From a virus (Duplodnaviria > Heunggongvirae > Uroviricota > Caudoviricetes): DNA of 34,056 nt. Shown here one piece after another: positions 1 to 34,056 of the stretch. The stretch lies in the IMG/VR virus record IMGVR_UViG_3300023184_000047, positions 1-34,056 of that record. One strand, written 5' to 3'. Position numbers and translations under genes: made by a program. How positions within the stretch are numbered: the stretch's first letter is position 1; every line of letters starts with the position of its first letter. The notes under the pieces were generated by a model that did not search any database, was not told the DNA's origin, and was given only the letters and a program-made list of their open reading frames with translations.

Positions 1-2
1 TT

Positions 3-236
3 GATCATACCTATCTTATTGCTGAAGATGATCCTTTCCTCCCAAAAGCAATGGAAATGTTTTGGACAGGTATAGTCCAACTAAGAGTAATACCAGCTAC
101 AGGAGCAGAACAATTTGCTAAATTTATTTACGAAAAAGTATCTGAATTTATTAAAATAGAAACAGAAGGAAGAGTAAGAGTAGTGAGCGTAGAATTTAGA
201 GAACACGGTAAAAACTCAGCGATATATACAGAATAA
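3..236 (+). CDS. queD: QueD / 6-carboxy-5,6,7,8-tetrahydropterin synthase, 5'-truncated by the window edge
   Basis: Frame is open from base 3: DHTYLIAEDDPF...ATGAEQFAKFIY...VRVVSVEFREHGKNSAIY. The DH, T/A-E and V-x-E-x3-N-x-A-x-Y pattern is the QueD/PTPS C-terminal half; queC, queE and folE are nearby. Confidence 0.85.
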   Translation, partial: DHTYLIAEDDPFLPKAMEMFWTGIVQLRVIPATGAEQFAKFIYEKVSEFIKIETEGRVRVVSVEFREHGKNSAIYTE

Positions 237-237
237 T

Positions 238-489
238 ATGAAAAAAGTAATTAGATACACAGCATCATGGTGTGGACCATGTAAAGTATTTGCTCCTACA
301 TTTGATAAAGTAGCAGCAGAAACACCAGGAATACAATTTGAAACAGTTGATGTAGATTCAGGACATCAATCAATTACAGAATATGGTATTAGAAATGTAC
401 CTACAACTGTTGTAGTTGAAATAGATGGCACTATAAGAAAACAAAGTGGAAACATGAGTGCAGACGCATTAAAAACATTTATTGGATAA
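238..489 (+). CDS. trxA: Thioredoxin
   Basis: WCGPC active site, VDVD, and the GIRNVPT cis-Pro loop. Confidence 0.92.
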   Translation: MKKVIRYTASWCGPCKVFAPTFDKVAAETPGIQFETVDVDSGHQSITEYGIRNVPTTVVVEIDGTIRKQSGNMSADALKTFIG

Positions 490-1277
490 TGAAGATATCT
501 CACGAATTACCACTTAGCCTACTAGAATATAGTATGGGTTGGAATGATTATGAATATTGTTTACCCCACTTGCTGGACAAACATGCCGACTATAGACAGT
601 ATTTCTTAGACTCTAGAGAACGAGAGAGATTTATTATCATGGATAATGGATTATTTGAAGGAGTAACACATACTACTCAAGATTTATTAGACAAAATCAA
701 CCTTATCCAACCAGATATCTTTATTGTTCCGGATGAGTGGAATAACAAAGCAATAACTGCTAAAAATGCTAAACATTGGTTACAATATGAGTTACCTGAA
801 CGTACTAATTTAATGGTAGTAATGCAAGGTACAACTATAAGTGAGATGCATCAATTATATCAACAGTGTATCGATCTAGGTTATACCCACTTTGCATTCA
901 ATCACTCTTCAGTATTATACCATGAACTATGCCCTACAGAAAATTTAACAGCAAATCAAGCTGTTGGTAGAGTATTGCTTTTAGAGAATATGAAGAATGA
1001 AAATTTAATCAAATCACACCACTACATCCACCTACTGGGATGTTCAGTACCTCAGGAATTTACTCATTATAGAGATAACTGGGAACCTGGAATAATTGAT
1101 TCAGTCGATACTTCAAACCCAATTATATGTGGTGCTTTAGGTATTAAATATGGTGAGATTGGATTGCTAGAAAAACCATCAAATAAAATTGAAGAATTTA
1201 TGGAAAAAGATTTGGAAAAGCAATTAGAAGATATTAAATTTAATGTAGAGAGATTTAAAAGATTTTGCAACAAATAA
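489..1277 (+). CDS. TGT/DpdA-like TIM-barrel transglycosylase (putative 7-deazaguanine inserting enzyme)
   Basis: TGT-fold motifs in the expected order: IMDNGLFE, IVPDE, VVMQG, HLLG, SVDTS. Located between queD and queC. Confidence 0.7.
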   Translation: MKISHELPLSLLEYSMGWNDYEYCLPHLLDKHADYRQYFLDSRERERFIIMDNGLFEGVTHTTQDLLDKINLIQPDIFIVPDEWNNKAITAKNAKHWLQYELPERTNLMVVMQGTTISEMHQLYQQCIDLGYTHFAFNHSSVLYHELCPTENLTANQAVGRVLLLENMKNENLIKSHHYIHLLGCSVPQEFTHYRDNWEPGIIDSVDTSNPIICGALGIKYGEIGLLEKPSNKIEEFMEKDLEKQLEDIKFNVERFKRFCNK

Positions 1278-1293
1278 AAACAAAAATAAAGTT

Positions 1294-1437
1294 ATGAGTA
1301 AAACATCTTCAAAAAGTAAGTACGAGCAACTAATGGTATGGTTACCCACATTAGGACAATCTAAAAATTCTAAAGTAGAAAAACAGTCTACTAAATTCTC
1401 TAAAGGAGATTATTATAAACAACAAGGAGTAAAGTAA
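1294..1437 (+). CDS. Small basic hypothetical protein, 47 aa (not in ORF track)
   Basis: MSKTSSKSKYEQLMVWLPTLGQSKNSKVEKQSTKFSKGDYYKQQGVK*, with an A-rich leader (AAAATAAAGTT-ATG). It fills the gap between genes exactly. Confidence 0.7.
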   Translation: MSKTSSKSKYEQLMVWLPTLGQSKNSKVEKQSTKFSKGDYYKQQGVK

Positions 1438-1439
1438 TC

Positions 1440-1583
1440 ATGTTTGAAATCATAAAACATAGTTTAGGACTGTGTGGTGAAGGTCATATTAGTCTTTTAA
1501 ATTGTTCTCCGTTTGTTGTTGGAGGAGTAGGATATTTTACGTATATTAAATCAAAATTAAAATTATGGAAAACCAAGAATTAA
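1440..1583 (+). CDS. Small His/Cys-motif putative membrane protein, 47 aa (not in ORF track)
   Basis: MFEIIKHSLGLCGEGHISLLNCSPFVVGGVGYFTYIKSKLKLWKTKN*. It starts 2 nt after the previous stop; a hydrophobic segment is followed by a basic tail. Confidence 0.65.
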   Translation: MFEIIKHSLGLCGEGHISLLNCSPFVVGGVGYFTYIKSKLKLWKTKN

Positions 1584-1795
1584 AACCATACATGATGTCA
1601 CTTTATGAGTATTTAGGTTATGCTGCTGGTACTGAAACGGGTAAAGAAGTGTATGATACAGCAAATAAATTACGCGAAACTATTAAAACTCAAAATGTTT
1701 CTAACCCTAAATATACTGGGAAAGTAATGTTATATCGTAGAGAATTCTTAGATGAATATTTTGGAAATAAAGTATACGAAGGAGAGAAAAAATAA
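1565..1795 (+). CDS. Hypothetical protein, 76 aa
   Basis: ORF track; codon usage like neighbouring genes; SLYEYLGYAAG segment. Confidence 0.75.
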   Translation: MENQELKPYMMSLYEYLGYAAGTETGKEVYDTANKLRETIKTQNVSNPKYTGKVMLYRREFLDEYFGNKVYEGEKK

Positions 1796-1846
1796 TAACG
1801 TTTGCCTATACGTTTTAAATACCTGGCACAAATTAAATTATAAATT

Positions 1847-2764
1847 ATGTCTAAAAAACATGTTGTAGTATCCTTAAGTGGAGGAATGGACAGTAGCACA
1901 CTATTGCTTAGATGTCTAAAAGAGTATGATAGTGTAACAGCTATTTCATTTGACTATGGTCAAAAGCACAGAGTAGAGCTAGAAAGAGCTCAATCATTAG
2001 TAAATTACTTGAATGGTAATGTTGAAAAAACAGAACAAGATCAATTAGGTACAATCACAGTAGTAGGAAAAAACTACAATGAAATTAATTATCGTCAAAT
2101 CCAATTAAACGGATTAGTTGATCTATTAGATTCAGCTTTAGTAACAGGAGGTGAAGATGTACCTGAAGGTCACTATGCAGAAGATAATATGAAAGCAACA
2201 GTTGTTCCTAACAGAAACAAAATATTTGCTTCCATTACTCAAGCAGTAGCTTTATCAGTTGCAAATCGTACAGGAGAGACTTGTGATATTGCTTTAGGCA
2301 TTCATGCTGGGGATCATGCTATTTATCCGGACTGCAGACAAGAATTTAGAGATGCAGATGATGCAGCTTTTAGAATTGGAAACTGGGAAGCAGAAAGAGT
2401 AGGATACTTTACACCTTACTTAGAAGGAGATAAATTTACTATCTTACAAGACGGAGAAGTATTATGTGAAGAATTAGGATTAGATTTTGATGAAGTTTAC
2501 AGAAGAACTAATACTTCTTACAAACCAATTCAACTACTAGTAGAGGGAGTTAACAAAGTGAAGATAAACGATAAGGAAACTCGTTATGAACCTAAATTTG
2601 AATGGTTCTCAGATTATAAATCAGCTTCATCAGTTGAGAGAGTAGAAGCATTTATCAAGTTAGGAAGAAAAGATCCAGCTCCTTATGCAGACGAAACAGG
2701 ACCAGTAACATGGGAACATGTAGTAACAGAAGTAACAAAAGTATTAGAAAACCATAACAAATAA
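1847..2764 (+). CDS. queC: 7-cyano-7-deazaguanine (preQ0) synthase QueC, Zn-ligand-free type
   Basis: SLSGGMDS PP-loop, FDYGQKH, TVVPNRN, GIHAGDHAIYPDCR, C-terminal VERVEAF. Confidence 0.95.
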   Translation: MSKKHVVVSLSGGMDSSTLLLRCLKEYDSVTAISFDYGQKHRVELERAQSLVNYLNGNVEKTEQDQLGTITVVGKNYNEINYRQIQLNGLVDLLDSALVTGGEDVPEGHYAEDNMKATVVPNRNKIFASITQAVALSVANRTGETCDIALGIHAGDHAIYPDCRQEFRDADDAAFRIGNWEAERVGYFTPYLEGDKFTILQDGEVLCEELGLDFDEVYRRTNTSYKPIQLLVEGVNKVKINDKETRYEPKFEWFSDYKSASSVERVEAFIKLGRKDPAPYADETGPVTWEHVVTEVTKVLENHNK

Positions 2765-2768
2765 AAGC

Positions 2769-3146
2769 ATGAACGAAACAACAACATTCTTAGGAACAAC
2801 AGGAACAACAGTAGGCTACTCAGGAACTTATGGAGGAGGATTTGCAACACCACTTAACGGAGGTAGTGGTACAACCATTTACACAGACAATACAATTTTA
2901 AGTACAGGAGTAACATTATCACAAGCAATAACAAATTCAAATAACATGAGCAAACAAGTAAAAGTAGCTGTATTTACAGTAGAAAGAAACGACAAAAATG
3001 AAGTAACATCTTCTAAATTTGTAAAAGAATTTTGGGTAGAACAAAAGAACGGAGGTTCAGTTGTATTAGCAGCAGCTAAACAATTAGATAAAGACTTCGA
3101 TCCAGACACGATTATGATTAGAGAAGTACAAGTAGTACAGTTCTAA
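2769..3146 (+). CDS. Hypothetical protein with Thr/Gly-rich N-terminal half (alternative start at 2946)
   Basis: ORF track; low-complexity N-terminus, then a globular-looking MSKQVKVAVF... segment. Confidence 0.7.
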   Translation: MNETTTFLGTTGTTVGYSGTYGGGFATPLNGGSGTTIYTDNTILSTGVTLSQAITNSNNMSKQVKVAVFTVERNDKNEVTSSKFVKEFWVEQKNGGSVVLAAAKQLDKDFDPDTIMIREVQVVQF

Positions 3147-3150
3147 AAAT

Positions 3151-3456
3151 AAAACACCTCCCAGTAGATAGGTCCGCCAAGAAAGTCTTTAAACAACGTG
3201 GGAACTGCGGCTCTCCCAATGTGGCTGGAATGTTTTATAAAAAAGTAACCCTAGTTATAAGGTCTTAAGTGGATAGGAAGCCCAGAGAAAATCGAAAGTG
3301 GATAGAATAATTTAAGAAGCTAAGTAATAGGGTACAAAATAAAAACTACTTGAGTAAGTGGGAGTGGTCAATCAACAACCCAAAGAAGTTCCAGGTAAAT
3401 CAATATGATATGGGATAGGCGAGCCTAAATCAGTAAGTAGCAAGTTAGTGTGTTTT
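3151..3456 (+). ncRNA. Candidate ~305-nt structured non-coding RNA, family not recognised
   Basis: ORF-free and GC-richer than its flanks. Nested helices found by eye: AAAACAC 3151-57/GTGTTTT 3450-56; CTCCCA 3158-63/TGGGAG 3359-64; AGTAG 3163-67/CTACT 3346-50; ACCCTA 3248-53/TAGGGT 3328-33 (extendable both ways); TCTTAAGT 3264-71/ATTTAAGA 3310-17; TAGG-CGAG-CCTA 3416-27. Strand inferred from neighbours. Confidence 0.6.
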
Positions 3457-3493
3457 TTCAAGGATTGAATAGTTTTTAACATTAGCGAAAAAT

Positions 3494-3570
3494 AGTCAGG
3501 TGGTGTAATGGTAGCAGTTCCAACGTCCACAAAACTAGGAAGAGTACAGGTTCGAATCCTGTCCTGATTA
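3494..3570 (+). tRNA. tRNA-like gene 1 with aberrant anticodon arm (identity undetermined)
   Basis: Acceptor AGTCAGG/CCTGATT + A73; D-loop AATGGTA; T-arm ACAGG-TTCGAAT-CCTGT. The anticodon region TCCAA...TAGGA encloses 12 nt rather than 7. No encoded CCA. Confidence 0.75.
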
Positions 3571-3576
3571 CAATGA

Positions 3577-3717
3577 GTTGATTACTCAGACAGCTATGTC
3601 TAGCTAGAAAGACATCGACATACTCTTGGGCGCAGACAAGAGCGGGTTTTGAAATCTATTTTCGCCGTTACGGAAACTAGGCTCGGAAGGCAACATATTT
3701 CGTGAGGTCTAATCAAC
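3577..3717 (+). ncRNA. Candidate ~140-nt multi-stem RNA between the two tRNA-like genes
   Basis: Closing helix GTTGATTA 3577-84/TAATCAAC 3710-17 continued by CTCA 3585-88/TGAG 3703-06; internal hairpins ATGTC.../GACAT and CTCTTG-GGCGCAGA-CAAGAG. Confidence 0.5.
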
Positions 3718-3730
3718 CATAATTGCAAAC

Positions 3731-3825
3731 AGTCAGGTGGCGGAATGGTAGACGCTAAAGAGTCAAAGAGTCGTGCTTCTAAACTCTGAGGTAACACCAT
3801 ACAGGTTCGAATCCTGTCCTGACTA
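3731..3825 (+). tRNA. tRNA-like gene 2 (Leu/Ser-type D arm, long variable arm) with aberrant anticodon arm
   Basis: Acceptor AGTCAGG/CCTGACT + A73; D arm GCG-GAATGGTAGA-CGC; same T-arm as gene 1; tandem AAAGAGTC x2; AGAGT/ACTCT stem with an 11-nt loop; GGT-AAC-ACC variable arm. No CCA. Confidence 0.75.
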
Positions 3826-3840
3826 CTATTTATACAAAAC

Positions 3841-4205
3841 GGGGATGACTGGTTTTGACAAGTTATAAGTAATTAATACAATTCAGCCCAGAGAGAGAAC
3901 TGGTAAAAACTAAGGTGAAATTAATAAATGGCAAAAACAATTCTCGTGTAGTGGCTCTAGGAGCAAACGCACAAATCGAAGCTAACATGAACAAAGTATT
4001 CTCTTTAATCGGAGAAGAAGTTGCTGTAGCAGCCTAAATTAAACAAGATTTCTTAGTTAGATTAAACTGAGTGGTGGTTTCGCTGGCTTAATTGTCGGCC
4101 CTAGAGTGCGCCTGTAGACTCTTTAAATAAGTATGGGGACAAAAGCTGTATAAAGTTGTATTGAAGAACATGGTTTGGACGCGGGTTCGACTCCCGCCAT
4201 CTCCA
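3841..4205 (+). ncRNA. ssrA: tmRNA (transfer-messenger RNA)
   Basis: 5' GGGGATGACTGGTTTTGAC and 3' GGACGCGGGTTCGACTCCCGCCATCTCCA. Acceptor GGGGATG/CATCTCC has the G3.U70 alanine determinant; internal ORF ends AVAA*. CCA not encoded. Confidence 0.95.
3930..4037 (+). other. tmRNA tag reading frame, (A)GKNNSRVVALGANAQIEANMNKVFSLIGEEVAVAA*
   Basis: Resume codon GGC follows AATAAAT; 35 sense codons to TAA 4035-37; C-terminal AVAA degron-like end. The resume point is inferred. Confidence 0.8.
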
Positions 4206-4232
4206 CTATTTTTAATTTTTAATTTAATCGTT

Positions 4233-4451
4233 ATGGCAAAGACCAAACTAAACCGCACTGCAAAGTTAGCATTTTACAATGCTCGCGAGCGTAAAGACGA
4301 CACAAATCGTTTAGCAGAAACTACAGGTTATACACCTCGTTTCATCAATTATGTAAAAAATGGTGAAAGAAAAGTAAATGATCCATTAGCAGACGCTATG
4401 TACAATCTTGCTCGAAGACGTGCAAAAAACAGCGCAGTATCTGCGAGTTAA
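4233..4451 (+). CDS. Small basic helix-turn-helix DNA-binding protein, 72 aa (true start 4233, not 4161)
   Basis: RLAETTGYTPRFINYVKNGERK fits a Cro/XRE-like HTH. The track's 4161 start lies inside the tmRNA. Confidence 0.7.
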   Translation: MAKTKLNRTAKLAFYNARERKDDTNRLAETTGYTPRFINYVKNGERKVNDPLADAMYNLARRRAKNSAVSAS

Positions 4452-4464
4452 TCAATTCAAATAT

Positions 4465-4482
4465 GCCCCTTATAGGAGGGGC
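4465..4482 (+). terminator. GC-rich hairpin, probable intrinsic terminator
   Basis: GCCCCT-TATAGG-AGGGGC directly after the HTH gene, followed by an A/T tract. Confidence 0.6.
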
Positions 4483-4506
4483 TATATTTATTAAAACTAT
4501 TAAAGT

Positions 4507-4743
4507 ATGGATGAATTTTTAAAATTTCCTGAATTAACAGATGAAGAATTAGATCAAATAATGATTGAATTTTTTGAATGGGATGCATTACAAGATTATG
4601 ATTTGGTAAATGAATTTGATGATTTTATTTATATCTCATATGATGAAGTTTTAAATAACCCAAATGATATTGAATTAGGTGCCTTAGTTAGAAAACGGTA
4701 CATAGAAACTCAAGATAAATTAAAAGAAAGTTCCTTATTGTAG
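4507..4743 (+). CDS. Acidic hypothetical protein, 78 aa
   Basis: ORF track; D/E-rich; ATATTTAT motif 23 nt upstream. Confidence 0.7.
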   Translation: MDEFLKFPELTDEELDQIMIEFFEWDALQDYDLVNEFDDFIYISYDEVLNNPNDIELGALVRKRYIETQDKLKESSLL

Positions 4744-4752
4744 GAACTTTTA

Positions 4753-4760
4753 ATATTTAT
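4753..4760 (+). promoter_or_regulatory. ATATTTAT motif, putative phage late promoter (also at 4484, 6633, 10687, 24626)
   Basis: Recurs in intergenic gaps, usually 23-26 nt before an ATG (77 nt at this site). Confidence 0.45.
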
Positions 4761-4829
4761 ACTAAATAAGTTCTGTAATTAATGTTTTATAATTAGGTTA
4801 TACTTTAATCAATTTAAAAACATATTATT

Positions 4830-5072
4830 ATGGGATTTTTTAGTATTTTTAAGAAATCAAATGATTATAACGAAAAAGTTATAATAGGATTTCTATCATT
4901 TATGATAATGGTCATTGCAATCGCAGTAGACTTAATTACAGGCTACATGGGTAAGGCACTTGAGTTAAATGAATACATCTTCGACGCATTCATGTATATC
5001 ACATTAGGTAGCTTTCTTCCTGACGTAATTGAAAAGTTTGCTGGTTTTAGAGGAGGAAATAAATCTGAATAA
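4830..5072 (+). CDS. Two-TM membrane protein, holin-like
   Basis: 80 aa; two hydrophobic helices (VIIGFLSFMIMVIAIAV; IFDAFMYITLGSFL); lies in the lysis region. Confidence 0.6.
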   Translation: MGFFSIFKKSNDYNEKVIIGFLSFMIMVIAIAVDLITGYMGKALELNEYIFDAFMYITLGSFLPDVIEKFAGFRGGNKSE

Positions 5073-5083
5073 AACCAAAAATC

Positions 5084-5479
5084 TTGAAGAACTTAAATGA
5101 ATTTATACCTGCATTTTTAAATGGAGGGTGGGTAGTATTACTAATCGGAGCAGCAGGAATGATTGCCCGATTGGTTACCTCTAACTCTCCAGAGGAAACT
5201 AGCGCTAATAATATTATAAAAAATATTTTGGCGGCTATGATCACTTCTCTATTAGCTTGGTTTATTTTAGAGCAATTTGAGATTGATTCTCTATACAAGG
5301 CTCTAATATACGGCTTAGGGGGTTTAAATTCGCCTGAAATTTTAGGAGGTATCCTAAAAATATCCACATCATTCTCAAACAATCCAGGTGAATTCCTATC
5401 AAATATAAAATCAGGTAAGATACAAACTCCACCTAAAAGAGCAACAAGAGCTACAAAAAAACCAGTTAAAAGAAAATAG
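5084..5479 (+). CDS. Three-TM holin-like protein (LydA-like) with basic C-terminal tail
   Basis: GAAGMIARL / AAMITSLLAWFIL / ALIYGLGGLNS pattern; K/R-rich tail. Confidence 0.6.
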   Translation: MKNLNEFIPAFLNGGWVVLLIGAAGMIARLVTSNSPEETSANNIIKNILAAMITSLLAWFILEQFEIDSLYKALIYGLGGLNSPEILGGILKISTSFSNNPGEFLSNIKSGKIQTPPKRATRATKKPVKRK

Positions 5480-5483
5480 TCAT

Positions 5484-6188
5484 ATGAACAATCAAAAAAC
5501 ATTTATGTTAGTTTTAACCTCAATCGTTTTACTTATTGCAGGTTATGGAATTTATGTAGAGAAGAATATAAAAGCTTCTGCTACTACAATATTGGAGGAT
5601 AGATTAAAACCTGTACCTCTTATCTCTCACAGATTTGATTATTACGGAACTACCATTCAGGATAACTTCTCAAGTAATGTTGTGAACTATGAACAGTTAT
5701 TAGCTAATAGAGGAGAAATACAAAAAGTTAAAAAAGAAACTGAAGAAGGGTGGGAGACTTATAAAGCAACATATTTAACTCCTGAAGAAGCAAAACTTGT
5801 AGATCATGCACAAGAAGGAATGGATGAGGTTGATGCTTTAGTTAGTATGTTACTTGAAAAAGCAGTTACTAATAGAAAAGCAGTAGATAGTATACTTAAG
5901 ACAGGAATACTAAATGAAAAGATTACTCCTGTACTTGATGATACAAATGCTTTAATGGATTTACAAACAGAGGTAGGTAAGCAAGAAACTATAAAAATGA
6001 TTGACTTACTTAAGAACTTCTCAAACTTTATGATGGGGGCTTTAGCTCTAGCCATTGTACTGTTAGGTTCTATTATATATCCAATGATAAAGAAACCAGC
6101 AGAACAACCAAAAACAAGAAGAAAAACTCCAATTAAAAAACCTGCAGCTAAAAAAACAACAACAACTAGAAGAACAGTTAAAAAATAA
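5484..6188 (+). CDS. TM - chemoreceptor four-helix-bundle (4HB_MCP_1-like) - TM protein with no signalling domain
   Basis: TM1 then ILEDRLKP, WETYKATYLTPEEAKL, NALMDLQ, TM2, and a short K/R/T-rich tail. Confidence 0.75.
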   Translation: MNNQKTFMLVLTSIVLLIAGYGIYVEKNIKASATTILEDRLKPVPLISHRFDYYGTTIQDNFSSNVVNYEQLLANRGEIQKVKKETEEGWETYKATYLTPEEAKLVDHAQEGMDEVDALVSMLLEKAVTNRKAVDSILKTGILNEKITPVLDDTNALMDLQTEVGKQETIKMIDLLKNFSNFMMGALALAIVLLGSIIYPMIKKPAEQPKTRRKTPIKKPAAKKTTTTRRTVKK

Positions 6189-6628
6189 TGAAGAAACTTT
6201 TTATTTTTATTATATTACTTGTGTCTATGATGAGTTATTCTCAAACTAAGCACTATGTATGTTTTGCACCAAATATAGCTTTTAATTCAACCGTTAAAGA
6301 TGTAAATAATTTATTGGGATGTACTGTAGAAGTAGGAAAGTATATAGGAGATAGTGCAATAGGAATTACCACAGGATTTTATTCCTTACAAAGCAATTCA
6401 TTATACTCAGAGTTAATTGTAACTGTTCCTATTAGTAAAGAACTTCCAATTACAGTATCAGCAGGAATAGGATGGTTCTATTTTCAAAAAGATATTACAA
6501 TGGAATATGATATTAATTATGCCTTTCGGCTTAGGGACGATCTATCGCTTATAGTAACCTATAATGCTCAAAGTGCTTTTGGAACGACTGTGCAAGCTTT
6601 TTGTATAGGATTAAATAAGGATTTCTAA
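6188..6628 (+). CDS. Secreted protein, probable small outer-membrane beta-barrel
   Basis: Signal peptide MKKLFIFIILLVSMMSYSQ; alternating beta-strand pattern; C-terminal GLNKDF ending in Phe. Confidence 0.55.
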   Translation: MKKLFIFIILLVSMMSYSQTKHYVCFAPNIAFNSTVKDVNNLLGCTVEVGKYIGDSAIGITTGFYSLQSNSLYSELIVTVPISKELPITVSAGIGWFYFQKDITMEYDINYAFRLRDDLSLIVTYNAQSAFGTTVQAFCIGLNKDF

Positions 6629-6655
6629 TTAAATATTTATTATAAATAAAATAGT

Positions 6656-7267
6656 ATGAGTCTAAAATCACTACAAACTAAAATTGGAGTAACGGCAGAC
6701 GGAGTATTTGGTCCAGGTACAATGAAAAAAGCAATGGAGTTTTATAAACTAACTCCAGTTAGAGCAGCACATTTCTTTGCTCAAACAGCACACGAAACAG
6801 GAGGGTTTAAAGCATTTGCAGAAAATTTAAACTACTCAGCAGAAGGATTACAAGGTATCTTTGGAAAATATTTCCCAGGTAATTTAGAAGAATCTTACGC
6901 TAGAAATCCTGAAAAAATTGCTAACAGAGTTTATGCATCAAGAATGGGTAATGGAGCAGAAGCTTCAGGAGATGGATGGAAATTTAGAGGAAGAGGTGCT
7001 CTTCAATTAACTGGAAAAGACAACTATACAGCTTTTGCCCAGTATTTACAAAAACCGGAGATCATGACTACCCCAGATCTAGTAGCAACTACTTACTCAT
7101 TTGAATCAGCAATGTTTTTCTTTGATAAAAATAAATTGTGGTCAATATGTGACCAAGGAATCAATGATGCCGCTATCTTAGCTCTTACAAAAAGAATTAA
7201 CGGTGGTACTCATGGGTTAGCAGATCGCTCAGAGAAAACTAAAAAATATTACGAATATATTAAATAA
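6656..7267 (+). CDS. Endolysin, glycoside hydrolase family 19 with N-terminal peptidoglycan-binding motif
   Basis: LQTKIGVTADGVFGPGT; AHFFAQTAHETGGF; FRGRGALQLTGKDNY; RINGGTHGLADR. Confidence 0.92.
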   Translation: MSLKSLQTKIGVTADGVFGPGTMKKAMEFYKLTPVRAAHFFAQTAHETGGFKAFAENLNYSAEGLQGIFGKYFPGNLEESYARNPEKIANRVYASRMGNGAEASGDGWKFRGRGALQLTGKDNYTAFAQYLQKPEIMTTPDLVATTYSFESAMFFFDKNKLWSICDQGINDAAILALTKRINGGTHGLADRSEKTKKYYEYIK

Positions 7268-7278
7268 GTTGCCATAAG

Positions 7279-7698
7279 ATGAAAACATCACTATTAATTA
7301 CATTATCATTGACAACAGCATTAGCATTTATTGGTACATATTTTATGCACCTAACAGCAGATAACATCGAACAATTCTTAGCAGTTGGGTTGGTTGTCTT
7401 TGCTGATGGTTTCTTTGGTATATGGGCAGGAGTTAAAAGAGAAGGTTTTCAAACTTGTAAAGCATTAAAGGTATTAAAGACATTTGGATTTTGGATGGTA
7501 ATGTTGGCTTGTATTCTTTCAATTGAAAAAGGATTTACAGGAACAAGTTGGTTAAGTGAAACTATCATAGCACCATTTATGGTATTCCAACTAATATCAA
7601 TACTAAAAAATGCTTCAATGGTAGGAGTTGTTAAGAATGAATTACTAACTCAAATATTAGACAGACTAGACAAACATAAAGGAGAAAGAAATACCTAA
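7279..7698 (+). CDS. Phage holin (Phage_holin_4-like)
   Basis: Multi-TM; DGFFGIWAG..EGF and FQLISILKNA pattern; directly after the endolysin. Confidence 0.75.
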   Translation: MKTSLLITLSLTTALAFIGTYFMHLTADNIEQFLAVGLVVFADGFFGIWAGVKREGFQTCKALKVLKTFGFWMVMLACILSIEKGFTGTSWLSETIIAPFMVFQLISILKNASMVGVVKNELLTQILDRLDKHKGERNT

Positions 7699-7722
7699 AA
7701 TAAACAAAATTTTATTAAGCTT

Positions 7723-7748
7723 GGTTGGATATTGTCCAACCTTTTCTT
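7723..7748 (+). terminator. Intrinsic terminator ending the lysis cassette
   Basis: GGTTGGAT-ATT-GTCCAACC hairpin followed by TTTTCTT. Confidence 0.65.
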
Positions 7749-7755
7749 ATCTTTA
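7748..7755 (+). promoter_or_regulatory. Bacteroidetes-type -7 promoter box TATCTTTA (similar TATATTTA at 16660 and 19276)
   Basis: Matches TAnnTTTG with a final A; GTTG/TTTG -33-like element 20 nt upstream at 7724 and 19252. Confidence 0.55.
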
Positions 7756-7771
7756 CAAAAATTAATAATAA

Positions 7772-8545
7772 ATGAAAAGAATAGAAGATTATAATAAAAC
7801 ACTTCCCGTTGTAGAGCTTTATACAGCTGTACAATCAGAAGGAAGTAGAGCAGGTTATCCAACAGTAGTAATCAGAACAACAGGGTGTACTCACAGATGT
7901 TGGTTTGGTGAAGGTGGATGGTGCGATTCTTGGTACACAAGTATCCATCCTGAGAAAGGGCATATTAGTTTCCAAGACATTATTAACATGTACGATGCAA
8001 ATCCTCACATCACAGAGATGATGTTAACAGGAGGATCACCAACTATGCACCCAGCATTAGTAAACGAACTAACACATTTTGCACATGAAAGAAAAATATT
8101 TATCACTATTGAAACTGAAGGAAGTCATTTTCTGGAGACTGACTATCCTATTAATTTACTTTCCATATCACCTAAGTTTAGTAATTCGGTTCCTAAAATC
8201 GGAGTACTTACTCCTCAAGGAGCGGTTACGGATGAGAAAATGATTACTCAACACAACAAGTTAAGACTTAATTATGATGCCATTTCAAAATCAATCTCTT
8301 ACCATTCTGATTATCACTTAAAACCAGTATGGGATGGAGAGGATCAAGAAGCATTAGCTGAAATTATGGCTTGCATTAAAATGTTAGACATTCCAGAAGA
8401 CAAAGTATGGTTCATGCCAGCAGGAGATTCAAGAGAAGCTTTATTCAAATCATATCCAAAAATGTTTGATTGGGTAAGAGATAATGGTTATAGATTGACC
8501 TGGAGACCTCACATCATTGCATTTGAAGATCAAAGAGAAGTATAA
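7772..8545 (+). CDS. queE: 7-carboxy-7-deazaguanine synthase QueE (radical SAM)
   Basis: LYTAVQSEGSRAGYPTVVIRTTGC, CTHRC...WCDS, LTGGSP, TIETEG, SISPK. Confidence 0.9.
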   Translation: MKRIEDYNKTLPVVELYTAVQSEGSRAGYPTVVIRTTGCTHRCWFGEGGWCDSWYTSIHPEKGHISFQDIINMYDANPHITEMMLTGGSPTMHPALVNELTHFAHERKIFITIETEGSHFLETDYPINLLSISPKFSNSVPKIGVLTPQGAVTDEKMITQHNKLRLNYDAISKSISYHSDYHLKPVWDGEDQEALAEIMACIKMLDIPEDKVWFMPAGDSREALFKSYPKMFDWVRDNGYRLTWRPHIIAFEDQREV

Positions 8546-8760
8546 TGAGATTAAAAGAAGCACATATGACAGAATTTGATTTACTAAATTCACTTTGGTG
8601 GTTATGGTGTAATCAAAAAATTAGTATAGGTGATGTAAAATTCTATGTAAAAGATTTGGATCTTGAATTAGACTTTATTACATTAGACGGATATAAATTT
8701 ATAAGTACAGATAAAAAAACAACTTATTCTTATGACAGAAAACAGAAAAAAGATTCATAA
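8545..8760 (+). CDS. Hypothetical protein, 71 aa
   Basis: ORF track; TAATG coupling with queE. Confidence 0.6.
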   Translation: MRLKEAHMTEFDLLNSLWWLWCNQKISIGDVKFYVKDLDLELDFITLDGYKFISTDKKTTYSYDRKQKKDS

Positions 8761-9427
8761 CGATTTAGAAATCGTTCCTGTAGGTTATGCAAACGGTGTA
8801 GCACCAGGTTTTCCATTTACCGAAAAAGAAAAACAATCTATGATTGAAGACGCTGCTAAGGCATATGGTAAATTCTTAGATGCATTAGGGTGTGATTGGA
8901 AAAACGATCCTAATAGTGATAACACTCCAATGAGAGTAGCTAAAGCCTATGTTAATGACTTATGGAAAGGTAGATATACAGCAATGTCTGAAATTACTTC
9001 ATTTCCTTCTGATGGTTATGATGGAATCGTAATTGAAAGAAACATTCCATTAACTTCAATGTGTTCACATCACCATCAAACCATTGGAGGAGTAGTTCAT
9101 ATTGGTTATGTAGTAGGTGAAAATGGTAGAGTAATTGGTTTATCCAAATTAAACAGAATAGTGGAACTATTTGGTAGAAGAGGAGCAATACAAGAACAAT
9201 TAACTTCTGCTATTCATAATGCAGTAGATAAAATTTGTGAAAACAATAGAGGTGTAATTGTAACTGTAGTAGGTACTCACAACTGTGTTTCATGTAGAGG
9301 AGTTAGACATCAAGGTGCTTCAATGGTTACAACTAAAGCAGCAGGTGTGTTTATGGAAAATGGGAATTTAGCTCGTGAAGAGTTTTTTGATTCAATCAAA
9401 ATTAATAACGGAACACACCCAGTATAA
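8732..9427 (+). CDS. folE: GTP cyclohydrolase I
   Basis: TPMRVAK, SMCSHHH, GLSKLNRIV, QEQLT, HNCVSCRGV. Confidence 0.96.
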   Translation: MTENRKKIHNDLEIVPVGYANGVAPGFPFTEKEKQSMIEDAAKAYGKFLDALGCDWKNDPNSDNTPMRVAKAYVNDLWKGRYTAMSEITSFPSDGYDGIVIERNIPLTSMCSHHHQTIGGVVHIGYVVGENGRVIGLSKLNRIVELFGRRGAIQEQLTSAIHNAVDKICENNRGVIVTVVGTHNCVSCRGVRHQGASMVTTKAAGVFMENGNLAREEFFDSIKINNGTHPV

Positions 9428-9828
9428 TGGCTCTAACAATAAATAATAAAATCTATTTAGATTGGGATGATGTTAATGATTTAGTTAATACTCTTTGTGA
9501 AAAAATCATCATTGATCTTCCTAATATTGATTCAATTTATGGTATTAAACGAGGTGGGTTAATCCCCGCCGTATTAATATCGCATAAATTAGGTTTACCA
9601 TGGTCTGACGTGATGTTACCTAATACATTAGTTATAGATGATATTGCTGATACCGGAGAAACATTAAAGAATACAATAGGTTGCTATACAGCAGTATTGC
9701 ATTATAAACCCCATACATCATGTTATATGCCTAATTTATGGGCGTATGTGCATGAAGGAGATGAATGGATTATTTATCCATGGGAACGAAAAGATTCACA
9801 ACCAATACAAGATTATTTAAACAAATAA
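9427..9828 (+). CDS. Type I purine phosphoribosyltransferase (Gpt/XGPRT-like)
   Basis: GIKRGGLIPA, PRPP-binding LVIDDIADTGETL, WIIYPWE. Confidence 0.88.
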   Translation: MALTINNKIYLDWDDVNDLVNTLCEKIIIDLPNIDSIYGIKRGGLIPAVLISHKLGLPWSDVMLPNTLVIDDIADTGETLKNTIGCYTAVLHYKPHTSCYMPNLWAYVHEGDEWIIYPWERKDSQPIQDYLNK

Positions 9829-9831
9829 ATT

Positions 9832-10356
9832 ATGATTACAAATCCAAAAGTACCTTTTATTGACGAGGTAGAAGAATTTAACACCGTAATGGGTAAACCA
9901 AACAACTATGAATCAACAATCCCCGAAAGAAAAGAATGGGAATTTGTATACAATTTCATCCTTGAGGAATTGGAAGAATATAGAGAAGCTTGCGAAAGAG
10001 GAGACATCGTTGAGGTTCTGGATGCTTTGTGCGATATTACTTATGTTTCCCTTGGGAACGGTGCTATGTTACATGGCCTTAAGGATAAGATATGGCCAGC
10101 ATATCAAGAGGTACAAGCATCAAATATGTCAAAAGCTTGCAAAACAGAAGACGAAGCTTTACAAACTGTCATTAAGAGAACGGTCGAACAAAATGAAGCA
10201 TGTCATCATGAAAAAGTTGGAGACTATTATATCGTCTATAGAACAAGAGATAGAAAAGTAATGAAAAATATCAATTACTTTAGACCAAATTTAAAACAAT
10301 TTTTTACAGACAAAGAAATTCAAAAATCACATTTAAAACAATTAACAGGAATCTAA
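9832..10356 (+). CDS. MazG-like / PRA-PH-family nucleoside triphosphate pyrophosphohydrolase
   Basis: EVEEFN, ILEELEEY, EVLDALCDITYV, EVQASNMSK. Confidence 0.85.
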   Translation: MITNPKVPFIDEVEEFNTVMGKPNNYESTIPERKEWEFVYNFILEELEEYREACERGDIVEVLDALCDITYVSLGNGAMLHGLKDKIWPAYQEVQASNMSKACKTEDEALQTVIKRTVEQNEACHHEKVGDYYIVYRTRDRKVMKNINYFRPNLKQFFTDKEIQKSHLKQLTGI

Positions 10357-10372
10357 TTTAAAAACAAAAAAC

Positions 10373-10687
10373 ATGACAACAGCAGTATTAATTTTAGTAG
10401 GAATAATAGCAATCGCAGCCTATCTAACACACACCCTTGACAAAAACAACGAATTACCAACAGTACAGCCTTATACAAAAGAGGAACTAGAAAACATTAA
10501 ACTTGCCGAAGAATTATACGACAAGGATTTAAGACCAGTAGTAGCTAAGAAAACCAAACCAAAACCAGCACCAGAACTTAAAGCAGTTGAACCGGAATTT
10601 ATACCAAAGGAAGCTAAATCTGAGTTCCCAATTGATAAGCCAGCAAAGAAAAAAAGAAAATATTATCCTAAAAAGAAAAAACAATAA
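10373..10687 (+). CDS. Hypothetical protein with N-terminal TM and basic tail
   Basis: ORF track; hydrophobic residues 3-17; ends KKKRKYYPKKKKQ. Confidence 0.7.
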   Translation: MTTAVLILVGIIAIAAYLTHTLDKNNELPTVQPYTKEELENIKLAEELYDKDLRPVVAKKTKPKPAPELKAVEPEFIPKEAKSEFPIDKPAKKKRKYYPKKKKQ

Positions 10688-10712
10688 TATTTATAAAATA
10701 TAAATAAACGTT

Positions 10713-11993
10713 ATGTCTGTTAAAAAGGTTTCGAAGGAACTAATATTTGTTCAAATAGCATCATATAGAGATCCTGAATTATTACCCACTATTAAAGATT
10801 GTTTAGCCAATGCTAAATATCCTGAAAATCTACGCATTTGTATTGCTTGGCAACACGCTGAAGAAGATACATGGGATAATTTAGATGATTATAAAAACGA
10901 TCCACGTTTTAAAATAATGGACATCCATTATAAAGATGCTAAAGGAGTATGTTGGGCTAGAAATAGATTACAAAGACACTATAACGGAGAAAAATACACA
11001 TTACATTTAGATTCTCATCACCGGTTCTCTAAGGACTGGGATGAGACCCTAATTAATATGCTAAAAAATCTCCAAAAGAAAGGTCATAAAAAACCACTAC
11101 TTACTGCCTATCTACCAGGATATTTCCCTAATAATGATCCTGAAGGGCGTAATAATGAAGTATGGTTTACCAATTGTGATAGATATATGCCTGAAGGGCC
11201 TATCTTTATTGCCCCTGGTCATGTACAAGATTGGGAAACTTTTAAAGAACCAATACCCGCTAGATTTTATTCAGGACATTTTGGGTTTACTTTAGGTGAA
11301 TTTACTCACGATGTACCTCACGACCCAGAACTTTATTTTCATGGGGAAGAAACATCTATATCTGCTCGAGCATTTACTCACGGATATGATTTATTTCACC
11401 CTCACATTCCTGTTATTTGGCATGAATACACTAGAGATGGAAAAAAACGCCATTGGGACGATCATCAATTTTCTCCATTAGATAAAGCTTCATTTAAAAA
11501 GTATAGAGCATTATTTGGTATAGACGGTGAAAGTAGAGAAGGTATGGATTTTGTCGGGTTTGATCTAGGAAAAGAACGTACATTAGCCGAATTTGAACGT
11601 TATATCGGAGTAGATTTTAAAGGTAAACGAATTCAAAAGCACACATCTGAACAAAAAATGCTTCCTATACCTGAAATGACAGAAGAAGAATGGGAATCAA
11701 ATTTTGTAAATCGTTTTAAATATTGTATTGATCTTTATAAACCCTCTGTACCTGATGAAGATTATGATTGTTGGGTAATAGCATTTAAAGATAAAGACGG
11801 TGTTGAGATAGCTAGAATGGATGCTGATATAAATGAAATCGCTCAAATTAAACAATCTAATCCTGGTGGTCACTTCTACAACATATGGAGAGAATTTGAC
11901 TGTTTAGAACACCCTAAAAGCTGGTTATTATGGCCACACAGCCCATCTAAAGAATGGGATCATGAAATTATACAAAATGAAATACCTTACTAA
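10713..11993 (+). CDS. Gnt1/GT60-like polypeptide GlcNAc-transferase, paralog 1
   Basis: IFVQIASYRD, GVCWARN, LDSHHRF, LTAYLP, FHGEE, WHEY. Confidence 0.85.
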   Translation: MSVKKVSKELIFVQIASYRDPELLPTIKDCLANAKYPENLRICIAWQHAEEDTWDNLDDYKNDPRFKIMDIHYKDAKGVCWARNRLQRHYNGEKYTLHLDSHHRFSKDWDETLINMLKNLQKKGHKKPLLTAYLPGYFPNNDPEGRNNEVWFTNCDRYMPEGPIFIAPGHVQDWETFKEPIPARFYSGHFGFTLGEFTHDVPHDPELYFHGEETSISARAFTHGYDLFHPHIPVIWHEYTRDGKKRHWDDHQFSPLDKASFKKYRALFGIDGESREGMDFVGFDLGKERTLAEFERYIGVDFKGKRIQKHTSEQKMLPIPEMTEEEWESNFVNRFKYCIDLYKPSVPDEDYDCWVIAFKDKDGVEIARMDADINEIAQIKQSNPGGHFYNIWREFDCLEHPKSWLLWPHSPSKEWDHEIIQNEIPY

Positions 11994-13279
11994 TGAAAAA
12001 ACCAAATAGTAGAAAAATATTTATTCATTTACCAGCATATAGAGAACCAGAATTAATTCCAACAATTAAATCGGCTTTAGAAAATGCTAAGTATCCAAAA
12101 CGTTTAGTATTTGGTATTTGTAGACAATTTAATCCTGAAGATGGGTTTGACAATATTGATGAGTATAGAGATGATAAACGTTTTAAAATTATAGATATAC
12201 CTTACGAGCAAGCTAAGGGATTACCTTATGCTCGTTATCAAATTAACACATTGTTAACTGATGAAGAATATATTTGTCAATTAGATTCACATCATAGATT
12301 TGCACAAGATTGGGACGTTACATTAATTGAAATGCACGATCAATTAAAAGCTAAAGGACATAAAAAACCTATATTAGCTGCTTATTTACCTTACTACAAT
12401 CCATTTAACGATCCTGCTGAACGTACTATGGAACCATGGCAACAAACATTTGCTTGTTTCTACCCTCACGGTACTATATTTATCCAACCTTCATTATTAC
12501 ACGGATGGGAAAATATGACTGAACCACCACCATCAAGATTCTTATCAGGGCATTTTAGCTTTGCTGATGGACATTGGGCTAAAACAGTTTTACATGATGC
12601 TGATATCTTCTTTAGCGGTGAGGAATTAAATTTAACTGTACGTTCTTATACTCACGGTTATGATATGTTCCACCCTCATAAATTAGTTATATGGCATGCT
12701 ACTATGAGAGAAGAACGTAGTGGTAAATTAGTGTGGGACGACCAATCTAAACGAGGTGAAGATTGGTGGACTCAACAAGATATCGCTAGATCTAAAATTA
12801 GACAGTTACTTCAAACCGAAGACAATGGGTTTGATTTAGGTGAATATGGTTTAGGAACAGAACGTACTTTAAGAGATTACGAAAAATATGCTGGTATACA
12901 CTTTAAAAATAGATCAGTACAAAAATATACTTTAGACCATAATTATCCTCCTAACCCATATTATTTAGATGATCAAGAATGGGAAAATTCATTTATGTTT
13001 TCCTTTTATCACTTAATCCAATTTAGTAAAGCTACATTTAAACATGATGATTATGATTTTTGGATTTGTGCCTTTGATGATGAAAATGGAGAGCCTATTT
13101 GGAGAGAAGATTACCAAGAACATCAAATCAGAAACATACTAAGTTCCCCAGGTGATTGGTATAGTGAAGAAAAATTCTTCCTAACTGAAAAAATTCCTAC
13201 TCGTTGGGTAGTTTGGGCACATAGTAAATCTCAGGGGTGGGTAGAGCGAATTGAAGAACAAGTTAATTATAAAAAATAA
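11993..13279 (+). CDS. Gnt1/GT60-like polypeptide GlcNAc-transferase, paralog 2
   Basis: IFIHLPAYRE, GLPYARY, LDSHHRF, LAAYLP, FSGEE; colinear with paralog 1. Confidence 0.85.
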   Translation: MKKPNSRKIFIHLPAYREPELIPTIKSALENAKYPKRLVFGICRQFNPEDGFDNIDEYRDDKRFKIIDIPYEQAKGLPYARYQINTLLTDEEYICQLDSHHRFAQDWDVTLIEMHDQLKAKGHKKPILAAYLPYYNPFNDPAERTMEPWQQTFACFYPHGTIFIQPSLLHGWENMTEPPPSRFLSGHFSFADGHWAKTVLHDADIFFSGEELNLTVRSYTHGYDMFHPHKLVIWHATMREERSGKLVWDDQSKRGEDWWTQQDIARSKIRQLLQTEDNGFDLGEYGLGTERTLRDYEKYAGIHFKNRSVQKYTLDHNYPPNPYYLDDQEWENSFMFSFYHLIQFSKATFKHDDYDFWICAFDDENGEPIWREDYQEHQIRNILSSPGDWYSEEKFFLTEKIPTRWVVWAHSKSQGWVERIEEQVNYKK

Positions 13280-13282
13280 ATA

Positions 13283-13981
13283 ATGGATCTAAATATATTA
13301 AAACCAAAAAATACTAATCATAAAAAAATTAGACTAGGTCCCCCAGAGGATGGGGGGTATGTAATGCCCGAAATTGTACTTGAAACTTGTACTGCTTTAT
13401 TTACATACGGAGTAGGAAATGAAATTCGATATGAATTAGAATTTGCTCAAAAATATAATAAACCTGTCCATATGTTTGATCATACAATAGGTAGAGAAAA
13501 CTATTCAATAAATGAACTTATACATTTCTATGCTGAAGGTTTAGGGTTTGAAGAAAAATGTAAAGATGTAATTGAACATTATGATGAATTAAAAATAGAA
13601 GGTGATATTTTTTTAAAAATTGATATTGAGGGCGCTGAATATGATTATTTGTTGCAAATTAATATTAAAAAAATAGCATCTTTTACAAATGGTATTAATT
13701 TAGAAATCCATTGGATAGATGATATTAATAATAGAAACAAACTTATTCAAGTATTGGATAGTTTAGCTCCTTATTTTACATTATGTCATATTCATGGAAA
13801 TAACTGGGGGGGTTTATGGCAATATAAAGGATTTGATATACCAAAAGTACTTGAATTATCCTTTATAAATAAAAAATTAGTAGAATTAGAAGAAGAAGAT
13901 AAACAAACTTACCCAATTAATGGGTTAGATGTAGCTAATAATCCTAATGTTCCTGATTATTTATTAACTTATATAAATTAA
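13283..13981 (+). CDS. FkbM/Methyltransf_22-like SAM methyltransferase
   Basis: RLGPPEDGGY, TYGVGNE, FLKIDIEGAEY, HIHGNN, ELSF. Confidence 0.8.
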   Translation: MDLNILKPKNTNHKKIRLGPPEDGGYVMPEIVLETCTALFTYGVGNEIRYELEFAQKYNKPVHMFDHTIGRENYSINELIHFYAEGLGFEEKCKDVIEHYDELKIEGDIFLKIDIEGAEYDYLLQINIKKIASFTNGINLEIHWIDDINNRNKLIQVLDSLAPYFTLCHIHGNNWGGLWQYKGFDIPKVLELSFINKKLVELEEEDKQTYPINGLDVANNPNVPDYLLTYIN

Positions 13982-14002
13982 TATTAATAAACTATAAAAA
14001 TT

Positions 14003-14812
14003 ATGAATCAAGTCGTAATAACACTTACCACTATCCCCTCTCGATTAATCCCTGAAGCTCTTGAACATGGAATTATAAGCAACATTAATTCATTGTTAAA
14101 TCAAGATTATGAAAATGAATATGAAATACATCTTAATGTACCTTCTATATTAAAACATACTGGTGAACCTTATATTATACCTGAAGAGATAAGAGAAATT
14201 GCAAATAATAATCCTAAATTTAAAATATTTGATAATCTAGAAGATTTAGGTCCTGTTACTAAATTAGCTCATACCTTAAAACGTATAACCAATCCCGAAA
14301 CAATTATAATTGTATGCGATGATGATCTAATCTACCATCCAGGTATGATAGCAGAACAAGTAAACAATCAACATAAATATCCTAATACCGCTGTAGGGTA
14401 TGATGGTTGTGGTGCCTTAGATCCTACTGTATTTGACGATGTAAGAAATCACTACGTAGTATCAATATTTAAAGATATAGAAGTAAATATGCTACAACAT
14501 TATAAAACTATATCATACAGACGTAGATTTTTTGAAGATGACTTCTTTACAGATTTTGCTCCTCACTCTTGGAATGATGATATAGCAGTATCAGCATATA
14601 TGGGTAAACAAGGGATTAAAAAATTAGTTACTCATTATACACATGAAGAGCCTTTATATACTATTGAAGAATGGAGAGCAAAAGGTGGTGTTACTACATT
14701 TCCTGTACTAGGACATACTTCTCATATTCGTGAAGAAGGATGTACATTGTATAGAGATAACCAAATAGATGACAATTACATGTACTTTCATAGAGCAGGA
14801 TATATAAGATAA
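14003..14812 (+). CDS. GT-A fold glycosyltransferase
   Basis: ITLTTIPSR, DLGPVTKL, IIVCDDD, NDD. Confidence 0.75.
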   Translation: MNQVVITLTTIPSRLIPEALEHGIISNINSLLNQDYENEYEIHLNVPSILKHTGEPYIIPEEIREIANNNPKFKIFDNLEDLGPVTKLAHTLKRITNPETIIIVCDDDLIYHPGMIAEQVNNQHKYPNTAVGYDGCGALDPTVFDDVRNHYVVSIFKDIEVNMLQHYKTISYRRRFFEDDFFTDFAPHSWNDDIAVSAYMGKQGIKKLVTHYTHEEPLYTIEEWRAKGGVTTFPVLGHTSHIREEGCTLYRDNQIDDNYMYFHRAGYIR

Positions 14813-14820
14813 TATATAAA

Positions 14821-16647
14821 ATGGGTATAATTATAAAAACAGAAGATACTGCTTTTAATTTAGAAAATATTAAATCTCAATTAAATAATCTAAACGCAGA
14901 TGAAAAAAATACTTTAATAGAGTATTTGTCTACTTCACAGTTAAACATAACAAATAATGATATAACATTAGTTACTGGACTTTGGGATATAGGTCGAGTA
15001 GGTAGAGATTTTAATCATTATATTGAACATTTTAAAAACTTCTTAGATATTCCTATGAAAATGTTTATATATGTTCCTAAAGATTTAGAGTATCTAGTTT
15101 GGGAAAAACGTTCCCGAGAAAATACACATGTTAGAATATTTGAATTAGAAGATATTAAAAATAACTTTTATGCTCCATTCTGGGATAAAACTCAAGAAAT
15201 TAGAACTAGCCCGGAATGGTTGGATCAAACTGGAGAACATGGGTGGTTACCTAATAGTCCTCAAGCATCCAATGAGTGGTATAATCCGATTGTGCAGTCA
15301 AAAATGTTTATGGTCCATGATGCTAAAGTTATGAATATATTTGATACTGACTATTTCTTATGGTTAGACGCGGGAATCAGCAATACAGTATATGACAAAT
15401 ATTTTAGTGATAATAAATGTTTAGATAAAATTACTCCATATTTAAGTACATTTTTATTTTTAAGTTATCCTTATCAAGCAAATGATGAAATCCATGGGTT
15501 TGATTTTAAAGCAATAAATAAATATGCTAGAGAAGAAGTAAAATATGTTTGTAGAGGTGGATTATTTGGAGGACATAAAGATTTCCTTTCCCAAGCCAAT
15601 GGAACCTACTACACATTACTCCAAGACACATTAAATTCAGGTTACATGGGTACTGAAGAGAGTATTTTTAGTATAATGGCACATTTAGAACCTCACATTT
15701 ATAGACGTTATGCTTTAGATGATAATGGTTTAATTGTAAAATTTATTCAAGCATTGTTAGATGATGAAGTAAAATTAGAAAATAGTAGTACCCGTGCTCA
15801 TGTTTTACCTAAAGGAACTTATACTCCACACAAAACCAAAACATCACTATATATGCTTACATTTAACTTCCCAGAACAAATAGAACATACTCTGAAAACA
15901 TGGGAAGAAAATTCAATGGATTGGCTTGAAAAACCCAGACTAATATTATTAGATAATTCAACGGATGAAGCTGCAAAAGAAGATAATAAATTAGTTGCTC
16001 ACCAATACGGGTTTGAATACATTTCATTAGAAGGAAACACAGGAATAAATGGTGGAAGATTATTTGCGGCTAAACATTTTGATGAATCTGATAGTGATTA
16101 TTATTTTTTCTTTGAAGACGATATGGGGTTAAACCCGGCAAGTGATTCGGGCTCATGTAGAAACGGATTTAAAAATCATATTCCTAATCTATATAGATAC
16201 GTTCATGAAATAATGGCTCGAGAAGATTTTGATTTTTTAAAATTATCATTTACAGAAGTATACATGGATAATAATATCCAAGTATCATGGTATAATGTAC
16301 CTCAAGAATTTAGAAGTTTCCTTTGGCCCGATTATGATCAACTACCAGTTTCTGGTCTAGACCCATATGCTCCGAGAACCAAATTTGATAAGATAGAAGT
16401 CTACAATGGGGTATCGTATATTTCGGGAGAAATTTATTATTGTAACTGGCCTATGATTGTAAGCAGAGCAGGTAATAAAAAAATGTTTTTAGATGTAGAA
16501 TGGGCACACCCATATGAACAAACATGGATGAGCTACATGTTCCAAGAAACAGTTAAAGGCAACATCAAACCAGCAGTATTATTAGCTTCTCCTGTATGGC
16601 ATAATAGAATAGTTTATTATAAACCTGAAGAAAGACGTGAGAATTAA
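14821..16647 (+). CDS. HtrL/YibB-like domain fused to a C-terminal GT-A-like domain
   Basis: TLVTGLWDIGR, QSKMFM, FLWLDAGI, GGLFGG, MGTEES; then LLDNS...GR...FFFEDD. Confidence 0.7.
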   Translation: MGIIIKTEDTAFNLENIKSQLNNLNADEKNTLIEYLSTSQLNITNNDITLVTGLWDIGRVGRDFNHYIEHFKNFLDIPMKMFIYVPKDLEYLVWEKRSRENTHVRIFELEDIKNNFYAPFWDKTQEIRTSPEWLDQTGEHGWLPNSPQASNEWYNPIVQSKMFMVHDAKVMNIFDTDYFLWLDAGISNTVYDKYFSDNKCLDKITPYLSTFLFLSYPYQANDEIHGFDFKAINKYAREEVKYVCRGGLFGGHKDFLSQANGTYYTLLQDTLNSGYMGTEESIFSIMAHLEPHIYRRYALDDNGLIVKFIQALLDDEVKLENSSTRAHVLPKGTYTPHKTKTSLYMLTFNFPEQIEHTLKTWEENSMDWLEKPRLILLDNSTDEAAKEDNKLVAHQYGFEYISLEGNTGINGGRLFAAKHFDESDSDYYFFFEDDMGLNPASDSGSCRNGFKNHIPNLYRYVHEIMAREDFDFLKLSFTEVYMDNNIQVSWYNVPQEFRSFLWPDYDQLPVSGLDPYAPRTKFDKIEVYNGVSYISGEIYYCNWPMIVSRAGNKKMFLDVEWAHPYEQTWMSYMFQETVKGNIKPAVLLASPVWHNRIVYYKPEERREN

Positions 16648-16674
16648 AGAAAGAAATCGTATATTTAAAAGGTT

Positions 16675-19260
16675 ATGTATCAAAGTATTTATTACAATAG
16701 AAGCGCAAAGCAATATCATTTAAGAGATGACAAGAAAGGATGGATTGAATTCCAATACCGTCCTACTTGTTATATTGCTAACGAAGGAGGTGAATATGAG
16801 ACCTTAGAAGGCTCTAGAGTAACTCCAACTAAACAGTATAGTTATAAAGATCCTAATGCTTATGAAAGCGATGTGGATAAATTTACACGGATCCTAGTAG
16901 ATACCTACTACGACTCAGATGACACACCATCTTATCAAAATATAGTTTATTTAGATATTGAGTGTGAAATAGCAGGAGCCCTTACCCAAGATAGTGTTCG
17001 AAACCCTCAAGGTAAAATAACTGCTATTGCTGTGTATGATAATAATTCTACAACTTACTACTGTTATATTTTAGATGAAGCGCAAGCTATGACTCCATCT
17101 GAAACAGAAGGCAGAAGCATTATACCCTGCCCATCAGAAAAAGACTTATTAGCTCGATTCCTCAATAAATGGGAAGAATTAGACCCAACAATAATATCAG
17201 GTTGGAACAGTGAATTCTTCGATATACCGTACTTATATCACCGAATGGCCAAGGTATTGGGAAAAGAAGAGGCCGCGCGTATATCGCCGTTAAATCAAGT
17301 AGATGACACCGAATTCTTAGGAGTTAAAACCACTACTATAGCAGGTTTAAACCATCTTGATTATATGTTATTATTTAAAAAATATGTAACAACTCAAGAA
17401 CCATCTTATGCTTTAGGTAATATAGGTGAAAAATATGTTAAATTAGGTAAACTTGAATATTTAGGATCTTTAGATAAGTTATTTAAAGATGATATTCAAA
17501 AATTTATAGATTACAACATTCGAGATGTTGAAATTATCATTGAACTAGAAAAGAAACTTAAATTTATTGATTTAACTGTTACGGTATGTCATTTATGTCA
17601 TGTCCCTTATGACCAGATTTACATGTCGACTATGTTAAATGAAGGTGCTATTTTAACTTATTTAAAACGTAAAGGAATAGTTTCACCAAACAAACCTACA
17701 ACATATAATCCTTCATTACGAGATATTAAAGAAGAATACGCTGGTGGTTATTTAAAAGATCCTACTCCGGGATTATATGAATGGGTTATTGATTTGGACT
17801 TTACATCACTATATCCATCAATTATCCGTTCATTAAACATAGGTATTGAAACTTTAGTAGGACGTATTGTAAATAGAGACAAATATGATAATCAATGGTC
17901 TCTTAAAGAACTTAAAACACTTAATCCTGAAACTGAAGTTACTATTGAACGAATTAATACTAATCGAGGAGTAGTTCGATCTACAGTAAAAATAGAAAAA
18001 CTAATTAATCTAATCGAACAAGAAAACTGGATTATATCAGCTCCTGGGGTTATATTTAGAAAAGATAAGGAAAGTGTAGTATGTGAAATATTAACAGATT
18101 GGTTTAATAAAAGAAGTGAATATAAGGCGTTAATGAAAGATGCCTTTAAAGTTAAAAAAGATCCAATATTAGGAGACTTTTATAATAGACGCCAACATGC
18201 TTATAAAATTAAATTAAATGACGTTTATGGGTGTTACGCTATTAATGGGTGGAGATACACTGACGGGCATAAATTTATATCTAAAGCCATTACTTTAACA
18301 GGACAACGCTTAATTCAAGAATCTATTAAACATGTGAATAAATGGATGAACAATCAAATCAATACAGAAGGTATTGATTACATTGTAACTTCAGATACTG
18401 ATTCACTTTTTATTCAAGTTAAAGATTTGTTAAGACAAAGATATCCTGACTTAGATTTAAACAATAGAGAAGAAACAGTTAAATATGTTTTAGAAATTGC
18501 TACAGAAGTGCAAAAAATAGCGAATGATAATTTGCATGGTTTAGTAGTTGAATTATTTAATCTACATGATAGAGAACATTATTTTGATTTAAAACAAGAA
18601 GTTGTACTTGAACGAGGTTATTTCGCTGGTAAAAGACGTTATGCTCAGTTTATAGTAAATAAGGAGGGAGTTCCTGTAGAAGAATTAGATATTAAGGGAT
18701 TAGATTTAATGAAATCAAATTTTCCACCTTATTTTAGAGATTTTTCAAAACAATTACTTCAAGACATTATGTTTGGTAAATCTAAACCTGAAATAGATAA
18801 ACAAATAATAACCTTTAGAGAGAGTATAGACACTGTAGATTGGAAACTTTTATTAAAACCTACTGGATTGAAAAATGTAAGTGAATATATTGCATCATCT
18901 CCTAGATCTGGTGAAATATTTTCCAAATTAGAATTAAAATGCCCTATCAATACTAAATCGGCTATATACTACAATGATTTACTTAGATTCAAAAAATTAG
19001 ATAAACAATACAATACATTCCAAATTGGAGATAAAATGTTTATTGCTTATTTAAAAGATAATCCTTATAAAATAGAAGTAATAGGTTTTAATGGATATAA
19101 CGATCCTCCCTTCATTACAGAGTTTATAGAAAAATACTTAGATAAAACTAAAATTTTTGATTCTGTTATAAAAAACAAATTAGAAACTATTTATGAGGAT
19201 TTAAAATGGGGTAAACCTATATTCAATAATAACATAAATAAATTCTTTAAATTTGGATAA
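16675..19260 (+). CDS. Family B DNA polymerase with 3'-5' exonuclease
   Basis: LDIEC, GWNSEFFDIPY, YNIRDV, DFTSLYPSII, KIKLNDVYG, DTDS, KRRYA. Confidence 0.96.
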   Translation: MYQSIYYNRSAKQYHLRDDKKGWIEFQYRPTCYIANEGGEYETLEGSRVTPTKQYSYKDPNAYESDVDKFTRILVDTYYDSDDTPSYQNIVYLDIECEIAGALTQDSVRNPQGKITAIAVYDNNSTTYYCYILDEAQAMTPSETEGRSIIPCPSEKDLLARFLNKWEELDPTIISGWNSEFFDIPYLYHRMAKVLGKEEAARISPLNQVDDTEFLGVKTTTIAGLNHLDYMLLFKKYVTTQEPSYALGNIGEKYVKLGKLEYLGSLDKLFKDDIQKFIDYNIRDVEIIIELEKKLKFIDLTVTVCHLCHVPYDQIYMSTMLNEGAILTYLKRKGIVSPNKPTTYNPSLRDIKEEYAGGYLKDPTPGLYEWVIDLDFTSLYPSIIRSLNIGIETLVGRIVNRDKYDNQWSLKELKTLNPETEVTIERINTNRGVVRSTVKIEKLINLIEQENWIISAPGVIFRKDKESVVCEILTDWFNKRSEYKALMKDAFKVKKDPILGDFYNRRQHAYKIKLNDVYGCYAINGWRYTDGHKFISKAITLTGQRLIQESIKHVNKWMNNQINTEGIDYIVTSDTDSLFIQVKDLLRQRYPDLDLNNREETVKYVLEIATEVQKIANDNLHGLVVELFNLHDREHYFDLKQEVVLERGYFAGKRRYAQFIVNKEGVPVEELDIKGLDLMKSNFPPYFRDFSKQLLQDIMFGKSKPEIDKQIITFRESIDTVDWKLLLKPTGLKNVSEYIASSPRSGEIFSKLELKCPINTKSAIYYNDLLRFKKLDKQYNTFQIGDKMFIAYLKDNPYKIEVIGFNGYNDPPFITEFIEKYLDKTKIFDSVIKNKLETIYEDLKWGKPIFNNNINKFFKFG

Positions 19261-19287
19261 CCAAAAAACCATTATTATATTTACAAT

Positions 19288-20028
19288 ATGATTAAAAAAT
19301 TAGACTTAGTAGAAAATATTGAAAAATACTACCTTGGTGGTATTGTTGAAGGTGTTAAATGGAATATATCCAATAAAAAACTTCATATTAACTTTGTATC
19401 TCCTCATCAAGACTTAGTAGGTCATATTGAGTGTGATGTTGATTTAACTGATGGAATATTAGGAATATTCAACACTAGTGCTTTATTAAAATTGTTAAGT
19501 ATTTTAGATATGGATATTCTAATTACTGTTGAACAACAATTTAAAACACCCGTAAAACTATTGATTGAAGATTCTAATTTTTCACTTCAATACTCATTAG
19601 CTGATCCTTACGTTATTGCTCCCTCCCCTTCAATAGATGAACCGGAGTATGAAACTACATTTATTATTGATGCTGAATTTATAACTAGATTTTCTAAAGC
19701 AAAGAGTGCATTAGGATCAAATACTAAAGACATATGCCGACTATCTAATACAGTACATGAAGATGGAAACAAACAAATAAAATTTGTATTAGGAGAACCA
19801 ACATCACATTCTAATAAAATAGAATTTACTTGTGATGCTTCATATGAAACAAACCATTCTAATATCCTCCCCTTTAATTCAGCACATATTAAAGAAATTC
19901 TTAATGCTAATAAAAATGATATTACCGAAGCTAAGGGATCAATCAGTATGAAAGGACTGCTTAAACTAGAATTTACTACAGAAACCGGAAAATCAATTTA
20001 TTACTTACCTGAATTAAGAACTACATAA
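19288..20028 (+). CDS. Sliding clamp (T4 gp45/PCNA-like)
   Basis: 246 aa; GIFNTSALLKLLS segment; lies between polB and the clamp loader. Confidence 0.7.
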   Translation: MIKKLDLVENIEKYYLGGIVEGVKWNISNKKLHINFVSPHQDLVGHIECDVDLTDGILGIFNTSALLKLLSILDMDILITVEQQFKTPVKLLIEDSNFSLQYSLADPYVIAPSPSIDEPEYETTFIIDAEFITRFSKAKSALGSNTKDICRLSNTVHEDGNKQIKFVLGEPTSHSNKIEFTCDASYETNHSNILPFNSAHIKEILNANKNDITEAKGSISMKGLLKLEFTTETGKSIYYLPELRTT

Positions 20029-20237
20029 TGGAACAGATAATTAGAGTAAATGATGATTTATTTTTAATAAAAAGAACAACTAATGAATTATATGAACGTT
20101 TTGCAAGTTTATGGAATGAAACATCTATAAACCATAAAACATTTAAAAAAGATGGCCGAATGTACTTCTGTGAACTTATAGAAGAGGCCCAAATTATAGA
20201 AGATAATATTAACCAAAAACAAGAAAACAATGATTAA
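20028..20237 (+). CDS. Hypothetical protein, 69 aa
   Basis: ORF track; TAATG coupling. Confidence 0.6.
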   Translation: MEQIIRVNDDLFLIKRTTNELYERFASLWNETSINHKTFKKDGRMYFCELIEEAQIIEDNINQKQENND

Positions 20238-20526
20238 AGCAGTATGGGATGCCATAATTGTACAGGCAGACGAAAAAAATGATCGTATGCATGGAAAATT
20301 TATTATTCCCGATTTAACGCAAGAAAAAGCAATAATTGGAACAATTATTGACGTAGGACCAGGAAAATGGAATGCAGCTGGAACTGAAAGAGTTCCTATG
20401 TCTTTTAAAGTAGGAGACAGAGTATTACTACCTCAAGTAGGATTAACTAAATTAGAATGGGACGGAATAGAATACTTAGCAACATCTGAGGCTACAGTAT
20501 TAGGATTAATTGAAGAACAAAACTAA
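20230..20526 (+). CDS. groES: Co-chaperonin GroES
   Basis: GKFIIPD mobile loop, IIDVGPG, FKVGDRVL. Confidence 0.9.
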   Translation: MIKAVWDAIIVQADEKNDRMHGKFIIPDLTQEKAIIGTIIDVGPGKWNAAGTERVPMSFKVGDRVLLPQVGLTKLEWDGIEYLATSEATVLGLIEEQN

Positions 20527-20528
20527 AT

Positions 20529-22160
20529 ATGAAAACAGCCTTTAATCAAGACGCTAAAGAGAAATTAGCAAAGGGTATTAAAACCGTAGCAGACGCTGTA
20601 GGTTCTACCTTAGGTCCATATGGACGAAATGTATTATTCCTTGACGAATATGGGAGTGTACGTAGTACAAAAGATGGTGTAACTGTAGCTAAAGAGCTTA
20701 AAAAACTTGAAGACCCTATTGAAAATATGGGAGCACAAACAGTAAAACAAGCATCTATTAAAACTGCTGATAAAGCAGGAGACGGTACTACTACATCAAC
20801 TGTATTAGCTAATGAATTAATTCAAAAAGCATTTAATAGTATCAACGCCAATACTAATGTTGTATTAGTAAAAAAAGGTATTGAAGCAGGAGCTGCTGAA
20901 GTATTAACAGGTTTAAAACAAATTAAACGTGAAATTACTTCTCCGGAGCAAATTAAGCAAGTAGCCACTATCTCTGCTAACAACGACGACGAAATTGGAG
21001 CATTAGTTGCTGAAGCTATGGAATTAGTAGGACAAGATGGTGTTGTAACTGTTGAAGAATCTAAAACAGGAGAAACATCATTAGAAACAGTTGAAGGTAT
21101 TCAATTTGACAGAGGATATAAATCAATGTACTTTGTAACAGATAACAATTCAATGTCCGCCACATTACAAGACCCAGTAATCTTAATTTATAATGGGCGT
21201 TTAGTATCAGTTAAAGAATTACTTCCAATTCTTGAAGGTGCTTCTCAAACAGATAGTTCATTGTTAATCATTGCTGAAGACATTGATGGTGAAGCTTTAT
21301 CTACGTTAATCGTAAATAAAATGAGAGGTATGTTAAAAGTAGTAGCGGTTAAAGCTCCTGACTTTGGAGATAGACGTGCTGCCGTTTTAGAAGATATTGC
21401 TACTGTAACGGGTGGAACTGTAGTGTCACCTGAAAAAGGTATGAAATTAGATAGATTTAATTCTGATTGGTTTGGTACTTCTAGAGTTGTAACTGTAACT
21501 AAAGATACTACTACAATTGTAGATGGTAGAGGTGAAGAAACTGCTGTTCAAGAACGTGTAGGTGAATTAAAAGAACACATAGGAAAAGCCACCTCAGCAT
21601 TTGAAAAAGAACATTTACAAGAACGTTTAGGTAAATTAGTAGGTGGTGTAGCTGTAATCAATATTGGTGGTGCTACTGAAACTGAAATTAAAGAGAAAAA
21701 AGATCGTATCGATGATGCTCTTCAAGCAACAAAAGCTGCTTTAGAAGAAGGATTATTACCTGGTGGCGGTATTGCTTTGTTAGAAGCTAGAGAAGGAATT
21801 ACTCAAAATAAAACAGACGGAGGTGACTTTAACTTAGGTAAAAGAATTGCTCATGCTGCTTGTGGAGCTCCATTCTTAAAAATTCTTACAAATGCTGGTA
21901 TTGAAACTACAAGTGAAATTATTTTCGCTCTTCGTAAAGCTAGAGAGGATAACCCAGAAAAAGGTCGTACATTTGGATATGATATAAAAACAGAAACAGT
22001 AACAGATATGTTTGAAGCTGGTATTATAGATCCAATGAAAGTAGTACGCACAGCGTTAGCAAATGCTGTATCCGTTGCCGGAACTATACTGTTAACAGAG
22101 TGTGTAATTTATGATGAACCTAAAAAAGATAAAGATGATCAACAACAGCTTATGGGTTGA
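20529..22160 (+). CDS. groEL: Chaperonin GroEL
   Basis: TLGPYGRNV, TKDGVTVAKE, AGDGTTT, EGIQFDRGY, KAPDFG, GGVAVINIG, GIIDPMKV. Confidence 0.97.
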   Translation: MKTAFNQDAKEKLAKGIKTVADAVGSTLGPYGRNVLFLDEYGSVRSTKDGVTVAKELKKLEDPIENMGAQTVKQASIKTADKAGDGTTTSTVLANELIQKAFNSINANTNVVLVKKGIEAGAAEVLTGLKQIKREITSPEQIKQVATISANNDDEIGALVAEAMELVGQDGVVTVEESKTGETSLETVEGIQFDRGYKSMYFVTDNNSMSATLQDPVILIYNGRLVSVKELLPILEGASQTDSSLLIIAEDIDGEALSTLIVNKMRGMLKVVAVKAPDFGDRRAAVLEDIATVTGGTVVSPEKGMKLDRFNSDWFGTSRVVTVTKDTTTIVDGRGEETAVQERVGELKEHIGKATSAFEKEHLQERLGKLVGGVAVINIGGATETEIKEKKDRIDDALQATKAALEEGLLPGGGIALLEAREGITQNKTDGGDFNLGKRIAHAACGAPFLKILTNAGIETTSEIIFALRKAREDNPEKGRTFGYDIKTETVTDMFEAGIIDPMKVVRTALANAVSVAGTILLTECVIYDEPKKDKDDQQQLMG

Positions 22161-23046
22161 GAAATATAGATCACAAACTTTAGAACAATACGTTGGAAAT
22201 GAGGGTATAAAAGCCTTCATTTCTAAGTGTATTACTAATAATGATATCCCTCACCTATTATTTTATGGTAAAGCAGGTACAGGTAAAACTACCTTAGCTA
22301 AACTAATTACTAAAAATATTAAATGTGATTTGATGTATATTAATGCATCTGATGAGAGAGGTATAGATACTATTAGAGAAAAGATTGTTGATTTTGCTTC
22401 TGTAAATAGTTTTAATCCTATAAAAATTGTTATTCTAGATGAAGCTGATTATATTACGCCTCAAGCACAAGCTGCTTTGCGTAATGTTATGGAAACCTAT
22501 TCTGATAAAACTAGATTTATATTAACCGCAAACTATGCTGAGCGTATAATTGATCCGTTAAAAAGTAGATGTCAAACATTTCACATTGAACCACCTACAA
22601 AAGGGGAAGTAGCTAAACATGTAGCGGGTATTCTAGACCAGGAAGAAGTAACATATGAACTACCTATATTAGCGGGTATAATCAAAACATACTACCCAGA
22701 TATTAGAAAAATCATCAATGTTGCTCAACAATCTATAGATGATAACAACACATTAAATCCTGGAGCATTAATTGCTAATGTAGAAGATGTATTAAATACC
22801 ATTATACTGTTATTAAAAGCACGACCTAAAAGTGTTTGGACAGATATACGACAAGCAATAGTCGATGAAGATATCAACGATTTTATACCGTTATTTACAG
22901 GGTTATATGAGCGAGCAACAGAATATACTTCATCTCCTCCTGATGTAGTAATACATTCAGCTCAATACATGTGGCAAAACAATTCAATAGCTGATAAAGA
23001 ATTAAATTTTATGGCTTTTATATCTCAAATATTAAAAATTAAATAA
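22135..23046 (+). CDS. Clamp loader AAA+ ATPase (T4 gp44 / RFC-like); probable start 22135
   Basis: LWVEKYR, GKAGTGKTT, INASDERGID, LDEAD, SRC. Confidence 0.92.
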   Translation: MINNSLWVEKYRSQTLEQYVGNEGIKAFISKCITNNDIPHLLFYGKAGTGKTTLAKLITKNIKCDLMYINASDERGIDTIREKIVDFASVNSFNPIKIVILDEADYITPQAQAALRNVMETYSDKTRFILTANYAERIIDPLKSRCQTFHIEPPTKGEVAKHVAGILDQEEVTYELPILAGIIKTYYPDIRKIINVAQQSIDDNNTLNPGALIANVEDVLNTIILLLKARPKSVWTDIRQAIVDEDINDFIPLFTGLYERATEYTSSPPDVVIHSAQYMWQNNSIADKELNFMAFISQILKIK

Positions 23047-23048
23047 AA

Positions 23049-23267
23049 ATGAATCAAAAAGAATTAAACATGAATGTGGCTTTGAAAGACACAACAGCTA
23101 TTGCCTGCGAAGAATGTGGACATAATGTATTTCAAGAAGGAGTATTACTTCGTAAAATATCTAGATTTGTAACAGGAACCGCTCAAGATGCTCTTATGCC
23201 TATCCCAGTATTTTCATGTTCTAAATGTGGACATGTAAACGAAGAATTTATGCCTAAAGATAAATAA
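23049..23267 (+). CDS. Zn-ribbon protein
   Basis: CEECG ... CSKCG, 72 aa. Confidence 0.75.
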   Translation: MNQKELNMNVALKDTTAIACEECGHNVFQEGVLLRKISRFVTGTAQDALMPIPVFSCSKCGHVNEEFMPKDK

Positions 23268-23269
23268 AA

Positions 23270-23719
23270 ATGACAATATTTGATTGGATGAAACAGGTAA
23301 CCTATATAAGGGACCCATGGCATACCTTTAGTGATGAAGATAAAGAAAGTTTTAATACCTACATGCTTCACAAAGTTATATCAATGCATGAACCTTATAT
23401 TGAATTAGCTAATTATTTACAAAAGCTATGGTTATTAACACCTGAGCAAATTTATAATATATATTGCGGTTATTTACCTGAAAATAAAATATTTGCTAAA
23501 TACATTAAATCAAGTAAAATTAAAGTAAATAATGATCTAGTTAATATATTAGCTAATCATTATCAAGTATCAACAAGGGAGATAAAATCTTATCTACACA
23601 TATTAAGTGAAGATGAAATAAAAAATGTCTTAATTAGTAGAGGAATAAATGATGATGAAATACAAAAACTATTAAATGAAAAAGGTACCAAAGCATCTAA
23701 AACCTCTACTGGAGTATAA
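23270..23719 (+). CDS. Probable clamp loader small subunit (T4 gp62-like)
   Basis: FNTYMLHKVISM...ELANYLQ...KIFAKYIK pattern; next to the gp44-like gene. Confidence 0.6.
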   Translation: MTIFDWMKQVTYIRDPWHTFSDEDKESFNTYMLHKVISMHEPYIELANYLQKLWLLTPEQIYNIYCGYLPENKIFAKYIKSSKIKVNNDLVNILANHYQVSTREIKSYLHILSEDEIKNVLISRGINDDEIQKLLNEKGTKASKTSTGV

Positions 23720-24617
23720 AGCCGAAGAGATTAATTGGGAAACGGATAAAATTGTATCTTATTCCCAATTCTCAACTTGGAAACAATGTCCTCATAAGTG
23801 GAAACTTCAAAATGTAGATAAACTTAAAAACCCACCTAGTATCCATTTAATCTTCGGTACAGCAATACACACTGCTATACAACATTATTTAAAAGTAATG
23901 TATGAACAAAGTGGAGCAGCTGCCGATAGAGAAGATATAATTCAATTGTTTGAAAATAGTCTTAGAGAAGAATATAAAAAAGGTTTTGAACAAAATAAAC
24001 AGAATCATTTTTCAAACGCTGAGGAAATGACTGAGTTTTTTGAAGATGGTAAAATTATATTAGAATACTTTAAAAGAAAAAAAGGTGGATACTTTTCAAC
24101 TCGTAAAACACATCTTGTAGGAATAGAATTTCCTTTATCTTATGCACCACATGAAAATTATCCTAATGTAAAATTTAAAGGATTTATTGATCTTATATTC
24201 TACAATGAAAACACAGAAAAGTTATATATTTACGACATAAAAACTTCAACTCGTGGATGGAAAGATCAAGATAAAAAAGATGAAACAAAAACATCTCAAA
24301 TCCTACTTTACAAATCCTACTTTAGTAAAATATTTAATTGGGATGTAGATAAAATAGATGTTGAATTTTTTATTGTAAAAAGAAAAATATGGGAGGACAG
24401 TGATTATCCTATTCCTAGAATTCAAGAATTCATCCCCCCGTCAGGAACTCGAAAACGTTTGAATGCCACAGAAGCCTTTCGTACATTTATTGAAGATTGC
24501 TTTACCACAGAAGGTAAACCTCAAGAAAAAGAATTTATAAAAAATATGAGTCCGTTATGTAAATGGTGTCAATTTAATGATGATTCTTCTTTATGTAACA
24601 AAGTTAATTCTTTATAA
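23676..24617 (+). CDS. PD-(D/E)XK exonuclease with four Cys (Cas4/AddB-like, putative Fe-S)
   Basis: SYSQ..CP, GFIDL, DIKTS, QILLY, CKWC-x8-C. Confidence 0.85.
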   Translation: MKKVPKHLKPLLEYKAEEINWETDKIVSYSQFSTWKQCPHKWKLQNVDKLKNPPSIHLIFGTAIHTAIQHYLKVMYEQSGAAADREDIIQLFENSLREEYKKGFEQNKQNHFSNAEEMTEFFEDGKIILEYFKRKKGGYFSTRKTHLVGIEFPLSYAPHENYPNVKFKGFIDLIFYNENTEKLYIYDIKTSTRGWKDQDKKDETKTSQILLYKSYFSKIFNWDVDKIDVEFFIVKRKIWEDSDYPIPRIQEFIPPSGTRKRLNATEAFRTFIEDCFTTEGKPQEKEFIKNMSPLCKWCQFNDDSSLCNKVNSL

Positions 24618-24651
24618 ATTCACATATATTTATATCCAAATATATAATATT

Positions 24652-24855
24652 ATGGCAAGTAAAAACGAAAAATTAATTTTAACTAGTGTAAAAGTACACG
24701 AAGAGCTATTTGATGAATTCAAAGTAGCTAGTATTAAAAACAAATTTAATTTACAAAAACTTACAAATCGCGCAATGCATCTTTATTTAAACAATGATGA
24801 ATTTCGCAAACAATTACACAATCACACTGAATTAGTGTTAAGTGGTAGTCTTTAA
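24652..24855 (+). CDS. Small ribbon-helix-helix-like DNA-binding protein, 67 aa (probable start 24652)
   Basis: LTSVKV strand followed by two helices (EELFDEFK; LQKLTNRAMHLY); ATATTTAT motif 26 nt upstream. Confidence 0.55.
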   Translation: MASKNEKLILTSVKVHEELFDEFKVASIKNKFNLQKLTNRAMHLYLNNDEFRKQLHNHTELVLSGSL

Positions 24856-24873
24856 TATCTTTTAAAATCTGTT

Positions 24874-26316
24874 ATGAAAGAAAATTACATCCCGCAGGGA
24901 CAACGAAAAAAAATCCTGTTATTATCTGATGACATCCGCACAACATCAGGAATAGCAACTATGGCTAGAGAAATTGTATTGGGAACATGTCATCACTACA
25001 ATTGGGTAAATCTGGGAGCTACAATTCAAAACCCCGATGAAGGTAAAAAATTAGACTTAAGTGAAGACTCTAACAGTTTTGCTCAAATTACTGATGCAAA
25101 TGTTACACTCTATCCTTCTTCAGGATATGGTACCATTGAAAGAATCAGAGATCTAATCCAGACAGAAAAACCAGACGCTATTATGTTATTTACGGATCCT
25201 CGTTATTGGGAGTGGTTATGGATGCATGAACGAGAAATACGCTCGCAAATTCCTATTTTATATCTTAACATTTGGGATTCTTTACCTTATCCACTTTATA
25301 ATAGAGGTTACTATGAATCGTGTGATTTATTAATGGCTATCTCAAAACAAACCGAAAATATTAATAGATCAGTATTAGGTAAAGCAGCTAATAGTAAAGT
25401 AATAGGATATGTTCCTCATGGTATTAATGAAGATGTATTTTTCCCTATCACTGAGGGAAATATAGGATGGAACGAGCTTCAAGAATTTAAAAAGAACTTA
25501 TTTGGGGATAAAGAATATGAATTTGTACTAATGTTTAACTCTAGAAACATCAGACGTAAATCTTTTCCAGATACATTACTAGCTTGGAAATTATTTGTTG
25601 ATAATCTCCCTGAAGATAAAAAAGATAAAGTAGCATTTATAGCTCATACTCAACCTATAGATGAAAATGGGACAGATATACCAGCAGTGATTGAAATGAT
25701 TTGGGGTAAAACACCACCAAATGTGTTTATTACTGGATTAAATAGGTTTATTCCTGAACAAATGAATTTATTATATAACTGTGCTGATGCTAGTATATTA
25801 ATATCTTCAAATGAAGGGTGGGGGTTATCTTTAACAGAAGCAATGATGTGTGGTAAACCTATTATTGCAAACGTAACTGGAGGTATGCAAGATCAAATGC
25901 GTTTTGAAGATGAAAATGGTGATTGGATTAAATTCACAGAAGAATTTGGATCAAATCATTTTGGAAAATACAAAAAATGTGGCGAATGGGCATTCCCCGT
26001 ATTTCCTAATAATATGAGTCTAATCGGCTCAGTACCAACACCTTATATATTTGATGATAGAGCAGATTTTAGAGACGCTGCTACTCAAATTCAAGCAATT
26101 TATGATTTAGATTCTAAAGAACGCAAACGTCTAGGAGAATCAGCACGTAAATGGACTTTATCGGATGAAGCTATGATGACTTCAACCAATATGGGTAAAA
26201 ATGTTATTAAATATATTGATCAAACATTTGATACTTGGATACCAAGAAAATCCCATGACTTTATTAAAATAGAAGAATTATCTGCAAAACAAAATAAAAC
26301 TATAATTTCGTTATGA
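24874..26316 (+). CDS. GT-B (GT4-like) glycosyltransferase
   Basis: SGIATMA, VPHG, RNIRRK, EGWGLSLTEAM, GGM. Confidence 0.88.
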   Translation: MKENYIPQGQRKKILLLSDDIRTTSGIATMAREIVLGTCHHYNWVNLGATIQNPDEGKKLDLSEDSNSFAQITDANVTLYPSSGYGTIERIRDLIQTEKPDAIMLFTDPRYWEWLWMHEREIRSQIPILYLNIWDSLPYPLYNRGYYESCDLLMAISKQTENINRSVLGKAANSKVIGYVPHGINEDVFFPITEGNIGWNELQEFKKNLFGDKEYEFVLMFNSRNIRRKSFPDTLLAWKLFVDNLPEDKKDKVAFIAHTQPIDENGTDIPAVIEMIWGKTPPNVFITGLNRFIPEQMNLLYNCADASILISSNEGWGLSLTEAMMCGKPIIANVTGGMQDQMRFEDENGDWIKFTEEFGSNHFGKYKKCGEWAFPVFPNNMSLIGSVPTPYIFDDRADFRDAATQIQAIYDLDSKERKRLGESARKWTLSDEAMMTSTNMGKNVIKYIDQTFDTWIPRKSHDFIKIEELSAKQNKTIISL

Positions 26317-27611
26317 GTAAACCAATTTGTATAGTAAGCTGTCCTATTGACACATTTAGTGGATACGGAGCTAGATCACGTGATTTTGTAAAGTCACTTA
26401 TTGCCTCTAAAGGTGAGGAATGGGATATTAAAATATTATCCCAAAGATGGGGACAAACCCCGTTTGGAGCATTAGATGAAAATATTCCTGAAGAAAAAGA
26501 TTTAAAAGATAGAATAGTAGGGGCTTTAACTATGAATCTTTCCCAACAACCTGAAGTTTGGATTCAAATCACAGTACCAAATGAATTCCAACCAGTAGGA
26601 AAATTTAATATAGGAGTAACAGCAGGTATAGAAACTACAGTTTGTGATCCTAGTTGGATTGAAGGATGCAATAGAATGAATTTAACGCTAACATCATCAG
26701 ATCACTCTAAAAAAGTATTCCAAGCTAGTCGATTTGAACAACGAAACCAAACGGGACAAGTTATTGGAGCCATTGAATTAAAAACCCCGGTTGAAATTTT
26801 ATTTGAAGGAGCAGATTTAAGTAAGTATTTTAAAACTACAGAAAAATTAGATTATGATGTGTGTAAAGATTTAGATACAATTCCTGAAAATTTCTGTTAT
26901 CTGTTTGTAGGACATTGGCTTCAAGGTGAATTTGGAGAAGATAGAAAAAATGTTGGTTACACTATAAAAGCATTTTTAGAAGTATTTAAAAATAAGAAAA
27001 ATAAACCTGCTTTAATATTAAAAGTATCTCACGGTGCTACTTCTATTCTGGATAGAGATAAAATTTTAAAAAGAATAGATGATGTTAGAAAAACAGTATC
27101 CGGTAAAAATTTACCTAATATTTACGTAATACACGGCGATTTAAGCGACAATGAAATAAATGCCATATACAATCATTCAAAAGTAAAGGCAATGGTTAAT
27201 CTCACAAAAGGTGAAGGATTTGGAAGACCTTTATTAGAATTTAGTATTGTTGGAAAACCTATTATTGCTTCTGGTTGGAGTGGTCATATTGATTTCTTAC
27301 CTTTAGAATTCACAGGTTTGGTTGGTGGTACATTAAATAATATACATCCAAGTGCTCATGTCCCTAATGTAATATTAAAAGAAAGTCAATGGTTTAAACC
27401 GGATGACAATCAAGTAGGACATGCTTTTACTGATATGTTTGAAAAATATAAAGATTATCAAGAAAAAGCAAAACGTCTTGCATTTAGAAACAAACAAAAT
27501 TTCTCACTAGATAAAATGACTGAAACTCTAAATAAATTACTAGCACAACACACCCCAGAATTCCCAAAACATGTTGAACTTAAATTACCAAAATTAAATA
27601 AAATTAAATAA
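26313..27611 (+). CDS. GT-B (GT4-like) glycosyltransferase
   Basis: SGYG, RKN, GEGFGRPLLE, SGH. Confidence 0.88.
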   Translation: MSKPICIVSCPIDTFSGYGARSRDFVKSLIASKGEEWDIKILSQRWGQTPFGALDENIPEEKDLKDRIVGALTMNLSQQPEVWIQITVPNEFQPVGKFNIGVTAGIETTVCDPSWIEGCNRMNLTLTSSDHSKKVFQASRFEQRNQTGQVIGAIELKTPVEILFEGADLSKYFKTTEKLDYDVCKDLDTIPENFCYLFVGHWLQGEFGEDRKNVGYTIKAFLEVFKNKKNKPALILKVSHGATSILDRDKILKRIDDVRKTVSGKNLPNIYVIHGDLSDNEINAIYNHSKVKAMVNLTKGEGFGRPLLEFSIVGKPIIASGWSGHIDFLPLEFTGLVGGTLNNIHPSAHVPNVILKESQWFKPDDNQVGHAFTDMFEKYKDYQEKAKRLAFRNKQNFSLDKMTETLNKLLAQHTPEFPKHVELKLPKLNKIK

Positions 27612-27612
27612 C

Positions 27613-28044
27613 ATGAATGATAATTTAATAAAATGTCCTCATTGTGAGGCTGAAATGTGTTATGAATACCATAATCCCCAATACATCCAATGGATGTGTT
27701 TTAATTGTGGTTATGGAAGTACTTCACATATGGTTAAAGATAGTGATTTTGTAAAATCATCTAGAGATGTATTACCTGAACTAATCAAAGATTTAGAATT
27801 TACTGATGAAAATAATTTTGTTTGGTACCCAAGTACAATTAATATTCCTGAAAAAGGTATATTATTTCCTAATGGGACAGGTAAAGATACCTGGGGGTGG
27901 TCAGTTGCACCTTTAATTTTAATTAAAAAGGAAGAAAAATCTAAATTTCCTAAAAATCAAACACATAAAGTTAATTTAGCAGGTATGGAAAATTTTCCAA
28001 AAGAGTCATATGCTGCTGCTGTTACAAGATTAAATGCATTATAA
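27613..28044 (+). CDS. Zn-ribbon hypothetical protein
   Basis: CPHC ... CFNCG. Confidence 0.7.
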   Translation: MNDNLIKCPHCEAEMCYEYHNPQYIQWMCFNCGYGSTSHMVKDSDFVKSSRDVLPELIKDLEFTDENNFVWYPSTINIPEKGILFPNGTGKDTWGWSVAPLILIKKEEKSKFPKNQTHKVNLAGMENFPKESYAAAVTRLNAL

Positions 28045-28047
28045 ATA

Positions 28048-28662
28048 ATGAAAATAAGTTATGCAATAACAGTTTGTAATGAATTGGAGGAAGTAAAAAG
28101 ACTAGTCAACTTCCTCCTTTCTAACAAACGAGAACAGGATGAAATAGTCATCTTGTTTGATGATAAAGGCACTAAAGAAGTTTGGAATTATCTGCTTAAA
28201 ATAGAAAATCAAATAACCTTACTACATAGAGCATTATTTAATAATGACTTTAGCCAATGGAAAAACCTACTAACAAAATTATGTACCGGATGCTACATCT
28301 TCCAGATAGATGCTGATGAGATTCCTCACATTAATTTAATCCAAAATCTGCCTACATTGTTAGAAGGCAATTACGTTGATATGGTTAGGATTCCTAGAGT
28401 AAATACTGTGGAAGGATTAACTAAGGAACACATCCAGAAGTGGGGTTGGAATGTAAATGAGAAAGGATGGATTAACTGGGCTGACTGGCAAATGAGAATC
28501 TATAAGAATGCGCCACACATAAAGTGGGTTAACAAAGTACATGAGGTATTGGATGGATTTAAAACACATGGAATGCTCCCCCCAGAAGAGGAGTGGGCTT
28601 TATATCATCCTAAGACAATCGAAAGACAAGAAAGACAAAATAATTATTACAATACTTTATGA
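28048..28662 (+). CDS. GT2-family glycosyltransferase
   Basis: ITVCNE, QIDADE, PRVN, DWQMR, VHE. Confidence 0.85.
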   Translation: MKISYAITVCNELEEVKRLVNFLLSNKREQDEIVILFDDKGTKEVWNYLLKIENQITLLHRALFNNDFSQWKNLLTKLCTGCYIFQIDADEIPHINLIQNLPTLLEGNYVDMVRIPRVNTVEGLTKEHIQKWGWNVNEKGWINWADWQMRIYKNAPHIKWVNKVHEVLDGFKTHGMLPPEEEWALYHPKTIERQERQNNYYNTL

Positions 28663-29276
28663 AAGCATTAATACCATGTGCCGGTTTTGGTACTAGAATG
28701 AGAATGGCACCTCATCAAGCTAAAGAATTACTTCCGGATGAGACCGGAGCCCCAACAATTGAATGGTCTTTAAATATATGTAAAGAAAACAATATAGACC
28801 CTATTATCATTACTCGTCCTGAAAAAGAAGAATTTAACAAATATCTAGATAAAAATAATATTACTTATGTATTTGATGATGGAAATTCAGTAGGAGAATC
28901 ATTATTAAAAACTCAACCTTATTGGGATGCTACTAATATAGTAATATTACCTGATACTCGTTTTGATTACCCTAAAAATTTCTTTTTAGATACCGATAAA
29001 TGTATGAAAGCAGGTAATAATTATGTGTTTGGATTATTTGAGGTATTTGATTATCATAATTGGGGTATTATTTGTAATAATGTGTTTTTTGAAAAACCTA
29101 AACATAAATTTACAGAATATGATTATGCATATGCCTGGGGAACAATAGCGTTTAAAAAATCAAAAGGAGAAGCATTGCTAAATAGTTACAATTTAGTATC
29201 AAAGCCTTTTGAGTTAAAAAATGCAGGATATTTGTTTATTGATAATTTTAGAGATATAAGTAGAAAATACGTGTAG
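28659..29276 (+). CDS. Sugar-phosphate nucleotidyltransferase (RmlA/NTP_transferase-like)
   Basis: LIPCAGFGTRM...KELLP, LPD, EKP. Confidence 0.8.
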   Translation: MKALIPCAGFGTRMRMAPHQAKELLPDETGAPTIEWSLNICKENNIDPIIITRPEKEEFNKYLDKNNITYVFDDGNSVGESLLKTQPYWDATNIVILPDTRFDYPKNFFLDTDKCMKAGNNYVFGLFEVFDYHNWGIICNNVFFEKPKHKFTEYDYAYAWGTIAFKKSKGEALLNSYNLVSKPFELKNAGYLFIDNFRDISRKYV

Positions 29277-29278
29277 AT

Positions 29279-29929
29279 ATGGCAAATGGAATATATAAAA
29301 TAACAGAGGATTTTGAAAAAGCATTAGCTGACTATACAGGAGCAAAATATGTAGTTACTTTAGATAATATGAGTAATGCATTGTTTTTAGCATTATATTA
29401 TGAACATTATATAAAAAAAAGCATAACATCTCCAACAATAAAAATCCCTAACAGAACCTACCCCTCAGTACCCTGCGAAATTATCCATGCTGGTTTAAAG
29501 GTAGAATTTGAGATTGTTAATGGAAAAACTATAAGAGGAGCCTATAATTTAAAGGGAAGTAACGTTTGGGACTCTGCTTTATCTTTTACAGCAGATATGC
29601 ACAAACCAAATACGCATATGTGTGTTTCATTTACTGGTCCTTATAAGCATTTTAAATTATCAAAAGGAGGAGCAATATTAACAGATGATTATGATGCTTA
29701 TCTTTGGTTTAAAAGAGCAAGGTATAGCGGAAGACGTGAATGTTCATATCATGATGATAATCTAGATATGCTAGGATGGAATTTTTACATGATGCCTGAA
29801 TTAGCAGCTCGAGGAATACTATTAATGAACCAATTTTATAACATAGACGGAAGTAAAAAACATAACCCCGATCTAGAATTACCCTACCCCGATTTATCTA
29901 AATTTAAAATATATACTAACTCTAATTAA
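29279..29929 (+). CDS. Short DegT/DnrJ/EryC1/StrS-family PLP aminotransferase
   Basis: FEKALADYTGAKY, TYPSVP, DSA, SFTGPYKHF..SKGGAI; 216 aa. Confidence 0.8.
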   Translation: MANGIYKITEDFEKALADYTGAKYVVTLDNMSNALFLALYYEHYIKKSITSPTIKIPNRTYPSVPCEIIHAGLKVEFEIVNGKTIRGAYNLKGSNVWDSALSFTADMHKPNTHMCVSFTGPYKHFKLSKGGAILTDDYDAYLWFKRARYSGRRECSYHDDNLDMLGWNFYMMPELAARGILLMNQFYNIDGSKKHNPDLELPYPDLSKFKIYTNSN

Positions 29930-29931
29930 TT

Positions 29932-30540
29932 ATGAAAAACTTATTTGAATGGCCAAACCAAAAACCCAATGTACCTCAGAGTGGCCACCATTGGTGTCAT
30001 GAAACCAATGCAACTGTTTTACAACAGATGATAGCTCATATGAATCCTAAATTTATCCTAGAATTAGGTAGTTGGACGGGTGCTGGTTCTACAACACTTA
30101 TAGCAAATAATGCACCTAATGCTCAAATTATTTGTGTAGATCATTGGAGTAAAGATCTAAATGATTTTGTTCAAGATGAATGTGGTTTAGAACAATTAAA
30201 AGAATTTGAACCCCAAATTGAAGTATTATGGGAAACTTTTTTAGTTAATATGTGGGAACACAAACACCATGTTACTCCACTCAGAGCTACAACTAAAGAA
30301 GGTTTAAAAACTCTTAGTACTTTAAATATACCTTTTGATATAATATATATCGATGCTCACCACGATTATGCTCCCGTAAAACTAGATATAGAAATGTCCC
30401 ATAAAAATTGGCCAAACGCTACTATTATAGGAGATGATTATAGTTGGAAAACTGTAAGTAAAGCTGTTCATGATTATGCTGATGAAAATAATTTAAAAGT
30501 AGAAACTCATGGGAACTGTTGGTGGTATTTAATTAATTAA
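29932..30540 (+). CDS. Class I SAM methyltransferase (Methyltransf_24-like)
   Basis: LELGSWTG, CVDHW, IYIDAHHDY, GDDY. Confidence 0.85.
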   Translation: MKNLFEWPNQKPNVPQSGHHWCHETNATVLQQMIAHMNPKFILELGSWTGAGSTTLIANNAPNAQIICVDHWSKDLNDFVQDECGLEQLKEFEPQIEVLWETFLVNMWEHKHHVTPLRATTKEGLKTLSTLNIPFDIIYIDAHHDYAPVKLDIEMSHKNWPNATIIGDDYSWKTVSKAVHDYADENNLKVETHGNCWWYLIN

Positions 30541-30541
30541 A

Positions 30542-31117
30542 ATGAAAAGAGCATTAATAGGTTATGGAGGTCATGCTCGAGAAGTATTGGCCCAAATGGG
30601 AGAAAACATTCCCTGCTTTGTAGATGATCAGTATATAACAAAAGATACTTTTTCCTTATCTTCTTTTGATCCTACAGAATATGAAGTATTAGTAGCAGTT
30701 GGATCTTCCAAAGATAGATATGATATTGTACAAAAACTTCCTAAAGAAACTAAATACTTTACTTTTATACACCCCACAGCACTTATAGCAGGTGATGTTG
30801 AAATAGGAGAAGGCAGTTTTATAGGAGCTTATTCAATATTAACTACTAATATTAAAATAGGTAAACATACTTTACTAAACAGAGGAAATCAAATTGGACA
30901 TGACACTACAATAGGAGACTACTTCAGCGCTATGCCCGGAGCTATCGTATCTGGAAATGTAACAATATATGATTTAGTGTATATGGGTACTAATTCATCA
31001 ATAAAAGAAAAAATATCAATCCATAGTTTATCTACAATTGGTTCTAATGCTGCTGTAGTAAAACATATTAAGGAATCAGGTACATATGTTGGTGTACCTG
31101 CTAAAAAAATAACATGA
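30542..31117 (+). CDS. PglD/NeuD-like sugar acetyltransferase (hexapeptide repeats)
   Basis: IGYGGHARE, IHPTA, [IV]G hexapeptide repeats, GHD, VGVPAK. Confidence 0.9.
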   Translation: MKRALIGYGGHAREVLAQMGENIPCFVDDQYITKDTFSLSSFDPTEYEVLVAVGSSKDRYDIVQKLPKETKYFTFIHPTALIAGDVEIGEGSFIGAYSILTTNIKIGKHTLLNRGNQIGHDTTIGDYFSAMPGAIVSGNVTIYDLVYMGTNSSIKEKISIHSLSTIGSNAAVVKHIKESGTYVGVPAKKIT

Positions 31118-31791
31118 TACATATAATATATAGACACACAAGTAATGCTAGTGGTTTAGGAAAAAATAGACCACATTGGTTCTCCTATGATAAAAGTTTA
31201 AATAACATATTATCAACAATTGAAGGAATAGACTTTGTTAAATTCCATTTAGTATATGATGGTGAATACAAAGGAAATGATCCTCGGATACACCACATAG
31301 AAAATTTTCAAGGTGGGTCAGATTGGATATCATATGTTTATGCTTGGAATTATGCTAAAAAATTAATTTTAGAAGATAATGATTTAATTTACTTTGTAGA
31401 AAATGATTATGCTTTTACTCCTAACTGGTCTTATAAAATCCAAGAACTCTTTAATACCTATGATGAATTAGATTACGTCACCCCATATGACCACCCTGAC
31501 TTCTATAATCCTAACAACTACCCAGGATTAATGGCTTATATGTTTACAACGAAAACCCATCATTGGAAAACGGTTCCAAGTTCAACAGGTAGTATAATTG
31601 TAACTAAAAGAATATTAAATGAAGACTTTGATGTTCATACTACAACACCGAGTGATAGAGGAAGATTTGAATTTTTACAAGCTAGTAAAGGGAGAAATGT
31701 ATTAGCACCTATACCAAGTTTAACAACTCATTGTGAAGTCGAATGGTTAGCTCCTACCATTGATTGGGAAACAATTTATAAAAACTATTAA
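31114..31791 (+). CDS. GT-A-like glycosyltransferase
   Basis: IYFVENDY (DxD-like), YDHPD, PSLTTH. Confidence 0.6.
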   Translation: MIHIIYRHTSNASGLGKNRPHWFSYDKSLNNILSTIEGIDFVKFHLVYDGEYKGNDPRIHHIENFQGGSDWISYVYAWNYAKKLILEDNDLIYFVENDYAFTPNWSYKIQELFNTYDELDYVTPYDHPDFYNPNNYPGLMAYMFTTKTHHWKTVPSSTGSIIVTKRILNEDFDVHTTTPSDRGRFEFLQASKGRNVLAPIPSLTTHCEVEWLAPTIDWETIYKNY

Positions 31792-31792
31792 T

Positions 31793-32524
31793 ATGAAAAC
31801 ACTAGTAGCAATACTCCAATACAACACATTTGAACTAACAGATAGTTTATATGAAACTTTAAAACCATATGAACAAGATATTTATGATCTTATAGTAGTT
31901 GATAATGGTTCTCATACAGACAAAATTAGTAAATATACAACTCATGCACTAAATGAAAATGTTTTTTATGGTGGTGGTGTAAGTGTTATTTTAGATTTAT
32001 TTTTAGAATCTTCTCAATATGATTCCGTTATTATTTTAAATAATGATTTACATCTACATGGTTTTAATTATATTAAAACTTTAAGAGAAGAAATGATAAA
32101 AGGAGATTTTAAACTGATATCTCCTTGTGTTTTAGAACCTCATACCGGGGAACAATCATGTTGGAGATCTATGAGACCTTGGCATACTGGGACTACTAGA
32201 GAAGTACCTTATATTGACTATCAAGCTCCTATGTTTAGTAGAGAATTAGCAAAAAAAATGCATCCGATTCCTCAAGAATTATTTTATGGTTGGGGGATAG
32301 ATATTCTTTCTAGTATAATATGTGAAGAAAATAATTGGAAAATAGGAGTATGTGATAAAACACCTACTATACATTTAGTAAGTCAAACATTAAAGTTAAA
32401 TCCTAATGAATTATCCAACGTTAATAATTTAGCTGAGAGAAATATGTTTTCTTATTTTGAAACCTCAGGAAAATTTAGTAAATTCATAGAAATAAGAAAT
32501 AAAGCTTTTAATTATGAAATATAA
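31793..32524 (+). CDS. GT2-family glycosyltransferase (probable start 31793)
   Basis: VVDNGS, ILNND, GWGID. Confidence 0.75.
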   Translation: MKTLVAILQYNTFELTDSLYETLKPYEQDIYDLIVVDNGSHTDKISKYTTHALNENVFYGGGVSVILDLFLESSQYDSVIILNNDLHLHGFNYIKTLREEMIKGDFKLISPCVLEPHTGEQSCWRSMRPWHTGTTREVPYIDYQAPMFSRELAKKMHPIPQELFYGWGIDILSSIICEENNWKIGVCDKTPTIHLVSQTLKLNPNELSNVNNLAERNMFSYFETSGKFSKFIEIRNKAFNYEI

Positions 32525-33386
32525 TTTTTTGTGTACTTTGCATATAATGTGGTATGAGAGTGAAATGATAAATGAAACTCTTGATTCTCTTCAACAAGCA
32601 ATATCAAATGCCACTACTCCTATACAATTAATCATTTGTTTAAATTCACAAACATATATGGAACAACCAGATGAAAGTTTTATTCCTGAACAAATGTTTA
32701 ATATATTCTTAAATCATCCTGTATTAGAGAATGCTATTATAATTAAAAAAACAGACAACGATCCTTTTTATAATATTGGAGACTGGGCAAGGGAAATTTA
32801 TGGATCTGAATATGAAGCAAAGTATACAGTATGGTTAGAAAGTGATTGTTTAGTGCCTAATGATTATTTCTTCCTATTAGAGAATATTGAAATTGATCAC
32901 CCACATACTATCTCACTAGCAAATCGAAAAATGTGGGATAATACCTGGGATGAATTAGAGCACCCTGTCGTACAACAAATTCCTCGAACTGGCCCTCCAG
33001 AAGAACCCCAGCAAAATGCCCCAGAACCTTTAGGTGTAGGTCATTATATAAGTCAAAAAGATTTAAACGAATTTAATGATAAATTTGAACCTAAATTAAT
33101 TAAATTATCTCAACCTAAGGTAGATGGTGCTATGACTGCTGTTTCAAGCAATTTTCCTTATCCTTTTATAGCAGAAGGTGTTCATTTAGGGGGTCATGAT
33201 TATTATATGGAAATGTTTATGAAAAAACATAATATTCCTCAATACCATATATCTACTAGATTAAAAGGACATAATTGTGCTCATCCTAAAAAACGATTAG
33301 GAACAAGTACACCAAGAGGAGGAGAATTTTATAAAAAATGTGAAAAACAATGTAATGAACTAATTTATAAATTAATCAATGGATAA
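32514..33386 (+). CDS. Putative GT-A-like glycosyltransferase, 290 aa
   Basis: WLESD (DxD-like), H-x-x-x-H-P-x-K-R at the C-terminus; context. Confidence 0.5.
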   Translation: MKYNFLCTLHIMWYESEMINETLDSLQQAISNATTPIQLIICLNSQTYMEQPDESFIPEQMFNIFLNHPVLENAIIIKKTDNDPFYNIGDWAREIYGSEYEAKYTVWLESDCLVPNDYFFLLENIEIDHPHTISLANRKMWDNTWDELEHPVVQQIPRTGPPEEPQQNAPEPLGVGHYISQKDLNEFNDKFEPKLIKLSQPKVDGAMTAVSSNFPYPFIAEGVHLGGHDYYMEMFMKKHNIPQYHISTRLKGHNCAHPKKRLGTSTPRGGEFYKKCEKQCNELIYKLING

Positions 33387-34056
33387 AAATTCTAAAATAC
33401 TAGTAACAGGATCAACAGGAATGGTAGGATCGGCTGTTGTTAAAATATTAAAAGAGATGGGTTATACCAATTTATTAACCCCCCCTCGAAAAGAACTTAA
33501 CCTAACTAACCCTCAAGAAGTTAATACATATTTTGCTTCTAATAAACCAGAATATGTTTTTCTTATAGCTGCTAAAGTAGGAGGAATTCACGCTAACATG
33601 ACTTATCGAGCAGATTTTATCTTTGATAATCTAATGATGCAGAGTAACACAATAAATGCTAGTAAAGAAAATAATGTTAAAAAAATATTATTTGTTAGTA
33701 GTGGATGTGTTTACCCAAAATGGGCAGATAATCCAATTGTTGAAGATGCTATGTTAACTGGGAAATTAGAACCTTCCAATGAACATTATTCTATAGCTAA
33801 AATAGCAGGAATCAAGATGTGTGAAGCTTATCATTTGCAGTATGGATTAGATTATGCTGTTGTTATTCCTAATAACATTTATGGTCCTGGAGATAATTAT
33901 CATCCTGAAAATTCTCATGTAATGGCTTCTTTAATTAAAAAATTTCATGAAGCTATTCAAAATAAAACTGATGTTGAAATATGGGGAAGTGGAAAACAAA
34001 TGAGAGAATTTGTATATGTTACTGATGTTGCAAAAGCATGTGTTTCTCTAATGGAT
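33379..34056 (+). CDS. fcl: GDP-L-fucose synthase, 3'-truncated by the window edge (not in ORF track)
   Basis: MDKNSKILVTGSTGMVGSA, AAKVGGIHAN, SSGCVYP, YSIAKIAG, NIYGPGDNY, WGSG.. MREF; open to the window end. Confidence 0.93.
   Translation, partial: MDKNSKILVTGSTGMVGSAVVKILKEMGYTNLLTPPRKELNLTNPQEVNTYFASNKPEYVFLIAAKVGGIHANMTYRADFIFDNLMMQSNTINASKENNVKKILFVSSGCVYPKWADNPIVEDAMLTGKLEPSNEHYSIAKIAGIKMCEAYHLQYGLDYAVVIPNNIYGPGDNYHPENSHVMASLIKKFHEAIQNKTDVEIWGSGKQMREFVYVTDVAKACVSLMD

Follow-up and report, generated by a model that had tools for sequence, protein, structure and literature searches.

The first kilobases of an uncultured phage record raise the question of what a compact protein resembling tRNA-guanine transglycosylase (TGT) does beside a full set of preQ0 biosynthesis genes: whether it founds a new DpdA subfamily, which 7-deazaguanine it handles, and whether that base is destined for DNA or for tRNA. 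The window analyzed here is a stretch of 34,056 nucleotides, the first 34 kb of a linear 117.8-kb viral record estimated to be 71% complete. The gene in question is an ORF at 489-1277 on the plus strand, which starts with ATG and encodes a protein of 262 aa. The initial annotation placed it within a complete GTP-to-preQ0 route, and Pfam and PHROG searches confirmed FolE, QueD, QueE and QueC in the window, with QueD present only as a 77-aa part. [quoted passage not shown]

3-236, plus strand: QueD (6-carboxy-tetrahydropterin synthase), C-terminal 77 aa only, cut by the start of the record; PF01242, E 4.7e-6; phrog_2389, QueD-like, E 2.5e-16; 83% identity to immuto QueD
238-489, plus strand: thioredoxin, 83 aa; PF00085, E 5e-17; 42% identity to immuto gp22
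489-1277, plus strand: predicted 7-deazaguanine transglycosylase of the DpdA3 subfamily, 262 aa; phrog_19058, homology, fold and tree
1294-1437, plus strand: small conserved ORF, 47 aa; 52% identity to annotated immuto26A_21; present in 18 related viral loci
1440-1583, plus strand: small conserved ORF, 47 aa; 49% identity to annotated immuto26A_24; present in 32 related viral loci
1565-1795, plus strand: conserved 76-aa protein without a Pfam or PHROG family; 57% identity to immuto26A_25; present in 64 of 79 loci
1847-2764, plus strand: QueC (preQ0 synthase), 305 aa; contains an insert and lacks the C-terminal Cys cluster; PF06508, E 1.8e-34; 89% identity to immuto QueC
7772-8545, plus strand: QueE (7-carboxy-7-deazaguanine synthase, radical SAM); phrog_2076, E 5.5e-54; 94% identity to immuto QueE
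8732-9427, plus strand: FolE (GTP cyclohydrolase I); PF01227, E 5.8e-42; 62% identity to immuto FolE
9427-9828, plus strand: short phosphoribosyltransferase-like protein, 133 aa; phrog_8995, E 7.5e-14; PF00156, E 2e-6; 59% identity to immuto gp60
9832-10356, plus strand: nucleoside triphosphate pyrophosphohydrolase of MazG/PRA-PH type; phrog_671, E 3.3e-28; PF01503, E 1.4e-8; 86% identity to immuto gp63

The 3′ part of queD is followed by the thioredoxin gene and then by the gene under study. Because thioredoxin comes directly after queD, and its stop codon overlaps the ATG of the next gene (TAATG, in the sequence at 480-492), all three genes look translationally coupled. The gene for the 76-aa protein always lies just upstream of QueC, even where QueC is ~8 kb away from the transglycosylase gene, and it goes with QueC in loci L031, L035 and L052. 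The match of QueC itself to PF06508 is limited to model positions 2-185 of 210, and the whole protein contains four Cys residues. The phosphoribosyltransferase-like protein could either salvage released guanine or ribosylate a deazaguanine base. Many glycosyltransferase and methyltransferase genes lie downstream of the cluster, and tRNA-like genes are present in the phage.

The initial annotation had recognized five motifs arranged in the order of TGT catalytic residues. All of them are present, as D52-N-G, P81-D-E, M112-Q-G, H181-L-L-G and V206-D-T-S, and an alignment of 117 homologs (29-87% identity) revealed D52, E57, D82, R161, H181, L183, G184, D207, P211 and N252 to be invariant. Since the invariant positions include residues of the catalytic motifs, conservation in the alignment indicates that the five motifs are not a product of chance. 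Position 113 is Gln in 102 of the homologs and His in the remaining 15; the equivalent residue is Gln in bacterial TGT and His in bacterial DpdA. At the position of the DSG motif, 92 family members feature DNS and 25 feature DNG, as does the query. The Gly-rich β6 loop is replaced by AFNHS, where the family consensus reads AISF, and this loop varies across DpdA3. The protein ends 55 residues past D207, and its C-terminal 48 residues contain one Cys and no His; there is therefore no Zn site in this DpdA3. The exchange of DSG for DNG, the AFNHS loop and the lack of a Zn-binding extension, noted earlier as oddities of this one protein, were thus all seen, as traits of the whole DpdA3 subfamily. 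The protein is also acidic (pI 5.3), and only two basic residues, R161 and K229, are conserved family-wide.

The single protein as query matched no Pfam family with E ≤1, and phmmer against the PDB returned chance matches only, with nothing significant. Structural modeling was more informative. An AlphaFold2 model built with the homolog alignment (mean pLDDT 97.7, pTM 0.93) comprises an eight-stranded β/α barrel with a long terminal helix. The top 50 Foldseek matches in the PDB are all tRNA-guanine transglycosylases or the DNA preQ0 insertase DpdA (E ~1e-6, probability 1.00). An exhaustive VIA-align structure search over 48,161 representative chains ranked Pyrococcus horikoshii ArcTGT best (Z 17.3, rmsd 3.0 Å, 231 residues aligned), followed by DpdA (7UI4, Z 16.9), Zymomonas mobilis TGT (15.7) and QTRT2 (14.8), with 227-233 residues aligned among the top matches. 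Unrelated TIM barrels reached Z ≤12.9, except PdxJ at 14.5. Because the TGT and DpdA chains outscore generic TIM barrels by 2-4 Z units, the predicted structure is a barrel of TGT type, bare and without the zinc subdomain, which bears out the earlier view of a compact TGT/DpdA paralog. The same search matched the TGT-like CBASS protein Cap10 (9ntn_B) at Z 14.5. Cap10, a protein of CBASS type IV, conjugates deazaguanine to protein; we do not favor a similar role here, as the annotated genes include no CD-NTase and a complete de novo pathway fits DNA-modifying phages.

The residue correspondences were drawn from profile alignments. A family HMM matched 7UI4, the DpdA of Salmonella Montevideo, at E 0.16 for the whole sequence, ranked under de novo TIM barrels; this weak alignment was used for residue mapping only, and the fold match provides independent support. 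In it, the HHLLG...IDTSNP stretch falls on positions 236-291 of the tagged 7UI4 chain, where the tag offset of 20 was checked on Leu236, Asp256 and Phe265 as named in the structural work (PMC10164549). L183 thereby corresponds to Leu236, which stacks on the base, and D207 to Asp256, the nucleophile (PMC10164549), while a second, weak HMM segment places Q113 on His181. Since the templates were single sequences, hhalign probabilities were low: 2.7% for the DpdA1 of phage 9g, where D52 falls on the Asp of LDSGAF (the DSG motif) and D207 on CDSSS, and 30% for Escherichia coli TGT, where Q113 falls on IIQG, HLLG on YLMG and D207 on FDCV. The HMM and hhalign mappings are mutually consistent and in accord with the fold match. 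In the E. coli TGT alignment the PDE region lies seven residues away from the Asp of FDEC, and so the equivalence of D82 rests on the 9g alignment and on its invariance. Moreover, F56 lies four residues past D52, as Phe99 lies four past Asp95 in DpdA. The correspondence of the motifs to TGT and DpdA residues, as initially proposed, is thus supported wherever 7UI4, 9g DpdA1 and E. coli TGT can be aligned.

With the TGTs of Z. mobilis and E. coli and with P. horikoshii ArcTGT the query shares the fold (Z 15.7-17.3) and the order of catalytic motifs at 12-15% identity, but it has DNG for DSG and lacks both the GGLAVGE loop and the zinc subdomain (CxCxxC...H). With 7UI4 it has a TIM-barrel core in common (rmsd 3.4 Å over 230 residues, 16% identity), along with the nucleophile Asp, the base-stacking Leu and the HLLG motif. 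The 7UI4 enzyme uses preQ0 as substrate, has 413+ residues with DNA-binding insertions and a Gly-rich loop (G206, G207), and depends on the ATPase DpdB (PMC10164549). The query departs from the hallmarks of bacterial DpdA in its length (262 aa versus >400) and in the AFNHS sequence of its β6 loop, and there is no DpdB-like gene among its annotated neighbors.

A compact TGT paralog with such features had been suggested to represent a possibly unclassified DpdA subfamily. Our data place it instead, as a new member from an uncultured phage, in DpdA3, an already published subfamily with members in the CP220, phiST and immuto groups (Hutinet et al. 2023, NAR; PMC10516641). A tblastn search of 50,697 phage records returned 18 full-length matches (E 5e-32 to 2e-30, 98-100% of the query). 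Fourteen of these are Campylobacter phages of the CP220/CP21/CPt10 group, in which the gene is annotated as hypothetical, and the other four are immuto records, annotated as "DNA guanine transglycosylase ... DpdA". The protein also matches PHROG 19058 (phrog_19058, "unknown function") over its full length (E 6.6e-34). The Cellulophaga phage phiST protein is found only marginally by sequence similarity (21% identity, E = 1 in a loose-threshold search), and its BFVD model matches the query model at TM 0.87. We inferred a maximum-likelihood tree from 128 sequences, with phiST and Chryseobacterium phage MA9V-3 as the root; the clade of the query, supported at 100%, lies deep inside the radiation that includes immuto and CP220. 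Membership in DpdA3 follows because full-length matches, tree nesting and the structural match to phiST coincide.

The protein could still be argued to found a subfamily apart from bDpdA and DpdA1-4, as it is only 32-33% identical to the named DpdA3 proteins and 21% to phiST (E = 1), with its own motif signature and a different gene neighborhood. We regard this as very improbable: with phiST and MA9V-3 as the root, the query clade falls within the immuto/CP220 radiation, a single PHROG family covers it by full-length match, the invariant residues are held in common and the phiST model superposes at TM 0.87.

The named relatives illustrate the range of the subfamily. The DpdA3 proteins of CP220, CP21 and CPt10 (gp056) are 33% identical to the query over 98% of its length, with the same catalytic residues, but they belong to a different clade of the tree and their gene adjoins a thymidylate-kinase-like gene and an HD/P-loop protein. 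The founding member, phiST CGPG_00065 (gp042), is 259 aa long and, like the query, retains the DNG, Q-G and D-[ST] motifs; phiST lacks QueC and features DpdL instead, whereas the query phage has QueC. The Campylobacter CP220-group phages, like phiST, lack QueC (Hutinet et al. 2023; PMC10516641). At the level of Pfam, the TGT family PF01702 gave no match to the query, and only two of the 117 homologs touch it (best E 0.052). PF20314 (DUF6610), a family linked to DpdA4 of archaeal viruses, also gave no match to the query; because 31 of the 117 homologs touch it, if weakly (best E 2.3e-5), these profile matches show DpdA3 and DpdA4 to be probable kin.

Immuto provides the closest comparison for the gene context. 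The two phage backbones resemble each other strongly, with identities of 94% for QueE, 89% for QueC, 86% for the MazG-like pyrophosphatase, 83% for QueD, 62% for FolE and 59% for the phosphoribosyltransferase, and small ORFs near the thioredoxin and QueC genes are common to both. Despite this, the DpdA3 of immuto_2-6A, which has the same subfamily, fold and invariant residues and nearly the same length (264 versus 262 aa), is only 32% identical to that of the query. The positions of the two genes differ as well: the query DpdA3 comes after thioredoxin, ahead of the small ORFs that lie upstream of QueC, while in immuto it follows the MazG gene and precedes DpdN, a kinase-like gene and QueF. When the 117.8-kb record was searched by tblastn with immuto proteins, there was no match to QueF, DpdN or the family A polymerase, and the only match to the kinase-like (TMPK-like) gene was 29% identical, at ~111 kb. 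PF14489 (QueF) likewise had no match above cut-off, either in the record or in four relatives with an estimated completeness of 97-100%, all of which have QueC; one weak match (18 bits) fell in a 234-aa frame of FolE size. For the missing part of the 71%-complete genome, the absence of QueF would follow only by analogy with these complete relatives. No DpdL-like second QueD and no amidotransferase was found in the record or the complete relatives.

This arrangement extends well beyond a single record. Across 79 related viral loci, whose DpdA3 proteins are 44-97% identical to the query, the order DpdA3, 76-aa ORF, QueC is kept almost throughout, with neither QueF nor DpdN within 10 kb. In the immuto-type part of the tree, the DpdA3 genes of metagenomic members adjoin Formyl_trans_N, AAA_28 and QueF; three distant representatives were left out of the neighborhood comparison, their contigs being too short. 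The query clade is also marked by a signature near the catalytic residues, MDNGLFE / PDEWN / FAFNHS / IICGA, where the same segments in the immuto type read LDNSxFEL (LDNSIFEL in immuto itself) / PDALED / IAISFD / VVHGI. These observations point to an allele swap paired with a change in the end product of the pathway, which is predicted to be preQ0 in the query phage versus a preQ1 derivative in immuto.

The family membership, fold, conservation of catalytic residues and gene context established above lead us to a model in which this DpdA3, fed by the phage's own preQ0 genes, places dPreQ0 in phage DNA and thereby guards it against restriction enzymes. We consider this reading probable. What we deduce by analogy with characterized relatives is the exchange activity, its DNA substrate, the base inserted and how far G is replaced. 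Following the TGT and bacterial DpdA mechanism, D207 would act as the nucleophile, attacking C1′ of a guanine (deoxy)nucleotide to displace guanine and form a covalent glycosyl-enzyme intermediate. D52 is predicted to be the general acid/base; D82, as the putative base-binding residue, would read the Watson-Crick edge together with Q113, and F56 and L183 would sandwich the base, L183 by stacking. A 7-deazaguanine base, supplied by the phage FolE, QueD, QueE and QueC, would then resolve the covalent intermediate. As the phage has no QueF, DpdN or Gat-QueC, preQ0 would most likely be the base inserted, and the resulting dPreQ0 in the genome would confer protection from host restriction enzymes. 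Immuto and phiST are among those for which such protection has been demonstrated (Hutinet et al. 2023; PMC10516641). [quoted passage not shown] As regards QueC, however, its 89%-identical immuto ortholog must be functional, since a preQ1 derivative is made by that phage.

One alternative concerns the base itself. In the DpdA3 phages studied so far G is fully replaced, by dADG in CP220, dDG in phiST and fdPreQ1 in immuto, and never by dPreQ0 (Hutinet et al. 2023; PMC10516641), so that the enzyme might insert another base such as CDG or ADG, or preQ0 might be converted further, leaving a final base other than dPreQ0. Several features of the locus fit such an outcome: the β6 loop, by which TGT recognizes the 7-substituent, is variable in DpdA3; QueC is atypical and conserved small ORFs separate it from DpdA3; and glycosyl- and methyltransferase genes follow the cluster. 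We nonetheless rate it as somewhat unlikely, as neither the record nor its complete relatives contain QueF, DpdN, a DpdL-like second QueD or an amidotransferase, immuto QueF must receive its preQ0 from a QueC 89% identical to that of the query, and the clade signature is consistent with adaptation to a substrate differing from that of immuto. Another alternative concerns the destination of the base. A TGT fold with the catalytic residues, in a phage with tRNA-like genes, might suggest a tRNA-guanine transglycosylase with phage or host tRNAs as substrates, yet the protein has no Pfam TGT match, no zinc subdomain and no C-terminal tRNA-binding domains, and a full de novo pathway would be excessive for a few tRNA positions. 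Its closest characterized relatives, moreover, come from phages that carry the base in DNA at 100%, and not in tRNA (PMC10516641). By analogy with them, DNA is the likelier destination, and a role on tRNA is hardly to be expected.

The timing of the exchange offers a further alternative. The base swap may precede replication, with free guanine deoxynucleotides as substrates: the MazG-like enzyme would convert dGTP to dGMP, DpdA3 would exchange the base, and a kinase would return the product to the polymerase for incorporation. The T4 route of dCTPase, dCMP hydroxymethylase and dNMP kinase is an analog of this scheme. A bare acidic barrel with few conserved basic residues and no added nucleic-acid-binding domains would suit such a substrate, and FolE has a MazG-type NTP pyrophosphatase and a phosphoribosyltransferase as neighbors both here and in immuto. 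Elsewhere, DpdA3 has nucleotide-kinase-like neighbors, namely the CP220 thymidylate kinase, a phiST P-loop protein and AAA_28 in loci L091-L093. Furthermore, G is 100% replaced in DpdA3 phages, and the ADG nucleoside was reported in CP220-infected cells (PMC10516641); replacement to this extent is hard to achieve after replication. Against this, Hutinet et al. favor post-replicative insertion (PMC10516641). No kinase gene adjoins DpdA3 in the window, the sole TMPK-like match lying at ~111 kb, and the phosphoribosyltransferase is equally well explained by salvage of released guanine. Precedent within the TGT superfamily also weighs against mononucleotides: to our knowledge, all of its enzymes assayed so far act on polymer or protein. 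We therefore hold pre-replicative exchange to be unlikely. Were it true, the query clade would be a preQ0-specific version of the system, with the first phage genomes to carry dPreQ0 in place of every G; that DpdA3 works on free nucleotides and that this clade thus writes its genomes entirely in dPreQ0 is, as a combined proposition, doubtful.

The dPreQ0 model carries the prediction that DpdA3 can use preQ0, contrary to the view of the paper that defined the subfamily (PMC10516641). The pair of query phage and immuto amounts to a natural experiment, in which close backbones carry DpdA3 alleles of 32% identity and the swap is accompanied by loss of both QueF and DpdN. The pairing suggests that substrate preference among 7-deazaguanines differs between DpdA3 sub-clades, and the segments PDEWN, FAFNHS and IICGA, versus PDALED, IAISFD and VVHGI, provide candidate specificity residues. 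The preQ0-only context and the clade signature are modest additions, which leave the overall picture of phage 7-deazaguanine modification unchanged. These data also add to DpdA3 a large uncultured freshwater clade of Flavobacterium-type phages. With 1905 homologs among 90%-identity clusters and 1269 clusters at 50% identity (E up to 0.001), the subfamily has a much wider distribution than its few cultured phages would indicate. Among the long homologs, one is a DpdA3-formyltransferase fusion and the others feature homing-endonuclease motifs.

A natural fusion ties the transglycosylase to a preQ1 formyltransferase. The metagenomic homologue P0214 (447 aa) joins a DpdA3 domain (residues 1-267), of the predicted 7-deazaguanine transglycosylase type that the window encodes, to a Formyl_trans_N domain (343-436) that resembles DpdN, the preQ1 formyltransferase. 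A different pathway make-up is found at L089, a locus on a JGI metagenome contig (6230-11895), where the DpdA3 homologue carries His at the position of Q113 of the window protein and is accompanied by QueC, a GATase-like protein, a thymidylate-kinase-like protein, a dUTPase, a type 2 GTP cyclohydrolase (PF02649) and QueD; the end product of this pathway may be an amidated or amidino base. By tblastn, weak matches across the full barrel (22-24% identity, E 0.02-0.1) were also obtained to MH707430 (Bacillus phage BSP7), MW354676-8 (BSTP phages) and OM293949 (Weizmannia phage Youna2). In these records the matched genes are annotated as hypothetical or under unrelated names, and they may be unrecognised DpdA3-like genes of Bacillus-type phages.

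The preQ0-pathway gene queC of the window and its upstream neighbor are as follows:

1565-1795, 76-aa protein without Cys, directly upstream of QueC
1847-2764, QueC (305 aa), which carries an internal insert

This QueC seems to lack the canonical C-terminal zinc-binding Cys cluster, because the Pfam QueC model aligns only as far as position 185 of 210 and the whole protein contains four Cys. The orthologue in the closely related Flavobacterium phage vB_FspM_immuto (immuto) is 89% identical. The 76-aa protein, which matched no family, lies immediately 5' of QueC in 64 of the 79 related loci, and stays with QueC rather than DpdA3 in the three loci where these genes are ~8 kb apart (L031, L035 and L052). 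It may act as an accessory factor of QueC.

Further downstream, the window encodes two sets of sugar-related genes and the replicative polymerase:

10713-16647 (within), pair of PF11397/GT2 glycosyltransferase paralogues (426 and 428 aa), right after the MazG-like gene
10713-16647 (within), FkbM-type methyltransferase-like, GT2 and HtrL_YibB+GT2 proteins, between the MazG-like gene and the polymerase
16675-19260, replicative DNA polymerase, family B (PF00136/PF03104)
24874-27611 and 29279-34056 (within), amid replication genes: two phrog_2170 glycosyltransferases, an aminotransferase-like and a methyltransferase-like gene and, closing the window, a nucleotide-sugar epimerase

In three related loci (L009, L010 and L075), the first PF11397/GT2 glycosyltransferase (94% identity) comes after the deazaguanine genes. 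Candidate targets of the 10713-16647 glycosyltransferases are DNA, the virion or a host glycan. Whereas the window phage has a family B polymerase, immuto encodes a family A enzyme downstream of its deazaguanine cluster, and a search with the latter gave no match in the window phage's record.

ARAGORN additionally made two calls in one interval:

3731-4206 (within), 'tRNA-Phe', anticodon AAA, 96 nt
3731-4206 (within), tmRNA, 366 nt, tag peptide ANAQIEANMNKVFSLIGEEVAVAA

Follow-up and report, generated by a model that had tools for sequence, protein, structure and literature searches.

A co-oriented block of structured RNAs, tRNA look-alikes and a tmRNA in a lake phage

The window studied here (the whole 34,056-nt stretch of phage DNA that was analysed) contains an interval of about 1.1 kb for which an initial annotation had proposed five RNA elements and no protein gene, and the question raised by this locus is whether its tRNA-shaped units serve as cutting signals for the neighbouring RNAs or are products as well. 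The phage is a lytic, tRNA-array-bearing phage of freshwater Flavobacteriales, an order that we infer as the host, and its contig is 71% complete.

The RNA island and its transcription

The proposed RNA island is borne out by the present data, although it holds seven units rather than five. These units and their flanks, all on the plus strand, are as follows:

3149-4208, plus strand: RNA island, seven RNA units in about 1.1 kb, from a lake phage
2769..3146, plus strand: ORF that precedes the island, 125 aa, no family, with a stop codon adjoining module A
3149..3240, plus strand: module A, pseudoknotted motif of about 90 nt with sharp boundaries in 8 relatives
3241..3335, plus strand: module B, long irregular hairpin with ACCCUA/UAGGGU as its closing helix, the weakest unit
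3339..3493, plus strand: module C, leader-type RNA of about 155 nt, ending directly at the TL1 5' end
3494..3570, plus strand: TL1, anticodon-less tRNA-Leu frame of 77 nt, Rfam tRNA 40.4 bits
3571..3730, plus strand: module E ("ncRNA2"), multi-helix RNA of about 160 nt closed by GUUGAUUA/UAAUCAAC, exactly between TL1 and TL2
3731..3825, plus strand: TL2, anticodon-less tRNA-Leu frame of 95 nt, Rfam tRNA 38.6 bits
3841..4208, plus strand: phage tmRNA, Rfam RF00023 at 94.2 bits (E 1e-35), ARAGORN in agreement
4233-4451, plus strand: downstream ORF, 72 aa, no family
4465-4482, plus strand: intrinsic-terminator-like hairpin, the first on this strand

As had been claimed, no credible ORF lies within 3149-4208; plus-strand ORFs of at least 40 aa in 3147-4232 comprise only the tag frame of the tmRNA and a TTG extension of the downstream gene, and the minus-strand ORFs at 3372-3530 and 3600-3800 were rejected as genes because they overlap RNA genes or covarying RNA helices. 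The GC content rises from about 0.31 in the surroundings to 0.385 within the island.

The island is probably co-transcribed, by read-through that would probably come from the upstream ORF (2769..3146). No plus-strand terminator was found inside the island and no promoter was identified in front of it in this genome, as a sigma-70 scan returned sites no more numerous than in shuffles, the ATATTTATW motif occurs at chance level, and the phage promoter-like motif TTCGTATATTTAAGTATAA is absent from the window. In most relatives the same end of the upstream ORF precedes module A, and one contig from an RNA library spans a relative's ORF end together with module A. In the relative L018 a phage promoter-like motif is located directly 5' of module A; this motif has 11 occurrences in this genome, all on the forward strand.

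The tRNA-shaped units

Both look-alikes score above the Rfam tRNA (RF00005) gathering score of 29, and both have the shape of a tRNA, with a 7-bp acceptor stem, GG in the D loop and a TTCGAAT T loop. TL1 combines the acceptor AGUCAGG/CCUGAUU and a discriminator A at 3570 with a 16-nt loop that replaces the anticodon loop, while TL2 has the acceptor AGUCAGG/CCUGACU, a D arm of the form GCGG-AAUGGUAGA-CGC and a discriminator A at 3825. A 7-nt loop with U33 and an anticodon is found in neither: the loops measure 16 nt in TL1 and about 11-19 nt in TL2, and the Rfam alignment skips 16 nt and 27 nt, respectively, at the position of the anticodon arm. With loops of this size there is no usable anticodon, as the initial annotation had held for two tRNA-shaped elements, and TL1 and TL2 are therefore not classed as decoding tRNAs. 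ARAGORN did not call TL1, and its call of a tRNA-Phe(aaa) for TL2 was rejected because U33 is missing and the loop is oversized; an intron-containing tRNA was likewise rejected, since no excision from either loop gives a 7-nt loop with U33.

TL1 and TL2 are both members of a phage family of at least 217 unique variants at 134 loci, of which a search of the literature found no description. The family signature consists of an AGUCAGG/CCUGACU acceptor, a 3-bp Leu-type D stem, an AAU(U)GGUAGA loop, the T arm CAGGUUCGAAUCCUG, A73 (present in 206 of the 217 members) and the lack of an encoded CCA (0/217), with a variable insert of 13 to about 250 nt where the anticodon arm would stand. The acceptor and T arms are the best-conserved parts, and an exact 24-nt 3' half recurs in more than 120 IMG/VR stretches. 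The D stem covaries, both at 11:24 (CG155/UA21/GC4/AU3) and at 12:23 (GC141/CG14/UA11/AU6). A near-identical copy of TL1 is present in L143 and an orthologue of TL2, at 76% identity, in L110. Members often adjoin one another or genuine tRNAs, up to an array in L126 where 9 of them are located beside genuine tRNAs with gaps down to 12 nt.

The likeness of these units to class II bacterial tRNA-Leu extends to the D arm (tested on an L091 member, whose D arm matches annotated tRNA-Leu genes in 5426/5426 E. coli genomes), to A73 and to the G18G19/T-loop elbow, whereas the anticodon stem-loop is missing, the first acceptor pair is A1:U72 and the inserts of 13 to about 250 nt are additional. It has been demonstrated that the E. 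coli leucyl-tRNA synthetase (LeuRS) charges tRNA-Leu variants that lack the anticodon and variable arms, as long as A73 and the D/T contacts remain (PMC9976931). Judged by their sequence, the look-alikes hold all that a bacterial LeuRS needs, namely A73 and the D/T elbow; they may be leucylated by LeuRS and yet be unable to decode, as decoding is impossible without an anticodon stem-loop. Since they retain a D arm that covaries and the identity set for leucine, the look-alikes are probably products themselves, beyond any service as cutting signals.

The last element of the island had been named a tmRNA, and both RF00023 (gathering score 47) and ARAGORN confirm this. The unit has a tRNA-like domain with a G3:U70 acceptor, a pseudoknotted body, a tag frame, a resume codon and a tag with a hydrophobic C-terminus; the discriminator A is at 4203, and CUA stands where CCA is expected. 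The tag frame (3930-4037) is open for 35 codons from the canonical resume GGC, encodes ANAQIEANMNKVFSLIGEEVAVAA according to ARAGORN, ends in AVAA, and is also open in L016, L009 and L171. Among relatives the acceptor shows a compensatory change from A5:U68 to G:C. Matches to permuted tmRNAs (23-32 bits) were rejected as they fall under the gathering score, and they arise because the T arm of TL2 precedes the 5' half of the tmRNA. The unit is thus like bacterial one-piece and phage tmRNAs in its fit to the family model, its G3:U70 and its AVAA tag end, whereas its tag frame is far longer than usual and it is borne by a phage; a search of the contig, which is 71% complete, returned no SmpB gene, and presumably the SmpB of the host serves the phage tmRNA.

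The structured RNAs A, B, C and E

Upstream of TL1, the initial annotation had placed a single RNA ("ncRNA1", 3151-3456) followed by a 37-nt spacer; this stretch instead comprises three independently shuffled modules, A, B and C. Module A folds into a closing stem P1, a stem P2 continued by P2b, and a GGGA/UCCC hairpin with a loop that forms a pseudoknot with a CCG further 5', 3174-3176 pairing with 3208-3210, and the covariance model R1 scores 119.2 bits at 3149..3240. In the alignment used for module A, double-sided change is seen at 11 pairs, compared with 2.7±1.4 in shuffled alignments (0/500) and 2-3 in slid controls; the pseudoknot and P2b each contribute one compensatory change, in a single lineage and in a GCU-repeat context. 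Three diverged subtypes share the fold. Module A heads many islands and also occurs as a free-standing unit in the middle of tRNA arrays, and homologues of its third type lie inside the tmRNAs of the sister lineage (L171, L271 and L284), at the position of the last pseudoknot. This homology suggests that module A is a free-standing version of the last-pseudoknot domain of the sister-lineage phage tmRNA; there the homologue serves as the last pseudoknot, whereas here module A lies free, 600 nt upstream of the tmRNA. A likeness to RNase P RNA, SRP RNA or a ribozyme (GAAAGUC, GGUCCG) was rejected, as GAAAGUC varies among the subtypes and Rfam returned nothing, and a type 2 copy gave only chance-level snoRNA matches in Rfam. 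A host origin was also rejected: the exact core is found in 0 of 185,579 species genomes, apart from a phage contig that had been assigned to a Flavobacteriales MAG, and R1 had no match in 150 sampled Flavobacteriales genomes.

Module B has one homologue (88%, in L071), and L064 and L100 have A and C without it in between. Its single-sequence fold has a z of -1.3, and analogous hairpins closed by ACCCU/AGGGU occupy its position in L016, L101 and L107. For modules A and C, single-sequence folding gives z near 0 and is no better than in shuffles.

Module C was found in 49 IMG/VR stretches, which reduce to 32 genuine unique homologues. In 27 of these 32 the 5' end of a look-alike follows within 0-6 nt, although the inserts of the look-alikes differ. 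Five pairs show compensatory change, for example 116:153 (AU22/GC4), 119:150 (GC23/AU4), 21:44 (UA19/CG6) and 76:93 (four pair types), and the sequence is more conserved than the covarying structure. The supposed 37-nt spacer belongs to this module, as 3444-3451 pairs with 3479-3486 in a covarying helix. A pairing of the GGAUUGAA loop of module C with the T arm of a look-alike was rejected because it is not conserved in relatives.

Covariation is strong in module E, for which 19 genuine homologues were assembled: 95.6% of cells are paired, and 58 cells change on both sides against 16.7±3.9 in shuffled alignments (0/500) and 2-6 in slid controls. The "spacers" of 6 and 13 nt that had been described around it are its single-stranded tails. 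All 19 homologues are followed directly by a tRNA-shaped gene and 18 of the 19 are preceded by one, and in L303 and L308 the flanks are ordinary tRNAs; module E retains its identity, with invariant loops, while the flanking units change. Such interchangeable flanks are what a processing role predicts. None of modules A, B, C and E has a match in Rfam 15 at E up to 10 (3147-3493 and 3571-3730), in agreement with the earlier description of two RNAs here as novel, and no description of A, C or E was found in the literature. At least three RNA families (A, C and E) are thus new to Rfam 15 and definable by sequence, structure and strict tRNA-shaped neighbourhood.

Processing, competing readings and precedents

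Taking the observed gene identities, conservation, covariation and strict adjacency as its base, the reading that we favour, and regard as fairly probable, is a co-oriented block of RNA genes whose tRNA-shaped units are processed by RNase P and RNase Z, the look-alikes being products as well. On this reading the island would yield three kinds of product: two look-alikes, a phage tmRNA and four structured RNAs (A, B, C and E). TL1, TL2 and the tRNA-like end of the tmRNA would be substrates of RNase P at their 5' ends, and the CCA-less 3' ends of the tRNA-shaped units would call for RNase Z and a CCA-adding enzyme; an RNase Z equivalog scores above its cut-off in 35 of 41 sampled Flavobacteriales, the inferred host order, and a search for a CCA-adding enzyme in the contig, 71% complete, gave none. 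Cutting would free the two look-alikes and the tmRNA, together with a single A-B-C piece whose last nucleotide is 3493 and module E, a closed RNA of about 160 nt (3571-3730), so that the tRNA shape would set the ends of the neighbouring RNAs. The boundaries fit with cutting by these two enzymes. C and E are conserved and covarying in related phages, with ends that match tRNA-shaped genes, which partly supports the punctuation proposed by the initial annotation. Modules A and B do not adjoin a look-alike, and punctuation cannot free either of them individually; nor, probably, are the look-alikes signals only.

It could be argued that the look-alikes are degenerate tRNAs whose sole use is to direct RNase P and RNase Z so that the neighbouring RNAs and the tmRNA are set free, as the ends of C and E coincide with theirs, their acceptor and T arms are the best conserved, and ordinary tRNAs can stand in for them beside E. 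However, RNase P and RNase Z need no more than a minihelix of acceptor and T arm, yet the D stem has been kept by compensatory change, A73 and the Leu-type D loop are conserved, and the inserts recur in other phages (that of TL1 in L143, that of TL2 in L110, and in several subfamilies). In tightly packed arrays such as that of L126, moreover, there is nothing between the units to release, and we consider this account rather improbable. Somewhat less so, but still unlikely, is that only the look-alikes and the tmRNA are products, with C, E and perhaps A and B acting in cis as leaders or spacers that help the precursor to fold, to be processed or to stay stable before they are degraded; in T4, the leader hairpin that RNase III recognises in the tRNA cluster would be a similar case. 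Module C, directly 5' of a look-alike and conserved in sequence beyond its covarying structure, may indeed be merely a cis-acting 5' leader; the heading position of A in many islands points the same way. The features of module E, closed, multi-helix and strongly covarying with invariant loops, are instead typical of a stable functional RNA, it keeps its identity while its flanks vary, and module A is found integrated into tmRNAs as well as standing alone within tRNA arrays; contigs of module size in RNA libraries speak faintly against degradation. Recombinational debris, in which decaying tRNA pseudogenes and recently exchanged spacer DNA appear conserved through recent transfer only, would fit the mosaic content of the island, which varies between close relatives, and the finding that modules share 95-99% identity in phages with QueC proteins at only 70-80%. 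This reading is nonetheless highly improbable given the compensatory substitutions in A, C, E and the D stem of the look-alikes, the fold shared by three diverged subtypes of A, and the strict adjacency rules. A bolder extension, to which we give little credence, would make the island a toolkit against host translation surveillance, with a long-tag tmRNA, module A acting in trans on binders of the tmRNA domain, non-decoding leucine-chargeable shells sequestering or misleading tRNA-directed defences or LeuRS/EF-Tu, and E and C as the first punctuation small RNAs of a bacterial virus.

Since the work on T4, small stable RNAs of unknown function have been recognised within phage tRNA clusters, and by analogy of layout the T4 cluster is the closest precedent for the block favoured here. 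In the T4 record, tRNA-Arg, rnaD (species 2, 119 nt) and rnaC (species 1, 139 nt) are separated by 1 and 6 nt, an arrangement that matches TL1, E and TL2. rnaC ends in a GGTTCGAATCC T arm and has an acceptor-like stem around a non-tRNA interior, while rnaD is not tRNA-like. The likeness is one of layout and not of family, as blastn-short similarity amounts to an 11-nt T loop only; T4 has one such pair, against hundreds of variants on one Leu frame here, and lacks a tmRNA and modules A, C and E. To our knowledge, the function of T4 rnaC and rnaD is still not known. A tRNA-shaped unit also abuts a non-tRNA RNA in the TMERs of murine gammaherpesvirus 68 (MGHV68), in MALAT1-mascRNA, in mitochondrial tRNA punctuation and in plant mitochondrial t-elements, an arrangement by which tRNA-processing enzymes define an RNA end. 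All of these are eukaryotic or organellar systems, whereas the look-alikes retain the complete D arm together with an identity set for aminoacylation, have variable inserts of their own, and are predicted to be cleaved. The island shows small RNAs within phage tRNA clusters to be widespread and rule-bound in uncultured aquatic phages, and module A ties a free-standing phage RNA to a tmRNA domain. If the RNAs are released and stable, the island would be a bacterial-virus counterpart of the herpesvirus tRNA-linked small RNAs and a natural version of the engineered "tRNA scaffold".

Sequence of modules A and C, module E, the look-alikes and the tmRNA is contained in contigs from four metatranscriptome studies, which are assembled, possibly DNA-derived and without read ends, so that RNA ends are not visible in them. 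The flanking ORFs have no such cover at 88% likeness or more, which is not evidence either way as the protein genes of relatives are too diverged. One metatranscriptome contig, of 262 nt, is identical to 3452-3713.

Composition of the RNA island

The parent contig is a linear IMG/VR virus of 117,779 bp with an estimated completeness of 71%, its first 34 kb being the window, and the + strand carries all large ORFs. The initial annotation had described an RNA island without a protein gene, in which tRNA-like elements lacking a usable anticodon accompany a tmRNA, and this is borne out by Rfam, by ARAGORN for the tmRNA, and by an ORF search: no credible ORF was found in 3147-4232, a stretch of elevated GC, and in both tRNA-like elements the acceptor stem is perfect, the D loop contains GG, the T loop reads TTCGAAT and an oversized loop stands at the anticodon position. 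The count of five RNA elements, however, is raised to seven, as BLAST against relatives divides the first RNA into modules A, B and C, and a supposed 37-nt spacer is part of module C and contains a covarying helix (3444-3451 / 3479-3486). The island is real and is made up of seven units; three of these are new RNA families that covary and obey strict placement rules.

Features of the island and its surroundings (window coordinates; the island lies on the + strand; TL, tRNA look-alike)
1847-2764, QueC-like gene, 7-deazaguanine pathway
2769-3146, upstream flanking ORF, 125 aa, no family match
3149-3240 (+), module A, sharp boundaries in relatives
3241-3335 (+), module B, long hairpin, one close homologue and some analogues
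3339-3493 (+), module C, found in 49 stretches, 32 genuine unique homologues
3494-3570 (+), TL1, tRNA-like element, Rfam 40.4 bits
3571-3730 (+), module E, seven helices closed by GUUGAUUA/UAAUCAAC (RNAalifold)
3731-3825 (+), TL2, tRNA-like element, Rfam 38.6 bits
3841-4208 (+), tmRNA, Rfam 94.2 bits, also called by ARAGORN
4233-4451, downstream flanking ORF, 72 aa, no family match
7772-8545, QueE-like gene, 7-deazaguanine pathway

Among relatives, BLAST finds A, B and C in varying combinations: A joins C directly in two loci (L064 and L100) and in some metatranscriptome contigs that skip B, a TL lies directly 3' of A in two others (L018 and L097), and in L004 the upstream ORF is followed by C without A.

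Placement and proposed processing of the interleaved RNAs

The placement rules are clearest for modules E and C. Among 25 IMG/VR stretches with module E, 19 are genuine homologues; compensatory change is seen in 15 of 34 pairs (RNAalifold), 95.6% of cells are paired, and both-side changes occur in 58 cells vs 16.7±3.9 in shuffles (0/500), with slid controls giving 2-6. A tRNA-shaped gene begins no more than a few bases from the 3' tail of E in all 19 homologues and ends immediately 5' of its first base in 18, and these neighbours vary by phage, being TLs with other inserts, TLs with other acceptor stems or ordinary tRNAs (L303, L308). For module C, 27 of 32 homologues are followed by a TL whose 5' end lies 0-6 nt away. 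The upstream side is variable (the end of an ORF, the 3' end of a tRNA-like element, module A or a B-like hairpin); compensatory change is found in five pairs, among them the two in the 3444-3451 / 3479-3486 helix. The best-supported explanation of this arrangement is an RNA-gene block that would be transcribed by read-through, in which tRNA-shaped units may set the ends of the interleaved RNAs, with RNase P and RNase Z releasing C and E. Such release would produce the adjacency rules observed for C and E, and the fact that any tRNA-shaped neighbour suffices argues for processing over a specific partnership. The earlier proposal that the anticodon-less tRNAs may act as punctuation is plausible and partly supported: the adjacency of C and E to tRNA-shaped genes is as predicted, but the TLs themselves are left unexplained. 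Module C may be a stable product or only a leader.

Several observations bear on transcription. No + strand terminator-like hairpin was found inside the island, the first lying at 4465-4482, after the downstream ORF, and the region 5' of the island yielded no promoter. A 19-nt motif, TTCGTATATTTAAGTATAA, occurs in 11 copies at genome 40115-65086, all on the forward strand (reversed-pattern control, 0), with one copy just 5' of the main tRNA array and copies also within it; the window holds no copy, and in the relative L018 the motif stands immediately 5' of module A. It is probably a phage-specific promoter. CCA is absent from tRNAs and TLs alike, the next bases being CAAA, CAAT or CTAA; RNase Z cleaves CCA-less precursors of this kind after the discriminator, and of 41 Flavobacteriales genomes sampled, 35 have an RNase Z equivalog that scores above cut-off. 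Sequence of A, C, E, TL and tmRNA is present in contigs of four metatranscriptome studies, among them a contig of 262 nt identical to 3452-3713 and one spanning the end of a relative's upstream ORF and module A; such contigs show presence in RNA libraries only, not discrete RNAs or ends.

In kind, the island resembles the small RNAs that phage tRNA clusters are known to carry. The nearest precedent is T4, whose record places tRNA-Arg, rnaD (119 nt) and rnaC (139 nt) in a row, 1 and 6 nt apart. There, rnaD is not tRNA-like; in rnaC, a GGTTCGAATCC T arm and a closing stem resembling an acceptor enclose an interior that is not tRNA. The layout is alike, but the T loop alone is shared in sequence, which makes the likeness an analogy rather than shared family membership. 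Herpesvirus TMERs, mascRNA and organellar tRNA punctuation have a similar mode of action. In the literature searched, neither the TL family nor any of modules A, C and E is described; one survey, on candidate structured viral RNAs, treats tRNA-like candidates in general terms only (PMC10690425).

The tRNA look-alike family

TL1 and TL2 have the acceptor stem and T arm in common, and a fuzzy search over all loci collected yielded 217 unique elements from 134 loci. These run in the order AGUCAGGUG, D arm of Leu type, variable insert and CAGGUUCGAAUCCUGUCCUGACUA, measure between 60 and about 340 nt and number as many as 9 at one locus. Their 3' half, as an exact 24-nt sequence, occurs in more than 120 IMG/VR stretches among the matches listed. 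ARAGORN detects just about one quarter of TLs, with near-random "anticodons". The 3-bp D stem covaries (11:24 = CG155/UA21/GC4/AU3; 12:23 = GC141/CG14/UA11/AU6), A73 is present in 206 of 217, none of the 217 encodes CCA, and every one of 5426 complete E. coli genomes has annotated tRNA-Leu genes that match the D arm of one member (from L091). E. coli LeuRS requires A73 and D/T-loop tertiary contacts, not the anticodon or variable arm, and still charges tRNA-Leu without both arms (review of tRNA identity, PMC9976931). All of these required elements, and exactly these, are retained in TLs, from which their charging by LeuRS is a reasonable inference. TLs are probably more than processing signals: they have kept their D arm and LeuRS identity set, their inserts turn up again in other phages, and many of them stand beside nothing that could be released.

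Further TL-type elements lie in or near the main 22-tRNA array of the same genome (40.3-44.1 kb).

Non-canonical tRNA-like elements in or near the main array (L238, locus of the same genome)
L238:4285-4396
L238:1141-1257
L238:2520-2589
genome 62452-62522

One of these has a Leu-type D arm but a different acceptor stem; in the one at 62.4 kb the middle is of the CCGAUCGUAAGGG type, as in the TL of L009. The 1-kb gap in the array holds an HNH-type endonuclease ORF (L238:3397-3890, genome about 42.4-42.9 kb; motifs CVYCGS, LDHVIPQSKGG and CRRCNHEK); the T4 tRNA cluster likewise holds a homing endonuclease, segB. In some TL inserts (e.g., L146:3721, L153:5644) there is a second hairpin of T-arm type (GGTTCGATCC, GGTTCAATTCC), and a short motif, GGUCGUAAGCCC, is repeated across several unrelated inserts.

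Module A, the tmRNA and the phage genome

Module A is 96-99% identical between phages whose QueC proteins are just 70-80% identical. A degenerate core pattern recovers 78 IMG/VR stretches in three subtypes, between which the closing stem P1 differs wholly in sequence and P2 pairs are changed, both helices being kept; no match was found in Rfam or in the bacterial genomes searched. In a model-based alignment, both-side changes affect 11 pairs vs 2.7±1.4 in shuffles (0/500), with 2-3 in slid controls. An upstream CCG pairs with CGG in the GGGA/UCCC hairpin loop as a pseudoknot; the search model contained neither this nor a P2 continuation, and type 3 adds one compensatory change to each, thin evidence since it stems from a single lineage and falls among GCU repeats. 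Type 2 is free-standing, mid-way in large tRNA arrays. Type 3 sits within long phage tmRNAs (472-497 nt), and this location, the key result on the module, links it unexpectedly to tmRNA.

tmRNAs with a module A domain (loci of other phages)
L171:5938-6409 (-), 71.3 bits
L271:1303-1794, 64.5 bits
L284:1839-2335, 59.5 bits

In all three, the closed domain occupies the position of the last pseudoknot, immediately 5' of the conserved CUAAGCUUGUA strand; no such domain was found in the window's own tmRNA. Module A is most aptly seen as related to a tmRNA pseudoknot domain but free-standing; it may derive from a tmRNA or have been captured by one. The tag of L171 is long and related to the window's (GKN...VVALGA), whereas those of L271 and L284 resemble that of another locus, L063. 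Read from the canonical resume position (GGC at 3930), the window's tag frame stays open as far as the stop at 4035-4037 and gives 35 residues, GKNNSRVVALGANAQIEANMNKVFSLIGEEVAVAA (3930-4037), of which ARAGORN gives the last 24; the frame is also open in L009, L016 and L171, with mostly conservative changes. The tmRNA acceptor stem has G3:U70, and in relatives a compensatory change turns A5:U68 into G:C. The contig, some 71% complete by estimate, yielded neither SmpB nor a CCA-adding enzyme. Commonly 3' of module A in relatives is a recurrent "module D" (UACCAAUGCU...AUUGGUA closing stem; L050:8737-8853 and many others), which is not present in the window.

The only isolate phages related at the nucleotide level are Flavobacterium and Cellulophaga phages, which match the 5' half of the tmRNA; an almost identical module A is found on a phage contig that was binned with a Flavobacteriales MAG from Lake Mendota, and the same DNA is seen again in lake and freshwater metagenomes, from which we infer that the host is probably a freshwater member of the Flavobacteriales. 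The island's gene block also includes thioredoxin, QueC-like and QueE-like genes and a lysis cassette; the QueC-like and QueE-like genes flank the RNA island and lysis cassette on either side. Relatives of QueC occur at at least 596 IMG/VR loci, the closest of which have a tRNA array (up to 23 genes) at the position of the island.

Follow-up and report, generated by a model that had tools for sequence, protein, structure and literature searches.

The interval from 3150 to 3490 of the window, by which we mean the whole 34,056-nucleotide stretch of viral DNA analyzed here, is very probably a head-to-tail chain of three RNA modules and not one RNA. Module A (3150–3238) and module C (3340–3490), both on the + strand, are shown by comparison with related phages to belong to two uncatalogued families of small structured phage RNA, each with its own closing stem and its own loop–loop contact. 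The A-rich linker between them holds module B (3243–3336, + strand), a long imperfect hairpin. The recognition of A and C as two uncatalogued families, with borders and folds, is new; the abundant RNAs of Cellulophaga phage phi14:2 are the closest known counterpart. Modules that lie side by side will always fold with one another on paper, and comparison with relatives alone shows where the borders of an RNA lie.

The window is the opening 34 kb of an IMG/VR viral contig 117.8 kb long, from an uncultured freshwater phage related to Flavobacterium phage vB_FspM_immuto. Parts of the first 12 kb are 88% identical to immuto, the closest cultured relative, and the matches lie in flanking genes only, without A or C. 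The long ORFs around 3150–3490 are on the + strand in all cases; among those upstream of the island are a QueC homologue (1847–2764) and a 125-residue ORF of unassigned product that ends at 3146, directly before module A. No + strand ORF of at least 40 residues occurs in 3147–3493, and the module alignments (C set) contain indels of 1–2 nt. The interval 3147–3493 is non-coding and holds structured RNA of the + strand beside tRNA-type genes, and to this extent the preliminary description of the locus, as a non-coding structured RNA next to such genes in a phage, has been borne out. Genes of a 7-deazaguanine (queuosine/archaeosine-type) pathway, QueC among them, adjoin the island upstream (1–2764), and the corresponding region of immuto also holds QueD, QueE, FolE, DpdA, and QueF.

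Between 3150 and 4208 the order of elements, all on the + strand, is A, B, C, a tRNA-like gene, module S2, a second tRNA-like gene, and a tmRNA. A short linker of the GAAAAAU type separates C from the first tRNA-like gene (3494–3570), which matches the Rfam tRNA model with 40.4 bits; its acceptor, D, and T arms are normal, but its anticodon loop has 16 nt. The second (3731–3826; tRNA match 38.6 bits) has a 27-nt insert in its middle and is followed by the tmRNA (3841–4208; match 94.2 bits). Neither tRNA-shaped gene looks like a decoder; both have the look of scaffolds or of handles for processing. Neither ARAGORN nor the Rfam tRNA model reports a tRNA within 3147–3493, their tRNA-type calls being confined to 3494–3570 and 3731–3826. 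The phage has an ordinary array of 22 tRNA genes at 40.3–44.1 kb, 36 kb from the island, and A, B, and C are each single-copy in the 117.8-kb contig. The first + strand terminator-like site downstream is at 4465–4482, with none between the upstream ORF and that point and none inside the island.

Several smaller features of the island deserve mention. The two tRNA-like genes have acceptor and T-arm sequence in common (AGTCAGG... / ...CCTGAYTA) and non-decoding middles; a tRNA shape with an always-different middle recurs behind C in most loci. Module S2 (3571–3730, + strand), 160 nt long and ORF-free, lies between the two and has homologues in L023, L027, L052, L093, and L094 (E 1e-21 to 1e-39; L numbers designate the related loci compared here) and no Rfam match. 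Some 300 nt (4209–4506) extend from the tmRNA to the next clear ORF, with the terminator-like hairpin at their end; an ORF at 4161–4451 (TTG start) overlaps the 3′ end of the tmRNA and may be spurious.

The evidence for separate modules comes from the arrangement of the island in related phages. When 3147–3493 was compared with a starting set of 20 loci fetched via the neighboring 125-residue protein, its bases 1 to ~98 were 96–98% identical in seven loci and its bases ~185–345 were 89–94% identical in two; the middle, between ~98 and ~185, found no match in the 20 loci. The two conserved parts abut directly in L008, with the middle missing, and A and C are neighbors in L042 too, where B is absent. 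In the alignments identity starts and stops sharply at A-rich linkers, beyond which the flanking sequence is unrelated, and ~95 nt of A are 96–98% identical though the neighboring protein is just 50–70% identical. Since A and C occur apart, and are split at linkers in the relatives, 3147–3493 is a mosaic.

Wider surveys extend this picture. An exact pattern for A occurs in 36 IMG/VR contigs and a looser core pattern in 74; the exact 22-nt core of C occurs in 46, some of them phage contigs of more than 300 kb. A module map was made over ~95 loci, and neighbors were counted on distinct copies only (31 of C and 25 of the A1 type, one of the two clades of A described below). The element that follows A1 is module D in 14 of these 25 copies, a tRNA-like gene in three, module F in two, C in two, an E hairpin in one, and something else in three. 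Conversely, A lies within 140 nt upstream of 2 of the 31 distinct C copies, and a GGTTCGAnTCC T-arm lies within 140 nt downstream of 25. An A-type core is present somewhere on 21 of the 46 C-bearing contigs, and given these shared contigs the two may be functionally linked in trans. All modules have the orientation of the tRNA and tmRNA genes. In related phages A and C combine freely with D, E, F, S2, tRNA-like genes, and tmRNA.

A blastn search of 3147–3493 against 50,697 phage records (the INPHARED set of cultured phages) gave no match. The two families also seem to be restricted to phages: a search with a 20-nt core of C through 185,579 prokaryote species genomes returned a single match, in a Peptococcaceae MAG, which is ascribed to chance because its surroundings are coding sequence and its flanks are unrelated to those of C.

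The partners of A have features of their own. Module D, the commonest of them, is ~117 nt long and closed by UUACCAA/UUGGUAA (L021:3796–3910; also in L003, L004, L019, L023, and many others), and some copies contain an insert that resembles the tip of E. A ~310-nt RNA composed of F and a terminal E hairpin (L007:1747–2060) follows A in L007, L033, and L040. Related loci with A2, D, E, and F gave tRNA matches only in Rfam, and no family covers the modules.

Module A is predicted to fold as a junction of stems, ~90 nt in all, with a loop–loop pseudoknot. Three pairs of its closing stem P1 (3151–3156/3231–3236) and two pairs of the second part of that stem, P1′ (3161–3165/3224–3228), have changed on both sides. 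The hairpin P2 (3199–3203/3214–3218) never varies, so that covariation is uninformative there, and the hairpin P3 (3166–3169/3185–3188) is tentative because, while it forms in every variant, the registers differ. The pseudoknot pairs CCGC of the P3 loop (3174–3177) with GCGG of the P2 loop (3207–3210), with one pair changed on both sides. Junction strands and loops are invariant in sequence. The covariance model of the family, R1, recovered 55 copies, 34 of them distinct, which fall into clades A1 and A2 and one outlier, L071. The copy in the window scores 125.6 bits against R1 and has all of the family traits, namely the invariant core UUAAACAACGUGGGAA..GC.G.UCUCCCAAUG, the local P1/P1′ stem, and the loop–loop pseudoknot.

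The changes in A are compensatory. P1 is AAAACA/UGUUUU in A1 and CAUUAUCA/UGAUGAUG in A2, P1′ goes from CCAG/CUGG to UCGG/CCGA between the clades, and in L071 the pseudoknot has gone from CCGC/GCGG to CUGC/GCAG, with one compensated change. In the 34 distinct sequences, aligned by fitting to the model, 99.7% of the cells in the helices pair and six pairs change on both sides; because these changes mostly represent one split between A1 and A2, few independent events lie behind them. The covariation score was reached by none of 500 shuffles, and sliding the partners lowered pairing to 25–58%.

Module C, ~150 nt long, is predicted to contain four helices. P1 (3347–3352/3392–3397) is invariant and its covariation is uninformative. 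P2 (3359–3362/3379–3382) encloses an invariant 16-nt loop, and its closing pair changes from U-A to C-G in seven sequences. The outer pair of P3 (3412–3416/3423–3426) occurs as A-U, U-A, G-C, and G-U, and in P4 (3444–3451/3479–3486) six of the eight pairs have changes on both sides. Over an alignment of 28 distinct sequences nine pairs change on both sides, a score reached by none of 500 shuffles, and sliding the partners lowers pairing from 93% to 30–46%. The frequent G-U pairs fit only the + strand, which is therefore taken to be the transcribed one. A kissing contact is probable between UCAAUC of the P2 loop (3368–3373) and GAUUGA of the large P4 loop (3463–3468): UCAAUC is invariant, GAUUGR is found in all 28 sequences, and the whole 16-nt P2 loop is identical in all 28. 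Since neither side varies, the contact is not proven. The complement of the invariant loop, sought in this genome with up to two mismatches, gave no meaningful match except C itself.

The window copy displays the traits of the C family, which are the 22-nt core GGGAGUGGUCAAUCAACAACCC, the four helices, a P4 loop that contains GAUUGR, and, directly downstream, a tRNA-like gene, here at 3494. The C alignment extends over the linker and into the AGTCAGG start of that gene, which is probably the signal by which processing fixes the 3′ end of C. Transfer RNA shapes serve as cutting signals in 3′-end formation of the MALAT1–mascRNA type and in the tRNA punctuation of mitochondria, both eukaryotic; for C, cleavage is predicted. 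C resembles these systems in being fixed a few nucleotides upstream of a tRNA shape, and the retention of acceptor, D, and T arms around a non-decoding middle fits the pattern of an RNase P/Z cutting signal.

The hairpin B is of a different kind. Its base, 3245–3259 paired with 3321–3335 on the + strand, is the long bulged helix of the preliminary description, and the 10-nt direct repeat noted there, AAGTGGATAG, was found again at 3267–3276 and 3296–3305, in the tip. Of the C-GAAA-G tetraloop proposed at 3293–3298 the letters are present, but the stem behind them is absent. The folding z-score of B is −1.17. Nhmmer searches over ~100 related loci and across the whole genome recovered nothing but B, and a 21-mer scan of IMG/VR gave no homologue; a search of IMG/VR for the spaced direct-repeat pattern yielded nine loci, all unrelated. 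B is absent at the other A–C junctions, L008 and L042, and from one contig of an RNA library in which 3237 is joined to 3336, so that A abuts C as it does in L008.

B would seem to be a hairpin specific to this phage lineage, possibly a diverged hairpin of the E type. The latter have a conserved base (ACCCUAC..UCUUAUA / UAUAAGAAAGAGGGU) and a hypervariable tip; one ends the ~310-nt F–E RNA of L007 and of phi14:2, and another directly follows A in L026. Aligning the base of B with E-type hairpins gives 24 invariant columns across six sequences, a likeness that falls short of significance. B is missed, even at E 100, by a profile HMM built from the five E copies; it ranks first in the window with an E covariance model, yet with 13.1 bits and an E-value of 0.36.

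The preliminary description had read the interval as one highly paired RNA of ~305 nt, with an end-to-end stem and a possible pseudoknot, and had proposed a new or reduced large ncRNA class, possibly catalytic. The pairings to which it appealed do exist in the window. They comprise a 7-bp end-to-end stem (AAAACAC 3151–3157 / GTGTTTT 3450–3456) and two 6-bp cross pairings (GGAACT 3201/AGTTCC 3387 and CTGGAA 3225/TTCCAG 3389), and the A–C pair of L008 could form the same end stem. They are, however, not conserved. Of 28 C homologues just 8 could form the end stem, and in most of these 28 C lacks an A alongside; in L042, where A and C do adjoin, the stem is broken. The cross pairings are lost, with no compensation, in 7 of the 28, the strand in A being invariant while that in C varies; by our own estimate, ~0.3 such hexamer matches are expected by chance within C if G-U pairs are allowed. 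The 5′ strand of A covaries with its local partner at 3231–3236 and not with the distal one. With the end stem and the hexamer pairings not conserved and the 5′ strand of A covarying locally, the one-RNA model is rejected as very improbable.

Two further observations bear on this alternative. First, A and C are apart in most contigs, and the middle third is without a homologue and is missing where A and C adjoin; in place of a single RNA there are three modules that occur independently of one another, and each is closed by a stem of its own. The search for homologues and covariation favored the local stems of A and C, which are compensated, and lent no support to the end-to-end stem or the A–C pairings. 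Second, the interval is not highly paired as a whole. The minimum free energy of 3147–3460 is −58.4 kcal/mol, as against −62.9 ± 5.3 kcal/mol for shuffled sequences (z +0.84); 80 of 100 dinucleotide shuffles fold at least as well as the + strand, and the − strand folds no better. Folded singly, the parts containing A, B, and C have z-scores of +0.10, −1.17, and +0.47, respectively.

The absence of a known family from the interval was confirmed. With Rfam 15, cmscan was run on the whole window at gathering thresholds and on 2900–4400 at E up to 10 with lax filters, and neither run gave a match in 3147–3493. The covariance models of GOLLD, ROOL, raiA, HEARO, and OLE found no match there at E up to 10, nor did those of RNase P RNA and of group I and group II introns. 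GOLLD (RF01998) and ROOL (RF03087) are, like A and C, phage-borne structured RNAs that often lie near tRNA genes; they are single RNAs of more than 500 nt, whereas here three units of 90–150 nt occur separately. A reduced GOLLD- or ROOL-like RNA is thus not what is found, as the conserved units are only ~90 and ~150 nt long and separate, and the ~94 nt between them have no homologue. A GAAAGUC-like string in A (3182–3187) was considered by eye as an RNase P P4-like motif and set aside, as it has no conserved partner strand. A P4-like pairing of the GAAAGUC of A with AAAGAAGUU of C was likewise rejected, on account of its poor register and the lack of linkage between A and C.

Small self-cleaving ribozymes are common in phage and metagenome DNA, and A, C, or both might be ribozymes that cut the precursor at the module borders. 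Compact folds with pseudoknots or kissing loops, invariant junctions, and a location between RNAs that need to be separated would suit such a role. None of the small self-cleaving ribozymes of Rfam 15 (hammerhead, twister, twister-sister, pistol, hatchet, HDV, and others) and none of its riboswitch classes matches 2900–4400 at E up to 10, however, and the tRNA-like elements already supply processing signals, so that self-cleavage is quite improbable.

In architecture alone, A recalls the three-way junction of the purine-riboswitch type, with a closing stem and two hairpins whose loops pair. In A the loop pairing is CCGC/GCGG and the junction strands are invariant. Unlike such riboswitches, A has no Rfam riboswitch match and neither an expression platform nor a downstream ORF, and A2 lies between tRNA genes. 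A likeness by description can also be drawn to the T4 species 1 and 2 stable RNAs (rnaC and rnaD), small non-tRNA RNAs of the T4 tRNA cluster that are made from shared precursors. The host of T4 is E. coli; A and C, by contrast, carry loop–loop pseudoknots and are common to many phage contigs of the Bacteroidota type. No description of modules A, B, C, D, E, or F was found in the literature.

The closest parallel is provided by phi14:2 (L110), which like the window has an ORF-free island with a tmRNA in a phage of Flavobacteriia. Abundant long non-coding RNAs have been reported at its g004–g005 and g005–g006 junctions, and transcription of this RNA island is reported to exceed that of most protein genes at the first time point of infection and on through to the last (Drobysheva et al., bioRxiv 10.1101/2020.03.07.982082). 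The ORF-free region, 2905–4601, holds F–E (at 2905–3360, where the g004–g005 region starts) and the tmRNA. Its F–E is a homologue of the module that follows A in L007 and L033; A and C themselves were not detected in phi14:2 by profile or covariance model. The transcription data are thus independent support for this kind of island and not for A and C. ARAGORN identifies the phi14:2 tmRNA at 4031–4500, with the tag GSSVQKLAMVA, and the Rfam tmRNA models score below their gathering score.

Large phages of aquatic Bacteroidota carry whole islands of uncatalogued structured RNAs amid tRNA-like genes and tmRNA, of which A and C are the two most widespread modules in our survey, and in phi14:2, the single cultured example, RNAs of this kind rank with the most abundant transcripts of the phage. 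With exact borders, testable folds, and alignments for A (74 contigs) and C (46 contigs), what had been a vague structured region becomes a set of defined RNAs for synthesis, probing, and knockout.

Evidence on expression comes from assembled contigs of public RNA runs, in which DNA carry-over is possible and RNA ends are invisible. Contigs from four aquatic metatranscriptome studies cover A (3146–3243) and C (3339–3491) with at least 88% identity, and several RNA-library contigs carry neighboring modules of other phages. An A2-type variant in RNA-library contigs was missed with a 20-mer and recovered with a looser pattern. The segment 3264–3307, inside B, has no contig cover, which is not counted as absence. 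Thirteen further RNA-run rows contain about one module's worth of sampled words each, and none contains half of the stretch; as shares of words these figures are only a hint. The contigs fit transcription of separate modules in many aquatic phages. Because they may be DNA carry-over and show no ends, we infer rather than observe transcription, co-transcription, and processing.

These data bear on the idea that conservation operates at the level of DNA, through recombination, packaging, protein-binding sites, or a small mobile element, or that the modules are decayed tRNA genes. The shuffling of modules between genomes at A-rich linkers has a mobile look, and expression in this phage is inferred and not proven. 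Set against this are the compensatory changes and the many G-U pairs that fit one strand, the orientation that the modules share with tRNA and tmRNA genes, and the cover by RNA-library contigs. Decay is at odds with near-identity over 90–150 nt, which is unlike that of decaying pseudogenes, and with the failure of both tRNA-finding programs to report a tRNA in 3147–3493. An origin of this kind is extremely improbable.

The best overall explanation, and a likely one, is that the island is a modular chain of small RNAs, made as a co-transcribed precursor and cut into discrete RNAs. A single + strand precursor would run from the upstream genes through the whole island, tRNA-like genes and tmRNA included; co-transcription with the upstream genes is proposed because no terminator-like site precedes 4465–4482. 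The precursor would then be cut into discrete RNAs of ~90, 94, and 150 nt. Host enzymes of tRNA processing, RNase P and RNase Z, may cut at the tRNA-like elements, and a cut by RNase P at ~3493/3494 would set the 3′ end of C, while endonucleases could cut the AU-rich linkers. The invariant loops and junctions might subsequently bind a conserved phage or host factor. Whether the modules are released as separate trans-acting RNAs is a more tentative matter, the chance of which we put slightly below even.

The position of A bears on this last point. In the A1 copies whose surroundings were examined, no other RNA element stands between A1 and the protein gene before it, and in most A1 loci the TAA of a small lipoprotein-like ORF (...VAVSC..., ending ...DTTTVK*) lies inside the 5′ strand of P1. 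A2 is found inside canonical tRNA arrays, in most copies 4–5 nt after a tRNA, and 0–2 tRNAs from the start of arrays that continue for many tRNAs. It is conceivable that the modules are real RNAs that act in cis on the precursor and are not released. A would then be an element at the head of an operon, concerned with processive antitermination or protection from Rho in the manner of HK022 put RNA or an rRNA leader, or a fold that organizes processing, and C would serve the tRNA-like gene that follows it as a structured leader.

Such a role is in keeping with the single A and single C of this genome, with the 25 of 31 C copies fixed a few nucleotides before a tRNA-like gene, and with the invariant junction and loop sequence, and the strong bias of A toward the heads of operons fits it at least as well as it fits a released RNA. 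The bias may, however, reflect gene order inherited among related phages. There is no terminator-like site inside the island to override, no likeness to put or boxA was seen, and a stable RNA that is released would likewise be expected to be compact and closed by a stem. Action in cis is accordingly regarded as a minority possibility, ranging from unlikely to one of some weight, and the cut precursor is retained as the preferred reading.

More elaborate proposals are rather improbable. In one of these A would constitute a new cis-acting class of RNA placed where untranslated RNA operons of phages, whether tRNA arrays or tmRNA islands, begin: a kissing-loop three-way junction that binds RNA polymerase or a small ligand and keeps transcription going through kilobases of untranslated, structure-rich RNA. 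C would then form another new class, acting jointly with the tRNA shape behind it; or either might be a new class of self-cleaving ribozyme.

Two minor observations on A may be added. The 3′ strand of P3 in clade A2 carries ACCUCCUUA (L067:10400–10495, − strand, and ~20 other loci), the sequence with which E. coli 16S rRNA ends on its 3′ side. The likeness is probably due to chance, the corresponding letters in clade A1 being GUCUUUA. The small ORF upstream of A, which encodes 55–75 residues in L007, L008, L021, L026, L028, L036, and L039–L044, has a lipoprotein-type signal, LVAVSC, and VDST repeats, and its TAA stands exactly 10 nt before the CCAG of A.

Follow-up and report, generated by a model that had tools for sequence, protein, structure and literature searches.

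A phage-encoded chemoreceptor-type input module paired with a holin-like gene: a candidate regulator of lysis timing

Lysis timing sets the burst size and fitness of a phage. In T4 lysis inhibition, the periplasmic antiholin RI, a protein with a small domain and a single signal-anchor-release segment at its N-terminus, acts on the holin T by binding its large periplasmic domain, and the T4 lysis genes are scattered rather than gathered in one operon. To our knowledge, in no other case is it well understood how the holin clock takes in a cue from outside, and the lysis systems of Bacteroidota phages, as far as we know, are almost unstudied. In lambda, the holin itself, with an N-terminal extension, serves as the antiholin, and the basic C-terminus of S tunes lysis timing. 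Two-component or multi-holin systems occur in SPP1 and PBSX. Among bacterial sensors, the bundles of QseE-QseG, TorS-TorT, and LytS-XylFII read their cue through a partner protein, including an outer-membrane lipoprotein. In P1, the lydA-lydB pair is comprised of a holin gene followed by an antiholin gene, and lysis is delayed by the latter (PMC9025707). Several holins act in this one system; LydB has no predicted transmembrane (TM) segment and no homologues of known function, and its mechanism is unknown (PMC9025707).

The locus described here lies in a stretch of 34,056 nucleotides (the window), which is one part of a 117.8-kb IMG/VR virus genome (IMGVR_UViG_3300023184_000047, ~71% complete). 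The best-matching sequencing run for this stretch is a lake-water metagenome, and the host is presumed to belong to the Bacteroidota. Six tightly packed genes are located between two terminator-like hairpins:

4726..4751, plus strand: terminator-like hairpin 5′ of the cassette (10-bp stem and T-rich tail), between the ORF at 4507-4743 and tm80.
4830..5072, plus strand: tm80, a small holin-like membrane protein (80 aa; about two hydrophobic segments).
5084..5479, plus strand: hol131, a holin-like protein (131 aa; two to three hydrophobic segments; basic C-terminal tail with 10 K+R).
5484..6188, plus strand: the 4HB gene, encoding a 234-aa protein composed of TM1, a 4HB_MCP_1 domain, TM2, and a basic tail, without an output domain.
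6188..6628, plus strand: omp146, a predicted secreted outer-membrane beta-barrel, whose start overlaps the 4HB stop (TAATG).
6656..7267, plus strand: GH19-type endolysin (PF00182, E 9.6e-8; phrog_181 endolysin, E 9.5e-62).
7279..7698, plus strand: Phage_holin_4_1 holin (PF05105, 30.7 bits, cut-off 22.2), annotated as a holin in immuto.
7723..7741, plus strand: terminator-like hairpin 3′ of the cassette (8-bp stem and T-rich tail), between the holin stop and a QueE-like gene at 7772.

The GH19 endolysin and the Phage_holin_4_1 holin downstream of the 4HB gene confirm the lysis-module setting given in the original prediction, which had been made from the sequence alone. A sigma-70 promoter scan of the window gave a signal no higher than shuffled sequence. 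The closest cultured phage is Flavobacterium phage immuto, which is 80% identical in nucleotides across the endolysin and holin genes, as is the window endolysin to the annotated immuto endolysin taken singly (80%). These two genes are all that the two have in common: the 4HB protein, hol131, and omp146 are absent from immuto by tblastn, and the annotated genes 5′ of its endolysin include nothing comparable to the 4HB gene.

With regard to the holin-like genes, the nearest protein-language-model clusters of tm80 are viral, and one of them is auto-named holin (score 0.94), which provides a lead only that tm80 may be a holin. hol131 matches the LydA holin family PF16083 at E 1.7e-3, below the cut-off, and phrog_6384 (holin) at a sub-threshold E of 3e-4; PF16083 also matches 7 of the 13 hol131 family members (best 6e-5). 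The nearest atlas clusters of hol131 in the language model (0.90-0.93) are viral holin clusters with holin-superfamily-III Pfams. On these similarities, hol131 is only probably a holin. The AF2 model of omp146 has eight strands (pLDDT 90) and finds OmpX, NspA, and the OmpA TM domain in Foldseek at E ~1e-4; the protein has a signal peptide at its N-terminus and an invariant G-x-N-K-D-F at its C-terminus.

The 4HB protein itself is divided into the following regions:

5502..5558, plus strand: TM1 (residues 7-25, by hydropathy; dN/dS 0.045).
5559..6011, plus strand: periplasmic four-helix bundle (residues 26-176; Pfam match; AF2 pLDDT 84-93).
6012..6089, plus strand: TM2 region with the family-invariant motif F-x-N-F-M-x-G ... 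G-S (residues 177-202).
6090..6185, plus strand: disordered cytoplasmic tail rich in K/R/T/P (residues 203-234; pLDDT < 50).

The Pfam family PF12729 (4HB_MCP_1) matches residues 9-169 with a score of 40.4 bits (E 3e-10; cut-off 27), the alignment covering positions 13-174 out of 181 in the profile, and a six-frame search returned the same ORF at 38.5 bits. This match had been proposed as a check on a predicted TM-4HB-TM topology with 4HB_MCP_1 signatures, and the topology holds. All three signature motifs are present (ILEDRLKP at residues 36-43, W-x-x-Y-x-x-T-x-L-T-x-E-E at 90-102, and L-x-x-L-Q at 157-161) and match full-length chemoreceptors and histidine kinases column for column in the alignment, and hydropathy, AF2, and structure searches agree. 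By hydropathy, TM2 proper is located at residues 184-202. Since K or R precedes TM1 in every member, the N-terminus is predicted to lie inside. A dual start at Met 8 was also considered; it seemed invariant in a first alignment, and was dropped when Met proved to be kept in 41 of 49 sequences and replaced by Leu in 8 of 49.

The AF2 model, built from 23 family members (mean pLDDT 75), has TM1 running unbroken into helix 1, four helices in all, helix 4 running unbroken into TM2, and a disordered tail at residues 204-234; as modelled, the protein is an antiparallel four-helix bundle between two TM helices. Foldseek returned sensor domains of chemoreceptors and kinases as its low-rmsd matches (Vc1313, Tar, MCP2201, Adeh_2942, and NarQ), with TM-scores by target of 0.69-0.82 against the ligand-binding domains of Tar, Vc1313, and MCP2201. 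An exhaustive VIA-align search likewise ranks chemoreceptor or kinase sensor domains at the top, with Z of 13-15 for five of them, the level at which helical-bundle matches gain meaning. Matches in AlphaFold-DB and ESM-Atlas are methyl-accepting chemotaxis proteins (MCPs) and kinases aligned from TM1 through TM2 (residues 1 to ~215). No sequence relative was found in the PDB, and no meaningful family in PHROGs, NCBIfam, or PADLOC.

The protein stops 32 residues past TM2, where the aligned receptors run on into HAMP, and no match to HAMP or MCPsignal was obtained in Pfam at E <= 1, nor was a kinase domain found. It is therefore not a full MCP, in which HAMP and MCPsignal follow TM2. As had been foreseen, it is the inner-membrane input half only of a chemoreceptor or sensor kinase, with a basic tail (14 K+R versus 1 D+E in 32 residues) in place of HAMP and output. 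The suggested likeness of this tail to that of the adjacent hol131 extends to composition, but not to alignable sequence: unfiltered blastp among the tails and TMs of the 4HB protein, hol131, tm80, and the downstream holin gave no alignable similarity.

A word-indexed metagenomic protein search yielded 232 relatives of the 4HB protein (226-253 aa, 45-100% identity) with the same architecture throughout, some of them on contigs as long as 247 kb; nearly all family members have a precomputed PF12729 match. In a profile search of 1.84 billion representative proteins, ~8 family clusters (at 50% identity) were found at E <= 1e-55 and, past a gap, ~190 matches at E 1e-17 to 1e-10 (best 1.9e-17), the ten sampled from the latter being complete MCPs or sensor kinases whose TM1-4HB-TM2 part is aligned. 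The phage profile scores such MCP/histidine kinase modules at 73-80 bits. Judged from these alignments, the family descends from a receptor or kinase sensor module, TM segments included. No family relative, and hence no trace of a prophage or host origin, was found in ~185,000 prokaryote species (one genome each), and the 4HB protein, hol131, and omp146 gave zero tblastn matches among 50,697 cultured-phage records; the family, absent from both of these collections, is phage-only, and its members are metagenomic proteins.

Pairwise dN/dS is 0.045 in TM1, 0.086 in the bundle, 0.12 in TM2, and 0.36 in the tail. The gene is under selection throughout, with strong purifying selection on the structured parts (0.04-0.12), and the tail keeps its composition across the family while its sequence varies. 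Conservation peaks in helix 1, in the turn joining helices 2 and 3, where helix 4 ends, and in TM2; in receptors, the piston signal is carried by these conserved helices (1, 4, and TM2), which also build the dimer core. For the most part, the best-conserved residues of the bundle are common to the entire PF12729 family, and variation is greatest in the membrane-distal half, so that no conserved family-specific pocket stands out.

The gene neighbourhood was analysed in 196 related loci, which were collected with the 4HB protein, hol131, and omp146 as queries, HMM-scanned, and found to include 76 distinct 4HB proteins. Wherever a locus has room for it (72 of 72), hol131 is located immediately 5′ of the 4HB gene, at a gap of -4 to +5 nt; two seeming exceptions are ORF-start artefacts. 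Every hol131 locus and every omp146 locus with room also has the 4HB gene. The hol131-4HB pair is thus fixed and translationally coupled. On the other side, the gene immediately 3′ is omp146 in 62 of 73 loci; omp146 is absent from 11 of 73, in which the hol131-4HB pair is kept, and one lineage has a 132-aa TM-plus-coiled-coil gene as an insertion.

For wider neighbourhood counts, 41 loci with at least 2.5 kb on either side of the 4HB gene were used. A tm80-like gene (one of two sequence types) is present within 3.3 kb in all 41, and an endolysin (one of four seed types) within the same distance in 33, its type (GH19, PG-binding plus GH19, or one of two other unclassified types) and its side varying across loci. 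A Phage_holin_4_1 holin is found nearby in only 10 of these 41 loci, which leaves hol131 and tm80 as the only holin candidates in the other 31. Given this variability of the endolysin and the second holin against the constant neighbours, the invariant core consists of tm80, hol131, and the 4HB gene.

The architecture, descent, and constraint of the 4HB gene, its obligate coupling to hol131, and its lysis-operon setting are established by the data above. Its strict, translationally coupled pairing with hol131 makes a holin-directed role the most economical reading, and, given that hol131 is a probable holin, the 4HB gene has the property that marks antiholin genes, namely an exclusive association with a holin gene inside a lysis cassette. 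We tentatively propose, with a probability of about 0.45, that the 4HB protein is a holin-bound lysis-timing regulator with a periplasmic input, either inhibitory or promoting. Briefly, the protein would sit in the membrane beside hol131 and set when hol131 and/or tm80 forms holes. A small molecule or a protein would serve as the cue taken up by the periplasmic bundle, and the shift of helix 4/TM2, which receptors pass on to HAMP, would here go sideways to the TM helices of the holin, with the basic tail lying together with that of hol131 at the cytoplasmic face. Lysis would be delayed (as by an antiholin) or promoted, the sequence being compatible with either. This suggests that these phages may adjust when the host is lysed according to a signal perceived outside the cytoplasm. 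Of the antiholin or lysis-timing role raised in the original prediction, the holin-directed part is favoured by the pairing with hol131; the holin at 7279-7698, which had been proposed as a partner, is unlikely to be a specific one, since such a holin is so rarely found near the 4HB gene. The tight coupling of the omp146 gene to the 4HB gene is left unaccounted for by the regulator model.

The same linkage data bear on whether the 4HB gene simply shares a transcript with the lysis genes while its product serves the membrane in some way other than lysis timing, for example in superinfection exclusion or a block on incoming DNA, with the cell surface altered by the barrel. Surface-modifying and exclusion genes are often held in phage lysis regions (bor adjoins the lambda lysis genes), and a secreted barrel plus inner-membrane proteins would suit an exclusion role. 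Such a function is nonetheless very unlikely, considering that the pairing with hol131 is absolute, with start-stop overlaps, in relatives down to ~40% identity, and that PADLOC and PHROGs show no match to a defence or exclusion family.

A holin-bound regulator is also in keeping with the evolution of one mosaic lineage (L018-L022). Compared with the window, its members have 83-89% amino acid identity in the periplasmic bundle (79% in nucleotides) and 90-93% in the GH19 endolysin, but 50% in TM1, ~55% in TM2, 62-68% in hol131, and 56-68% in omp146, the latter four being as diverged from the window as in the most distant members of the family. The break-points are located at domain borders, near 5560-5580 and 6010-6060. 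A close bundle between diverged flanks implies that the TM segments and tail travel with hol131 and that the bundle has a separate history, as read from this single evolutionary event in one lineage. The pattern is what would be expected if the TM segments match hol131 and the bundle has a separate specificity.

The mosaic also helps to weigh the 4HB protein as a structural co-holin, that is, an obligatory, non-sensing subunit of a multi-component holin together with hol131 and tm80, in which the bundle would be a periplasmic spacer or oligomerisation domain. Two TM segments, an N-in/C-in topology, and a basic C-terminal tail are hallmarks of class II holins, the gene is strictly linked to two holin-like genes, no family-specific pocket is evident in the bundle, and two-component and multi-component holin systems are known, such as that of P1 (PMC9025707). 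The topology and charged C-terminus do fit a class II holin, but the "loop" would be a 150-residue folded domain, and no holin-family HMM in Pfam or PHROGs matches the protein. Moreover, an entire receptor-type bundle with its motifs has been kept under strong purifying selection (dN/dS 0.09) and was exchanged as a discrete unit in the mosaic lineage, which makes more sense for a bundle with a specificity of its own. A purely structural subunit is accordingly considered rather unlikely.

The position of omp146 raises another question, whether an inner-membrane bundle and an outer-membrane barrel could form a spanin-like, envelope-spanning device that breaks through the outer membrane as lysis is completed. 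The start of omp146 overlaps the 4HB stop and the gene follows in 62 of 73 loci, its modelled eight-stranded outer-membrane fold is a confident one, and there is precedent in QseE-QseG (PDB 9m08), where an outer-membrane lipoprotein binds the 4HB sensor of a kinase. On the other hand, i-spanins have a single N-terminal anchor, whereas the 4HB protein is anchored in the inner membrane at both ends, with a second TM at 184-202 and a basic cytoplasmic tail. The predicted signal sequence of omp146 ends in ...SYSQ, with no cysteine there, and in our reading the leader would be cleaved after this motif; omp146 is predicted to be a beta-barrel rather than a lipoprotein. Its modelled inter-strand connections are short and would give little reach to the inner-membrane bundle. 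In addition, a separate overlapping pair of genes for a TM/coiled-coil protein and a secreted protein, which fits a spanin better, is present in the same genome and in many relatives, where it adjoins the 4HB cassette:

G000 112182-112878: spanin-candidate overlapping pair of a TM/coiled-coil protein (119 aa) and a secreted protein (144 aa; hydrophobic C-terminus).

With this better candidate pair elsewhere, and with the hol131-4HB pair persisting in the 11 of 73 loci without omp146, a spanin-like device is ranked low and given only a slim chance. A missing 4HB_MCP match, for example with a plain spanin-like coiled coil instead, had been named as an outcome that would overturn the original prediction; the PF12729 match is above the cut-off.

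It was also suggested originally that the module might act as a dominant-negative decoy, forming dead heterodimers with a host kinase or receptor and thereby silencing host signalling. Output-less receptor halves could in principle poison dimeric receptors, and PF12729 modules were found in 85 of 301 sampled Bacteroidota genomes, mostly in frames as long as a kinase. Of the PF12729 matches that pass the cut-off in these 301 genomes, about 20 lie in frames of 203-243 aa, and the five that were inspected are stand-alone TM-4HB-TM proteins with short non-basic tails, one of them adjoining a TPR histidine kinase; output-less 4HB bundles are thus not unique to phages. Examples from cellular Bacteroidota are as follows:

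L281 3484-4143: stand-alone TM-4HB-TM protein.
L283 2611-3312: stand-alone TM-4HB-TM protein.
L284 2942-3616: stand-alone TM-4HB-TM protein.

Heterodimerisation normally requires close similarity, but the phage profile gives the five tested cellular stand-alone proteins 3-31 bits only and finds nothing at E <= 0.01 in five such Bacteroidota genomes, nor is there any family relative in the ~185,000 prokaryote genomes. Compared with the 73-80 bits of MCP and kinase modules, these scores indicate that the cellular stand-alone proteins are not the immediate source of the phage family. A decoy would also leave unexplained the invariable operon place beside a holin-like gene, and the TM segments co-vary with that phage gene, hol131, rather than with the sensor domain. 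Distance from the cellular proteins and a fixed phage partner together disfavour a host-decoy role, and we regard it as extremely improbable.

Returning to the proposed holin-bound regulator, a more specific form of it is that a chemoreceptor input module is wired directly to a holin and constitutes a signal-gated lysis clock, the periplasmic cue being read by the bundle. This is possible, though doubtful on present evidence. Candidate cues would include the nutrient state, a signal from the host envelope, or a sister phage superinfecting the cell, and hole formation would be shifted earlier or later by TM helix contacts rather than by phosphorylation or methylation. If so, bundle exchange between lineages would amount to a swap of input specificity.

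A literature search found no paper linking a 4HB_MCP domain to phage lysis or holins, or a four-helix bundle to an antiholin, and nothing relevant on phage-encoded MCP ligand-binding domains. On the present sequence evidence, a holin partner or regulator built from this domain would be new, the domain not having been seen previously in that role. If the proposed role is true, it would provide a second, mechanistically different route for an outside cue into the holin clock, and would imply that receptor TM signalling can pass sideways to another membrane protein without HAMP or kinase. The 4HB cassette would then also offer a tractable handle on lysis control in Bacteroidota phages, and a soluble bundle, natural TM/sensor mosaics, and a small operon make the idea directly testable.

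Among known systems, the sensor modules of the PF12729 family (MCP2201, Vc1313, McpN, Tar, NarQ, and Adeh_2942) have the same order of TM1, up-down four-helix bundle, and TM2 and have the D-R-x-x-P, W-x-x-Y-x-x-T, T-P-E-E, and L-Q motifs in common with the 4HB protein. Unlike these receptors and kinases, the 4HB protein is phage-encoded in a lysis operon, lacks HAMP, MCPsignal, and kinase domains, and has 32 basic disordered residues after TM2. QseE-QseG, TorS-TorT, and LytS-XylFII have the same fold as the 4HB bundle (VIA-align Z 10.6-12.7), but QseE, TorS, and LytS retain a kinase output, which the 4HB protein does not have. Output domains are likewise missing from the stand-alone TM-4HB-TM proteins found in cells of the Bacteroidota, to which the presumed host belongs, and these proteins fall into the same Pfam family; they differ in being distant (3-31 bits), in their short non-basic tails, and in not lying beside holin or lysis genes.

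Among phage lysis systems, Rz/Rz1 spanins resemble the locus in that, beside an endolysin, the gene for an inner-membrane protein with a helical periplasmic domain overlaps a following gene whose product goes to the outer membrane. The 4HB protein has two anchors instead of one, however, and its partner is a predicted beta-barrel instead of a lipoprotein and is missing in 11 of 73 loci. As in lambda S105/S107, a strongly basic cytoplasmic C-terminus lies beside the last TM segment, whereas the candidate regulator is here a separate protein unrelated to the holin. The arrangement in P1 is similar in that a superfamily III-type holin gene is followed by an adjoining partner gene, the best Pfam match of hol131 (sub-threshold) being the LydA family; the difference is that LydB has no predicted TM segment and the 4HB protein is a two-TM receptor module. 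With T4 RI, the 4HB protein has no detectable sequence relationship, and, unlike T, hol131 has no large periplasmic domain, so that any contact would need TM helices or tails. Under the proposed model, the likeness to RI would be one of principle, both being membrane-tethered phage proteins in which a periplasmic domain governs holin triggering on an outside cue.

The two holin-like genes tm80 and hol131 and the adjoining 4HB gene, which encodes a TM-4HB_MCP_1-TM protein with a basic tail and no output domain, form a conserved core, and the slot next to this core is occupied by at least four endolysin types in the window and its phage relatives. The side on which the endolysin lies also varies, being upstream of the core in some loci and downstream in others. 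These differences in type and side clearly exemplify endolysin cassette swapping.

Endolysin genes beside the conserved core
window 6656-7267, GH19 endolysin
L004 6501-7316, endolysin of a phage relative
L032 3443-4036, endolysin
L100 4838-5305, endolysin of a phage relative

In the window, the 4HB gene is followed by omp146 (6188-6628), whose phage-encoded product is modeled as a minimal 8-stranded outer-membrane barrel in which all inter-strand connections are short. Its C-terminal end, G-x-N-K-D-F, is invariant; the gene is restricted to these phages and is nearly always coupled to the 4HB gene. In one lineage (L002, also L027/L028), a gene for a 132-aa protein with a TM segment and a coiled coil is inserted between the 4HB and barrel genes (L002 5731-6129).

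Directly 3′ of the lysis cassette, in the region 7772-9828, begins a QueE-like radical-SAM gene (phrog_2076, E 5.5e-54), after which, judging from ORF translations alone, there seem to be a GTP-cyclohydrolase-I-like gene and a phosphoribosyltransferase-like gene. Elsewhere in the window, ARAGORN called a tRNA-Phe with anticodon AAA (3731-3826), unusually long at 96 nt, and an adjoining phage-encoded tmRNA (3841-4206), whose predicted tag ends in ...EEVAVAA.

Stand-alone TM-4HB_MCP_1-TM proteins of ~220-233 aa, without an output domain, also occur in cellular Bacteroidota, and ~20 short frames of this type were found in a sample of 301 Bacteroidota genomes.

Cellular stand-alone TM-4HB_MCP_1-TM proteins
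L281 3484-4143, with a TPR histidine kinase alongside (4348-6453)
L283 2611-3312
L284 2942-3616
L285 2873-3538

An overlapping gene pair was found in the 117.8-kb record that holds the window (G000), as well as in three relatives.

Overlapping gene pairs
G000 112182-112878 (= L051 1239-1935), same genome as the window
L018 6197-6863, relative
L004 7319-8105, relative
L100 5274-6000, relative

In all four, the first gene encodes a protein of ~117 aa with an N-terminal TM segment and a coiled coil, and the second a secreted protein of 134-155 aa, whose predicted cleavage site lacks a lipobox cysteine and whose C-terminus is either a hydrophobic helix or an aromatic OMP-type signal (...EYNLF). 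These pairs are candidate non-lipoprotein equivalents of spanins in Flavobacterium-type phages.

What the first reader, a model, noticed from the sequence alone, without database searches (positions are those of the whole stretch)
8732..10356. folE - phosphoribosyltransferase - MazG-like: hint of a nucleotide-pool route to deazaguanine DNA
Seen: a guanine/xanthine-type PRTase is coupled (TAATG) to folE and followed by a MazG-like pyrophosphatase. Established: PRTases convert free bases to NMPs, and Z-genome phages pair a base-synthesis enzyme with MazG-like (MazZ) and other pool-editing hydrolases. Inference, option 1: the PRTase makes preQ0/CDG nucleotide for direct incorporation while the MazG-like enzyme depletes dGTP. 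Option 2: the PRTase recycles guanine released by the DpdA-like exchange while the MazG-like enzyme sanitises the pool. Either would be an extension of the known pathway.
Basis: partly seen in the sequence, partly recalled or inferred. Interest (0 to 1): 0.7.

Follow-up and report, generated by a model that had tools for sequence, protein, structure and literature searches.

The report
Guanine-salvage enzyme in phage deazaguanine operon
A lake-water Flavobacterium-type phage that swaps the guanine in its DNA for a 7-deazaguanine keeps a stripped-down purine-salvage enzyme welded to the pathway's first gene; it most likely recycles the expelled guanine into new modified base, while the neighbouring MazG-like enzyme looks like a general nucleotide-pool cleaner.

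Summary
FolE (8732-9427), a 133-aa type-I purine phosphoribosyltransferase (PRTase, 9427-9828, TAATG overlap) and an all-alpha MazG-like pyrophosphohydrolase (9832-10356) form one tight operon with QueE. DpdA3, QueC and QueD lie elsewhere in the window.

The PRTase link to the pathway is not chance:
- Relatives occur in about 35 of 50,697 phage records, nearly all with que genes.
- These include all three groups shown to replace 100% of G (immuto, phiST, CP220-type).
- 36 of 37 cellular relatives lie away from que genes.
- In sister contigs the mini-PRTase is replaced, mutually exclusively (41 vs 22, none with both), by a classical Hpt-type HGPRT, and FolE sometimes by FolE2.
- Other phages fuse the PRTase to FolE.

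The conserved pair is therefore "6-oxopurine PRTase + GTP cyclohydrolase". Option 1 (a preQ0/CDG nucleotide) is disfavoured but not excluded.

The MazG-like protein is catalytically intact and resembles the dUTPase DR2231. Its family also occurs in phages without que genes, so a dGTP-depleting role is unsupported.

This scan's earlier agents noted the PRTase pairing on other DNA. I found no paper describing it.

The parts
3..236 (+). QueD (CPH4 synthase), 5' end cut by the contig start
   Evidence: PF01242, E 4.7e-06; 83% identical to immuto QueD
238..489 (+). Thioredoxin, between QueD and DpdA3, stop/start overlapping DpdA3
   Evidence: PF00085, E 5e-17; a homologue lies in 33 of 80 PRTase-centred viral loci
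489..1277 (+). DpdA3-type 7-deazaguanine transglycosylase
   Evidence: 32-33% identity to immuto and CP220 DpdA3 (E 1e-35), 21% to phiST DpdA3; phrog_19058, E 6.6e-34; the Pfam TGT model misses it
1847..2764 (+). QueC (preQ0 synthase), 305 aa with a C-terminal extension
   Evidence: PF06508, E 1.8e-34; TIGR00364
7723..7741 (+). Terminator-like hairpin plus T run that closes the lysis module ahead of the QueE operon
7772..8545 (+). QueE (CDG synthase, radical SAM)
   Evidence: phrog_2076, E 5.5e-54; TIGR03365
8545..8760 (+). 71-aa ORF of unknown function, TAATG-coupled to QueE and overlapping the FolE start
   Evidence: no family match
8732..9427 (+). FolE, GTP cyclohydrolase I
   Evidence: PF01227, E 5.8e-42; 62% identical to phiST FolE
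9427..9828 (+). Loop-less mini 6-oxopurine phosphoribosyltransferase (XGPRT / archaeal HGXPRT type)
   Evidence: The PPi loop R42-G43-G44, PRPP motif D71-D72-I-A-D75-T-G-E-T79, O6-type K94, stacking W114 and P118-W119-E120 are conserved. The 22-28 residue flexible-loop hairpin of 1vdm and E. coli Gpt is absent.
9832..10356 (+). DR2231-like all-alpha (MazG/HisE superfamily) NTP pyrophosphohydrolase with a C-terminal alpha/beta extension
   Evidence: PF01503; phrog_671; invariant E45-E46-x-x-E49 ... E61-x-x-D64 ... D68; model pLDDT 91.2; only convincing PDB match is DR2231, E 1.7e-4, TM 0.56-0.60

Best explanation
The window carries a DpdA3-type 7-deazaguanine DNA-modification system, predicted to give dPreQ0 because no QueF was found. 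Within it, QueE-orf71-FolE-PRTase-MazG is one translationally coupled operon. The 133-aa PRTase is an active 6-oxopurine phosphoribosyltransferase that uses PRPP to turn free guanine into GMP. That guanine includes what DpdA3 expels from phage DNA at every exchanged position. Host kinases, or the phage's P-loop kinase, then raise GMP to GTP, which FolE feeds back into preQ0 synthesis. This closes a guanine to 7-deazaguanine conversion loop, removes the poorly soluble exchange product and halves the net purine cost of complete replacement. The MazG-like protein is a competent NTP pyrophosphohydrolase of the DR2231 kind that edits the (d)NTP pool. dUTP is the most likely substrate, since the record shows no trimeric dUTPase. 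It is not a dedicated step of the pathway. Shown here: gene identities, conserved catalytic motifs, folds, co-occurrence, displacement and fusion patterns. Inferred: the substrates of both enzymes and the loop itself.
For: 1) Specific linkage.
- tblastn of the window PRTase and of the F379 PRTase on 50,697 phage records finds about 35 records: immuto, the phiST group, all 11 Firehammervirus phages, Stenotrophomonas/Pseudomonas/Variovorax 42-kb phages, Brevundimonas phages, cyanophage BUCT-ZZ01 and two faecal contigs.
- FolE occurs in only 405 of 50,697 records.
- que genes were confirmed in the same record or operon for 7 of 8 lineages.
- Of the 80 best IMG/VR PRTase loci, 64 hold FolE, 50 QueE, 43 QueC and 37 DpdA3 within 10 kb; most negatives are cut contigs.
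- Only 1 of 37 cellular loci with relatives has que genes, and that one looks phage-derived.

2) Non-orthologous displacement.
- Among 64 MazG-centred sister loci, 41 have the mini-PRTase, 22 have a classical Hpt-type HGPRT (E. coli/Salmonella Hpt, E 1e-24; catalytic Asp and Lys intact), none has both and one has neither.
- The Hpt gene abuts FolE within 3 nt. In the L169 type it abuts FolE2, which replaces FolE (PF02649).

3) Fusion and adjacency to GTP cyclohydrolase in unrelated phages.
- PRTase-FolE fusion in Stenotrophomonas/Variovorax phages.
- FolE-PRTase in Brevundimonas; PRTase-FolE in immuto.

4) Several separate recruitments. The Brevundimonas PRTase groups with proteobacterial genes and the cyanophage one with Actinomarina genes (moderate support).

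5) Classical HGPRT is reported not to take 7-deazaguanines, because N7 is a recognition element (PMC8136771).

6) Residues for PRPP, O6, the 2-amino face and base stacking are invariant.

7) PRTase is present in all Firehammervirus phages (dADG, DpdA3) and was not found in the related dI-containing Fletcherviruses.

8) MazG-like protein.
- Metal-binding motif intact; DR2231 fold.
- No PF00692 dUTPase in the 118-kb record.
- Family present in PTm1, CBB and LR745206, which lack FolE and QueD.
Against: - No substrate was measured.
- TubE, a proven CDG-specific PRTase, is aligned by its authors with 4Z1O, the same PDB family as this protein's top matches. A 7-deazapurine substrate is therefore chemically precedented in this family.
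- HGPRT does accept allopurinol, which lacks N7 (my own knowledge), so the N7 argument is not absolute.
- The missing flexible loop could mean altered or weak catalysis.
- Hosts already have Gpt/Hpt, so the need for a phage copy is inferred from the scale of exchange only.
- Hutinet et al. cite detection of ADG nucleoside in the cytoplasm of CP220-infected cells. That fits a nucleotide route better.
- DpdA3 is flanked by a P-loop kinase and an NTP hydrolase in three lineages (immuto, phiST, CP220). A purely post-replicative model does not require these.
- In this phage lineage the MazG gene is glued to FolE in 61 of 64 loci, and phiST has an unrelated MazG-type gene next to FolE. A pathway-specific MazG role therefore cannot be dismissed.
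Confidence: 0.5

Rival explanations
1. Reader's option 1. The PRTase condenses a 7-deazaguanine base (CDG, preQ0 or preQ1) with PRPP. The ribonucleotide is phosphorylated, reduced and incorporated by the phage polymerase, while the MazG-like enzyme destroys dGTP. Replacement is pre-replicative and DpdA3 only mops up.
For: - TubE is a CDG-specific PRTase of the same structural family.
- The PRTase is present in all three phage groups with 100% replacement and did not appear in partial-replacement phages such as 9g, CAjan, Seurat or iggy.
- Kinase and NTP hydrolase genes flank DpdA3 in immuto, phiST and CP220.
- Hutinet et al. cite detection of ADG nucleoside in infected cells.
- DpdA3 activity could not be shown in E. 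coli.
Against: - A classical Hpt-type HGPRT substitutes for the mini-PRTase, mutually exclusively. HGPRT is reported not to accept 7-deazaguanines.
- The PRTase is coupled or fused to the first enzyme (FolE or FolE2), not the last.
- The invariant Asp75 aligns with the N7-contacting Asp of XGPRT/HGPRT.
- Every PRTase phage lineage whose cluster was read through here also has a DpdA. The final base differs between lineages while the PRTase stays.
- No RNR was found in the 118-kb record.
- The MazG family is not que-specific.
Confidence: 0.17
2. Nucleotide-level exchange, on the logic of T4 hmC and Z genomes. The MazG-like enzyme converts dGTP to dGMP. DpdA3 swaps the base on the free nucleotide. 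A P-loop kinase re-phosphorylates the product. The PRTase recycles the released guanine.
For: - It explains all accessory genes at once. An NTP hydrolase (MazG in immuto and phiST, HD domain in CP220) and a P-loop kinase sit beside DpdA3 in three lineages.
- The CP220 and immuto kinases are homologous (32% identity).
- Guanine as the PRTase substrate agrees with the Hpt displacement.
- DpdA3 was inactive in the E. coli DNA-modification assay.
Against: - No TGT-family enzyme is known to act on free nucleotides.
- In the window the kinase homologue lies 100 kb away, next to packaging genes.
- The nearest solved relative of the MazG-like protein was crystallised with dUTP analogues.
- DpdA3 net charge does not distinguish it from other DpdAs.
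- Stenotrophomonas-type clusters have the PRTase with neither MazG nor a kinase nearby.
Confidence: 0.13
3. No pathway link. The PRTase is a general auxiliary purine-salvage gene and the MazG-like gene a general dUTPase. They sit beside FolE only through inherited synteny.
For: Phages often carry nucleotide-metabolism genes. The MazG family occurs in que-less jumbo phages next to RNR and DHFR. The 160 IMG/VR loci are mostly one phage group.
Against: XGPRT-like PRTases are rare in phages and almost confined to que-bearing ones in at least 7 lineages. They are fused to FolE in one lineage. Hpt and FolE2 displacements keep the pairing. Cellular relatives are not que-linked.
Confidence: 0.08

Closest known systems
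[quoted passage not shown]
   Same: Closest cultured relative: 89.5% nt identity over part of the region. It has the same DpdA3, QueC/D/E, FolE, PRTase (59% aa identity) and MazG-like (86%) genes. Its DNA has all G replaced.
   Different: The window record shows no QueF, DpdN or cluster-linked kinase, so dPreQ0 rather than fdPreQ1 is predicted. Gene order differs (FolE-PRT here, PRT-FolE there) and the cluster is split by RNA genes and a lysis module. The paper does not mention the PRTase (0 occurrences of 'phosphoribosyl').
E. coli XGPRT (Gpt; 1a95/1nul/4jls) and archaeal 6-oxopurine PRTases (P. horikoshii PH0095 1vdm; S. solfataricus HGXPRT 4z1o/4zfn)
   Same: Same fold (TM 0.71-0.75). Same PPi loop, PRPP motif, catalytic Asp, Lys, stacking Trp and PW-acidic motif.
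   Different: It lacks the 22-28 residue flexible-loop hairpin. It scores 43 bits against the 138-bit cut-off of the NCBIfam XPRT equivalog. It is encoded in a DNA-modification operon, not as a housekeeping gene.
TubE / ToyH, PRPP-dependent 7-deazaguanine PRTases of tubercidin and toyocamycin biosynthesis (PMC6112128)
   Same: A PRTase encoded beside FolE/QueD/QueE homologues. TubE is aligned by its authors with 4Z1O, this protein's PDB family.
   Different: TubE is 194 aa and works with a UbiD decarboxylase, a GMP-reductase-like enzyme and a Nudix hydrolase to make a free nucleoside. None of those is here, and a DpdA is present instead. No direct sequence comparison was possible.
DR2231 of Deinococcus radiodurans (MazG-like all-alpha NTP pyrophosphohydrolase, solved with dUMPNPP/dUMP)
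   Same: It is the only convincing structural match (E 1.7e-4, TM 0.56-0.60). The acidic metal-binding motif is the same.
   Different: Identity is 16-22%. The phage protein has an extra C-terminal alpha/beta module (residues ~100-160) shared with jumbo-phage proteins.
Pool-editing enzymes of base-replacing phages: MazZ/DatZ/PurZ (Z genomes), T4 gp56 dCTPase / gp42 / gp1
   Same: An NTP hydrolase, and in relatives a nucleotide kinase, are encoded beside the base-making enzymes of a phage that replaces one base completely.
   Different: No sequence relation to a solved MazZ-type chain was found. There is no PurZ or hydroxymethylase analogue. A DNA transglycosylase homologue is present, which those systems lack.

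Membership tests
Type I phosphoribosyltransferase (PF00156) | PRPP-binding acidic motif followed by D-T/S-G-x-T, and a PPi loop | tested here: met
   V-I-D71-D72-I-A-D75-T-G-E-T79 and R42-G43-G44 are invariant or nearly so in 45 relatives. Pfam score is 27.6 bits against a cut-off of 26.3.
Type I phosphoribosyltransferase (PF00156) | Rossmann-like PRT core fold | tested here: met
   AlphaFold model pLDDT 91.3; Foldseek probability 1.0 to 1vdm, 4z1o and E. coli XGPRT.
Xanthine-guanine PRTase Gpt (NCBIfam NF006613 equivalog) | Score above the curated equivalog cut-off | tested here: not met
   43.1 bits against a cut-off of 138.
Xanthine-guanine PRTase Gpt (NCBIfam NF006613 equivalog) | Flexible catalytic loop between the second helix and the PRPP strand | tested here: not met
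   Only 6 residues (S60-P65) where 1vdm and E. coli Gpt have about 27-28. The region is short or absent across the phage clade.
6-oxopurine PRTases in general | Residues for O6 (Lys), the N7-side Asp, a stacking aromatic and an acidic residue for the 2-amino/N1 face | tested here: met
   K94, D75, W114 and E120 are conserved. Positions were assigned by alignment to 1vdm and E. coli XGPRT; the roles come from my knowledge of XGPRT/HGPRT structures.
6-oxopurine PRTases in general | Activity on guanine, hypoxanthine or xanthine | not testable with these tools
   This needs an enzyme assay.
TubE/ToyH 7-deazaguanine PRTases | Sequence clustering with TubE/ToyH and CDG/preQ0 specificity | not testable with these tools
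   No TubE or ToyH sequence was reachable. The only known link is that TubE is aligned with 4Z1O in its paper's Figure S2.
TubE/ToyH 7-deazaguanine PRTases | Companion tailoring genes (UbiD decarboxylase, GMP-reductase-like, phosphatase) | tested here: not met
   None appears among the Pfam results for the window ORFs.
All-alpha NTP pyrophosphohydrolase superfamily (MazG/HisE/dimeric dUTPase) | E-x-x-E ... E-x-x-D metal-binding motif on a four-helix core | tested here: met
   E45, E46, E49, D64 and D68 are invariant and E61 is conserved in at least 90% of 27 sequences; helical core in the model; PF01503 35.5 bits against 21.3; DR2231 match.
MazZ-type (d)GTP pyrophosphohydrolase of Z-genome phages | Sequence relation to MazZ and co-occurrence with PurZ | tested here: inconclusive
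   No PDB chain matched by sequence at E <= 1 apart from an unrelated YhbY protein. The fold search returned only DR2231 and weak HisE/iMazG matches. PurZ was not searched for. Substrate is unknown.
DpdA3-type phage 7-deazaguanine system (Hutinet 2023) | DpdA3 homologue plus FolE, QueD, QueE (with or without QueC) in one genome | tested here: met
DpdA3-type phage 7-deazaguanine system (Hutinet 2023) | Complete replacement of G in virion DNA | not testable with these tools
   The phage is uncultured. This was shown only for the relatives immuto, phiST and CP220.

The most novel reading that the evidence does not exclude
The NTP hydrolase, the PRTase and the P-loop kinase that travel with DpdA3 mark a pre-replicative route. 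dGTP is cut to dGMP. DpdA3 exchanges the base on the free nucleotide rather than on DNA. The kinase rebuilds the triphosphate, and the PRTase recycles the guanine. Complete replacement would then be achieved in the pool, against the published post-replicative model.
Probability: 0.13. Interest if true: 0.9.

Novelty: new variant of a known kind. Interest (0 to 1): 0.6.

Why it matters
Phages that replace every guanine with a 7-deazaguanine are currently explained by one enzyme, DpdA3, acting after replication. Its activity has not been reconstituted. A purine PRTase that is fused or coupled to GTP cyclohydrolase in at least seven phage lineages, including all three with proven 100% replacement, points to an unrecognised helper step. 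It may also explain why DpdA3 systems failed in E. coli assays that lacked these helpers. The PRTase is also a practical marker for predicting heavily modified phage DNA, which resists restriction enzymes and complicates sequencing. The question of whether the helper genes indicate pool-level chemistry becomes directly testable with a few enzyme assays.

Tried and rejected
- Crippen et al. 2019 (PMC6854489) could not be read. The claim about ADG nucleoside in infected cells rests on Hutinet's citation only.
- TubE and ToyH sequences could not be obtained. The genome-contig scan with the PRTase profile returned CPR, DPANN, Thermoproteota and Sulfurimonas genes but no Streptomyces, so no joint tree or pocket comparison was made.
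- The PRTase tree is poorly resolved: 148 columns, with long branches for F379, the Stenotrophomonas fusion and phiST. I use it only for the placements of the Brevundimonas and cyanophage genes, at moderate support.
- A Foldseek search of AlphaFold/Swiss-Prot with the MazG model gave nothing below E 0.6.
- Net charge and pI of DpdA3 compared with other DpdAs do not discriminate between DNA-level and nucleotide-level action.
- The sigma-70 promoter scan found fewer sites than shuffles and is not suited to Bacteroidota promoters.
- A search for the mini-PRTase elsewhere in five 'PRTase-less' sister genomes found only a PRPP-motif match. This turned out to be the Hpt-type gene.
- I rejected the idea that the PRTase is a degenerate, inactive domain, because all PRPP and base-contact motifs are invariant across 45 diverse sequences.
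- Complex prediction for FolE with the PRTase was not run, because the report does not rest on the two proteins binding.
Full report
**What is there**

The window is the first 34 kb of a 117,779-bp IMG/VR virus record, estimated 71% complete. [quoted passage not shown]

The coordinates of the finding are correct:
- FolE lies at 8732-9427 (PF01227, E 5.8e-42).
- A 133-aa type-I phosphoribosyltransferase (PRTase) lies at 9427-9828 (PF00156).
- A 174-aa all-alpha NTP pyrophosphohydrolase lies at 9832-10356 (PF01503).

The FolE stop and the PRTase start share a base (TAATG, 9425-9429). The MazG-like gene starts 3 nt after the PRTase stop. Upstream, QueE (7772-8545) is joined by a second TAATG to a 71-aa ORF that overlaps the FolE start. 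A terminator-like hairpin at 7723-7741 separates this block from the holin gene. QueE-orf71-FolE-PRTase-MazG therefore reads as one operon.

The rest of the pathway lies at the window's start:
- QueD (3-236, cut by the contig end).
- Thioredoxin (238-489).
- A 262-aa protein (489-1277).
- QueC (1847-2764).

The 262-aa protein is 32-33% identical to the DpdA3 proteins of immuto and Campylobacter phage CP220, and 21% to that of phiST. No QueF or DpdN homologue was found in the record. The predicted DNA base is therefore dPreQ0. Immuto, by contrast, carries fdPreQ1 in place of all G (Hutinet et al. 2023).

**The PRTase itself**

Its best sequence and structure matches are all 6-oxopurine PRTases:
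- P. horikoshii PH0095 (1vdm).
- S. solfataricus HGXPRT (4z1o/4zfn/5bqo).
- E. coli and Yersinia XGPRT (model pLDDT 91.3).

Several residues are invariant or nearly so in 45 diverse viral relatives. They are the PPi loop (R42-G43-G44), the PRPP motif (D71-D72-x-x-D75-T-G-x-T79), a Lys at the O6 position (K94), the stacking Trp (W114) and the P-W-E120 motif.

The flexible catalytic loop is missing. Six residues stand where 1vdm and E. coli Gpt have about 27. The protein also scores far below the NCBIfam XPRT equivalog cut-off (43 against 138 bits). It works like a Gpt but is not an orthodox member of that family.

**Is the linkage to que genes real?**

Yes.

In 50,697 phage records, relatives of this PRTase occur in about 35:
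- The immuto phages.
- The phiST group of Cellulophaga phages.
- All 11 Firehammervirus (CP220-like) Campylobacter phages.
- 42-kb Stenotrophomonas, Pseudomonas and Variovorax phages.
- Two Brevundimonas phages.
- Cyanophage BUCT-ZZ01.
- Two faecal contigs.

FolE occurs in only 405 of 50,697 records.

I confirmed que genes in the same operon or record for seven of the eight lineages. Only the faecal contig MT835497 lacks them.

The three phage groups with experimentally complete G replacement (immuto, phiST, CP220) all carry the PRTase. The well-studied partial-replacement phages (Seurat-like, iggy and others, which do appear in the FolE list) were not hit. Within the Eucampyvirinae, the dADG-containing Firehammerviruses have both DpdA3 and the PRTase. 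The deoxyinosine-containing Fletcherviruses were not hit by either query.

In IMG/VR at least 466 contigs encode relatives. Of the best 80 loci, 64 have FolE, 50 QueE, 43 QueC and 37 DpdA3 within 10 kb. Most of the negatives are truncated contigs.

As a control I looked at 37 cellular loci encoding relatives, from CPR bacteria, DPANN and Thermoproteota archaea, Sulfurimonas and others. They lack que neighbours in 36 cases. The exception is a Lachnospiraceae MAG contig with a full phage-like cluster.

Four observations favour guanine as the substrate.

(i) Non-orthologous displacement. I centred a second set of IMG/VR loci on the MazG gene. Among the 64 loci with enough upstream sequence, the counts were:
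- 41 carry the mini-PRTase.
- 22 carry a classical Hpt-type HGPRT instead.
- None carries both.
- One carries neither.

The Hpt-type protein has 170 aa, matches E. coli and Salmonella Hpt at E about 1e-24, and keeps the catalytic Asp, the Lys and the GYG-D motif. The Hpt gene abuts FolE within 3 nt. The same clusters still hold DpdA3, QueC, QueD and QueE.

(ii) In some of these contigs FolE itself is replaced by the unrelated FolE2 (PF02649, E 4.7e-65). FolE2 is still stop/start-coupled to the Hpt gene. What is conserved is therefore the activity pair "6-oxopurine PRTase + GTP cyclohydrolase I", not any particular gene.

(iii) Unrelated phages show the same pairing:
- A PRTase-FolE fusion protein in Stenotrophomonas and Variovorax phages.
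- FolE-PRTase in Brevundimonas, beside RNR and a dNMP kinase.
- PRTase-FolE in immuto.
- QueE-PRTase-x-QueD-FolE in the cyanophage.

(iv) The PRTases seem to have been recruited more than once. The Brevundimonas gene groups with proteobacterial genes and the cyanophage gene with Actinomarina genes (moderate support).

Repeated recruitment of ordinary purine-salvage enzymes, each wired to the GTP-consuming first step, is most simply read as supply of GTP from free guanine. Classical HGPRT is reported not to accept 7-deazaguanines, because N7 is a recognition element (PMC8136771). A DpdA that exchanges every G releases one guanine per site. Converting it to GMP removes the product and repays the GTP spent on each preQ0.

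**Why option 1 is not dead**

- TubE of the tubercidin pathway is a biochemically proven CDG-specific PRTase. Its authors align it with 4Z1O, the same family as this protein's best matches.
- HGPRT does accept allopurinol, which lacks N7 (my own knowledge).
- Hutinet et al. cite detection of ADG nucleoside in the cytoplasm of CP220-infected cells. They also report that DpdA3 could not be made to work in E. coli.
- DpdA3 is flanked by a P-loop kinase and an NTP hydrolase in three lineages:
  - immuto: MazG-x-DpdA3-x-DpdN-kinase.
  - phiST: FolE-MazG(PF03819)-DpdL-AAA_18-DpdA3.
  - CP220: HD+P-loop, then DpdA3, then kinase.
- The CP220 and immuto kinases are homologous.

A purely post-replicative model does not need these genes. 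A nucleotide-level exchange, in which the PRTase still recycles guanine, would use them all. I rate that reading at about 0.13.

**The MazG-like protein**

The metal-binding motif E45-E46-x-x-E49 ... E61-x-x-D64 ... D68 is conserved throughout the 27 sequences; E61 is conserved in at least 90% of them and the other five are invariant. The protein is more conserved than the PRTase across the same loci (56-84% against 30-83% identity).

Its model (pLDDT 91.2) matches only DR2231 of Deinococcus convincingly (E 1.7e-4, TM 0.56-0.60). DR2231 is a MazG-like enzyme solved with dUTP analogues. Swiss-Prot models gave nothing.

No trimeric dUTPase gene is present in the 118 kb held.

In this phage lineage the gene sits next to FolE in 61 of 64 loci. 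The next relatives, however, lie in genomes with neither FolE nor QueD. These are Tenacibaculum phage PTm1, Pectobacterium phage CBB (where the gene lies near RNR-beta and DHFR) and a 635-kb megaphage. The family is therefore a general pool enzyme. A dGTP-depleting role, as with MazZ or DatZ, is possible but unsupported.

**Comparison with what is known**

The key paper on these systems (PMC10516641) never mentions a PRTase or PRPP. No paper in the library links DpdA with a phosphoribosyltransferase in phages. One GenBank annotator labelled the F379 gene 'purine phosphoribosyltransferase / queuosine biosynthesis protein'.

Earlier agents of this scan noted the PRTase pairing, the loop-less form and the FolE fusion on other DNA. 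I re-tested those points here. The look-ups I made did not show the Hpt and FolE2 displacement.

**Verdict**

Option 2 is favoured for the PRTase. The MazG role remains open and is probably ordinary.
- This is a known system with an undescribed, conserved helper step.

Noticed in passing
L215:1249-1761 (IMG/VR sister contig); also L167-L212 set: A classical Hpt-type HGPRT replaces the mini XGPRT-like PRTase next to FolE in 22 of 64 sister loci. The two types never occur together.
   Followed up: yes
L169:8698-9663: FolE is replaced by FolE2 (PF02649) in some sister contigs. FolE2 is still stop/start-coupled to the Hpt-type PRTase.
   Followed up: partly
window 238-489: A thioredoxin gene is wedged between QueD and DpdA3 with overlapping stop/start. 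A homologue is present in 33 of 80 related loci. Its role in the pathway is unexplained.
   Followed up: no
window 1847-2764: QueC is 305 aa, about 80 aa longer than the Pfam QueC core (residues 6-226). The extension is shared with immuto QueC.
   Followed up: no
window 10713-16647: Four glycosyltransferase genes (two PF11397 GlcNAc-type paralogues, a GT2, and an HtrL+GT2) and an FkbM-type methyltransferase follow the operon, just before PolB. Whether they decorate DNA, virion or host is open.
   Followed up: no
window 10373-10687: A 104-aa ORF directly after the MazG-like gene has a hydrophobic N-terminus and a Lys/Pro-rich tail. It matches no family.
   Followed up: no
G000:C1:111001-111531 (outside the window): A P-loop (AAA_28/TMPK-like) kinase is homologous to the kinases that flank DpdA3 in CP220 and immuto. 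Here it lies far from the cluster, near a 527-aa ORF I took, without a family search, for a packaging gene.
   Followed up: partly
L095:13543-14574 (Campylobacter phage CP220 gp055): An HD-domain phosphohydrolase fused to a P-loop kinase-like domain lies directly upstream of DpdA3, with a second kinase downstream. It is a possible dNTP-pool enzyme of the dADG system.
   Followed up: partly
whole record G000: No trimeric dUTPase (PF00692) and no RNR large subunit (PF02867) were found in the 118 kb held. The record is about 71% complete.
   Followed up: partly
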